Assembly: GCA_041288095.1 (NCBI GenBank)
Contig: JBGGMJ010000005.1
Location: forward strand, 1 to 39,659
Direction of reading: 5' to 3'
DNA: 39,659 nt
Source of the DNA: Myxococcota bacterium
GTDB lineage: Bacteria > Myxococcota > XYA12-FULL-58-9 > JALHOP01
A program made the position numbers and the translations under genes. Each line of letters opens with the position of its first letter. Within the stretch, counting starts at the first letter, position 1. This document shows, one piece after another, positions 1 through 39,659 of the stretch. Below the pieces are notes generated by a model. It saw only the letters and a program-made list of their open reading frames with translations, had not been told where the DNA came from and ran no database searches.

Positions 1-2
1 TC

Positions 3-947
3 GTAGTCCACCTCGATCAGGCCGAAGCGCGCTGCGATATCGCCATCGAGTACACCGGCGGCAAATACGCCGAGCCCTGGAACTTGAAGGGCCAAATCGC
101 CGCGTCGCGTGGTCACTACGATCTCGCGGTCGAGTACTTCAAGCGCGCCATCTCGCGCCGCAACGACTTCGCTGAAGCGCACAACAACCTGGGCGTCATC
201 TTCTTGAAGCGCCGCGAGACCGCGGCCGCCATGGACGAGTTCAAGCAGGCGATCGAATACGACCCGGGCTATCAAGGCGCGCGCCGCAACTACGGCAACG
301 CGCTCCTCAACGAGGGTGAGCCCGAGAAGGCGAAGCCCGAGTTCCTGAAGTGCATCGAGCTCGACCCCGGCTTCTGCGATTGCCGCATGGGGCTCGGCGT
401 CATCGCTCTGGGCGCCGGCAACTTCGACGAAGCGCAGGGTCACTTCGCCAAGCTCATCGAGGTCTGCCCCAATGACGCGATGGGCTATTACAACCTCTGC
501 TACACCTACCTCCGCAAGCAGCTTTGCTCGGACGCCGTGACCGCCTGCGTCGCGGCCGTGGCCATCGATAAGGACTGCATCGAGTGCAAGAAGAACCTGA
601 CGGAGGGCTACGAGTGCCTGGCGCTCCAGGGCGGCGCCGTCAGCAAGTACATGGATGAAATTGCTAAGAATCCTGGCGATCCGGAGCCCCACTTCCGCCT
701 CGGCACGGTTTTCGAGGAGCAGAAGCTCTACGACAACGCAGGGGACGAATTCCTCTACGCAATTCGGCTAAGCGAGGGTAAACACAAGCTAGCGCACTAC
801 AGAGCCGCGCGAACCTTCGATCAACTGGCACGCAGCGAGCAGGTGATCGAAATGTGTCAGCGCTTCGTCGACTTATTGCGCGGCGAAGAGCTGTCCGAAC
901 AGCGAGAGTGGTGTGTCAACCGCGTCAAACAACTTCAGTTCCAGTGA
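3..947 (+). CDS. TPR-repeat protein, Tgl/PilF-like, 5'-partial
   Basis: The frame is open from position 3, so the gene runs off the window edge. Several TPR motifs (AEAHNNLGVIF, GARRNYGNAL, PEPHFRLG). Cys pattern DPGFC..LG / EVCPND recalls myxobacterial Tgl. Confidence 0.8.
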   Translation, partial: VVHLDQAEARCDIAIEYTGGKYAEPWNLKGQIAASRGHYDLAVEYFKRAISRRNDFAEAHNNLGVIFLKRRETAAAMDEFKQAIEYDPGYQGARRNYGNALLNEGEPEKAKPEFLKCIELDPGFCDCRMGLGVIALGAGNFDEAQGHFAKLIEVCPNDAMGYYNLCYTYLRKQLCSDAVTACVAAVAIDKDCIECKKNLTEGYECLALQGGAVSKYMDEIAKNPGDPEPHFRLGTVFEEQKLYDNAGDEFLYAIRLSEGKHKLAHYRAARTFDQLARSEQVIEMCQRFVDLLRGEELSEQREWCVNRVKQLQFQ

Positions 948-1029
948 TGGCGCGCCCGAGGAAGCTGAGCCATCCGATGACAGTCATTGGGCGGGTCAGG
1001 GCTCGGGGGCAGGGCGAAAAAGAACGAAC

Positions 1030-2082
1030 GTGATTCGTCTCAACGCCGTCATCGAGATCGAAGGACAGGCACCGCGCGCCTTGGCGCACGAGTCGACGGC
1101 GCAGACTATCATCCTCGGACGCGACGGCTCGGCCGACTTCCAGATCCCCCTATCGACCATCTCGCGCCAGCACGCCCGTATCGCCGAAGCGGACGGCCTG
1201 TACGTCATCGAAGACCTGGGCTCGACACACGGCACCACAGTGAACGGTCGCAAGCTCGCCAAGGGCGAGAAGAAGGTCTTGAAGGACGGCGACATCATCG
1301 AGCTCACCAAGGCGAAGGTGAAAGTCTCGATCGAAACCGAGAAGCTCATCGAGTCGGTGCCGGGTGAAGGCACCAAGGCGATCGCCGCGCGCGCCGTGCA
1401 AGGCATCCTCGGCCGTCTCGGCGAAGCGCGCAGCGAGGGCCCGTACTTTCGCGTCCTGAACGGCGCCGACGAAGGCACGCGCTTCACCATGCAGGGCAAC
1501 TTCACCGAGTGGAACTTCGGCCGCTCGAAGGACTGCGAGTTCGTCCTCAACGACCCCAACGTGTCGCGCCGCCATGCTCGCGTGAAGAAGGACTGGAGCG
1601 GCTTCATCATCGAGGACCTGGGCTCGAAGAACGGCGTCTTGGTCAACGATCAGCTGGTGAAGAAGCATCGCCGCCTGAAGGACCGCGACGAAGTGACCAT
1701 CGGGCCCGTCAAAGCGGTCTACATCGATCCGGACGCGGATCTCCTGCGCGCGCTCGAGGACGTACCCGGCTTCAAGGTCGAGGAACCCATCGAGCCCGAG
1801 TCCAACGGCGGCGACGCTTCGGTGATGGGCGTACCCGATGACGGCTCGCCCGTCGGCATGGACAATCCCGGCACCGAAGGGGCGCTGCCGCCACCGCCGA
1901 TGCCGGGCGAGGGCACCCTCAATCAGCAGCGCGAGGCCGACGACGGGTTGGGCGACGTCGACATCGATCCCGACTTGCTCGCCGAGAGGCAGAGCAAGCT
2001 GCCGACGGAGTGGATCGTCATCGGTCTGGTGACGTTGCTCATCGCGGCGAGCGTGACGCTGATTCTCGCGATCCTGACCTAG
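1030..2082 (+). CDS. Tandem FHA-domain protein with C-terminal transmembrane anchor
   Basis: Two FHA signatures (LGR..ISRQHA..DLGSTHGT and FGR..VSRRHA..DLGSKNG), an acidic/Pro linker and a hydrophobic C-terminus. GTG at 1030 is preferred over the ORF-track start at 913, which overlaps the upstream gene. Confidence 0.88.
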   Translation: MIRLNAVIEIEGQAPRALAHESTAQTIILGRDGSADFQIPLSTISRQHARIAEADGLYVIEDLGSTHGTTVNGRKLAKGEKKVLKDGDIIELTKAKVKVSIETEKLIESVPGEGTKAIAARAVQGILGRLGEARSEGPYFRVLNGADEGTRFTMQGNFTEWNFGRSKDCEFVLNDPNVSRRHARVKKDWSGFIIEDLGSKNGVLVNDQLVKKHRRLKDRDEVTIGPVKAVYIDPDADLLRALEDVPGFKVEEPIEPESNGGDASVMGVPDDGSPVGMDNPGTEGALPPPPMPGEGTLNQQREADDGLGDVDIDPDLLAERQSKLPTEWIVIGLVTLLIAASVTLILAILT

Positions 2083-2507
2083 TCCGCTTTGGCGGGCATG
2101 TCGAGGACGCGGAAGCGCTCGCGGCACTCGTCCTCCGATGCGCTGACAGCGGCGTTCACGGCGGCGCGAACCGCGAAGGAGCTCGCAACCGCGATGCCGG
2201 TGGCGATGGCGCCGGCGGCGGCGTGCGCGAGGAGCGGTATGTCGACGAGAAAGCCCGCCGCGAGGATTCCCATGGGCCCACAGGCGATGGCGGCGCGGCC
2301 CATCGACTCGATCGCGCGGATGGTCCGCTCGCGCTCGTAGGCCTCCGCGATAGCGTGCAGGCGTTCGCCGTGACGTGTGCCGTCCGCGGCGGTGCGGTCG
2401 ACGGTGCGCTCGGAGACGGCACGCGCGTCGAAGCCGAGACCCGGCGCCAAAGCGCGGCTAATCGTTACGTCGAGCTTGTGGACGTAGTGAAGCGGAATAG
2501 AGGTCAT
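2079..2507 (-). CDS. Hypothetical membrane protein (orphan)
   Basis: ATG at 2507 with a GAGGG SD. Ala/Gly-rich hydrophobic C-terminal half. No signal peptide. Confidence 0.55.
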   Translation of the reverse strand: MTSIPLHYVHKLDVTISRALAPGLGFDARAVSERTVDRTAADGTRHGERLHAIAEAYERERTIRAIESMGRAAIACGPMGILAAGFLVDIPLLAHAAAGAIATGIAVASSFAVRAAVNAAVSASEDECRERFRVLDMPAKAD

Positions 2508-2533
2508 GGGAAGCCCTCGTGGGGAGGGCTTGC

Positions 2534-2541
2534 GTATCGGC
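2534..2541 (-). promoter_or_regulatory. sigma28/FliA-like -10 box GCCGATAC
   Basis: 7/8 match to GCCGATAA, 26 nt upstream of the ATG at 2507. No TAAA -35 element. Confidence 0.45.
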
Positions 2542-2621
2542 AATCCGGCGCGCGAGGCGCGGTCGATGAGAGTGCCTGGCACGGAGCCGGCCAGTGACCC
2601 AAGTCACCAGCGGGGGGCTTC

Positions 2622-3200
2622 CTATGAAGTGCCGGGCTGCTCGGCTGTCGCTGCACCTTGCGTGGGCGGTTTCAGGCTCGCGAGGCGCGGGCCGATTTGC
2701 GCAAGACGCGTGTCTTTCTCCGTGAGGGCGCCGGCGATCACGAGGGGGATGCCGATGAGCACGACGAGGGCGGAGACGAGGCCAACGAACACGCCGGGCT
2801 CCTGATAGCGCCCGAGCATGGAGAGGTACGACGCGTGCGTCGCCGCTACCCCGGCTAGCGCGGTCAAGGGCCACGCGGCGAGCGTCGCGTGCAATGGACG
2901 GACGGCATCGCGCATCCCTTGTGTGACGATTTCGAAGCGCGTGAACTCCGGCTTCGAGAGCACCGCGTAGGCGTCTTCCACCGCGACGCGGGTGCCACCT
3001 CTGAGAATGGCGCTGAAGTCGAGCCGCTCCTGGAGCTTGAGCGCGAGATCGGGATCGTGCTTGGCGATCTCGGTGAGCGCGGTCATGCGCGGCTGCGCTT
3101 TGACGAGCCGGCGGTCTGCGACGGGGCTAGGTACGACCGCCACGGCGCTCGCGAGCCCGGGCAACGGTGTTGCGGTGCGTTCGACAGTGAGAGCGCTCAT
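2622..3200 (-). CDS. Hypothetical membrane protein with two predicted TM segments (orphan)
   Basis: ATG at 3200 with a GGAGG SD. Hydrophobic stretches LAAWPLTALAGVAA and VFVGLVSALVVLIGIPLVIAGAL. Confidence 0.6.
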   Translation of the reverse strand: MSALTVERTATPLPGLASAVAVVPSPVADRRLVKAQPRMTALTEIAKHDPDLALKLQERLDFSAILRGGTRVAVEDAYAVLSKPEFTRFEIVTQGMRDAVRPLHATLAAWPLTALAGVAATHASYLSMLGRYQEPGVFVGLVSALVVLIGIPLVIAGALTEKDTRLAQIGPRLASLKPPTQGAATAEQPGTS

Positions 3201-3226
3201 CGACCAATCCTCCACCCGGAGTCTCG

Positions 3227-3234
3227 GTATCGGC
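3227..3234 (-). promoter_or_regulatory. sigma28/FliA-like -10 box GCCGATAC
   Basis: Same 8-mer and same 26-nt distance to the start codon as in front of the neighbouring orphan. Confidence 0.45.
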
Positions 3235-3336
3235 AGCGCCTCGACGCACGGACACAGTCCACCGCCTGCGGTTGTGGCACTCACGTGGCGGCCGGTGTCG
3301 CCACCAGCCGCTACCTACCTGTAGAGAACCGCTAGC

Positions 3337-4026
3337 TTACGGCAGCGGGTTGAACTTGACCGCGGGGCGGATCACGACGACCGAGCCCTTGGCGCCCGGG
3401 ACCGACCCGTGGAGCAGTACGACGTTCTGCTCGGGGCGAACCTCGGCGATGCGCACGTTCTGCGCGGTCACGTTGTCGTCACCCATGTGGCCCGGCATGC
3501 GGCGGCCCTTGATGACGCGACCCGGCCACTTACGGCAGCCGATCGATCCGCCATGGCGGAAGTACTCGTGGGTACCGTGCGAGGCGTTGAAGCCCTTGAA
3601 CTTGTAGCGGCGCACGACGCCCTGGAAGCCCTTGCCCTTGGTGCGGCCGGCCACGTCCACGAGGTCGCCGATCTTCCACTCGACGTCCTTGAGCGAGATC
3701 TCGGCGCCGACTTCGAACTTCGCGAGGGTCGCGTCACTGACGCGGAGCTCGCGCACGACGCGGCGAGCCTTCTCGTTGCCGCCGAGCGCCTTCACGACGC
3801 CTTTTTCGGGGCTCGAGAGCAGACGCTCGGGCTTGTTGCCGAAGCCCAGCTGGAGCGCGGTGTAGCCGTCGGTGCGGCCGTTCTTGTTGGTGGCCTTGGT
3901 GCGCTTGTTCATGACGAGGTTCGGACCGAGCTCGATGACGGTGACACCAATCGCGGTGCCGTCTTTGTCGAACACTTGCGTCATACCGAGCTTGCGACCA
4001 ATCAGACCGAGCTGGCGCTCTTTCAT
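3337..4026 (-). CDS. rplC: 50S ribosomal protein L3 (relocated out of the S10 operon)
   Basis: GLIGRKLGMTQVF, DGYTALQLGF, KGKGFQGVVRRY, HGTHEYFRHGGSIG, MPGHMG. ATG at 4026 with a GGAGG SD. Confidence 0.98.
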   Translation of the reverse strand: MKERQLGLIGRKLGMTQVFDKDGTAIGVTVIELGPNLVMNKRTKATNKNGRTDGYTALQLGFGNKPERLLSSPEKGVVKALGGNEKARRVVRELRVSDATLAKFEVGAEISLKDVEWKIGDLVDVAGRTKGKGFQGVVRRYKFKGFNASHGTHEYFRHGGSIGCRKWPGRVIKGRRMPGHMGDDNVTAQNVRIAEVRPEQNVVLLHGSVPGAKGSVVVIRPAVKFNPLP

Positions 4027-4094
4027 CGTACTAACCTCCGGGACTCGCGATTCACCTGCTGGCGAACGGTTGGTCCCCAATTGATAGGGCGCGC

Positions 4095-4123
4095 CAAATA
4101 CGGGACGGGCCCTGATTTGTCAA
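4095..4123 (-). promoter_or_regulatory. sigma70-type promoter of rplC
   Basis: TTGACA-N17-TATTTG followed by the GC-rich discriminator GCGCGCCC. Confidence 0.65.
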
Positions 4124-4125
4124 TC

Positions 4126-5769
4126 TCAGTCGAGCGGGGCCGCCGGGAAAGCGGTGGCCGGGGGCGCTACATTGAGGAGCTTGGCGACCGTATGCGTGAA
4201 GGTCGAGAAGGTCAGCTCGTCCTCGATGACCTTGCCGGCGCTAACCGCCTTGGGGGCGCGCACCAGGAACGGCACCGTGAGGTCGTAGGTGTAGGGCATG
4301 CCGTGGGTCGCGCCCGAGCCGTCACCGAAGCCGGCCCCACGCGCCAGGACGACCATGATGTCGCCTTCGGAGTCGACAGGATAGGCGTTGCAGACCAACA
4401 CATCGAGGCCGGGACCCGTCGGGCAGGTACCGGGCAGCGTCTTCACGTCGAAGGCGCTGGAGACCCCTGGCTGGGCCGTGAGGGTCGTGAGCAACGCGGG
4501 GACCAGGCGCTCCCGCACCCCGGGGGCACGGCCTTCGTCCGTCAGGGCGACGAAGGCACCGACGAAACCATGCAGCCACCGACCCGGCCCCAGGACCTTC
4601 TCGGCCGTCTTCGTGAGCTCCTGGGCAATCTCTTGGCGGGACATGCGCTTGAGATCCCTGCAGGGGCGGTCCCATCGATCCGCTGAAGCGGACTTGCACT
4701 CGGGACGCATGGGCTGCACTTCGGGGATGGGCTCGACACCGTGATCGGCAGACAGCGCGACCGCCCAGCCATCGGCTCCGAAGCGCTTGTCGAGGCCTTC
4801 GAAGAGGCGGGCGAGGGTGCCGTCGAGGCGCAGCAGCTCGTCCCAGGCCTCCCAGGCGTCAGGCCCGAAGGCGTGGCCGATGATGTCGTTCGCCGACAGG
4901 GAGAGCGACAGCAGCGTCGGCTGGCCGTCGTGGCGCTCGGCGTCCAGCGCCGCCAGCGCGAGCTCGACCAACATGATGTCGGATTGTGGGCTCAAGCGGA
5001 CGGCCGCTCCGAGCGGGGCCTGGCGAATGAGGTCGTGCGGAAAGGCGCGCATGCTCGGCTCTTCGCCGTCTTGATCGTCGGGCGTGAGCACGTGTCGGGC
5101 GAGCCAAGCGGGGTCGAGCGGTGTCCACGGCTGCGCCAGACGCTCGGGAATGGTGCGCGAGACATCGACCGCCCACGCCGGCAGCGCTTCTCCGTAATAA
5201 GTGGAGGTGACGAGCTCGGCGGTCTCGATGTCGAACCACACCGCGACCTTCGGCGACTTGCCCACCGGCAGGATGGCGCCGCGATCCTTGAGCGACAGAC
5301 CCATGACCAGCGCATCGGGATACTGGGCGCGGAACATGTCTGCGACGCCGTCGACCCGCAGGACTTTCGGCGAAGCGCCGGCGCGCGCCGACACTCCACG
5401 CGTCGAGACCAGCCGCGTATCGTCGTCCGCCATTGTGGACACGACCCGTCCATTGCGTAGCGCCTCGTTGGACATGACGCCGCTCCGCGCCGGCGGCGCT
5501 CCGGTGAACAACGCCGCATGGCCACAAGCCGTCTCGGTCGCCGCATGGGCATAGCGGATCGCTCGCACGTACGTGCCCTCACGCCGCAAGCGCGCGAAAC
5601 CGCCATCGGCCGGCAAGGTCTCGAGCCGCTCGCTCGCCACCCAGGCGGCAAACTGATCGACGATGATGGTGACGACGACGGGCGCCCCCGTGGACTTCTT
5701 CGGTGCGGGATCGCTGCGCGTGCTGGAACAAGCGAACACGCCGAGGCAAAGCAGGGGGAGGTACTTCAC
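4126..5769 (-). CDS. Alkaline phosphatase superfamily lipoprotein (PafA/nucleotide pyrophosphatase-like)
   Basis: IIVDQF, Thr-nucleophile motif TETACGHAALFTG, SLKDRGAIL, DIIGHAFGP, LSADHG, THG. Lipobox VFAC after the GTG at 5769. Confidence 0.88.
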   Translation of the reverse strand: MKYLPLLCLGVFACSSTRSDPAPKKSTGAPVVVTIIVDQFAAWVASERLETLPADGGFARLRREGTYVRAIRYAHAATETACGHAALFTGAPPARSGVMSNEALRNGRVVSTMADDDTRLVSTRGVSARAGASPKVLRVDGVADMFRAQYPDALVMGLSLKDRGAILPVGKSPKVAVWFDIETAELVTSTYYGEALPAWAVDVSRTIPERLAQPWTPLDPAWLARHVLTPDDQDGEEPSMRAFPHDLIRQAPLGAAVRLSPQSDIMLVELALAALDAERHDGQPTLLSLSLSANDIIGHAFGPDAWEAWDELLRLDGTLARLFEGLDKRFGADGWAVALSADHGVEPIPEVQPMRPECKSASADRWDRPCRDLKRMSRQEIAQELTKTAEKVLGPGRWLHGFVGAFVALTDEGRAPGVRERLVPALLTTLTAQPGVSSAFDVKTLPGTCPTGPGLDVLVCNAYPVDSEGDIMVVLARGAGFGDGSGATHGMPYTYDLTVPFLVRAPKAVSAGKVIEDELTFSTFTHTVAKLLNVAPPATAFPAAPLD

Positions 5770-5809
5770 GGCGGGCCGTCTAGCCGAGGTCCGACACGAC
5801 CGACAACAC

Positions 5810-7042
5810 TTAAAGCGGTAACCGGAAACCGCCACCCTCCCTGAACTCGAGCGTGAAGCCGAACTGGAAGGTGATGTTGCCGTTGCCGTCGGCGAGGGCA
5901 GGGGGCGGATTGTTGAAGGGCTCGGCGCGGCGGAAGGCGTTGACCGCTTCGGCGTCGAGGAAGTCGAGCCCGCTCGAGCGCATGACGACCGCGTCCCGAA
6001 GCTTGCCGTCTTTCCCCAGGGTGATTTGCAGCATCGTGGTGCGGGTGAGCTGACCGAAGACGTTGCCGCTCGGGTCACGGCGGCGGAACTCGCTGACGGG
6101 GTTCCAGTGCTGCGAGACGCCTTTCTTCATGCGGTTGAAGAAGCCGGCGTAGACGAACTCGCGCGACTTCAAGAACGTGCCTTCGCCCTCTTGCTCGTCG
6201 ATGGCGTCGGGAGCGGGAGCGCCGGCGATGCGCGACAGGACGCCGATGGTGGGCACGAGATCGGCGACGGCTCTGCCGAGCTTGGGCGCGTGGCCCGGCT
6301 CGGCGAGCGCCTCCTGGCCTTCTTGGCCGGGGGCGATGCGCAGCTTCGTGCCGTTGCCCGCGACCTCTTCCTTGGCCTCGCGGTTCTTCATCGTGCCCAT
6401 GCGTGGGTCCAAGGCGAGCGCCAGGCGATCCTGCTCCGCGACCTTCGGGAACTCGAGCCGCGGCGCCTGCGCGGCTTTGGCGTCTTGCTTCTTCTTGTTC
6501 TTCGTCTGGTTCGACTTGGTCTCGTCGGGGCCAATCTCGAGGACGTTGGGATTGCCGCCGACCTGCGGTGAGCTCACGCCTTCGCTCTTTCGCGCCACCG
6601 TCAGCTCGTTCATCGCGTTGCCGTAGTTCTGCTGCTGGTTGCGGCTGACGGTCTCTTTGTCGACGTTGGTGTTGTGCTCGGAGAGGTACTTGGCGTCCTT
6701 CGGCGCGGTGCTATCCGCGGTCGGAGGGACGTCGACAATTTGTCCCTTTAAATCCTTTGGTAGCACCGGTTCGTCAGGTTTCTTCTCTGCTAACTTCTCC
6801 TTCTCTTTTTGCTTCTCGCGCTCGAGTTGCTCCTTCGACTTCATGTTGGGCCGGGCGATGCGTCCATCGCCGGTCATGGGCACCATCCTCACTTTGGTGA
6901 CCTTCTTGTCGGGAGCGTGGCCGCCGCCTTTGAACAGGCTGACGACCAAAGGCACGGCGAGGACGTGCAGTGCCAACGCCACGACCAAGGCCGCTGGCAA
7001 TGGCACCGGCGATCTGTCGAACCTTCGCTCGCGGTCGCCCAC
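5810..7042 (-). CDS. TonB-family energy transducer (TonB C-terminal domain)
   Basis: N-terminal TM helix with His (ALALHVL), long Lys/Pro/Glu linker, C-terminal SSGLDFLDAEAVNAFRRAEPFNNPP. Confidence 0.85.
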   Translation of the reverse strand: MGDRERRFDRSPVPLPAALVVALALHVLAVPLVVSLFKGGGHAPDKKVTKVRMVPMTGDGRIARPNMKSKEQLEREKQKEKEKLAEKKPDEPVLPKDLKGQIVDVPPTADSTAPKDAKYLSEHNTNVDKETVSRNQQQNYGNAMNELTVARKSEGVSSPQVGGNPNVLEIGPDETKSNQTKNKKKQDAKAAQAPRLEFPKVAEQDRLALALDPRMGTMKNREAKEEVAGNGTKLRIAPGQEGQEALAEPGHAPKLGRAVADLVPTIGVLSRIAGAPAPDAIDEQEGEGTFLKSREFVYAGFFNRMKKGVSQHWNPVSEFRRRDPSGNVFGQLTRTTMLQITLGKDGKLRDAVVMRSSGLDFLDAEAVNAFRRAEPFNNPPPALADGNGNITFQFGFTLEFREGGGFRLPL

Positions 7043-7115
7043 CGTGTTCTGCCTCTCCAGGAGACGCTAGCGACCGTGTTCTAGGTCGTCAAGCAGGGGG
7101 GCCGGGACGGGCTCG

Positions 7116-8603
7116 TCAAACGTGGGTTTTCAGGGCGCGGCCGGCTACCTGGAGAATCTTATCCTCAAATGACGCGCTGGCCAGACTCTCGAGGGTGAGC
7201 TCCCTGGCGCTGTCGAGCAGGTTCTTGATGGTGTCCTCACACTGCTTGGTGACGTTTTCGCACTCGATGACGACAACCGACTCGGTGTCCCTGAAGCGTG
7301 AACGGCCGTTCATGTTCGCCGAGCCGCCGACCGTGTACTTGCCAGCCAGAGTCATCACCTTGGCGTGCACCATCGGCGAGCGCACGAAGATGCGCACGCC
7401 TGCTCTGATGAGCTCTTCGTGGAGTGGGCTGCCGGCGTGATAGGCGATCTTGAAATCGATGGTTTCGACGGCGGAGGTGAGCACGGTCACCGGATAGCCG
7501 CGCGCCACCGCGCGCTTGAGCGCGTCGAGCACCGGCTGCGGCGGCGAGAAGTACGGGTTCTCGATGTGAATGGGGCCCTCGGTGGCATCGATGAGGCGGA
7601 CCCAGGCGGCGGTAATGTAATCGTCGCCATCTTCCCACGGGCGATGTTGAATGAAGCGCACCTTGCGGCCGCCGCCGATGTGAGGCGCTATAGCGTACGG
7701 ATCGGTGAGCTCGCGCAACAGGTCGTCGGGGATGTGGTGGCCGCGCTCGAGCCAGGTTCGGGTGAAGGCGTATTGCATGTCGGCGACCACGGGACCGCGA
7801 ATCATGAAGTCCATGTCGTGCCAGGGCTCGCCGACGCTGACGATCGGCTTCTTCATGAACGGCAGACCGGCAAGGCGGATGAGCTTGAAGCGCCGATTGT
7901 CCGCGCCCGGCACCCCTCCGCACTCACTCGTCAGGTTGATGCCGCCGAGGATGCCCACGTGGTTGTGCAGCAAGAAGAGCTTTTCGTGCCAGCGGAAGAC
8001 GTGGCGCATCCAATCATCCGGACCATCACCGACTGCTTCGACCTCGACGCCCGCGCGCGCCATGAGCCGGAACATGTCGGTGCCGGCGCCGACGGCGTCT
8101 TCGGAGCCGACCGCATCGTAGATGTGCCTCGCCGGACCGACGTTCCGCGCGTGCTGCATCATCATGCGGGCGTTGCGCCAACCGACACCGTCGTTGCGGT
8201 TCACGAAGGTCTGCTGGTGCAGGGACTCGCCCGGCCGCGCCATCGCGGCGATGTCGCCTCGCGCTTCGAAGGCGCGCTGGCCGTGCGGCAGGACTTCGAC
8301 GAGGTTTCCGGGGCGCGCGACCGATTTGGTCTCGCGGTCGAGGAGCGCCTCGAGCTCGGGCGAGCCGAGCTTCAAGCCGAGCACCGGCTGCAACACCGGG
8401 ATCGACTCGATGCCGGTCATCTCGCGCATGCGCAGGCCGAGGGTACTGCGATCGCTGAGGACCGAGCCGCCGGTCACGGGGTTGAGCATGACGCCGAGCG
8501 GGCCCGCGTCTGGGAGCCGGAAAGCCGGGCGCGACTCAGCCTCGGCCCGCGCTTTGGCGGCGGCCTGGGCAGCGGCGACGACACGCCCCACGGGAGTCAG
8601 CAT
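7116..8603 (-). CDS. Phospholipase D / cardiolipin-synthase-like protein with degenerate HKD motifs
   Basis: HEKLFLLH..GGIN and HAKVMTLA..GSAN, plus PWHD and IENPYF. No N-terminal TM helices. Confidence 0.85.
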   Translation of the reverse strand: MLTPVGRVVAAAQAAAKARAEAESRPAFRLPDAGPLGVMLNPVTGGSVLSDRSTLGLRMREMTGIESIPVLQPVLGLKLGSPELEALLDRETKSVARPGNLVEVLPHGQRAFEARGDIAAMARPGESLHQQTFVNRNDGVGWRNARMMMQHARNVGPARHIYDAVGSEDAVGAGTDMFRLMARAGVEVEAVGDGPDDWMRHVFRWHEKLFLLHNHVGILGGINLTSECGGVPGADNRRFKLIRLAGLPFMKKPIVSVGEPWHDMDFMIRGPVVADMQYAFTRTWLERGHHIPDDLLRELTDPYAIAPHIGGGRKVRFIQHRPWEDGDDYITAAWVRLIDATEGPIHIENPYFSPPQPVLDALKRAVARGYPVTVLTSAVETIDFKIAYHAGSPLHEELIRAGVRIFVRSPMVHAKVMTLAGKYTVGGSANMNGRSRFRDTESVVVIECENVTKQCEDTIKNLLDSARELTLESLASASFEDKILQVAGRALKTHV

Positions 8604-8612
8604 CGTCGTTAC

Positions 8613-8620
8613 TTATCGGC
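8613..8620 (-). promoter_or_regulatory. sigma28/FliA-like -10 box GCCGATAA
   Basis: Perfect consensus 9 nt upstream of the PLD ATG. No SD present. Confidence 0.5.
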
Positions 8621-8669
8621 AGGAATGACGCGCTGTGTGGTCACGTCGACCCGTCAACGTGTCAGGGCC

Positions 8670-10013
8670 CTAAAGCAACGTACCGCGCAGGATAAGCGCG
8701 GCTGCGCTGAAGTAAATCGCAAGGCCACTGACGTCCACCAGGGTCGCTACCATCGGCGCCGAAGCGCTCGCGGGATCGAGGCCGGCGCGCTTCAAGAGCA
8801 GGGGCAACATCGACCCGGCCAAGGTGCCGAAGAGCACGACGCTGACGAGGCTGATGGCGACGACGCATGCGATGAGCACATGGTACGGGCCGTAGGCGTT
8901 GGCGATGGAACCCCAGACGACGATGCGCGCGAAGCCGATGGCGCCGAGCATGCCGCCGAGCACCAGCCCGGCCGCGATCTCGCGGCGCATGACCCGCCAC
9001 CACTGGGCCATGCCGACCTCGCCGAGCGCCATGGCGCGGATGACCAGCGTCGTCGCCTGCGAGCCGGAGTTGCCGCCGCTCGAGATGATGAGGGGCATGA
9101 ACATCGACAGCACGACCGCCTTGGCCATCTCGTGCTCGAAGTAACCGAGCGTCGTCGCGGTGAGCATCTCGCCCAGGAACAAGACCGCGAGCCAGACACC
9201 GCGCTTGCGGAGCAGCGGCCAGAGCTTGATGGTGAGGTACGGCTCGTCGAGAGCTTCGGTACCACCGAGCTTCTGGATGTCTTCGGTCGCTTCTTCCTGG
9301 AAGACGTCGACGATGTCATCGACGGTGACGATGCCCTTGAGGCGATTGTCTTTGTCGACGACCGGGATGGCGAGGAGCTGGTGTTGGCTGAACAGGCGGC
9401 TGACCTGCTCTTGGTCCATGTCCTCGGCGACCGTGACCATCTCGGTCTGCATGACGTCACGGACGCGCGCCGCGTGCTGCGCCGTGAACAAGTCGCCGAG
9501 CGACACGACACCGATGAGGTGCTGTCCGTCATCGAGGACATAGGCGTAGTAGACCGTGGCCAGGTTGTCGCGTGCTTGCCGTCGCAGGTAGCTGATGGCT
9601 TCGTCGATGGTGAGATCGCCCCGCACCGTGGCGTAGCGGGGGCTCATGAGGCCGCCCGCTTGGTCTTCGGCGTAGGCGAGCAAGACACCGACCTCGCGGC
9701 GGGTGCGCGCATCGAGCGCGGCGAGAGCGGCATCGCGCTCGTCCGCCGGTAGCTCCTGCACGACGTCGACGGCGTCCTCTGGATCGAGCAGTCGCAACCA
9801 GGCCCGGCGCTGCGCCGGTTGCAGGGTTTGCAACATCTGCACTTGCTCGTGCGCGGTCAGGGTAACGAAGAGATCCTCGGCGTCGTCCGGCGGCAGCAGC
9901 GAAAGAGCTTCGATGCGCTCGTCGAGCGACAGCGCCGGCCACGCATCACGCACCTCTTCGAGGTCGGGCGCCTCTTCGGTGGTCGCATCTGCCGTTTGCT
10001 GAACGTCGCTCAT
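8670..10013 (-). CDS. mgtE: Magnesium transporter MgtE
   Basis: Acidic N-domain, CBS pair (AGGLMSP, GIVTVDDIVD), PLIISSGGNSGSQ and DPASASAPMVATLVD motifs. Confidence 0.96.
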   Translation of the reverse strand: MSDVQQTADATTEEAPDLEEVRDAWPALSLDERIEALSLLPPDDAEDLFVTLTAHEQVQMLQTLQPAQRRAWLRLLDPEDAVDVVQELPADERDAALAALDARTRREVGVLLAYAEDQAGGLMSPRYATVRGDLTIDEAISYLRRQARDNLATVYYAYVLDDGQHLIGVVSLGDLFTAQHAARVRDVMQTEMVTVAEDMDQEQVSRLFSQHQLLAIPVVDKDNRLKGIVTVDDIVDVFQEEATEDIQKLGGTEALDEPYLTIKLWPLLRKRGVWLAVLFLGEMLTATTLGYFEHEMAKAVVLSMFMPLIISSGGNSGSQATTLVIRAMALGEVGMAQWWRVMRREIAAGLVLGGMLGAIGFARIVVWGSIANAYGPYHVLIACVVAISLVSVVLFGTLAGSMLPLLLKRAGLDPASASAPMVATLVDVSGLAIYFSAAALILRGTLL

Positions 10014-10102
10014 TGGGCTTCCCGCGGCGCCGCTCTCTTAGACGGACACGTCGCGGATGCCAAGACGATTCGGGGCCTTTGAGTGATCGTTGAGGCGGGT
10101 TT

Positions 10103-11488
10103 TCAGACCTCGAGCGCGCCGATGCCGTCGGTCGCGAAGCCGCCGCCGTTGCCGAAGCCGTTCGCGAGCGGCAGATCGACCGCTCGCATGGCGGTAATGA
10201 GCACCTTGGTGAGATTCTCGCCCGTCGTCGAGCGGTAGTGGACGTTGCCGCGTAGGGCGCCGCCGGCGTGACCAGCGAGGAGCACCGGGTAGTCGTCGAT
10301 GCTGTGCTCGCGGCCCTGCGTGAGGTCGCTCGAGGCGAGAATCGCCGACTGCTCGAGCAGGTTCGACGCGCCTTCGGTGGTCGCGCGCAGCCGCTCGAGG
10401 AAGATGCCGAAGTGCTGCATGGTGATGGTGACGCCGTGCGTGAGCTCGGGCTGGTCACCGGGCTCGTCGTGCGACAGCGAATGGCTGCCTTCGGTGACAC
10501 CATCGGCGTCGAACGAGGTGTAACCGACGCTCCCCGAATACATGATGCTGAAGACGCGCGTGCGATCACACGCGAGAGCCAAGGCGAGTATGTCCGCCAT
10601 AGCGACAGTCAGGTTGCGGAGCTGCTCGACGCCTTGCTGGTCGGGATACTCTCCGGGCTCCGCGGGAATGCTGCAGAGGTTGGCGTTCTCCTCCTCGAGG
10701 GCGGCGATGCGGGTCTGCAGCTCGCTGACGCTCGTCAGGTGCTGGTCGAGGCGGCGGCGGTCGTTGGCGCTCACCCTCTTTTGCAAGGCGGTCGCGTCGG
10801 CATGGACGGCGTCGAGGACCTGCCGGCGGAGCGCCAGCTTGGGGTCGATGGTGCCGGCGTTGCTGGCGACGAAATCCGGCGCGAAGACACGCTGGAAGAG
10901 CGCCCGCGCCGAGTAGAGCGGACGGTTCACGTTGTCCGGCCCGTTGTGCGAAAGGAAGTTGAGCGTCGTGCCTTCGCTGGTGATGACGCGCTTGGAGATG
11001 CCGAGCTCGAGCGAACGGAACGCCGTGCGCTTGGTGGCATCGGCGGCATAGGCCGCGGCGACGACCTGATCGATGCTCGGCTTGCTGAAGGTCGAGCAGT
11101 AGCCCGCGTTGCCTGGGTCTTGCGGGACCATCGGCGACGCCGAAAGGAAGCCGACGCAGCCGGCGTGATGACCGCGCTCGTTGCCGGTCTTCACCTGCGT
11201 GCCGGAGACCACCGAAACGTAGCTCTGCAAGGGCGCGAGCGGCTGCAGATTGGTCTTGAGGTCGTAGGCGCTGCCGGTGCGCGTCGGTGTCCAGGCCGAT
11301 AAGCGCACGCCGTTGCCCCAGAAGAACAAGCCGAAGCGCTTGGCGAGCGCCGTGCCGTCCGCGAAAGCGTTGCCGTTGGCGTTGAGCATGGTCTCGAGGA
11401 CCGGTAGGGCGAGAGTCGCTCCGAGACCGAAGGCCGCGCCGCGGAGCACGGTGCGCCGGTCGAGCTGGTGCCGCTTGAGCGGAATCAT
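10103..11488 (-). CDS. DUF1552-family protein with Tat signal (copy 1)
   Basis: DRRTVLRG..LALPVLETM, SIDQVVA, RSLELG, DRRRLDQHLTSV, ALACDRTRV. ATG at 11488 overlaps the upstream stop (ATGA). Confidence 0.88.
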   Translation of the reverse strand: MIPLKRHQLDRRTVLRGAAFGLGATLALPVLETMLNANGNAFADGTALAKRFGLFFWGNGVRLSAWTPTRTGSAYDLKTNLQPLAPLQSYVSVVSGTQVKTGNERGHHAGCVGFLSASPMVPQDPGNAGYCSTFSKPSIDQVVAAAYAADATKRTAFRSLELGISKRVITSEGTTLNFLSHNGPDNVNRPLYSARALFQRVFAPDFVASNAGTIDPKLALRRQVLDAVHADATALQKRVSANDRRRLDQHLTSVSELQTRIAALEEENANLCSIPAEPGEYPDQQGVEQLRNLTVAMADILALALACDRTRVFSIMYSGSVGYTSFDADGVTEGSHSLSHDEPGDQPELTHGVTITMQHFGIFLERLRATTEGASNLLEQSAILASSDLTQGREHSIDDYPVLLAGHAGGALRGNVHYRSTTGENLTKVLITAMRAVDLPLANGFGNGGGFATDGIGALEV

Positions 11489-13128
11489 TGGACCTCCGCG
11501 AGGCTTGCGTAGCGAAAACCATCGCTCGAGGCGATCGCCTCCATGAGCGCCTTGATGGTGAAGTTGCCGGCGGCGAACTGGGTGTTGATGGCGATGATGG
11601 TCGCCTCCTCGTTGCGCGATTCGACGTGGCCGACGGCGTAGCGGTACATGGTGCGCGCGGCGCAGTTGGTGGTGCGCTCGTCGTCCACGAGGACACCAGC
11701 GAGGCCCGCGAGCCCGTCGAACGTCGTCTCTTCGATGTTGCCCGAGAGGTCGAGCGTTGCCCCGTGGTCGGTCACGCGGTGCGCGCCGATGCCGTCGAAG
11801 CTCTCGAGGGCGAGCCCGATCGGATCCATCATGCTGTGGCAGGCGGCGCAGGTCGGGTTGGTGCGGTGGGTCGCGAGGCGGTCGCGCATGGTGGGCGCGT
11901 TCGGATCCGGCTCGGGCACGACGGTCTCGACCTCGGGCGGCGGCGCCGCCACGGCCTCGCAAAGGACCGCCTCGCGCACGTATTTGCCACGTAGAGTCGG
12001 AGACGAGCGCTCGCTGGTGGCGTAGAGGGCGAGGAACCCGGGCTTACCCAGGAGGCCGACGCGTCCCTGTTGCGCCGGCACCTGGATCTGGCGCGCATCA
12101 CCCGTCACCGCCACACCGTAGACCGGGCCAAGCGCCGCCGAGGCGAAAGCGACGTCGCTGGTGAAGAGATTGCGATAGTCGCCGCTGCCGTCACCGACGA
12201 TGGTCGCGATGCTGCGCAGGATGTCGTCGCGCATCGCTGGTCCGAGCTCGCTGCTCGCCGCCGGGAAGAGGTCGCGACTCTTGGTGAGGTCGTCGAGTCG
12301 CTCGAGCCGCAGCCAGTCGCGGAAGAAGTCGTCGAGAGCGATGTCACGGCCGGAGGTCGCGAGGAGGCGCGCCGCTTGCTCCTTCACGGTCCGCGGATCG
12401 GTGAGCGCGTCTTCGTCCGCCAGGGCGGACAAGGCGTCGTCGGGCGGCGCGTGCGTCAGGAAATACGAGAGCCGCGTCGCCATGGCGTAGCTGTCGTAGC
12501 GCCCCCGGGTTGGGTCGTCGGGGTCGGGCTCCGGCAGCTCGACGCGGAAGAGGAAGCTCGGGGATTCGAGCAGGGCGCCGATGATGAACGCCACGCCCTG
12601 CCATACGTCGCCCGCGAGCGCGTTGGTCGCCGACGGCCCAATCGCGGCGAAGCGATTCACTTCGTCACTACTGAGAGGTCGGCGGAAGATTTTGCGCCCC
12701 AGCTTGGTGGTGAGGCTTGCCCAGCAGGCGGCATCGCCCGCGTTCTGCGGCGTGCAGACGCCGAGACGGGCGCGGCGGGTCGAGACCGTCACTTGGGCCG
12801 CCACGTCGAGAGCCGCGAGCTCGAGCTTCTCGACGGCGTTGGCGGAGAGAGTCGTGGACCCGGCACCGATGGCTTCGAGGCCGTTGATGATGGTGTCGCC
12901 TTCGAGGTCGGTGGGCACGTTGATGTCGGCGCCGAAGAGATGGCGCAAGGTGTTCTGGTATTCGGTGACCGTGAGCCGGCGGAGCTGGGCCGGGGCCGCG
13001 ACGAACGGGCGCGGACCGTCGAACCCCACGGGGCTCACCGCGTCGTCGGCGTATTCGCCGATGACACCGACGCCGCAGCCCGCGAGGCTGACCGCTAAAA
13101 CGGTCGATATGAGTGTCTTGCGAAACAC
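11485..13128 (-). CDS. DUF1592/DUF1588/DUF1587/DUF1595/DUF1585 lipoprotein with CxxCH heme motif (copy 1)
   Basis: GTG at 13128 with a GGAGG SD, lipobox LAGC, LRRLT..EYQNTL, LESPSFLFR, RLSYFL, SSPTLRG, CAACH..DPIG. Confidence 0.88.
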   Translation of the reverse strand: MFRKTLISTVLAVSLAGCGVGVIGEYADDAVSPVGFDGPRPFVAAPAQLRRLTVTEYQNTLRHLFGADINVPTDLEGDTIINGLEAIGAGSTTLSANAVEKLELAALDVAAQVTVSTRRARLGVCTPQNAGDAACWASLTTKLGRKIFRRPLSSDEVNRFAAIGPSATNALAGDVWQGVAFIIGALLESPSFLFRVELPEPDPDDPTRGRYDSYAMATRLSYFLTHAPPDDALSALADEDALTDPRTVKEQAARLLATSGRDIALDDFFRDWLRLERLDDLTKSRDLFPAASSELGPAMRDDILRSIATIVGDGSGDYRNLFTSDVAFASAALGPVYGVAVTGDARQIQVPAQQGRVGLLGKPGFLALYATSERSSPTLRGKYVREAVLCEAVAAPPPEVETVVPEPDPNAPTMRDRLATHRTNPTCAACHSMMDPIGLALESFDGIGAHRVTDHGATLDLSGNIEETTFDGLAGLAGVLVDDERTTNCAARTMYRYAVGHVESRNEEATIIAINTQFAAGNFTIKALMEAIASSDGFRYASLAEVQ

Positions 13129-13509
13129 GTGACCGATGCCTCCGGCGTTTCGGGGAGGGCGACCCACGCGGCCGGCATGGTGACCGCGTGGATCGATCTC
13201 ACCTCCGTTCCCGAAATTCTTCTTGGCTACACAGCTCCACGGCGCGGCGGCGCCGCGGTGTTTGGGAGTGAACGAACGCGAAGCTATCGGCGTCGGGATC
13301 GCCGCAAGATCCCGACGCCGAAGCTCACCATGGCAGACCGTCGGTAAGGTCGGTCTGGAATGGGGGTCCAGTAACCCATTCGCATTCTTGTTGAGCACCG
13401 ACCGTGCCAGCGCACGTTAGGAGCTAGAACGCCTCAGTTCGGCGATTTGAGCGTTCGCTGTCGCCGCGTCGCGTGGGCCGTAGTCCACGCTTGCGGATGA
13501 CGACCCACA

Positions 13510-14421
13510 TCACTCGTCGTCGGCGGCCGGCACAGCGGGCAAATACGGGAGGACGCGACCGGTCGCGAGCCATGCGCGGGTGACGGCGTTCTGATCGACG
13601 TAGCCGAAGGCTCCGCGATCGCGCGAGAGCTCGCGGTAGCGCTCGACAGAGCCTTCGGGACCAGTCGCCAGGATCGCACGGACGATCGCCGCGTTGTCGA
13701 CGTAGCCGAAGTCGAGGCCGGCATTGCCGAGCGCGCGGTAACGGTCCATGGCGTCCGGCGGACCGGCCGCGACGACCGCTTGCGCCACGGCGGCGCCGTC
13801 GATGTAGCCGAGCTCACGGCGGGGCAGTGCGCGATAGCGGTCGACGGCTTCCGGCGGTGCAAGCGCGAGCACCGCGCGGGCGACCGAAGCATTGTCGATG
13901 TAGCCGAAGTCGAGCCGTGCATTGCCCAAGGCGCGGTAGCGATCGATGGCGCCCGCCGGACCCGCGGCCAACATGGCGCGCACCATGGCGTTGGCATCGA
14001 TGTAGCCGAACTCGCGTGGGTTACGTGCCAGCTGCCGGTGGCGGGCCAGCGCCTCGTCGCCGCCGTGAGCCAGGATGAAGCGGACCAGACCGGCGTTGTC
14101 GACGTAGCCCAAGTCCTCGCGCGTGGGCTGCAGGCGGCGATAGCGCTCGACCACCGCGTCGTCCGAAATAGCGAGTAGGGCTTGGACCTGCGCGGCGTTA
14201 TCGACGTAGCCGAGCGGCAAGCGCTCGCGGCCGAGGGCCTGATAGCGGGAAAGAGAGGGTGTGGTTACCGTGGCGGCGGGCTGCGGGGCGGCAAGCCGCA
14301 AAGCCTGTCGCGCGCCTGCGAGCTCACCCTCGGGGATGTCCGAAAAGAGGCGTCTCATGGCGACGGGAGCGGTTCGGGGGGCTGCCGCGGGCTGCTGCGC
14401 TGGTTGGACGGGGTCGAGCAT
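13510..14421 (-). CDS. Hypothetical protein with seven ~34-aa tandem repeats (RYxxL...GY[VI]D)
   Basis: ATG at 14421. The repeat periodicity supports coding status. The ORF-track extension to 14883 is antisense to rpsL. Confidence 0.8.
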   Translation of the reverse strand: MLDPVQPAQQPAAAPRTAPVAMRRLFSDIPEGELAGARQALRLAAPQPAATVTTPSLSRYQALGRERLPLGYVDNAAQVQALLAISDDAVVERYRRLQPTREDLGYVDNAGLVRFILAHGGDEALARHRQLARNPREFGYIDANAMVRAMLAAGPAGAIDRYRALGNARLDFGYIDNASVARAVLALAPPEAVDRYRALPRRELGYIDGAAVAQAVVAAGPPDAMDRYRALGNAGLDFGYVDNAAIVRAILATGPEGSVERYRELSRDRGAFGYVDQNAVTRAWLATGRVLPYLPAVPAADDE

Positions 14422-14428
14422 ATGGCCG

Positions 14429-14436
14429 TTATCGAG
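14429..14436 (-). promoter_or_regulatory. sigma28-like -10 variant CTCGATAA
   Basis: 6/8 match, 7 nt upstream of the ATG of the repeat-protein gene. No SD. Confidence 0.3.
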
Positions 14437-14484
14437 GCGCAAGGCGGCCGGATGCGGCGATCGAGACTGACATGGCGTATCTGC

Positions 14485-14514
14485 TTGACAGTTTGACCGG
14501 GCAATCGTTAGAAG
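14485..14514 (+). promoter_or_regulatory. sigma70-type promoter of rpsL-rpsG
   Basis: TTGACA-N18-TAGAAG followed by a GCGCGC discriminator. Confidence 0.6.
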
Positions 14515-14547
14515 GCGCGCTCCAAATTTAGGACGTTGCGAGTAACG

Positions 14548-14919
14548 ATGCCTACGATTAACCAGCTGGTGCGCAAGCGCCGCGATGAGAAGCTGACCAA
14601 GAACAAGACGCCGGCCATGGAAGGCTGCCCGCAGAAGCGCGGTGTCTGTGTTCGCGTCTACACCTCGACCCCGAAGAAGCCGAACTCGGCGCTTCGCAAG
14701 GTTGCGCGTGTGCGTTTGACCAACGGCTTCGAAGTGACCTCCTACATCCCGGGCGTGGGTCACAACCTGCAAGAGCACTCGGTCGTTCTGATTCGTGGTG
14801 GCCGCGTCAAGGATCTTCCTGGCGTCCGCTATCACATCATCCGTGGCACGCTCGACGCGACTGGCGTCGAAGGCCGTCGCCAAGGTCGTTCGAAATACGG
14901 CGCTAAGCGTCCTCAGTAG
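14548..14919 (+). CDS. rpsL: 30S ribosomal protein S12
   Basis: [31 protein letters not shown]. Confidence 0.99.
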
Positions 14920-14930
14920 TAAAAAGGTAG

Positions 14931-15410
<480 letters not shown>

Positions 15411-15448
15411 TTTCCTCCCTCGGCGCCTAGCCGAGTGACTGTTCGTCG

Positions 15449-15479
15449 AAGCGGCCGGTAACCCCGGCCGCTTTTTTTT
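15449..15479 (+). terminator. Intrinsic terminator after rpsG
   Basis: AAGCGGCCGG-taacc-CCGGCCGCTT hairpin running into T8. Confidence 0.9.
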
Positions 15480-15549
15480 GGCCCGGTTTGCGCCGCCACG
15501 ACAGGGTGCCTACGCGACAACGCACTCACGCAACATGCGCCGAAGTCGG

Positions 15550-15557
15550 GCCGATAT
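15550..15557 (+). promoter_or_regulatory. sigma28/FliA-like -10 box GCCGATAT
   Basis: Lies between the rpsG terminator and the orphan gene, 29 nt before ATG 15587 and 59 nt before ATG 15617. Confidence 0.4.
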
Positions 15558-15616
15558 GCTGCCCAGTCAACAACGCCACCGCGCTAATGCGCACGCCATT
15601 GCCGAAAGCAAACCCG

Positions 15617-16123
15617 ATGCAACTCTCTCCTCTCAAGTCGAATCCCCAGCCCAGCTCTTACCTCGAGCGCGCGACTGCCTACGCCAAGGGCACCTTCGAG
15701 GCAGGCAAGGGCGCCGTCGCGCAGCGACCGCTCCTCGCCCGCGTTGGCGCATATGTCCCGGCCGCTGCAGCCAGCGTGGCCGGTGGCTTGGTCGGTCTCG
15801 CGGCAACCCCGGTTTACGCGGTCGAGAAGGTCGCGTCGAAGAGCTTCCTCTCGAACGCGGTCGACTTCGTCGGTGCGGCGGCATTCGGCGCCGTCGCGCT
15901 TGCCGGCTTCACGGGCATGGTGACTTACCTGACCGGCACGGCGCTGCCGTCGCTCACCATCGGACAGGGCGCGATGCTCGCGCTCCAAGGTGCGGGACTC
16001 GCTGTCTTCGGAAAGGCGGCCATCGACTCCATCGTTGCCTACGGCACCGCCAGCGCCGGCAAGACCATGAGCTTCATCGCCAGCGGCTTCGACCGCTTCG
16101 GCGTCGGTGCAAAGAAGGCCTAG
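15617..16123 (+). CDS. Hypothetical Ala/Gly-rich membrane protein (orphan)
   Basis: Several hydrophobic Gly/Ala helices, a Ser/Pro-rich N-terminus, GC3-rich codons and its own terminator. Alternative start at 15587. Confidence 0.7.
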   Translation: MQLSPLKSNPQPSSYLERATAYAKGTFEAGKGAVAQRPLLARVGAYVPAAAASVAGGLVGLAATPVYAVEKVASKSFLSNAVDFVGAAAFGAVALAGFTGMVTYLTGTALPSLTIGQGAMLALQGAGLAVFGKAAIDSIVAYGTASAGKTMSFIASGFDRFGVGAKKA

Positions 16124-16146
16124 TCAAGACCCGTCATTGTTCGTTA

Positions 16147-16176
16147 AAGCGGCCGGTATCCCCGGCCGTTTTTTTT
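16147..16176 (+). terminator. Intrinsic terminator, near-copy of the rpsG terminator
   Basis: AAGCGGCCGG-tatcc-CCGGCCG followed by T8. Confidence 0.88.
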
Positions 16177-16204
16177 CGGGCCGGATTCCAACGAGGTGGA
16201 TCCG

Positions 16205-17296
16205 ATGGCGCTTCGACGACGCTCATTCACTGCTCTCCTCGCTCTGACGCTCGTTGCCTGTGACGGCGACAAGGGTCTTACCGGTCCCGCGGGTCCCGTT
16301 GGCCCGCCCGGTGACGAAGGGCCGCAGGGGCCTCCTGGTACCTCTAGCGATGGAGGTGCCGCCGTCCGCTTGTACGGCGACGGCCGCGACGGCGCCTTGG
16401 ACGTGCCCGCGGGGACGACGTTCCTGCCGCTGGACAGCACCGGTCAGTACACGACCATCACGATCGCGACGGGGGGAACGCTGCGCGTGGCGAGCGGCAC
16501 CTTGCTGCGAGCCACCGGCGACATCGACAACGACGGCACCATCGAGGTCGACCCAGCGACATTCACGGGGGTCCGGCGCTACGGTTCAACAATGGCCGAC
16601 CTCGCGCCGGCGACGGTGCCTCCCCATCCCGGCGTTGCCCTGAGCGCCGCTGAGTTTGGCTCCGTCGACATGAGCTCGACGTTCGTCGCCTATGGTGGCG
16701 CCGGGGGCAGGGGGATCGGGCGAGCCGCGCGCTGGCTCACCCAGCTGTTTCCGTCGGCCGGAGGCGCCGGCGCTGATTCGTGGCCGTTCGACGCGGTCGC
16801 GACGGAATCGGGCGGTGGGTCGTTCCATCTTCGGAGCGGCGGCGAGATCCGCAACGCGGGAACAATCCGCGCTCGCGGGGTCGACGGCGGGTTCGGCGGC
16901 CTGGGCGGCTGTGGCGTAGGAGGTGGCGGCGGTGGCGCGGTGCTGCTCGCCGCGGCGACGCAGATCGACAACGGCGGCGGCGCCATCGACGTTCGCGGCG
17001 GGAACGGCCAGGCCGCCGACGGCGACCAGTGCGGCGCGGGCGGCGGGGGAGGTGGCGGCTTCGTTCACCTCATCGCCCCCGTGATCGATGCCGGCGACCT
17101 CCAGTTCACCGGAGGCCAAGCAGGCACGGCCGGCGTCTACGGGTCCTTGCGATGGATCGGTGGCGGCGGTGGCGGCGGCTCCGCTGGTAACGGCGGGCGA
17201 GGCACCGGCCGTATCAACGCGACCGTCTCCGCGGCGAGCGGTGGCGGCACGGGCGCTGCGTACCAGATCGTCGCGGCCCCCGAGACGGCGCTCTGA
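16205..17296 (+). CDS. Lipoprotein with short collagen-like (Gly-X-Y) segment and glycine-rich domain
   Basis: ATG at 16205 with a GAGGTGG SD, lipobox LVAC, GLTGPAGPVGPPGDEGPQGPPG, repeated GGGGGG runs alternating with short beta-strands. Confidence 0.8.
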   Translation: MALRRRSFTALLALTLVACDGDKGLTGPAGPVGPPGDEGPQGPPGTSSDGGAAVRLYGDGRDGALDVPAGTTFLPLDSTGQYTTITIATGGTLRVASGTLLRATGDIDNDGTIEVDPATFTGVRRYGSTMADLAPATVPPHPGVALSAAEFGSVDMSSTFVAYGGAGGRGIGRAARWLTQLFPSAGGAGADSWPFDAVATESGGGSFHLRSGGEIRNAGTIRARGVDGGFGGLGGCGVGGGGGGAVLLAAATQIDNGGGAIDVRGGNGQAADGDQCGAGGGGGGGFVHLIAPVIDAGDLQFTGGQAGTAGVYGSLRWIGGGGGGGSAGNGGRGTGRINATVSAASGGGTGAAYQIVAAPETAL

Positions 17297-17297
17297 C

Positions 17298-19181
17298 TCA
17301 CTGGGTCGCGCGCGCCAGGCGAACGTCGATGACGTTACGCGGGTCGCGCTCGGCGAGCGCGATTTCGCTCGCCGCGTAGCCCGGCGCTTCGATGAACACC
17401 GTGGGCTGCGAGGCAGCGACCGTGAAGCGGGTCGTACCCTCGTCGCCCACCTCGAGCGAGCCCGTGACCAGCGACTTGCCGGTCACGTAGCGCAGCATGC
17501 CGCCGGCGACGAAGCTGCCGCTCGTGTCGGTGATGCGTGCGGTCCAGGTTCGTGACTGCTCGCCTTCGATCTCCACGTCGACGACGCTCCTCGCGGGGAC
17601 GTCGACCTCGAGCTCGTGCACCTTGAGATTGCCGTGCACCTTCGCGCCGACGATGGCGATGCGATAGCGGCCGTCCGCGAGGTCGGCGATCTCGAAGGTC
17701 GCGTCGTCGAAACACTTGGGGACGTGAATCGCGCCATCGCCGATGCGCGTCGCGCCGACGCTGTCGCAATCGCGGACACTCATGGCGAACGCATTCTTGC
17801 TCTTCGCGTCGATGAATCGGCCGCGCAACGTCGAGCCCGCGAGCACGAAGTTGGCCTCGACCTCGGCCGGCTCTTCCATGGTCACGGTGCCGAGCAACCG
17901 CTCCTCGCTGTCGCGCCGTAGCCGCAAACGGTAGCCGGCGTGCGCGGGAAGGTTGTCGACGCGATAGCGGCCATCCGCATCGGTGGTGGTCTCGGCGGGG
18001 AAGGTTTGATGGTCGCGCTTCGCCCAACCCATCGTGTTGTTGATGAGGACGTGAGCGCCGACGACCGGCGCGCCGTTAGCTTCGCTGATGCGTCCGACGA
18101 GCCTCCCCGTCTCCATGGCGAGAAAGAAGTCCTTGGTGAGCTCGGCGACGTGCGTTCTAGCGGTCACCCACCGGAGCGGCTCGGCGCTACGGTTGTCGGG
18201 ATAGCTTTCGAGCTCGACGGGCGGAGTGCCGGTGACCACGCGCACCATCGGGTGCTCGCCGAGAGGAATGAAGATCTCGTAGACGCCGCGCTCGTCGGTC
18301 GCCGTGGTGGCGTCGCCGCTCTTCACCATCACGCCCGTGACCGGCGCCCGTTCGGCTCCCCGATAGACGTGGCCGGTGACCTTGAGGATGCCGCTCAGCG
18401 AGACGCGCACGTGCTCGGTCTCGCCTTCGGCGACGCGCAGGTTGGGCAAGATGGCCGTGCCGTAGCGGGGATGCGTCGCGGTCAGCGTGAAGGCCGTGTC
18501 CTCGGGCGCGCTCTTCAGGATGAACGCGCCTTTGGCGTCGCTCTTCGTCGTGACCTCGCCGATGGCGATGGTCGCGCCCTCGACGGGATCGTCGCGCCAA
18601 TCGACGACGACGCCGGTGAGTCTCGCGCCCGAAGACAAGGGAAACACGACGTAGGGGTCGTCCGTTGGAGCGGACAGGACGACCGACTGGCGCGACGGAG
18701 CGTACCCGCTCGCGCGTACCGTGAGCTCCCAGGCGCCGGCCGCGAGACCTTCGACGACGAACTGACCATTGGCCTCGCTCACCTGCCGCGACAGACCCTG
18801 CGAGGCGCGGGACGCCGGGGTGAGCATAATCTCGAACGCTTGGACCGGGCGCCCCGATGCGGCGTCGAACACCTCGCCGGCGATCCTGAAGCGGACCGCG
18901 CCTCGGCCCGCGTCCCAATAGCCGCCGGTGGCGGCATCGACGCCTCCCGCGGACGCGCCGGCACCAGCTTCGCGCAGCACGACGCCAGTGATCTCTGCCT
19001 TGGCAGCGTCTCCGCTTCCGTCACCCGCGCCCAATCCACCCGCCCCGAGCAGGCCACCCGCAAGCGCGCCGCCGACCTCGCGTTGGCTGGTTGCGATGTC
19101 TTGGACGACCTTGCCGCCGAGGAGCGCAAGGACGACGAGCGCGATGGCCAAGGACCCCAACAAGGTCCGATTCGATTTCAT
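17298..19181 (-). CDS. Membrane-anchored protein with several carboxypeptidase-regulatory-like (transthyretin-like) domains
   Basis: N-terminal TM/signal segment. Repeated G.V.D...P..GA and T(T)D..G.[FY]...L..G motifs. Confidence 0.82.
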   Translation of the reverse strand: MKSNRTLLGSLAIALVVLALLGGKVVQDIATSQREVGGALAGGLLGAGGLGAGDGSGDAAKAEITGVVLREAGAGASAGGVDAATGGYWDAGRGAVRFRIAGEVFDAASGRPVQAFEIMLTPASRASQGLSRQVSEANGQFVVEGLAAGAWELTVRASGYAPSRQSVVLSAPTDDPYVVFPLSSGARLTGVVVDWRDDPVEGATIAIGEVTTKSDAKGAFILKSAPEDTAFTLTATHPRYGTAILPNLRVAEGETEHVRVSLSGILKVTGHVYRGAERAPVTGVMVKSGDATTATDERGVYEIFIPLGEHPMVRVVTGTPPVELESYPDNRSAEPLRWVTARTHVAELTKDFFLAMETGRLVGRISEANGAPVVGAHVLINNTMGWAKRDHQTFPAETTTDADGRYRVDNLPAHAGYRLRLRRDSEERLLGTVTMEEPAEVEANFVLAGSTLRGRFIDAKSKNAFAMSVRDCDSVGATRIGDGAIHVPKCFDDATFEIADLADGRYRIAIVGAKVHGNLKVHELEVDVPARSVVDVEIEGEQSRTWTARITDTSGSFVAGGMLRYVTGKSLVTGSLEVGDEGTTRFTVAASQPTVFIEAPGYAASEIALAERDPRNVIDVRLARATQ

Positions 19182-19248
19182 GATCGCGCTTACGTATCAA
19201 ACGCCCGAGTTATTGCGTACTGCGTGCCGAAAGGCGTAAGCAGCGCCC

Positions 19249-21321
<2,073 letters not shown>

Positions 21322-21360
21322 GGCGACCGAGCTCGGCGCTGTGATACAACGAACAGGGCC

Positions 21361-22653
21361 ATGAAACGCCCGTTCGCGCCCGGCCCCTGGCTGCTCATCG
21401 TCGTCGGCGCGGCGCTCGGGTCGTGCGCGATCTCGGGAATCTTCGAGAGCACTGGCGCGCCGTGCCGCGACGATGCGAACTGTCCCGCGGAGCAATCATG
21501 CTGCCGCGGTCACTGTGCTCGGACTTGCGAGAGCGGCGACGCGGTCGTTGCCTCGGTCACGCTCTCCACCGACTTCGTACCCGGCTACGAGTTCGATGAG
21601 GTCCGCGTTGAGCTCGACGACGACGTGCGCGCCGTCGACGCCAACGTCACCGCCGCGTTTTTCTTCGCGGCGCCGGTCGGACAGTTTTTCGAGGTTGCGC
21701 CAGACCGCGAGCACCGGGTCGTCGTCGCTCTGCGCAGCGCCGGTTCGACCGTGGCGGAGCGGACCGTCGCGTTCACTCCGTCGGCTGACGTCGTGGTGCC
21801 CGTGGTGCTGAGCCGCGACTGCACGGAGGTCGTTTGCGGTGCGGCCGACCAGTGTCTCGGCGCCCGCTGTGAGAGTGAGCAGTGCTTCGGCCTCGAGCCG
21901 TCCGCTTGCCTCGCGCCCCTCTGCGCGAGCGACGTGGATTGCCCGGCCTTGGTTGCTTGCACGCGCGGTGTCTGCACCAGCGGCGTGTGTCTGCAGCAGC
22001 GTGACGACTCGTCTTGCGGAGCCGACGAGCGCTGCCTGCCAGGCGTGGGTTGCATGGCGCGCGAGGTCGAGTGTGACGATGCAGCCGATTGCGAGGACAA
22101 CTACTCGTGCACACGCGAGGGCTGCGATCGCGGGCGCTGCGTCGTGACCGCCGAGCACGCGAGCTGCGAAGACGATACGATCTGCGCGCCGGGCGCGATC
22201 GGTGTCGACCCGGTGACCGGTTGCGCGCCGCGACCCACCTTTGCCTGTGCGACCAGCGGCCAGACGATTCCCCTCGAGTGGCGCTGCGACGGTTTCGCCA
22301 ATTGTTTCGACCACAGCGACGAGCAGGGTTGCGGCTATGCGCTCTTCACCTGCGCCAACGAGACGCAGGCCATTCGAGCGGACTGGGCCTGCGATGCCTT
22401 CGTCAACTGTCCCGATCAAAGTGACGAGACCGACTGCGGCTACGAAGCTTTCGTTTGCGCGAACGGTTTCAACGTGACGCGCCAAGAATGGGTCTGCGAC
22501 GGCTCGACGACGTGCCCCGACTTCAGCGACGAGGCGGACTGCGGCTACGCGCTGTTCACGTGCGCCAACGGGGTGCGAGCCATTCGAGCCGAGTGGCGCT
22601 GCGACGCCTTCGTCAATTGTGAAGACGGCAGTGACGAGATCGGTTGTCCCTAG
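21361..22653 (+). CDS. Cys-rich exported protein with four C-terminal LDL-receptor class A-like repeats
   Basis: Signal/lipobox LGSC, myxobacterial-type Cys-rich repeats, and four copies of F.C.....W.CD....C.D.SDE..C. Confidence 0.85.
   Translation: MKRPFAPGPWLLIVVGAALGSCAISGIFESTGAPCRDDANCPAEQSCCRGHCARTCESGDAVVASVTLSTDFVPGYEFDEVRVELDDDVRAVDANVTAAFFFAAPVGQFFEVAPDREHRVVVALRSAGSTVAERTVAFTPSADVVVPVVLSRDCTEVVCGAADQCLGARCESEQCFGLEPSACLAPLCASDVDCPALVACTRGVCTSGVCLQQRDDSSCGADERCLPGVGCMAREVECDDAADCEDNYSCTREGCDRGRCVVTAEHASCEDDTICAPGAIGVDPVTGCAPRPTFACATSGQTIPLEWRCDGFANCFDHSDEQGCGYALFTCANETQAIRADWACDAFVNCPDQSDETDCGYEAFVCANGFNVTRQEWVCDGSTTCPDFSDEADCGYALFTCANGVRAIRAEWRCDAFVNCEDGSDEIGCP
22240..22650 (+). 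repeat. Four intragenic LDLa-like repeats (~35 codons each)
   Basis: Repeats 2 and 4 are also similar at DNA level (gcgct.ttcac.tgcgccaacg...gccattcgagc...gccttcgtcaa.tgt). Confidence 0.85.
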
Positions 22654-24092
22654 CCGAGCCCCGGCAGCGGACCCGGGTCGACCTCTTCGTCGACGTCGGT
22701 GTAGTCGCCGAAGGTCGTCACCGGCGAGTTGAAGGCGTTGAGCATGCTCACCGCGAGCTGATGGAAGCCCGGCCGATCGGCGAAGCCCCACGACAGGGTC
22801 GGGTTCGCGGTGTCGGGAGCGAGTGACAGGTGTCTGCCGAGCGCCACGTTGCCGAAGTTGCCGCCGATGGTGAGCGTTTGATTGCCGGCGGCGTGGCCAC
22901 CGCCGTTGCCGAACTCGCCAAGCCAGACGAGCATGGTGTTGTCGAGCGCGGTGCGGCCGTTGCCTTCGTCGATATCCTGCAGGCCTTTCATGAGCCGCGT
23001 GAAGATCTTCGCCTTCCACGCCCCGATAGCCGTGAAGGTCTTCGCCGTGTCGCCGCGCTCGCCCTGGTCGCTGTAGAGATGCCAGGCGCCATGGTAGTTG
23101 GCGCCGCCGCGCTCGAACGTCGTGTTCAGGGTCGGCTCGTTGAGGAACGCGAGCTTGTCGGCGCTGGGCTCGGAAAAGCTCAGGGTTCCAACGTCCGCTT
23201 GGCCACAGGCGATGGCGTGGACCAAGAGGCTCGCGTGTGCCTCGGCGTAACGTTCGAAGTCATAGGTCGAAACGCCACTGATGATTGGCGCCGATCCGCA
23301 GCTCGCCGGCAGTGACGCGGGGTCGACGGGCTCGTGCGCGAGAGTCGTCTCGATGGTTCGGATCTTGTCGGCGTGCACGTCCAAGCGCTGCCGGTCCTCG
23401 AGAGCAACACGGCTGCGCAAGCGATTGAATTGCTCGAGCACTCCATCGAGCACGCTCTTGCGGCGGACGGCGAGCACGTCGACTGTGGGCGCGTCAGGGG
23501 GCGGTGGCGCGGTACCGAAGAGCGCATCGAATACTTTCTGTGGGCGGTTCTGCTGGTTGATGGGGTCGCCGGCTCCGGCCCAGAAGAGTTGCGACGTCGA
23601 GACGTCCGTCCCTGGGTCGTCCGGCACTCTCAAGTCCAAGCGGCGCGGCGCGCCACCGTCGGCGATGAGCTGGCCGATGACGTGATCGACCGAGGGGCCC
23701 GCGCCGGTGATCTGCCAGTTGGCATCACCCCAGTGGGTCTCGCGGCGGCAGGTGAGCGCCGTCCACGCATTGCCCCAGTGGCCGCCGGTGACTTTGTGAT
23801 CGACGCCGCCGAGGACCAACGTCTTGCTCTGCAGACCGGCAGCGGCGATGGGCGCGAGTACCTGACCGTAGCTGCCGTCGGCCTTCGGCCACCACTCGTC
23901 CATGACGAGACCGTGGTGGTGGTACATGACGATGAGCCGCTTGGGGCCGTTGATGAGTGGTGCCCACGCCGTAGCTCTGCGTGGTGCCGCGAGCGTCGCG
24001 AGGAAGGGGAGGGCGACGGCGACGCCACCGGCCCCGACGAGAAAGCTTCGGCGCGAGGTGCGCCGCACCAGTAGATCGAGCCCTTTGGTCAT
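22650..24092 (-). CDS. DUF1552-family protein with Tat signal (copy 2)
   Basis: SRRSFLVG..VALPFL, PKRLIVMY, SVDHVIG, RKSVLD, DRQRLDVH, LDNTMLVW.GEFG. ATG at 24092 overlaps the upstream stop. Confidence 0.87.
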   Translation of the reverse strand: MTKGLDLLVRRTSRRSFLVGAGGVAVALPFLATLAAPRRATAWAPLINGPKRLIVMYHHHGLVMDEWWPKADGSYGQVLAPIAAAGLQSKTLVLGGVDHKVTGGHWGNAWTALTCRRETHWGDANWQITGAGPSVDHVIGQLIADGGAPRRLDLRVPDDPGTDVSTSQLFWAGAGDPINQQNRPQKVFDALFGTAPPPPDAPTVDVLAVRRKSVLDGVLEQFNRLRSRVALEDRQRLDVHADKIRTIETTLAHEPVDPASLPASCGSAPIISGVSTYDFERYAEAHASLLVHAIACGQADVGTLSFSEPSADKLAFLNEPTLNTTFERGGANYHGAWHLYSDQGERGDTAKTFTAIGAWKAKIFTRLMKGLQDIDEGNGRTALDNTMLVWLGEFGNGGGHAAGNQTLTIGGNFGNVALGRHLSLAPDTANPTLSWGFADRPGFHQLAVSMLNAFNSPVTTFGDYTDVDEEVDPGPLPGLG

Positions 24093-25720
24093 GGCTGTGG
24101 CTCCGTCGCGTAGATCATCAAATCGGACGCCGCGAGCTCGATGATGGCCTCGCGGATCGAGGTCGTCGCGGTGGTGGCGATGCTCGCGATGGCGCATTTC
24201 TCCGCCGACGTCGACGAGCGACCCACGGACCACTCCAGCCAACGGCGGGAGTAACAGCGCGCAACGTCCGTGTCGGTCGCGAGTTGATCGACGAGGTCGG
24301 TGGCGTTGGCGAAGCTGCGTCCGTCGGAGAGCTCGCCGGCGGTCTCGATGGGTTGGCCGTCGGCGTAACTCGTGGCGTAGGCACCGGTCGCGTCGTACAT
24401 CTCGAACGCGAAGCCCAATGGGTCGATTTGCGTATGGCAGGAGGCACAGATCGCGTTTTCCTTGTGTGCCGAGAAGATCTCTTTCTTCGACTTCGGCTCC
24501 TCACCGGGCGCGGGGGTCGGCAGCGACGTGTCGACATCGTCCGGGGCGACGAGGCTCGTGCACATGAGCTTCGAGAGGATGGCGACGCCGCGACGCACCG
24601 GAGAGGTGCCTGTCGCGCTGGCCGTCGACGCGAGATAAGCGCCGCGCGTCAAAATCCCCCGGCGCTCTTCACCGAGTGTCACCTCGCGCCAATCATCCGG
24701 GCCCGTCGAGCCGGAGGCGACGCCATAGAAGGCCGACAAACGCGAATTGACCAACGCGGCTCGGCTGGTGAGCAGGGCGCCGACACCGCCTTCTTCGTCC
24801 CAGATGGTGCGATCGATGAACGCCTCGAGCTCGGTGCGCAGGTCCTCCGCGAGCTCGGTGGTGAAGTCCGGGAAGACCTCGGCGCTCTTCTGCAGTGAGG
24901 TTGGCTCGAGCACGGCGAGCCACTCGTGGTGGAAGCGCCGCAGCGTCTCCTTCGCTCGCGGGTCCTGCAACATGCGCTCGGCTTGAGCCCGCAGTTGCTC
25001 GCTGGTGCGCAACGCATCGGCGTCGGCGGCCAATCGCAGCTGCTCGTCAGGCAGCGATCCCCAGAGAAAATACGACAGACGTCTGGCCACCGAGTGTCCG
25101 GTAAAGCGGAGTCGGCCGTCTTCATCGACGGCGTCGGCGGTGATGTAGACGAAGTCCGGGGACTGGATGCCGAGCTCGATGATCGCGCGTACGCCGGCGC
25201 GGACATCATCGACGGCTGTCACCGCGTCGTAGGCCGCCACGAAGGTCGCGACCTCTTCGGTGGTCACCGGCCGCTGGTAGGCGAGAGCGGCATAGCGGCG
25301 CACGAAGCCTTCGATGCAGCCCGCGGTGCCGGCCGCGCATCCGAGGAGGCCCACCATGTCCGCGGTGAGCTGTTCGGAGGCGCGCTCGGCGGCGTCCATG
25401 AGCTGGTTCGCGGTCAGCAGCGAAATCGTGTTTTGACGGGCGTTGTTCGAGAAGTAGTCGCCGACGCTGGGGTCCGGAAAAGGCGACGGGCCGGCGTCGA
25501 AGGTGGTGACGCCAAGCTGGGCCGCGAGGTCGCGCAGGCTGTTTCCTAGCTCGGCCTGCGAGAGCCGCCGCAAGGGGGCGGGATCGCTCAATGCCACCGG
25601 GTTCGCCTGGCAGGCGTCGATCTGGGGGATCTCGTCGACCAGCCGGTCCGAAATCGTGCCACCGTCGCAAGCGGCCGTGAGCGCGAGCAAAAGCACCGCA
25701 TGTAGGCGGGAGGATGCCAT
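24089..25720 (-). CDS. DUF1592/DUF1588-family lipoprotein with CxxCH heme motif (copy 2)
   Basis: AGGAG SD, lipobox LTAAC, LRRLS, QSPDFVY, RLSYFLWGSLPD, TSPVRRG, CASCH..DPLGFAFE. Confidence 0.88.
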   Translation of the reverse strand: MASSRLHAVLLLALTAACDGGTISDRLVDEIPQIDACQANPVALSDPAPLRRLSQAELGNSLRDLAAQLGVTTFDAGPSPFPDPSVGDYFSNNARQNTISLLTANQLMDAAERASEQLTADMVGLLGCAAGTAGCIEGFVRRYAALAYQRPVTTEEVATFVAAYDAVTAVDDVRAGVRAIIELGIQSPDFVYITADAVDEDGRLRFTGHSVARRLSYFLWGSLPDEQLRLAADADALRTSEQLRAQAERMLQDPRAKETLRRFHHEWLAVLEPTSLQKSAEVFPDFTTELAEDLRTELEAFIDRTIWDEEGGVGALLTSRAALVNSRLSAFYGVASGSTGPDDWREVTLGEERRGILTRGAYLASTASATGTSPVRRGVAILSKLMCTSLVAPDDVDTSLPTPAPGEEPKSKKEIFSAHKENAICASCHTQIDPLGFAFEMYDATGAYATSYADGQPIETAGELSDGRSFANATDLVDQLATDTDVARCYSRRWLEWSVGRSSTSAEKCAIASIATTATTSIREAIIELAASDLMIYATEPQP

Positions 25721-25728
25721 CTCCTGAC

Positions 25729-25756
25729 AAGGACCCGACCCGGCGGAAACGGCTCA
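25729..25756 (-). promoter_or_regulatory. ECF-type promoter TGAGCC-N16-GTCCTT (DUF1592-DUF1552 operon)
   Basis: TGAGCCGTTT-ccgccgggtcgg-GTCCTT. Same boxes and spacing as the motif upstream of the sigma gene. Confidence 0.75.
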
Positions 25757-25763
25757 AAAAAAA

Positions 25764-26555
25764 TCAGCGGCTGCAGCCGATGCGCGCGTCATCGAGACCG
25801 AGCTCGTCGTACCAGATATCGAGGGGGGGCCTCGTGGCCGTGTCGCCGAACAGAGCGGCGCCAATGCTGAAGCGGCCCACTGGTTGCGGCGCCATGCTCG
25901 TATCGCCGCTGTAGGCCAAATCAGTCACCTCGGCGCCGTCCACCCAGAACTGCATCTCGCCAGTCACGCCCGAAAGGACGCGCCACTCGAGACACGTCCA
26001 GCGATCGAGCGGCAACGACGTCGCCGAGCGAACGTACGCTGCGTTGGCCGAGAGGGTGAGATTGCCGTCGTCAATCCACAGCATCGGGCCTTCGTTGGGC
26101 GCGTCGGCCTGCAGCAGACCCAACATGCGAAAGGTTCTTCCAGGCAAAGGGGTTTGCACGTAAGCGAAGACGCGCGCGTAGAAGGTGTCCTGCGGCACCA
26201 CGGCGGTCTGCGTGATCTCGCCCATGCGCACCCCTTGCCGCTCGGGGTCCGGCTCGGCATCCGTGCGTACGTGCAGCGCGCGGGTGCCGCGGAAGAAGCG
26301 CTCGGTATCTAGCGTCACGCTCGCCGCGTAGTTCACGAAGTACCAGGGCGGCGATTGCACCTGCGGCTGCTCGAAGCCGTCGCAAAGGGCGAGGCCGGCG
26401 AACGTGCACAGCGAGGGGTTGGGGGTCTCGGCGTCGGCGGCGAGCTCGTCGACGTCGGTTTCCAGCTCGTCGTCATCGGCGAGGGTGAGGACCGGCTCGG
26501 TTCGTGGTGAGCACGCCGCAACGGCGAACAGGCAGGGTAGGAGGAGCCGGCGCAT
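25764..26555 (-). CDS. Lipoprotein with Cip1 / polysaccharide-lyase-like beta-sandwich domain
   Basis: ATG at 26555 coupled to the upstream TGA, lipobox VAAC, motifs LCDGFE, FYARVFAY, RWTCLEW, FWVDG, WYDE...RIGC. Confidence 0.7.
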   Translation of the reverse strand: MRRLLLPCLFAVAACSPRTEPVLTLADDDELETDVDELAADAETPNPSLCTFAGLALCDGFEQPQVQSPPWYFVNYAASVTLDTERFFRGTRALHVRTDAEPDPERQGVRMGEITQTAVVPQDTFYARVFAYVQTPLPGRTFRMLGLLQADAPNEGPMLWIDDGNLTLSANAAYVRSATSLPLDRWTCLEWRVLSGVTGEMQFWVDGAEVTDLAYSGDTSMAPQPVGRFSIGAALFGDTATRPPLDIWYDELGLDDARIGCSR

Positions 26556-27529
26556 CAGTGCTCCGCTCGCAGACCGAACGCCAATGAGAGACCGGCCCAG
26601 GCGCCCGACAGACCGATATCCGGCCCCCGATCGACGCCCGCGCGGGTGCTCGTGAACGCGTAGCCGCCGTCGACGATCAGCTCCGTGGCGAGCCGGGCCG
26701 CCGGCAAGAAGAAGACGCTGACACTGGCCATCGGACCACCCCACGGTGCCCAGACGACGTCGCCCACCGCCTCTTGGGCAGCGGCGTTGCCGCGATAACG
26801 GACGACACCGCCGCGTCCACCGGCACCGGCGCGCAGGCCCCAACGGGCCCATTGTCGCTGGTACGCAAGACCAACGTCGGCGCCGATGACATCGACGCCG
26901 ATGCTGCCCAGCGTGACGTCGCGACCGCCGTGCTCGAAGGCGATGTCGATGGGCAACGCCAGACGCCGCGCGATGCTGGGTACGACGCGCACTCCTCCGC
27001 CGACGAGGATGCCCGCGTTCTGGAAGGGTCCGTGGGCGCAAGCAAAGGCGGCGAGCTGGGTCCAGCGCTCGTCGAGCGTGCGAACGGCGGCAAGTGCATC
27101 CTTGCGTGCCGCCAGAGGAGCACGCTCGCCGACCGGCTCGGCGACGGGGGTCGGATTCGTCGTCAGCTCGGCCCAGCTCGCCGACACCAGCTCGACGATG
27201 GCGGTCGCGAGCAGGCGACTGGCACCGGCTTTGCCCAACGCGAAGATGTCGACGGTGCGCGCCAGCGATTTTCCCGTGACCGGGTCGTCCACGTCGATGC
27301 GGACGAACGACGATCCGGTCACCGGCGCGACGCGGACCCAGGTCGTACCGGCGCGGGATGCGGTCTCGGAGGAGCTGTGAAGATTGAGCTCGACGAGCTT
27401 GCGTACCGCGGCCTTGTCCGCGATAGCGACACCATCGTCGATCTCGATCACGAGAGGGACGGCCGCGGCCGCGGGCACCGCCAAGAGGAGACTCGCGGTG
27501 ACCAGGGGCCACCGCCAAGCAAATCTCAC
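26555..27529 (-). CDS. Exported hypothetical protein, C-terminal half beta-barrel-like
   Basis: GTG at 27529 overlaps the FecR stop. Sec signal (LLLAVPAAAA). Gly/aromatic amphipathic strands in the C-terminal half. Confidence 0.65.
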   Translation of the reverse strand: MRFAWRWPLVTASLLLAVPAAAAVPLVIEIDDGVAIADKAAVRKLVELNLHSSSETASRAGTTWVRVAPVTGSSFVRIDVDDPVTGKSLARTVDIFALGKAGASRLLATAIVELVSASWAELTTNPTPVAEPVGERAPLAARKDALAAVRTLDERWTQLAAFACAHGPFQNAGILVGGGVRVVPSIARRLALPIDIAFEHGGRDVTLGSIGVDVIGADVGLAYQRQWARWGLRAGAGGRGGVVRYRGNAAAQEAVGDVVWAPWGGPMASVSVFFLPAARLATELIVDGGYAFTSTRAGVDRGPDIGLSGAWAGLSLAFGLRAEH

Positions 27530-28656
27530 TCTAGCCTCCCGAACCGGCGCACCGACGCAGTATGCGGTCCGTTGGGATAGCGCGCGAGATAATCTTCGGC
27601 CCGTGCCAGCGCATTGGCTCCGTCGCCGGCCCGCGACCAAGCCTCGACCTCGCGGGCCAGTGCGTCACCGGCAAGCGGCCCATGCGCGTCGAGTGCTCGC
27701 GCCCGCGCGAATGCGTTGGCCGCTTCGCGCGGGCGGCCAAGCTCATCGAGCAGGACGCGGCCCAACGTGAAGGCGGCGAGCTGCGAGCGCGGATCGGTCG
27801 TGTGCTCGCGGACGACGCGCTCGAGATACGGGACCGCCTCGGCCGGATGGTGGCTCCAGCGCGCGACGTCGGCGGCGAGCATCAGCTCTTCCGGGATATC
27901 GCGCACGACCCGCGCGCCGCCGGCTCGGAGCTCGCCATAAGCGGCGTCGTAGTTGCCGCGCGCCGCGCTGGCGCGCCAGGCGCTCGGGGCCGCGTCGCCC
28001 TTCTTGCGATTCCCGTCGTGGGTGGCGAGCGGGTCGGTCGGAGCGGGCAGCGCAACCTCCGGCAGCCGCACGGGCTCGTTCACGGGCGCGGCCGCTGCTG
28101 CCGGCTGCTCGGCGGCGGGGCTCGGCGCGCCGCGGCCACGCTCGAAGGCGGCACTCTCACCTTGCGAGATCAGCCGCGCGACGCCCTTGGTGGTCACACG
28201 CACCTGGCCGCGCTCGACGCGCACATTCACGTTGCTCTCGCTCACGGCGACGACGAAGCGCGTGCCGATGACCTCGACGCGGACGTCGCCAGCCACCACC
28301 TGAAACTTGCGCTTGGGGTCGTGCACGACGTCGAAACGGCTGGCACCGCGCACCGCGACGACCTCGACGGCGTTGGCGCTCGCGCTGGTGACGTCGATGA
28401 GGCTGTCGTTGCCGAGCGGCGCGACCGTCGACCCGTCGGCGAGCGTCACGGGTACTGGAGCACGCCAGCGGTAAACGAGATTTCCGGCGGTGCCGGCGAT
28501 CAACATTGCGGTGAGCGCGGCGAAGACCGTTCGCGTCCGCTTTTGCCGACGAAAGCGCCGCGTGCCTTGGCGGATGGTGCGCTCGATCTGGCCGGCGGTC
28601 GGCGCCTCCGGGGTGAGCGAGCGAAGCTCGGCCAGCATGTCGTTCAGGTCACTCAT
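27526..28656 (-). CDS. FecR-domain anti-sigma factor with C-terminal TPR domain
   Basis: One TM helix, FecR motifs TLADGS, G...FDV.HDP.RKF.V, VEVIGTRF.V, VERGQVRV. TPR-like AAFTLGRVLLDELG. Confidence 0.9.
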   Translation of the reverse strand: MSDLNDMLAELRSLTPEAPTAGQIERTIRQGTRRFRRQKRTRTVFAALTAMLIAGTAGNLVYRWRAPVPVTLADGSTVAPLGNDSLIDVTSASANAVEVVAVRGASRFDVVHDPKRKFQVVAGDVRVEVIGTRFVVAVSESNVNVRVERGQVRVTTKGVARLISQGESAAFERGRGAPSPAAEQPAAAAAPVNEPVRLPEVALPAPTDPLATHDGNRKKGDAAPSAWRASAARGNYDAAYGELRAGGARVVRDIPEELMLAADVARWSHHPAEAVPYLERVVREHTTDPRSQLAAFTLGRVLLDELGRPREAANAFARARALDAHGPLAGDALAREVEAWSRAGDGANALARAEDYLARYPNGPHTASVRRFGRLE

Positions 28657-29188
28657 CGCGAAGCGCCTCCGCGATGACGTCGTGAGCGGCGCCGATGCGG
28701 CGCTTGGCGGTCGCGAGCGAGCAACCGCAAGCGGTCGCGACCATCTCGAGCGACATGCCCTCGATGTGTCGCAGGGTCCACGCGAGGCGCTCGTTCACCG
28801 GCAGCCGATCGAGAACGCGGTAGATCGATCGCAGCATGCTGTGCTGCTCCGGGCTCGCTTCCGGAGCGATGGCATCGGTGTAGCCCACGTCTTCGGTGCC
28901 GAAGATCGAGAAGAGCCGCCGGCGCTGCAGGCGTCGCTTGGCCTGGCGCACCGTGGCGATGGCGAACCATTGGCGAACGGCGGCGGGATGGGCGAGATCG
29001 CGCAGATCGCGCCGCGCGCTGATGAAGACATCCTGCAAGAGGTCTTCGGCGTCTTGCATGCTCTTCAGGATGCGCAGGGCGATCGAGTAGACGAGCCGAG
29101 CATTGGCGCGGAAGGCGGTCTCGAGCGGATCCGCAGCGGCGCCGGCCTGGTCGGGCGGTAAGCTGTAGAGATGGGCTCGATGGCTCAA
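28649..29188 (-). CDS. ECF RNA polymerase sigma factor
   Basis: Region 2 DAEDLLQDVF..W, region 4 LRHIEGMSLEMVA...SLATAKRRI. TTG start with a GAGG SD. Overlaps the fecR-like gene. Confidence 0.93.
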   Translation of the reverse strand: MSHRAHLYSLPPDQAGAAADPLETAFRANARLVYSIALRILKSMQDAEDLLQDVFISARRDLRDLAHPAAVRQWFAIATVRQAKRRLQRRRLFSIFGTEDVGYTDAIAPEASPEQHSMLRSIYRVLDRLPVNERLAWTLRHIEGMSLEMVATACGCSLATAKRRIGAAHDVIAEALRDE

Positions 29189-29211
29189 GACTGCAAACCC
29201 TCACCATGAAT

Positions 29212-29239
29212 AAGGACAGAATCGCGGCAAAACGGCTCA
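29212..29239 (-). promoter_or_regulatory. ECF-type promoter TGAGCC-N16-GTCCTT (putative autoregulatory promoter of the sigma operon)
   Basis: TGAGCCGTTT-tgccgcgattct-GTCCTT, 23 nt upstream of the sigma start. Confidence 0.75.
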
Positions 29240-29286
29240 CTATGCCAAGCGGTCAGGCAAGTCGCGTGATCTTAGCTCACTTTTGC

Positions 29287-29314
29287 TGAGCCGATCAGAG
29301 CGCCTGGTGTCCTT
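29287..29314 (+). promoter_or_regulatory. ECF-type promoter TGAGCC-N16-GTCCTT (divergent propeller lipoprotein)
   Basis: TGAGCC-gatcagagcgcctggt-GTCCTT, 14 nt upstream of GTG 29329. Confidence 0.72.
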
Positions 29315-29328
29315 TGCGGAAGGTGAGG

Positions 29329-30573
29329 GTGATAGCGGCATCATGGCTGGCGTTGGTGGGTGTGACGCTCTGCGCCTGCGGCAACGAGGTGTCGATGCCG
29401 AGCGTCGAGGGTGCGGGCGGGGAAGAAAGCGATCCGCCCGTCGGTGACGTCGACACCACGGCGCCGGGTGACGACGACGGGCCAGGTCCCGCGGGCGGCG
29501 ACGTCGCGCAAGGCGACGATGACCCACCAGGAGACGCCGATCTTCCACCGGCCAAGGTGCCGGTATTCATCGCGCAGGGACACGCGGGGCGGCTTCTCAT
29601 GTCGTGCGACGATGGCCGCTCGTGGCGCTTCGACGTGAGCGACGACGACGCGATTGTCTGCTTCAATCCCACCGACTGCGATCACAGCGCCATGTCCGCG
29701 GCTGGGCTCACCTATGCGAACGGGCACTTCTTCGCGAGCTTCGGCCACGGCTCGTCCGCCGGAACGTTACGGCATTCCGTCGACGGCAAGACCTGGACGC
29801 CCCTGCAGACCGGCAGCTCGCAGGGAGGCGTGTACTTCAACGGCGAGCTCCTGCTGTGGATGGAAGGGCACTTTGGCCTCTCGAACGATCTCGGCGTAAC
29901 CGTCGACTCGAACCTCGAGAATGTTCCTGGTCACTTCTATCAGTCGCGCACCATCGCGGCGCAGGGCGACGTCATCATCGTTTCGGGCGACGGCGTGGGG
30001 GGCCTCGTGAGTCGCGATGCGGGACGGACGTGGCAGGCCGCGACGCTCGTGGATGTGCGCTGGGGACGTAACGTCTTCATGCAGACGGCGCCAGACGGCA
30101 GTCTGGTGACGCTGAGCGCCGTGCACGACGTCCAGATCGGAGAGCAGACCTACAAGACGCTGGCGTTCGCCGCGCGCTCGACCGATGGCGGGCTCACCTG
30201 GGTGGGCTCGCAACGCTTGGACTACGTCACGGCCTACGTCGAATGGGCAGGCATGTTCAGCGACGGTGGCCTGCTCTTCGCCTTTTTCGACAACGCCATG
30301 TGGACGAGCGAAGACGGCATTACGTGGGGCGGGGTGACGGTGCAGACGTCGCTGCCGGCGGGGCGCATCACCGATGGCGCCATCGCACGTGGGCCGAGCG
30401 GCACCTACGTCACCGTCACCGACGTATGGAACAACTACTACGACAAGCAGCGCGCCTATCGCAGCGACGACGGCCTTCACTGGACGCAGCTCGACGCGGA
30501 GAGCTTCACCGGCGGACACCCGGTGCGTCACATGACCACCGGGTGGGTCGACGCCGCGGCCTGCGCCGAGTAG
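29329..30573 (+). CDS. BNR/Asp-box (sialidase-like beta-propeller) lipoprotein
   Basis: Lipobox LCAC, acidic Pro linker, Asp-boxes SCDDGRSW, SVDGKTW, SRDAGRTW, STDGGLTW, SEDGITW, SDDGLHW. Start chosen at GTG 29329 (ORF track gives 29314). Confidence 0.85.
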   Translation: MIAASWLALVGVTLCACGNEVSMPSVEGAGGEESDPPVGDVDTTAPGDDDGPGPAGGDVAQGDDDPPGDADLPPAKVPVFIAQGHAGRLLMSCDDGRSWRFDVSDDDAIVCFNPTDCDHSAMSAAGLTYANGHFFASFGHGSSAGTLRHSVDGKTWTPLQTGSSQGGVYFNGELLLWMEGHFGLSNDLGVTVDSNLENVPGHFYQSRTIAAQGDVIIVSGDGVGGLVSRDAGRTWQAATLVDVRWGRNVFMQTAPDGSLVTLSAVHDVQIGEQTYKTLAFAARSTDGGLTWVGSQRLDYVTAYVEWAGMFSDGGLLFAFFDNAMWTSEDGITWGGVTVQTSLPAGRITDGAIARGPSGTYVTVTDVWNNYYDKQRAYRSDDGLHWTQLDAESFTGGHPVRHMTTGWVDAAACAE

Positions 30574-30595
30574 CGGCTGGCGGGCACCGATGGGC

Positions 30596-30639
30596 GCGGT
30601 GCGACGAGCTGCACACTGTGGTGTAGCTCGCCGCACCGC
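30596..30639. repeat. 18-bp imperfect inverted repeat downstream of the propeller gene
   Basis: GCGGTGCG-A-CGAGCTGCAC / GTGTAGCTCG-C-CGCACCGC. No U-tract. Confidence 0.6.
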
Positions 30640-30892
30640 TCGGAGGACCGCGGCGCGTGTGCCCCAACGCGCCAGCGGGCGAAGTTCGCGCGCCGCATCC
30701 ACGAACGGCGCAATCTTCGCTGCGACTGGTTAGATCAAGATCTGGTGAAAACAGCTCCCCGCTCGGCTCATTCGTTGTGGTGATATCGGCCGATCGCGGC
30801 TGGGGTTGCCCCCTCATGTGCGACTTTTTGGCACCTGGGATCGTCTGAGACCCGATAAGGAAAGATGCCCTCGATTCAGGGCGGAGTGCGTC

Positions 30893-31333
30893 ATGTTGCT
30901 CGCAAACCTCGTCTTGACCATGGCGTTGGCGGCCGACGAGAGCTCGCGTTTTCACCTGCTGGAAAGCCAGCTTACGGTGGCGACTCAGGTTGGGACGGAG
31001 CCTGCGAGCAAGAAGTGTCCGAGCCTCTATCCCAAGGTGGCGCCCCAGCCTCCCGAACCGCTGTCGACGCCACTCCCCGACGCGGCGCTAAAAAAATCGC
31101 TGGCTGAAGCTTTCGGCGGACGCACGCGCGCCTCGGCCTGCGTCTACGGCGTTCAGGGCGTTCGCCGCCAAGACCCACGCTACGGCATGCGCCAGCTCAC
31201 GCTCGAGGTCGCGCCGCCGCTGGCTCCGCAAGGGCGCCTGCGCCTGCTGCTGCGGACGGTCGTTAGTCGCTTCGAAACCATGCACGACGTTGGCCACAAC
31301 AACGCCGAGGTCTACGCCGGCGTCAGCTACTGA
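30893..31333 (+). CDS. Small exported hypothetical protein
   Basis: ATG at 30893 with a GGAG SD, signal-like MLLANLVLTMALAA, CCCGATAA box at 30851-30858. Confidence 0.5.
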   Translation: MLLANLVLTMALAADESSRFHLLESQLTVATQVGTEPASKKCPSLYPKVAPQPPEPLSTPLPDAALKKSLAEAFGGRTRASACVYGVQGVRRQDPRYGMRQLTLEVAPPLAPQGRLRLLLRTVVSRFETMHDVGHNNAEVYAGVSY

Positions 31334-31384
31334 CCTCCGATCTCGACGCCTGCGAAAAATCGACATGTTGCCGTGAAAAAGTGC

Positions 31385-31413
31385 TCGACGGGGTCACGTG
31401 CTTTTGCTAGAAG
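31385..31413 (+). promoter_or_regulatory. sigma70-type promoter of the S10 operon
   Basis: TCGACG-N17-TAGAAG with an extended-10 TG and discriminator CCGCGCCC. Same -10 as the rpsL promoter. Confidence 0.55.
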
Positions 31414-31547
31414 CCGCGCCCCTGAGTTCAAAAGGCACCCGTCCTCGTGGCGGTGATGCGGTTTGACAACGCGGAAAGCGCCGTCCGGGCGCGTGATCGA
31501 GGCTCATTACGGCTTCGAGAGCGCACCCGATGCAAACGAGAGTTGAG

Positions 31548-31880
<333 letters not shown>

Positions 31881-31894
31881 GGCGGAGCACGTCA

Positions 31895-32527
31895 ATGAAA
31901 GTCGATGTCTTCAACGTAGAGAACAGCAAAGTCGGCAGCGTCGATCTGCCCGATGACGTGTTCGGCGCCGAGGTCAACGAGACCCTCCTCTGGGAGATGG
32001 TCAAGGCCCAGCGCGCTTCGCGTCGCCGTGGCACGGCCAAGACCAAGCGTCGTGGCGAAGTCAGTGGCGGCGGCATCAAGCCCTTCAAGCAGAAGGGCAC
32101 CGGCCGCGCTCGTCAAGGCTCGAGCCGCGCTCCGAACCACGTCGGTGGTGGCTCGGTGTTCGGTCCCGTTCCGCGCGACCACAGCTACCGCCTCCCGCGC
32201 TCGGCCCGTAAGGTCGCGCTCGCCAGCGCTCTGTCGCTGCGCGCCAAGGGCGGGCTGATGATCGTCGACAAGATGGAGCTCAAAGCTCCGAAGACCCAGA
32301 GCGTCGTCGAGTTCATGGGCAAGGTCGGCACGACCAGCGCTCTGATCATCGACATCGAGAACGACAATCTCAAGCTGTCGACGCGTAACCTGAAGAAGGC
32401 GAAGTACCTGTTCGCTTCAGCGGTCAACGTCTACGACATTTTGGACCACGACAAGCTGGTCATCACCAAGGGCGCTCTCGAGCACGTCATCGCTCGCGCC
32501 AAGAGTGAAGAAGCGAAGGCGGCCTAA
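31895..32527 (+). CDS. rplD: 50S ribosomal protein L4
   Basis: [23 protein letters not shown]. Confidence 0.99.
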
Positions 32528-32528
32528 G

Positions 32529-32816
32529 ATGCAGACTCAAGAAATTCTCGTCCGTCCGATCATCACCGAGCGCGCGACCACCGCGCAGGAGCGTCTTGGT
32601 CAGGTCACGTTCGAGGTCAAGAAGGCCGCGAACAAGAATCAGATCAAGAGCGCCGTCGAGACCATCTACGGCGTAACCGTTTCCGCGGTGCGCACGATGA
32701 CCATGCCCGGCAAGCTGAAGCGCCGCGGTCAGAGCATCGGCAAGCGTCCTAACTGGAAGAAAGCCATCGTTCAGCTCAAAGAAGGCGACAAGATCGACTT
32801 CTTTGCGGCGGAGTAA
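32529..32816 (+). CDS. rplW: 50S ribosomal protein L23
   Basis: RPIITE, ANKNQIKSAVE, WKKAIVQL. Confidence 0.98.
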   Translation: MQTQEILVRPIITERATTAQERLGQVTFEVKKAANKNQIKSAVETIYGVTVSAVRTMTMPGKLKRRGQSIGKRPNWKKAIVQLKEGDKIDFFAAE

Positions 32817-32819
32817 GCC

Positions 32820-33671
32820 ATGGGCGTAAAGAGTTTTAGACCGACGACGCCGACCAAGCGTCATCAGACCCGCGCCGATTTCGCGGAGCTCACGACCAAG
32901 GGTCGCGCGCGTCCCGAGAAGTCGCTCACCGCGCCTCTCAAAGAGAAGGCCGGCCGCAGCAACCAGGGCCGTATCTCCGTTCGCTTCAAGGGCGGCGGTC
33001 ACAAGCGCAAGTACCGCATCATCGACTTCCGTCGTAGCAAGGTCGACGTCGTCGCCAAGGTCGTTCGCATCGAATACGATCCGAACCGCTCGGCACGCAT
33101 CGCGCTGTTGCACTACAAGGATGGCGAGAAGGCGTACATCATCGCGCCCGTAGGCCTCGCCGCCGGCGACACGGTGGTCAGCTCGTCGACGGCGGACATC
33201 AAGCCCGGCAACTCATTGCCGCTCGTGAACATCCCCTTCGGCACCACGGTGCACGCCATCGAGATGAAGCCCGGCAAGGGCGCTCAGCTCGCGCGTAGCG
33301 CCGGCGTCTCGGCGACCTTGATGGCCCGTGACGGCGGTTACTGCCTCTTGCGCTTGCCCTCGGGCGAGATTCGTCAGGTGCCGGAAACCTGCCGCGCCAC
33401 CATCGGTCAGGTCGGCAACACCGACCACGAGAACGTCGTTCTCGGCAAAGCCGGTAAGTCACGCTGGCTCGGTCGCATGCCGCACAACCGCGGCGTCACC
33501 ATGAACCCCGTCGACCATCCGTTGGGCGGCGGCGAAGGCAAGAGCTCCGGCGGCCGTCACCCGGTCACGCCGTGGGGTAAGCCGACGCGTGGTTACAAGA
33601 CCCGCAAGAACAAGTCGACGAACCGCTTCATCGTTCAGCGTCGTCCGCCTAGCAACATGAGCAAGGGATAA
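32820..33671 (+). CDS. rplB: 50S ribosomal protein L2
   Basis: [28 protein letters not shown]. Confidence 0.99.
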
Positions 33672-33677
33672 GCCACC

Positions 33678-33959
33678 ATGCCACGTTCACTGAAAAAAGG
33701 TCCCTTCGTGGACAAGCACCTCGTCAAAAAAGTCGAGGAGCTCAACAAGAGCGGCGCCAAGCGTGCCATCAAGACCTGGTCGCGTCGCTCGACCATCTTG
33801 CCGGACATGATCGGCCACACGTTCGCGGTCCACAACGGCCGCAAGCACATCCCTGTGTTCGTCACTGAGAACATGGTCGACCACAAGCTCGGTGAGTTTG
33901 CCCCGACCCGCACCTTCAATGCTCACCCGGGCATCAAGAAGAAGGAAGTAGCGCGCTAA
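33678..33959 (+). CDS. rpsS: 30S ribosomal protein S19
   Basis: [26 protein letters not shown]. Confidence 0.99.
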
Positions 33960-34348
33960 TGGCTACCAGAGAAAAACAAAAGGCCGTCAAGCGGGCCGAA
34001 GCGCGCAAGGCTCTCGGGCCCGTCGCGTCGCTCAACTATCTGCGCATGTCGCCGCAGAAGGTTCGCCTCGTTGTCGACCTCATCCGCGGCCGCGCCGTGG
34101 AAGAGGCGCTCAACATCCTGACGTTCAGCCCGAAGGCGGCTGCCGGTCCGCTCGGCAAGCTCCTGAAGAGCGCTGTCGCCAACGCCGACCAGAAGGGTGG
34201 CTTCGACCTCGACAAGCTGGTCGTCAAGACCGCGACCGTCGACGAGGGTCCGACCTGGCGACGGTGGCTGCCGCGCGCTCAAGGCCGCGCCACCCGCATC
34301 CGCAAGCGTACGTCGCACGTCACCATCGTTCTGGGCGAGAGGGCTTAA
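33959..34348 (+). CDS. rplV: 50S ribosomal protein L22
   Basis: [28 protein letters not shown]. Confidence 0.99.
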
Positions 34349-34352
34349 TCAC

Positions 34353-35042
34353 ATGGGTCAGAAGACACATCCAGTAGGCTTCCGCCTCGGCGTCATTCGT
34401 ACCTGGGACTCCAAGTGGTACGAGGACAAGAACTACGCAGCGTGGCTGCACGAAGACATCAAGCTCCGCGACTTCGTGAAGAAGAAGCTGAACAGCGCTG
34501 GTGTCTCCAAGGTCGAGATCGAGCGCGCCGCCGCCAAGGTGAAGATCAGCATCTACACCCCGCGTCCCGGTATCGTCATCGGTAAGAAGGGCGTCGGCAT
34601 CGAGCAGCTCAAGAAGGAGCTGCAGGTTCTGTCGAAGTCCGAAGTCTTCGTGAACATCCACGAAGTCCGCAAGGCCGAGATCGACGCGCAGCTCGTCGCC
34701 GAGAATGTCTGCGTTCAGCTCGAGCGCCGCGTTGCCTTCCGTCGCGCCATGAAGAAGGCGGTCCAGACCGCTCTCAAGTTCGGCGCCAAGGGCATTCGCA
34801 TCGCCGCCGCCGGCCGCTTGGGCGGTGGTGAAATGGCCCGTCACGAGCAGTACCGCGAAGGCCGCGTGCCGTTGCACACGCTGCGCGCCGACATCGACTT
34901 CGGCTTCGCCGAGGCGAAGACCACGTACGGCAAGATCGGCGTCAAGGTGTGGATCTTCCGCGGAGAGATTCTCCCGGATTCGGGTCCGTTGCCTCCGCGC
35001 GAGAAAGCCCCAGAACAGCCCCGGGAGCGCTTCGACTCCTAA
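34353..35042 (+). CDS. rpsC: 30S ribosomal protein S3
   Basis: [26 protein letters not shown]. Confidence 0.99.
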
Positions 35043-35074
35043 CGGGAGTTGTACGCTAAAGAGGACTAACGATC

Positions 35075-35494
35075 ATGTCTCAGCTATCGCCAGCGAAAGT
35101 CAAATATCGCAAGCAGTTCAAGGGCAACCTCAAGGGCAAGGCCCTCCGTGGTGGCACGCTCGCCTTCGGCGATGTCGGCCTCCAGGCCACCGAGCCCGGC
35201 TGGATCACCCAGCGTCAGCTCGAGGCTGCTCGTATCGCGATGACCCGCCACATCAAGCGTGGCGGTCGCATCTGGATCCGCGTCTTCCCGGACAAGCCGA
35301 TCACCAAGAAGCCCGCCGAAACCCGCATGGGTCACGGTAAGGGCGGTGTCGAGCACTGGGTTTGCGTCGTGACCCCGGGTCGCGTGCTCTACGAAATGCA
35401 GGGCGTGAGCGACGAGATCGCCAAGGAAGCCTTCCGCCTTGCCATGCACAAGCTGCCCCTCGCGACGCGCATGGTGCGCCGCTCGGACATGTAG
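35075..35494 (+). CDS. rplP: 50S ribosomal protein L16
   Basis: [23 protein letters not shown]. Confidence 0.99.
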
Positions 35495-35505
35495 GACCAA
35501 GACCA

Positions 35506-35892
35506 ATGGCACAGAACGCTGAAAAAGTCGTAGCTTCGAACATCCGCGACCGTAACCCGGCAGAGCTCATTTCGCTCCGCTCGGCCAAAGTAGAGGAGCT
35601 CCGCAAGCTCCGCTTCAAGAAAGCCTTAGAGGGCTCGCAAGCCGTCACCATCAAGTCGCACGAGTTCCAAGCTCTGCGTCGTGACATCGCCGTCTTGAAC
35701 ACCGTCCTCGGTGAAAAAGACCGCGGCGTGACCGTCGAGGCCAAGGCCCCGAAGGCAGCCAAGCCCAAGGCCGAGAAGAAGGCTGACGCGCCCAAGGCCG
35801 AGAAGAAAGCCGCCGCCCCTAAGAAGGCGAAGGCCGAGAAGACCGAGAAGGCTCCCGCCAAGAAGGCGAAGGCCAAGAAGGGCGAGGAATAA
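35506..35892 (+). CDS. rpmC: 50S ribosomal protein L29 with Lys/Ala-rich C-terminal extension
   Basis: Located between rplP and rpsQ. EELRKLRF..., [13 protein letters not shown]. Confidence 0.92.
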
Positions 35893-35894
35893 TC

Positions 35895-36287
35895 ATGGCT
35901 GAGAAGACTGCAAAGCCGAAGGCCGAAAAGGCCGAGAAGGCTCCCAAGGCCGAGAAGGCCGTCAAGGCTCCGAAGGCCGCCCCGGCCGCGATGACCGCGC
36001 AAGCGGACGCGCCCAAGGTGGGCGAGGAGCGCCAGAAGTCGATCAAGACCCGCCGCGGCGTCGTCTTGAGCAACAAGATGGACAAGACGGTGGTCGTCGA
36101 GATCAGCCGTCGTTACCAGCACCCGAAGTACGGCAAGTTCTTGAAGCAGCGCATCCGCCACAAGGCGCACGACGCTGACAACAAGTGCAACATCGGGGAC
36201 ATCGTGGTCATCGAAGAGACCCGTCCGCTGTCGAAGGACAAGCGTTGGCGCGTCATCGAGATCGCGGTCGCGGCGTCGGCCGTCTAA
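35895..36287 (+). CDS. rpsQ: 30S ribosomal protein S17 with Lys/Ala-rich N-terminal extension
   Basis: [31 protein letters not shown]. Confidence 0.98.
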
Positions 36288-36329
36288 TTCGATAAGGACG
36301 TCCGCTTTGGCGGATGCTGAGGTTTAGTC

Positions 36330-36698
36330 ATGATTCAGATGCAAACCGTGCTCGACGTCGCTGATAACTCCGGCGCGAAGCGCGTCATGTGCGTCAAGGT
36401 TCTCGGCGGCTCGCGTCGTCGCTACGCCACCATCGGTGACGTGGTGATCGTGGCAATCCGCGAGGCCCTGCCGAACGCCAAAGTGAAGAAGGGCGATGTC
36501 GCCCGCGCCGTCGTGGTGCGCACCTCGAAAGAGATCATGCGCGCGGACGGCAGCTACATCCGCTTCGACACGAATTCAGCGGTTCTGATCAGCGCGCAAG
36601 GCGAGCCGATCGGCACCCGTATCTTCGGGCCGGTGGCACGCGAGCTCCGCAGCAAGAAGTTCATGAAGATCATTTCGCTCGCTCCCGAGGTGCTCTAA
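36330..36698 (+). CDS. rplN: 50S ribosomal protein L14
   Basis: [35 protein letters not shown]. Confidence 0.99.
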
Positions 36699-37033
36699 TG
36701 GCTCGCCGTCTACGCAAAGGTGACGAAGTCGCCGTCATCGCTGGTGCCCACAAGGGCAAGACCGGCCGCATCGTCGAGGTCATGAACGACTCGAACCGCG
36801 TGCGTATCGAAGGCGTCGCCACCGCGCAGCGCCACGTGAAGCCCGGCCGTGACCCGAAGATGCCCAATGGCGGCATCATCGAGAAGCTCGGCTCGATTCA
36901 CGCTTCGAACGTGATGCCGGTTGACCCGAGCACCAAGAAGCCGACCCGCGTGGGCTCCAAGACCCTCGAGGACGGGACCCGCGTTCGTATCGCTAAGAAG
37001 TCAGGTGACATGTTGCAGGACGCTGGCGTATAA
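36698..37033 (+). CDS. rplX: 50S ribosomal protein L24
   Basis: KGDEVAVIAG..KGKTG, IHASNV. Confidence 0.98.
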   Translation: MARRLRKGDEVAVIAGAHKGKTGRIVEVMNDSNRVRIEGVATAQRHVKPGRDPKMPNGGIIEKLGSIHASNVMPVDPSTKKPTRVGSKTLEDGTRVRIAKKSGDMLQDAGV

Positions 37034-37095
37034 GGCGCCTCCGTTTTTGGAAATCAGCCGGTTTGATTGCGTGACCGGCTGTAACGAGGAAAGTC

Positions 37096-37773
37096 ATGGC
37101 AGAAGAGAACGACGATAAGGCCGCAGCGGCTGCCGCGAAAGCGGAGCGTGCCGAGAAGGCCAGGGCCAAGGCGGCCAAGGGCAAAGAGAAGAAGCGCGAC
37201 GCCATCAAGGTCGAGCCGCTTCCCGAGGGCTACGTCCCGCGCCTGCTCAGCCGCTACAACAAAGAGATCATCCCGGCTCTGATGAAAGAGTTTGGATACA
37301 AGAACGCGATGGAAGTTCCGAAGATCACCAAGATCGTCGTGAACGCCGGTATCGGTGAAGCCACCGCCAATCCGAACCTCGTGAAGACCGCCGCCGACCA
37401 ACTCTCGGACATCACCGGCCAGCACGCGGTCATCACCAAGTCGAAGAAGGCCATCGCGAACTTCAAGCTCCGCGAAGGCCAGGCCATCGGCGCCACGGTA
37501 ACGCTGCGTCGCATGGCGATGTGGGAGTTCCTCGACCGTCTCGTCTCGGTTGCTCTGCCGCGTACGCGCGACTTCAAGGGCATCAACGGCAAGGCGTTCG
37601 ACGGCCGCGGCAATTACACGCTGGGGCTGAAAGAGCAGATCATCTTCCCCGAGCTCTCGTATGAGGACGTCGAGAAGGTGTTTGGCATGAACATCTCGAT
37701 CATCACCACGGCGAAAGACGACGTGCAGGGGAAAGCGCTACTGCGCCACCTCGGCATGCCCTTCAGGAACTAA
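37096..37773 (+). CDS. rplE: 50S ribosomal protein L5 with N-terminal extension
   Basis: [38 protein letters not shown]. Confidence 0.99.
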
Positions 37774-37779
37774 TAGACC

Positions 37780-37965
37780 ATGGCTAAGACTTCGAAGCGC
37801 GTCCAAGCGACCCGCAAGCCGAAATTCAAGGTTCGCGCTTATAACCGTTGCCCGATCTGCGGCCGGTCGCGAGCGTTCCTCCGTAAGTTCCAGATGTGCC
37901 GCTTGTGCTTCCGCAAGCGCGCTCTGAACGCGGAGATTCCAGGTGTCATCAAGGCGAGCTGGTAA
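37780..37965 (+). CDS. rpsN: 30S ribosomal protein S14, Zn-binding (type Z)
   Basis: 61 aa, RCPICGR...CRLCFR, ends KASW. Confidence 0.98.
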
Positions 37966-37980
37966 CAGCTAGCCCTTTCA

Positions 37981-38013
37981 GCCTGTAAGTTCGCGATAGC
38001 GAATACTGCAGGC
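37981..38013 (+). promoter_or_regulatory. Putative S8-binding mRNA operator (16S rRNA helix-21 mimic)
   Basis: GCCUGU-AAGU-UCGC-gaua-GCGA-AUACU-GCAGGC hairpin, ending immediately before the rpsH SD (GAGG). Confidence 0.65.
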
Positions 38014-38023
38014 GAGGTAGTTC

Positions 38024-38422
38024 ATGCATACAGATCCAGTTGCCGACCTGTTGACCCGCATCCGCAATGGCGCCCGCGCGCGTCTTTCGACGGTCAGCTG
38101 CCCCCAGTCCAAGCTCAAGCTCGAGATCTGCCGCGTGCTCAAGGAAGAGGGCTACATCGCCGACTTCCAGAGCGTGCCGGATCAGAAGAAGCAGGGCCAG
38201 ATCGACATCACGCTCCGTTATAACGAGCGCCGTCAGCCGGTCATCAATAGCATCCGCCGCGTCTCGAAGCCCGGCCTGCGCAAGTACCTGCGCTCGACCG
38301 AAATCCCGCGCATCCGCACGGGGCTCGGCATCATGATCCTCACCACCTCGCGTGGCGTTCTCACCGACCGCGCCTGCCGTGAGCAGGGCGTTGGCGGCGA
38401 AGCGCTCTGCGCCGTCTACTAA
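38024..38422 (+). CDS. rpsH: 30S ribosomal protein S8
   Basis: DPVADLLTRIRN, RVSKPGLRKY, TSRGVLTD. Confidence 0.99.
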   Translation: MHTDPVADLLTRIRNGARARLSTVSCPQSKLKLEICRVLKEEGYIADFQSVPDQKKQGQIDITLRYNERRQPVINSIRRVSKPGLRKYLRSTEIPRIRTGLGIMILTTSRGVLTDRACREQGVGGEALCAVY

Positions 38423-38449
38423 ACGACACCACGAAACGAGGAACGAACA

Positions 38450-38992
38450 ATGTCACGCATTGGTAAAAAGCCGATTCCGATTCCCGACAAGGTGAAGGTC
38501 GACATCTCCCCGCGCTCTGTGAAGGTCACAGGGCCCTTGGGTGTACTCGACGCGGTGATCCCTGTCGGCGTCACCATCAAGATCGAGAACAACGTCCTTC
38601 ACGTCGTTGCTCCCGCTGCCTTCGACCGCCACAACAAGGGCTTCCAGGGCCTGATGCGCGCCGTCCTCGCCAACATGGTGAACGGCGTCGTCAAAGGCTT
38701 CGAGCGCACCATCGAAATCACCGGTGTTGGTTACAAGGCCGAGCAGAAGGGCGACAAGCTGGTTCTCCAGCTCGGTTACACGCACCCCTGCGAAGTCGTG
38801 TTGCCGAAGTCGGTGAAGGCGAAGATCGACAAGGGCACCGTCGTGACCCTGACCGGTCCGGACAAGCAGGTGGTCAATCAGATCGCCGCGACCCTTAGAG
38901 CCTTCAAGAAGCCCGAGCCGTACAAGGGCAAGGGCGTCAAGTACTCGAACGAGACCATCATCCGCAAAGTCGGTAAGACGGGAGCCAAGTAG
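38450..38992 (+). CDS. rplF: 50S ribosomal protein L6
   Basis: [20 protein letters not shown]. Confidence 0.99.
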
Positions 38993-38994
38993 CC

Positions 38995-39351
38995 ATGGGC
39001 ACCAAGGGTTTGACTGGCCGCCAGCGCCGCAAGCTGCGCGTCCGCAAGAAGGTCTTCGGTACCGCCGAGCGTCCGCGCTTGAACGTGTTCCGCAGCGCCA
39101 AGCACATCTACGCGCAAGTGATCGACGACGACAAAGGCATGACCTTGGCCGCCGCTTCGAGCCTCGCGGAGACCGTGAAGAAGATGGACGGCAAGAAGTC
39201 GGACATCGCGAAAGCGGTGGGCTCGGCTGTCGCCCAGGCTTGCAAGGCCGCGAACATTACCGCGGTGGTTTTCGATCGCAATGGTTACCGCTATCACGGA
39301 CGCATCAAGGCAGTTGCCGACGGTGCCCGCGAAGGCGGATTGCAGTTCTAA
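38995..39351 (+). CDS. rplR: 50S ribosomal protein L18
   Basis: [27 protein letters not shown]. Confidence 0.99.
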
Positions 39352-39413
39352 CGTCCGTGCCCGGACCGGTGTGCCGGGCTTGGCTGTCCGCTTAAAAGGA
39401 CAAGAGGTTTCTC

Positions 39414-39659
39414 ATGGCTCATCACGGTATGGAACAACAAGACGGCGAAGTCGTCGACAAGCTCGTCGACCTGAACCGCACGGCGAAGGTCGTCAAAGGT
39501 GGCCGTCGCTTCTCGTTCAGCGCGCTCGTCGTTGCCGGTGACGGCAATGGTCGCGTTGGTGCGGGTCTCGGTAAGGCCAACGAAGTTCCCGAGGCGATTC
39601 GCAAGGGTTTCGACCAAGCCAAGAAGAACCTCTTCTCGGTCCCGGTCACCAACGGCACG
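39414..39659 (+). CDS. rpsE: 30S ribosomal protein S5, 3'-partial
   Basis: Translated by hand (absent from the ORF track): [64 protein letters not shown]. Runs off the window. Confidence 0.97.

Follow-up and report, generated by a model that had tools for sequence, protein, structure and literature searches.

A predicted local ECF sigma regulon with a family-wide -35 box and a locus-specific -10 box in a Myxococcota bacterium

Genes and promoter sites at the locus

The window analysed here is a stretch of 39,659 nucleotides (contig JBGGMJ010000005.1 of assembly GCA_041288095.1, from a Myxococcota bacterium). It carries an ECF sigma gene with its neighbours and three copies of one bipartite motif:

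22650..24092, minus strand: DUF1552 (HXXSHH) protein, 480 aa, with a Tat-type leader (SRRSFL) and a modelled alkaline-phosphatase/sulfatase-superfamily fold (Pfam, model)
24089..25720, minus strand: DUF1587/1595/1592/1588/1585 lipoprotein, 543 aa, one CxxCH heme motif (Pfam PSD2-5, PSCyt3)
25729..25756, minus strand: predicted ECF promoter of the DUF1592-DUF1552 pair, with the ATG starting at motif position 37 and the transcript probably leaderless (motif, local -10 match)
25763..25781, minus strand: weak hairpin and T-run separating the operon from the DUF1592 promoter (hairpin absent in L001)
25764..26555, minus strand: lipoprotein, 263 aa, Cip1-like/LamG-like beta-sandwich, fourth operon gene, candidate ligand-binding partner (Cip1-like match below cut-off)
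26555..27529, minus strand: protein of 324 aa with a signal peptide, an alpha/beta N-domain and an 8-stranded OmpA/OmpW-like barrel, proposed transducer (structure model)
27526..28656, minus strand: anti-sigma factor, 376 aa (Pfam FecR, E 4.5e-11; TPR matches below cut-off)
28649..29188, minus strand: ECF267-like ECF sigma factor of 179 aa whose TTG start follows a GAGGG ribosome site (Pfam Sigma70_r2, r4_2)
29212..29239, minus strand: predicted ECF promoter of the sigma operon, autoregulatory, with -35 TGAGCC and -10 core GTCC (motif, conservation, family enrichment)
29287..29314, plus strand: predicted ECF promoter for the divergently transcribed propeller lipoprotein gene, with the GTG starting at motif position 37 and the transcript probably leaderless (motif, local -10 match)
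29323..30573, plus strand: Asp-box beta-propeller lipoprotein, DUF6242_C-like, 416 aa when counted from GTG 29323 (BNR matches below cut-off)

The operon genes overlap as an earlier, sequence-only reading had described: sigma and FecR by 8 nt, FecR and barrel in GTGA, and barrel and Cip1-like gene in TGATG; the DUF1592 and DUF1552 genes overlap in ATGA. None of the barrel, Cip1-like, DUF1592, DUF1552 and propeller proteins matched an NCBIfam family. The DUF1552 model aligned with sulfatase 7stt (Z 16.6, rmsd 4.0, 279 residues) and contains the superfamily's alpha/beta core; all 50 structure matches listed belong to the alkaline phosphatase/sulfatase superfamily, and D136, H338 and H400 are conserved. 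The propeller had been described as glycan-active-looking, a suggestion that gained no support: its BNR matches lie below cut-off (BNR_2, 20.6 bits vs 31.4) and its relatives carry DUF6242_C, the nearest clusters doing so at 0.89, which is a lead only.

The three claimed copies of TGAGCC-N16-GTCCTT are present at 25729-25756 (-), 29212-29239 (-) and 29287-29314 (+), against 0.01 expected in the window, and three or more copies arose in 0/100 shuffles. The genome-wide scan (212 contigs, 5.85 Mb) returned three matches at spacing 16, all at this locus, and 0-2 matches for each other spacing from 12 to 20. Arithmetic from hexamer frequencies predicts about 0.8 spacing-16 matches genome-wide; the signal is therefore their clustering within 3.6 kb. 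At the same-genus locus (L001), 36/36 box positions are identical and 36/48 spacer positions; spacers differ among the three window sites and between species, but the boxes do not. A looser scan of 372 strong -35 sites, filtered for CT at the -10 and a start codon at motif position 35-39, returned only the three window sites, one of which passed through an out-of-frame GTG. Seven further GTCCT-type sites from relaxed scans were considered as a regulon in trans and rejected, none having a start codon at 35-39 that passed the filter. A sigma-70 promoter scan of 22000-31500 found 0 sites, and terminator-like sites in that interval, including the 25763..25781 hairpin, were at chance level (7 vs 4.4 expected). 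The proposal of an autoregulated, self-contained regulon with three promoters gains support, the sites being unique to the locus in this genome and their boxes conserved, and the motif is very probably the promoter of this locus's sigma factor. The repeat GTCCTT is real, but in the family register the -10 is (T/G)GTCCT and lies one base further upstream than the box as originally drawn.

The propeller site does lie just upstream of a start codon; the TTG at 29314 that had been taken as this start is impossible, however, because it overlaps the promoter box. We therefore prefer GTG 29323: it is spaced from its motif just as the ATG of DUF1592 is, and L001 retains it. A leaderless start was also considered for the sigma gene, at the GTG on motif position 36; this codon keeps the reading frame in L001, but here it misses the frame by one base, and TTG 29188 was therefore taken as the start. 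Start codons peak at motif positions 34-39 (30/86 vs 24/524), and the numbering of the RpoE determinants (-12/-13, -11) places the predicted +1 at position 36-37, the same place as this peak. For the DUF1592, propeller and sigma-operon sites, the predicted +1 would thus fall near 25721, 29322 and 29204, respectively. The DUF1592 and propeller transcripts are probably leaderless mRNAs.

A shared -35 and a local -10 across the sigma family

TGAGCC was found upstream of 47/76 of the closest sigma relatives (shuffle expectation 5.8) vs 4/69 unrelated ECFs, the negative control, which make up the majority of 80 metagenome-scan loci. Within 280 nt it was absent for 36/107 family sigmas with enough upstream DNA, and many sigmas without it carry TGAACC/TGACC or TGAGCT variants. 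Judged from these counts, TGAGCC is the predicted family-wide -35, and the -10 varies by locus. The three-site motif is consequently not peculiar to this locus, because its -35 is common to the family and only its -10 is local. The exact 12-base motif was rejected as the family signal because its matches in 41 relatives (0-8 per genome) are scattered and cluster in G000 and G002 only.

Divergent sites matched the local sigma's own -10 at 3.68 of 5 positions vs 2.04 (25 pairs; 0/10000 permutations), and sites upstream of DUF1592 genes at 3.57 vs 1.76 (14 pairs). Moreover, of 38 strong-35 sites carrying the local -10, 24 had a lipoprotein ORF downstream, vs 6 of 229 carrying another -10; weak-35 sites showed a mild excess as well (23/526 vs 11.0). 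Paralogues number three in this genome and 13-20 in some relatives. Of the other two here, one reads GACACT at the -10 and has G at profile column 42, and the third (C126:18076) has no recognisable site. Each paralogue appears to read its own -10, switching on only its neighbouring envelope lipoproteins, and it is likely, to judge from these sequences, that the -10 insulates paralogues from one another.

In the covariation analysis, the top pairs linked motif position 25 with profile column 66 and motif position 26 with column 42. These columns correspond to RpoE Asn84 and Ala60, the -12/-13 and -11 determinants according to the accessible text of Todor et al. 2020 (PMC7776599); the residues here are R85 and D61, respectively, and the recognition helix is SLATAKRR. 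D/E at column 42 pairs with C in 6/6 cases, this sigma included, and C stands at motif position 27 in 61/66 family sites. The covariation was taken over related sequences with a fitted -10 register (14/66 shifted), other columns also score high (column 25, z 7.3), and independent pairs on well-supported branches number only 3-6, below significance by sign test (p >= 0.125). Covariation at known determinant positions nevertheless suggests that sigma region 2 reads the -10 core GTCC.

The same specificity code is described in the available text of PMC7776599, wherein -10 bases follow the Ala60/Asn84 positions and the -35 follows the Arg171/Ser172 helix; its local-regulator ECFs likewise have three or fewer linked promoters. 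In contrast to the systems in that text, the present case is one family expanded within genomes, with the -35 fixed and the -10 varied. Term searches of its supplements, which would pass over motifs stored as matrices, found neither TGAGCC nor four myxobacterial genus names.

DUF1592-DUF1552 pairs recur among the predicted targets without being general ones. The regulatory context that had been proposed for them holds as an output of this locus but covers only some copies: TGAGCC lies upstream of 4/20 DUF1592 copies in this genome, 2 of which match a local sigma, and in G083 0/7 family sigmas have DUF1592 beside them. Copies number 4-120 in the genomes counted. The accessible portion of He et al. 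2017 (PMC5615132) describes PSCyt3/PSD group genes with DUF1552 neighbours, the same domain set and conserved neighbour as here, and suggests a carbohydrate role from context; that portion describes no regulator. To this the present analysis adds a predicted ECF promoter for some copies and the modelled DUF1552 fold.

Anti-sigma factor, barrel and the missing TonB receptor

The anti-sigma factor has a short cytoplasmic N-terminus, one hydrophobic segment, a FecR beta domain, a Pro/Ala linker and a TPR domain, the last with weak BamD/YbgF-like matches far below cut-off. FecR-TPR follows directly after sigma in 80/81 family loci; a narrow profile detected the barrel in 47/81, in many loci the barrel gene precedes sigma or escaped detection, and the fourth operon gene varies widely. 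The barrel model has 8 strands and matches OmpW 2f1t (Z 17.8, rmsd 2.4, 163 aligned) and OmpA (Foldseek E 4e-7).

Modelling of the proposed complex between FecR-TPR and the 26555-27529 product docked the barrel's N-domain on the TPR with a score of 0.84 vs 0.13 for the best of 3 controls; the mark applied to this score was reached by 116/157 solved pairs and 2/215 mismatched pairs. Model runs share at least 48% of contacts, with partner pLDDT of at least 65, and the closest modelled contacts include R335 (nearly invariant) and E113 (invariant). On these models, the TPR probably binds the barrel N-domain. The TPR and its partners had been cast as sensors; the modelled TPR-barrel contact agrees with this in part, but the TPR looks like a barrel docking site, not a sensor. 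That the barrel and the lipoprotein carry an external-ligand signal is a tentative reading, on which we stand slightly on the doubting side.

The absence of a TonB-dependent receptor from the locus was borne out, with none on this contig or on paralogue contig C126. Across 5 genomes, 45 family sigmas have none within 10 kb (nearest 14.5 kb), and this genome has 12 TonB-receptor matches. No STN domain was detected on TonB receptors in five genomes, the one STN match per genome lying elsewhere. The locus thus pairs a single-pass FecR-type anti-sigma with an ECF sigma but lacks a FecIRA-type transducer with an N-terminal STN. In FecA-FecR-FecI and FoxA-FoxR-FoxI, as far as the available text of PMC11637429 describes them, the outer-membrane protein's periplasmic N-terminal domain contacts the FecR-type C-terminus (FoxA the STN-type domain of a FoxR-type anti-sigma), and the local regulon includes the outer-membrane gene; both features are shared here, the contact as modelled. 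Unlike those systems, this locus has an 8-stranded OmpA/OmpW-like barrel in place of a TonB-dependent transporter, a modelled TPR-helix contact in place of STN-STN, a sigma predicted to be autoregulated via a bipartite motif, and lipoprotein outputs in place of iron uptake.

The receptor-free FecR-TPR arrangement is present as claimed but was already described as ECF267 (Casas-Pastor et al. 2021, PMC7826278). The accessible text gives that group a FecR-like anti-sigma with fused TPRs, encoded at +1, and no TonB-dependent receptor, both shared here (no FecA-like or other receptor was seen), 1-3 protein kinases in the context, promoters termed 'not conserved' and occurrence in Sorangium and Chondromyces. 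ECF groups are defined by sigma phylogeny (PMC7826278); by architecture, our sigma looks like ECF267. Its relatives include Sorangium loci (L005, L017), with Sorangium sp. relatives at 41-48% identity. Unlike the published description, as far as that text goes, the family here extends beyond both genera (the window genome lies outside them), and it combines a conserved -35 with a variable -10 matched to the locus, a partner barrel in the outer membrane, and lipoproteins as targets. Searches of titles and abstract starts, covering literature outside subscription papers and bioRxiv supplements, returned only PMC7826278 for this sigma type and nothing on the motif.

Proposed mechanism and alternatives

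We consider it likely that the locus as a whole forms a complete local unit for trans-envelope signalling, with its own promoters. In the model, a conserved helix of the barrel's periplasmic N-domain would sit in the TPR groove of the inner-membrane anti-sigma. A change at the cell surface would loosen this contact, probably when a ligand reaches the barrel and the beta-sandwich lipoprotein of the same operon, and the anti-sigma would be processed or inactivated, as in Fec/Fox systems, freeing sigma. The conserved region-4 helix would then read TGAGCC and, going by covariation, region 2 the core GTCC, so that exactly three units would be transcribed: the four-gene operon itself, DUF1592-DUF1552, and the propeller lipoprotein gene, with leaderless mRNAs probable for the second and third. 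Paralogues, holding the -35 and varying the -10, would each have their own address and small lipoprotein set.

More broadly, and with somewhat less than even confidence, we propose a large TonB-free myxobacterial signalling family in which a barrel grips the TPR, up to 20 copies per genome are insulated by a fixed TGAGCC and a two-to-three-base -10 set by two sigma residues, and each copy activates leaderless lipoprotein genes of its own, in many cases a DUF1592-DUF1552 pair. If true, the cognate targets of every sigma copy could be predicted from sequence, and an ECF group listed as having no promoter would gain one. It would show how many paralogous sigmas of one genome stay separate despite a common -35, and would point to a route across the outer membrane without a TonB-dependent transporter. 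It would further allow the very abundant DUF1592-DUF1552 pair to be switched on directly and studied, and the natural -10 variants would form a ready kit of candidate orthogonal switches.

The promoters could be real and the module instead gauge envelope assembly (outer-membrane protein or lipoprotein maturation) via the barrel's periplasmic domain, its outputs being envelope-maintenance lipoproteins. We hold this unlikely: nearly all outputs are lipoproteins, the TPR has its weak, far-below-cut-off BamD/YbgF-like matches and 8-stranded barrels are not known to have an energised uptake route, but 13-20 paralogues per genome with differing -10 boxes and cargo (GH114, GH44, LamG, RCC1, Big_5, Kazal, beta-lactamase fold) are easier to reconcile with many separate inputs than with a single general stress. 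Less probable still is a sigma switched by a Ser/Thr kinase or TonB-dependent transducer encoded elsewhere, with the barrel merely cargo. Phosphorylation control was proposed for ECF267 because kinases lie nearby (PMC7826278, accessible text), and the 12 TonB-receptor matches could supply a transducer; however, a simple Hanks-kinase motif, which divergent kinases escape, occurs in only 11/62 family loci and nowhere in 19001-39000, the 20 kb around this sigma. Furthermore, the single STN match in each of 5 genomes is never on a TonB receptor, the anti-sigma C-terminus is a TPR and not the STN-type domain that FoxA binds (PMC11637429, available text), and the barrel N-domain docks on that TPR in the model.

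That the repeat is chance or a functionless remnant is scarcely credible; the scattered 12-base matches in relatives would suit it, but it is already contradicted by conservation and control counts, and the clustering, orientation, family-wide enrichment and lipoprotein targets weigh against it as well. It is distinctly improbable, though less so than control from a kinase or transducer elsewhere, that the sites serve another or several family sigmas, the -10 match reflecting local promoter duplication and paralogues cross-talking without insulation. All paralogues share the -35 and mostly C at position 27, and G043 has a TGAGCC-N16-GTCCTT site near a GACAGT-type sigma (L013), with its TGTCCT-type sigma on another contig (L167/L270), so that action in trans occurs there or the matches are chance. 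Against this, the boxes stay constant where the spacers vary, both from site to site within the locus and from one species to another, the other site-bearing paralogue of this genome pairs GACACT with G at column 42, and the base at the -10 tracks the determinant residue of the local sigma.

A probable promoter motif shared by a sigma-factor family

The bipartite motif TGAGCC-N16-GTCCTT occurs in the window at exactly the three positions reported by the sequence-only reading, against an expectation of 0.01, and the gene identities and overlaps that it had assigned were likewise borne out.

Features of the signalling locus (motif positions in the text count from the start of the -35)
29212-29239 (-), motif before the sigma operon
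28649-29188 (-), ECF sigma factor
27526-28656 (-), FecR-TPR anti-sigma
26555-27529 (-), barrel protein
25764-26555 (-), Cip1-like lipoprotein
25729-25756 (-), motif before DUF1592
24089-25720 (-), DUF1592 protein
22650-24092 (-), DUF1552 protein
29287-29314 (+), motif before the propeller gene
29323-30573 (+), propeller lipoprotein, GTG start

Scanning the genome (5.85 Mb, 66% GC, with the window as its contig C5 in full) at spacing 16 returned only these three matches. The whole locus is retained in a same-genus genome (G002, locus L001), where the sigma is 87% identical and all three sites are kept, with identity at 36/36 box positions and 36/48 spacer positions. The motif is real, and it is very probably the promoter of the locus sigma.

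The sequence GTGAGCTAAGATC between the two divergent promoters (29255-29285) is identical in L001; together with the propeller -35 it makes up an imperfect inverted repeat (GCTCA-N7-TGAGC), and -35 boxes paired back to back at similar spacing were also seen in several relatives. At 29197-29204 (-), the window has one base more than L001, which shifts a GTG (motif position 36) out of the sigma frame; the extra base recurs in two contigs possibly from the source sample.

Among sigma relatives gathered from genome and metagenome collections, TGAGCC lay within 250 nt upstream of 47/76 scoring at least 150 bits (shuffle expectation 5.8), 8/14 at 120-150 bits and 2/10 at 90-120 bits, compared with 4/69 unrelated ECF controls (expectation 4.7); these counts come from related, non-independent genomes, so that formal significance is overstated. 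The motif belongs to a sigma family, beyond the window's locus. The -35 is followed by G-T/A-T-T and then by a spacer with no distinguishing features, before the signal peaks again at motif positions 23-28. In region 4, the equivalents of RpoE Arg171 and Ser172 are nearly invariant (K in 70/71, R in 71/71), which fits the requirement of a fixed -35. Fifteen of the 36 sigmas that lack TGAGCC have Ser in place of Ala at profile column 141. The best site in this group of 36, judged by eye, had A or C as its fourth base in 12/15 with Ser versus 4/19 with Ala. The closest described group is ECF267 (PMC7826278), in which the anti-sigma is FecR-like and fused to TPRs, no TonB-dependent receptor is present and kinases lie nearby; its promoters are listed as not conserved. 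Because the kinase feature of ECF267 was not found at the window locus, we term the sigma ECF267-like.

The -10 element as a local address

After register fitting, which shifted 14/66 sites by one base, the window's among them, position 27 was C in 61/66 sites and positions 24-26 were variable, yielding the cores CACT, CAGT, CGTC, CATC, GCCC, GCTC, GTAC, GAAC and GTCC. Divergent TGAGCC sites matched the neighbouring sigma's own -10 at 3.68 of 5 bases versus 2.04 for other sigmas' (25 pairs; 0/10000 permutations), and sites before nearby DUF1592 genes behaved similarly (3.57 versus 1.76; 14 pairs). Within about 10 kb, the local -10 accompanied 28/105 strong -35 sites (6.1 expected) and 23/526 weak ones (11.0 expected). 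In a test independent of motif choice, using our own lipobox pattern, a lipoprotein ORF followed 24/38 strong sites with the local -10 versus 6/229 with another -10; for weak sites, the counts were 1/16 and 9/346. The -10 is a local address. The genome's second module, on contig C126, has the same arrangement under another address: its sigma is preceded by GACACT and a divergent DUF1592 gene by GGCACC.

One TGAGCC-N16-GTCCTT site (L013:17547) has a GACAGT-type sigma nearby; its genome, G043, also encodes a TGTCCT-type sigma on a different contig, which might act on the site in trans.

Covariation among 66 sigmas was strongest between motif position 25 and profile column 66, aligned to Asn84 of the solved E. 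coli RpoE, and between position 26 and column 42, aligned to its Ala60; PMC7776599 describes these residues as the -12/-13 and -11 determinants, respectively. At column 42, D/E accompanied C in 6/6, R/K/H accompanied T in 13/15 and G accompanied A in 14/17, while S/T at column 66 accompanied G in 11/13. The window sigma has D61 and reads C; its clade mostly reads A. The sigma sequence thus appears to predict its boxes; restricted to independent pairs on supported branches (3-6 pairs), the covariation did not reach significance.

RpoE-based numbering places +1 at motif position 36-37, and the first ATG or GTG opening a long frame fell at positions 34-39 in 30/86 real sites versus 24/524 controls. 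Position 37 holds both the ATG of DUF1592 and GTG 29323 of the propeller gene, so these two mRNAs are probably leaderless.

Input and output of the locus

FecR-TPR follows the sigma in 80/81 loci, and a narrow profile detected the barrel gene in 47/81. The barrel model (pLDDT 78.7) comprises an alpha/beta N-domain and eight strands that superpose on OmpW and OmpA. The sequence-only reading had cast the TPR domain and its small partners as the sensor; in modelling, the TPR looks more like a docking site for the barrel protein. The periplasmic part of the anti-sigma with the barrel N-domain scored 0.84 versus 0.13 for the best control (contact agreement between runs at least 48%, partner pLDDT at least 65), on a scale whose mark was reached by 116/157 solved and 2/215 mismatched pairs. 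The predicted interface has helix 101-121 of the barrel N-domain in the TPR groove, where the conserved residues R335 and E113 would lie side by side.

As that reading had also held, the locus has no TonB-dependent receptor; none of the genome's 12 matches lies on C5 or C126. Across five genomes, no TonB receptor carried an STN domain, the single STN match per genome being off any receptor. The release step that we propose is based on the parallel with FoxA-FoxR, where, according to PMC11637429, the anti-sigma is shielded by a signalling domain at the outer membrane as long as no signal is present. By analogy, a signal would loosen the barrel/anti-sigma contact.

A regulatory context for DUF1592/DUF1552 held up in part. 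DUF1592 lay within 8 kb of 20/62 family sigmas with full flanks and, in six genomes with counts, beside 17/34 versus 3.4 expected; in G083 it adjoined 0/7. In the window's genome, TGAGCC precedes only 4/20 DUF1592 genes, two matching a local sigma, and the context is therefore recurrent, not general. The DUF1552 model adopts the fold of the alkaline-phosphatase/sulfatase superfamily (Z 16.6, rmsd 4.0, 279 aligned). This suggests that the heme lipoprotein has an ester-processing, metal-dependent enzyme as its neighbour; the fold alone shows no activity. Pfam scanning of 35 targets and fourth genes gave 13 with hits (four RCC1, two each of LamG, Big_5 and Kazal, and one each of GH114, GH44 and a beta-lactamase fold), 21 with none and one mis-called DUF1552. 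On this basis, some family copies may plausibly handle glycans; for the window's copy this is unproven.

Small local ECF regulons and a residue-base code were already established (PMC7776599). Our search found no paper giving TGAGCC-N16-GTCCTT, though supplements outside it may contain the motif. The analysis adds a promoter common to the family, whose -10 is specific to each locus and picks out small lipoprotein regulons, together with a modelled contact between TPR and barrel.

Further genes in the window and related genomes

A second DUF1592-DUF1552 pair (10103-13398, -) lacks the motif. Elsewhere in the genome (C166, C210 and C203), three further pairs adjoin more distant ECF sigmas with no TGAGCC before the sigma, two also having FecR-like neighbours. 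G043 has 120 DUF1592 (PSD4) matches in 7.6 Mb.

The lipoprotein at 16196-17296 (+) combines a short collagen-like run of Gly-X-Y with a C-terminus rich in glycine, and gave no Pfam hit. LDL-receptor class A repeats are mostly eukaryotic; four occur in a cysteine-rich lipoprotein (21361-22653, +) whose stop overlaps that of DUF1552; six or more genes elsewhere in the genome are related to it. This lipoprotein gene and the signalling locus sit between fusA and rpsJ, the usual place of tuf (19249-32527); rplD directly follows rpsJ, and an L3 match (rplC; 3337-4080) is found on the opposite strand at a distance of 28 kb.

Follow-up and report, generated by a model that had tools for sequence, protein, structure and literature searches.

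A conserved, rRNA-like hairpin abutting the Shine-Dalgarno sequence of rpsH in a Myxococcota bacterium is a probable operator for ribosomal protein S8

Feedback control of the spc operon by ribosomal protein S8 is a textbook example, and such control has so far been described only in E. coli-like bacteria, at a gene other than rpsH. The locus described here raises the question whether S8 may act directly at its own gene, since an earlier note had read a hairpin between rpsN and rpsH of a Myxococcota bacterium as a mimic of helix 21 of 16S rRNA and thereby provided a candidate at rpsH. The window, i.e., the whole stretch of 39,659 nucleotides that was analysed, ends in an S10-spc ribosomal protein cluster that occupies its final 6 kb, where Pfam confirms L5 (37096-37773), S14 (37780-37965), S8 (38024-38422), and L6 (38450-38992); the gap between rpsH and rplF is 27 nt and that between rplF and rplR is 2 nt. 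Lys/Ala/Glu-rich low-complexity extensions are found on three ribosomal proteins (window 35362-37773): L29 has one as its C-terminal tail, and S17 (35895-36287) and L5 (37096-37773, 225 aa) each have one at the N-terminus. Excerpts of a 2024 review describe the regulation of the spc operon outside E. coli-like bacteria as unknown, and phylogenetic studies of it as not advanced (PMC10931766).

The stop codon of rpsN (37963-37965) and the ATG of rpsH, which starts at 38024, are separated by a spacer of 58 nt (37966-38023). The features of the locus are as follows.

37780..37965, plus strand: rpsN, an ORF upstream of the spacer that encodes the 61-aa zinc-ribbon type of S14 (Pfam Ribosomal_S14, E 1.1e-22)
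37966..37980, plus strand: variable 5' part of the spacer, of which CCUU and AGCUA pair with the Shine-Dalgarno sequence and bases beyond it in the minimum free energy (MFE) fold
37981..37986, plus strand: 5' arm of the lower stem, GCCUGU, counterpart of 16S rRNA 589-594, seen in covariation
37987..37990, plus strand: 5' strand of the core, AAGU, equal to A595, A596, G597, and U598, with the G invariant in 10/10 aligned hairpins
37991..38002, plus strand: upper stem UCGC/GCGA with loop GAUA (UCGC 37991-37994, GAUA 37995-37998, GCGA 37999-38002)
38003..38007, plus strand: 3' strand of the core, AUACU, equal to A640, U641, A642, C643, and U644, with A642 and C643 invariant in 10/10
38008..38013, plus strand: 3' arm of the lower stem, GCAGGC, seen in the sequence, the MFE fold, covariation, and contigs of relatives
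38014..38017, plus strand: Shine-Dalgarno sequence GAGG of rpsH, which starts right after the last stem pair and lies six bases before the ATG
38024..38422, plus strand: rpsH, an ORF that encodes S8 (132 aa; Pfam Ribosomal_S8, E 1.6e-46), the presumed ligand and regulated gene

The hairpin (37981-38013) thus comprises 33 nt, with a lower stem of 6 bp, AAGU opposite AUACU, an upper stem of 4 bp, and a GAUA loop. All of these elements are present where the earlier note had placed them, and its claim that the hairpin stops at the base before the Shine-Dalgarno sequence is borne out by a last paired base at 38013 followed by GAGG at 38014-38017. The hairpin is part of the MFE fold of 37966-38040, which reaches -24.2 kcal/mol as compared to -16.3 +/- 2.7 for shuffled sequences (z -2.9; 1 of 200 shuffles equally good). 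The pairing that RNAfold predicts within the internal loop is slightly shifted, as it joins A37987 to U38007 and G37989 to U38004; these pairs differ from those of the S8 site because RNAfold cannot model the base triples that occur there.

The core of the hairpin was compared with the S8 site of 16S rRNA. In rrsH of E. coli (NC_000913) positions 595-598 read AAGU and positions 640-644 read AUACU, so that the numbering given in the earlier note is correct, and the hairpin core is identical to these nine bases at 9/9 positions in the same strand order. The 16S rRNA gene of the host genome itself (contig C138) reads AAGU/AAACU and is matched at 8/9 positions, the sole difference being position 641, which is U in the leader and A in the 16S rRNA. 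The earlier description of the hairpin as a more literal mimic of rRNA therefore holds for its rRNA topology and for its full agreement with the E. coli core, and fails with respect to position 641 of the organism's own 16S rRNA. Of the genomes considered, 16S rRNA was recovered only in that of the window, G001, and G210, and reads AAGU/AAACU in all three, so the sequence of a leader does not follow that of the 16S rRNA in its own genome.

The likeness to helix 21 (E. coli nt 588-651) extends beyond the core. In both, the 5' strand carries AAGU and the 3' strand AUACU, the loop of the hairpin lies toward the 599-639 side, and a U-G wobble in the hairpin corresponds to U594-G645 in 16S rRNA. 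In contrast to helix 21, the hairpin is situated in an mRNA spacer and its upper helix is shortened to 4 bp plus a U-A pair and capped by a tetraloop, besides the U at 641. Its regular helices on either side of the core, a lower stem of 6 bp and an upper stem of 4 bp, both covary, and these stem lengths reportedly equal those of the minimal S8-binding fragment described by Wu et al. in 1994. At the level of individual bases, the Watson-Crick pair G597-C643 has its counterpart in G37989 and C38006 and is GC in 10/10 aligned hairpins. The 3' strand has one extra nucleotide at 641 (U38004) and an unpaired A642 (A38005); across the alignment, A642 is invariant (10/10) and position 641 is U or A. 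The pair 598-640, which closes the upper helix, is U37990-A38003, and the bases of the 595-(596-644) triple are A37987, A37988, and U38007, as in E. coli, so that A37987-(A37988-U38007) would form a triple as in 16S rRNA. According to excerpts of PMC4176348, the hallmarks of the S8 site are an A642 that does not vary and two triples, (G597-C643)-U641 and A595-(A596-U644), the latter being G595-(C596-G644) in Thermus.

The hairpin is a rare object in its genome. When both strands of the 5,854,225-base genome were scanned, a strict descriptor found 2 sites, i.e., helix 21 of the 16S rRNA and the rpsH hairpin; it demanded AAGU between a lower stem (>=5 bp) and an upper stem (>=3 bp), with A[U/A]ACU on the opposite strand ahead of the second arm of the lower stem. 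Relaxation of the core to NNGU/ANACN raised the number of matches to 224, which identifies the exact core as the rare part. Likewise, a covariance model built from the hairpins (R1) scored the rpsH hairpin at 44.8 bits, as compared to 14.3 bits for the next match in the genome. The comparison with known r-leaders that the earlier note had proposed revealed no known family for the hairpin: a scan of window 30000-39659 against Rfam 15 gave no match at E <= 10, and a scan of 20 related loci gave only an irrelevant b55 match (E 4.9).

The upstream regions of rpsH in related bacteria were collected by S8 searches, which located the gene in 37/41 relatives, 18/22 genomes of the order, and 297/301 genomes of a phylum sample. 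The resulting upstream set consisted of 130 rpsH regions, assembled from sets of 30, 13 (one G002 duplicate dropped), 29, and 59/60 loci (one not orientable), and some duplicates from the same genome remain in it. Within the genus, the hairpin is present in 3/3 genomes with an rpsH locus, with identical core and upper stem and with three different lower stems (GCCUGU/GCAGGC, GCCGGG/UCCGGC, and GUCAGC/GCUGAC). In one of these genomes (G001) the spacer measures 130 nt as compared to 58 nt in the genome of the window, and the hairpin still abuts the Shine-Dalgarno sequence, indicating that the element goes with the start of rpsH and not with the end of rpsN. This longer spacer (L004:1371-1500) has some 75 extra nt with short, tcggtag-like direct repeats 5' of the hairpin.

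Scans of genome and metagenome collections with S8 yielded few close relatives, the best being a metagenome contig (L045) whose leader has an AAUA loop and an A-G opposition beside the core. This contig (L045:1-1825) is near-identical to the window from rplE through rpsN and the leader up to about residue 43 of S8, and its relationship to the window's proteins is only distant in the remainder of S8 and in L6. It may be a chimeric assembly or have arisen by recombination, and it was therefore used only as a genus-level variant of the leader. Genus-level variation in the loop (GAUA, AAUA, AAC, and 37995 G>T) leaves the upper stem constant.

The spacer is also covered by contigs of relatives from three public runs, which include a metatranscriptome library. 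These contigs contain a compensatory change in the lower stem (37984 T>G with 38010 A>C), which converts a U-A pair to G-C, and one of them additionally differs on both sides of the wobble pair beside the core (37986 T>A and 38008 G>C). The 5' part of the spacer is not conserved, with changes at 37971, 37975, 37976, 37978, and 37980 as well as indels, and one further change was seen at 38019. In the contigs of these three runs no change was found in 37987-37990, 37991-37994, 37999-38002, or 38003-38007. Conservation of AAGU/AUACU in relatives, on which the earlier note had staked its proposal, is thus found at the genus level, both in the 3/3 genomes and in the contigs. The metatranscriptome contig spans rplE, rpsN, the spacer, and rpsH in one piece, which is compatible with co-transcription and no proof of it; a scan of 36900-38500 for sigma-70 promoters found none. 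In a contig of a relative from run X5, the end of rpsN is joined to rpsH by 35 other letters that replace 80 skipped ones (37964-38045), which indicates a short spacer lacking the hairpin in that relative.

Hairpins of the same design precede rpsH in four further families. Their cores read AGGU/AAACC in f3, GCGU/AUACG and AGGU/AAACG in f4, ACGU/AUACG in f36, and ACGC/GUACG and GCGC/GUACG in f30. Together with the genus-level set of four, the six hairpins from outside the genus form an alignment (A3) of ten hairpins from 5 families, in 8/10 of which (4/5 families) the Shine-Dalgarno sequence follows the last pair of the lower stem within at most 2 nt; f4 is the exception, with 10-12 nt in between. 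The element was not found in 12/18 genomes of the order that have an rpsH locus (families f2, f6, f7, f8, and f9), most of which have no spacer or an unrelated one, suggesting that it is dispensable or has been replaced there.

The earlier note had asked for covariation among these spacers, and both stems do covary in A3, with 11/13 pairs varying on both sides and G597-C643 and A642 present throughout. The members from outside the genus were selected by a descriptor that demanded both stems as well as G, A, and C in the core, and the pairing statistics of A3, where 95.4% of the cells are standard pairs as compared to 70.1% in shuffles and at most 43% in controls with slid partners, are therefore partly circular. 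The host genome, G001, G002, L045, and the contigs from the runs of relatives were selected by synteny only. Moreover, earlier and looser passes of the descriptor made no demand on the 596-644 pair, and the variants of this pair include the Thermus-type C-G. In A3 it is AU in 4, CG in 4, GC in 1, and other in 1 (G-G in one f4 member), and the 598-640 pair is UA in 8 and CG in 2; these varying states match known alternatives of the rRNA S8 site, such as the Thermus G595-(C596-G644).

Enrichment at rpsH was assessed with a position-limited descriptor, whose match had to end at most 30 nt from the end of the upstream region. This descriptor, which was defined after the data had been seen, matched 7/130 rpsH regions, as compared to a mean of 0.175 and a maximum of 3 in 200 dinucleotide shuffles. 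A relaxed descriptor without position limits was uninformative (16/131 loci versus 12.2 in shuffles). A scan of 151 phylum genomes with R1 returned scores of at least 30 bits only in the genome of the window, G002, and G005. Among 11 weaker matches at 20-27 bits, the 9 that were examined (loci L145-L153) have no S8 gene and look like false positives within genes. The same scan, run with strict filters, missed three of the model's own training members (G001, G006, and G012), so that its negatives are weak and do not amount to a census.

Taken together, these results identify the hairpin as a genuine RNA structure that is conserved and occurs once in the genome, and it probably serves as a translational operator for S8. 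The S8 encoded in the window is canonical, with 52% identity to that of E. coli, and its Tyr and T-T-S tripeptide align to the RNA-contact residues of the E. coli protein, the roles of which are described in excerpts of PMC4176348. Motif and geometry point to binding by S8, repression of rpsH, and steric occlusion as its mode. In the proposed mechanism, free S8 in excess over free 16S rRNA would bind the rpsH hairpin, the loop of which would adopt the S8-recognition fold, where U641 joins the G597-C643 pair, A642 is extruded, U598 pairs with A640, and A595 forms a triple with A596-U644. The flanking helices are roughly as long as those at the rRNA site. Bound S8 and the stabilised helix would then block access of the 30S subunit to the initiation site of rpsH, and translation of rpsH would drop. 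Occlusion of the 30S subunit is proposed because GAGG begins at the base next to the lower stem. The outer helix that sequesters the Shine-Dalgarno sequence in the MFE fold of the host is not conserved in relatives, and it was therefore left out of this mechanism.

Among the alternatives, the one that survives best is that this spacer hairpin serves some other purpose (e.g., stabilisation of the mRNA, RNase processing, or tuning of rpsH initiation by structure alone), and that its likeness to an S8 site is fortuitous. Stable hairpins are frequent in the spacers of ribosomal protein operons, the same spacer harbours unrelated hairpins in several relatives (e.g., L011/L013 and L026), and the motif is absent from most genomes of the order. 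A fortuitous likeness would nevertheless have to account for a full match of the core precisely before the S8 gene, with the S8 site of the rRNA as the sole other genomic site under the strict descriptor, for the invariance of the S8-critical bases over five families while the stems covary, and for natural variants that leave the core intact though ~15% of the spacer positions differ, and we consider it unlikely. Less likely still is that S8 does bind the hairpin with a different outcome, i.e., mRNA decay, control of downstream cistrons only, or co-translational capture of S8. Excerpts of PMC10931766 describe retroregulation via mRNA decay by E. coli S8 as well, and the distance of the f4 hairpin from its Shine-Dalgarno sequence would fit such an outcome, whereas in 4/5 families the hairpin ends 0-2 nt before this sequence, as would be expected if the initiation site is occluded.

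A role in terminating or attenuating transcription between the two genes, rpsN and rpsH, is highly improbable: although the hairpin is G+C-rich and lies within an operon, it is followed by GAGGUAGUUCAUG and not by a U-run, a terminator scan gave nothing at 37966-38023, and no conserved alternative antiterminator pairing was found. Identity as an intrinsic terminator, defined by a hairpin plus a U-run, was rejected. A copy of a dispersed repeat, or of a REP- or MITE-like mobile element, is hardly conceivable, since the exact matches of 13-17 nt that blastn-short finds for the upper stem-loop elsewhere in the genome share no common flanks, neither R1 nor blastn-short finds a second full copy, and the hairpin occupies the orthologous place in relatives; with several copies lacking, this identity was rejected as well. 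Those short matches are explained by generally common words, as CGCGATAGCG occurs 508 times in genome G000 and the 11-mer TCGCGATAGCG occurs 83 times, against 82.6 expected from a maximum-order Markov model and 4.2 from base composition. In G000, CGCGATAGCG and TCGCGATAGCG occur in unrelated contexts.

As a probable S8 operator, the hairpin has its closest functional counterpart in the E. coli spc operator, which overlaps the start of rplE according to excerpts of Fu et al. (2013, PMC3616713). Both are rRNA-mimic S8 sites within spc mRNA with the same core bases, and they presumably share the logic of autogenous translational repression. In E. coli (NC_000913) the 5' strand is A7, A8, A9, C10, and U11, opposite A80, A81, G82, and U83. 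This operator is flipped relative to the rRNA, with the 640-644 strand 5' and the open end on the side of the upper helix, spans ~90 nt with a long distal stem, covers the start codon and coding sequence of rplE, and controls rpsN and rpsH by coupling. In contrast, the window hairpin has rRNA orientation, measures 33 nt, and is wholly non-coding, between rpsN and rpsH at the Shine-Dalgarno sequence of rpsH itself. The rplX-rplE junction of the window (37033-37096) contains no S8-like site, in line with the earlier view that the element is differently placed, and the rpsN-rpsH spacer of E. coli (33 nt) contains no such motif. Since position and topology both differ, the hairpin is not a member of the E. 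coli-type spc operator family.

Other autoregulatory leaders offer more distant parallels. Excerpts of Eckert and Weinberg (2020, PMC7247131) describe L20, S15, S4, and eL15 leaders, which likewise have an rRNA-like structure upstream of a ribosomal protein gene, and 0/20 motifs in Table 1 of that work have S8 as ligand or rpsH as target. For yeast RPS22B, which encodes uS8, excerpts of PMC13232506 describe feedback of the protein on its own transcript via a conserved RNA structure; there, the structure is located in a eukaryotic intron and acts by inhibition of splicing. A full-text search of the literature, covering main texts, found no S8 leader at rpsH and none outside Gammaproteobacteria, and the hairpin as an S8 operator is most likely undescribed so far.

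A second motif, termed type-M, precedes rpsH in another family of the phylum, f17, whose genomes measure 2-13 Mb. It comprises 48 nt and lies 40-60 nt upstream of the start of rpsH, from which it is separated by a second hairpin. Enclosed by the two arms of an outer stem, it reads G-AA-CC, N, CCGGG-AUGGG-CCCGG, N, and A-GG-C. Examples are the following.

L081:164-211 and 24 further loci: the sequences of alignment A2
G029:C28:7414-7461: a copy 52 nt before rpsH

In the 25 sequences of A2, 13 columns are invariant, including the core, and 10/15 pairs vary on both sides. The corresponding model (R2) has one match per genome in 19/21 f17 genomes and none in 130 genomes of other families (0/130), and the coordinates of the match fall just upstream of rpsH at all seven places checked. 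Rfam gave no match for this motif. Like the window hairpin, it is a single-copy, covarying element upstream of rpsH, and its core G-AA-CC / A-GG-C fits the S8 consensus. Read in flipped orientation, with a G-C pair at 597-643, an AA bulge at 641-642, a G-C pair at 596-644, and A595, it could be an S8 site like that of the E. coli operator, to judge from its sequence. It differs from the window hairpin in this flipped topology, in its distance of 40-60 nt from the start, and in being confined to f17. In a member of f30 (G288, L093:168-207), a hairpin with the sequence CCCGGAUGGUCCUGG lies ~40 nt upstream of the rRNA-orientation hairpin and resembles the inner stem-loop of the f17 motif.

The hairpin described here is a candidate operator of compact size (33 nt) from an uncultured and distant lineage, and differs from the E. 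coli site in gene as well as topology. Natural variants already mark which of its bases matter, and as a near-perfect copy of the rRNA site it allows the question to be put whether affinity can rank below that of rRNA, as feedback control requires. Together with the f17 motif, it offers material on the frequency with which mimics of rRNA have evolved independently for a single protein. At least two unrelated S8-mimic architectures may precede rpsH in a single phylum, i.e., a hairpin of 33-50 nt in rRNA orientation that abuts the Shine-Dalgarno sequence (five families) and a flipped, single-copy element of 48 nt (f17, 19/21 genomes). These would be part of a broader and more tentative reading, for which the chances are somewhat less than even, that S8 autoregulation at the initiation site of its own gene is widespread and has been repeatedly invented. 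If this were true, the textbook arrangement of E. coli, in which an operator at rplE acts by way of translational coupling, would represent a special case rather than the rule.
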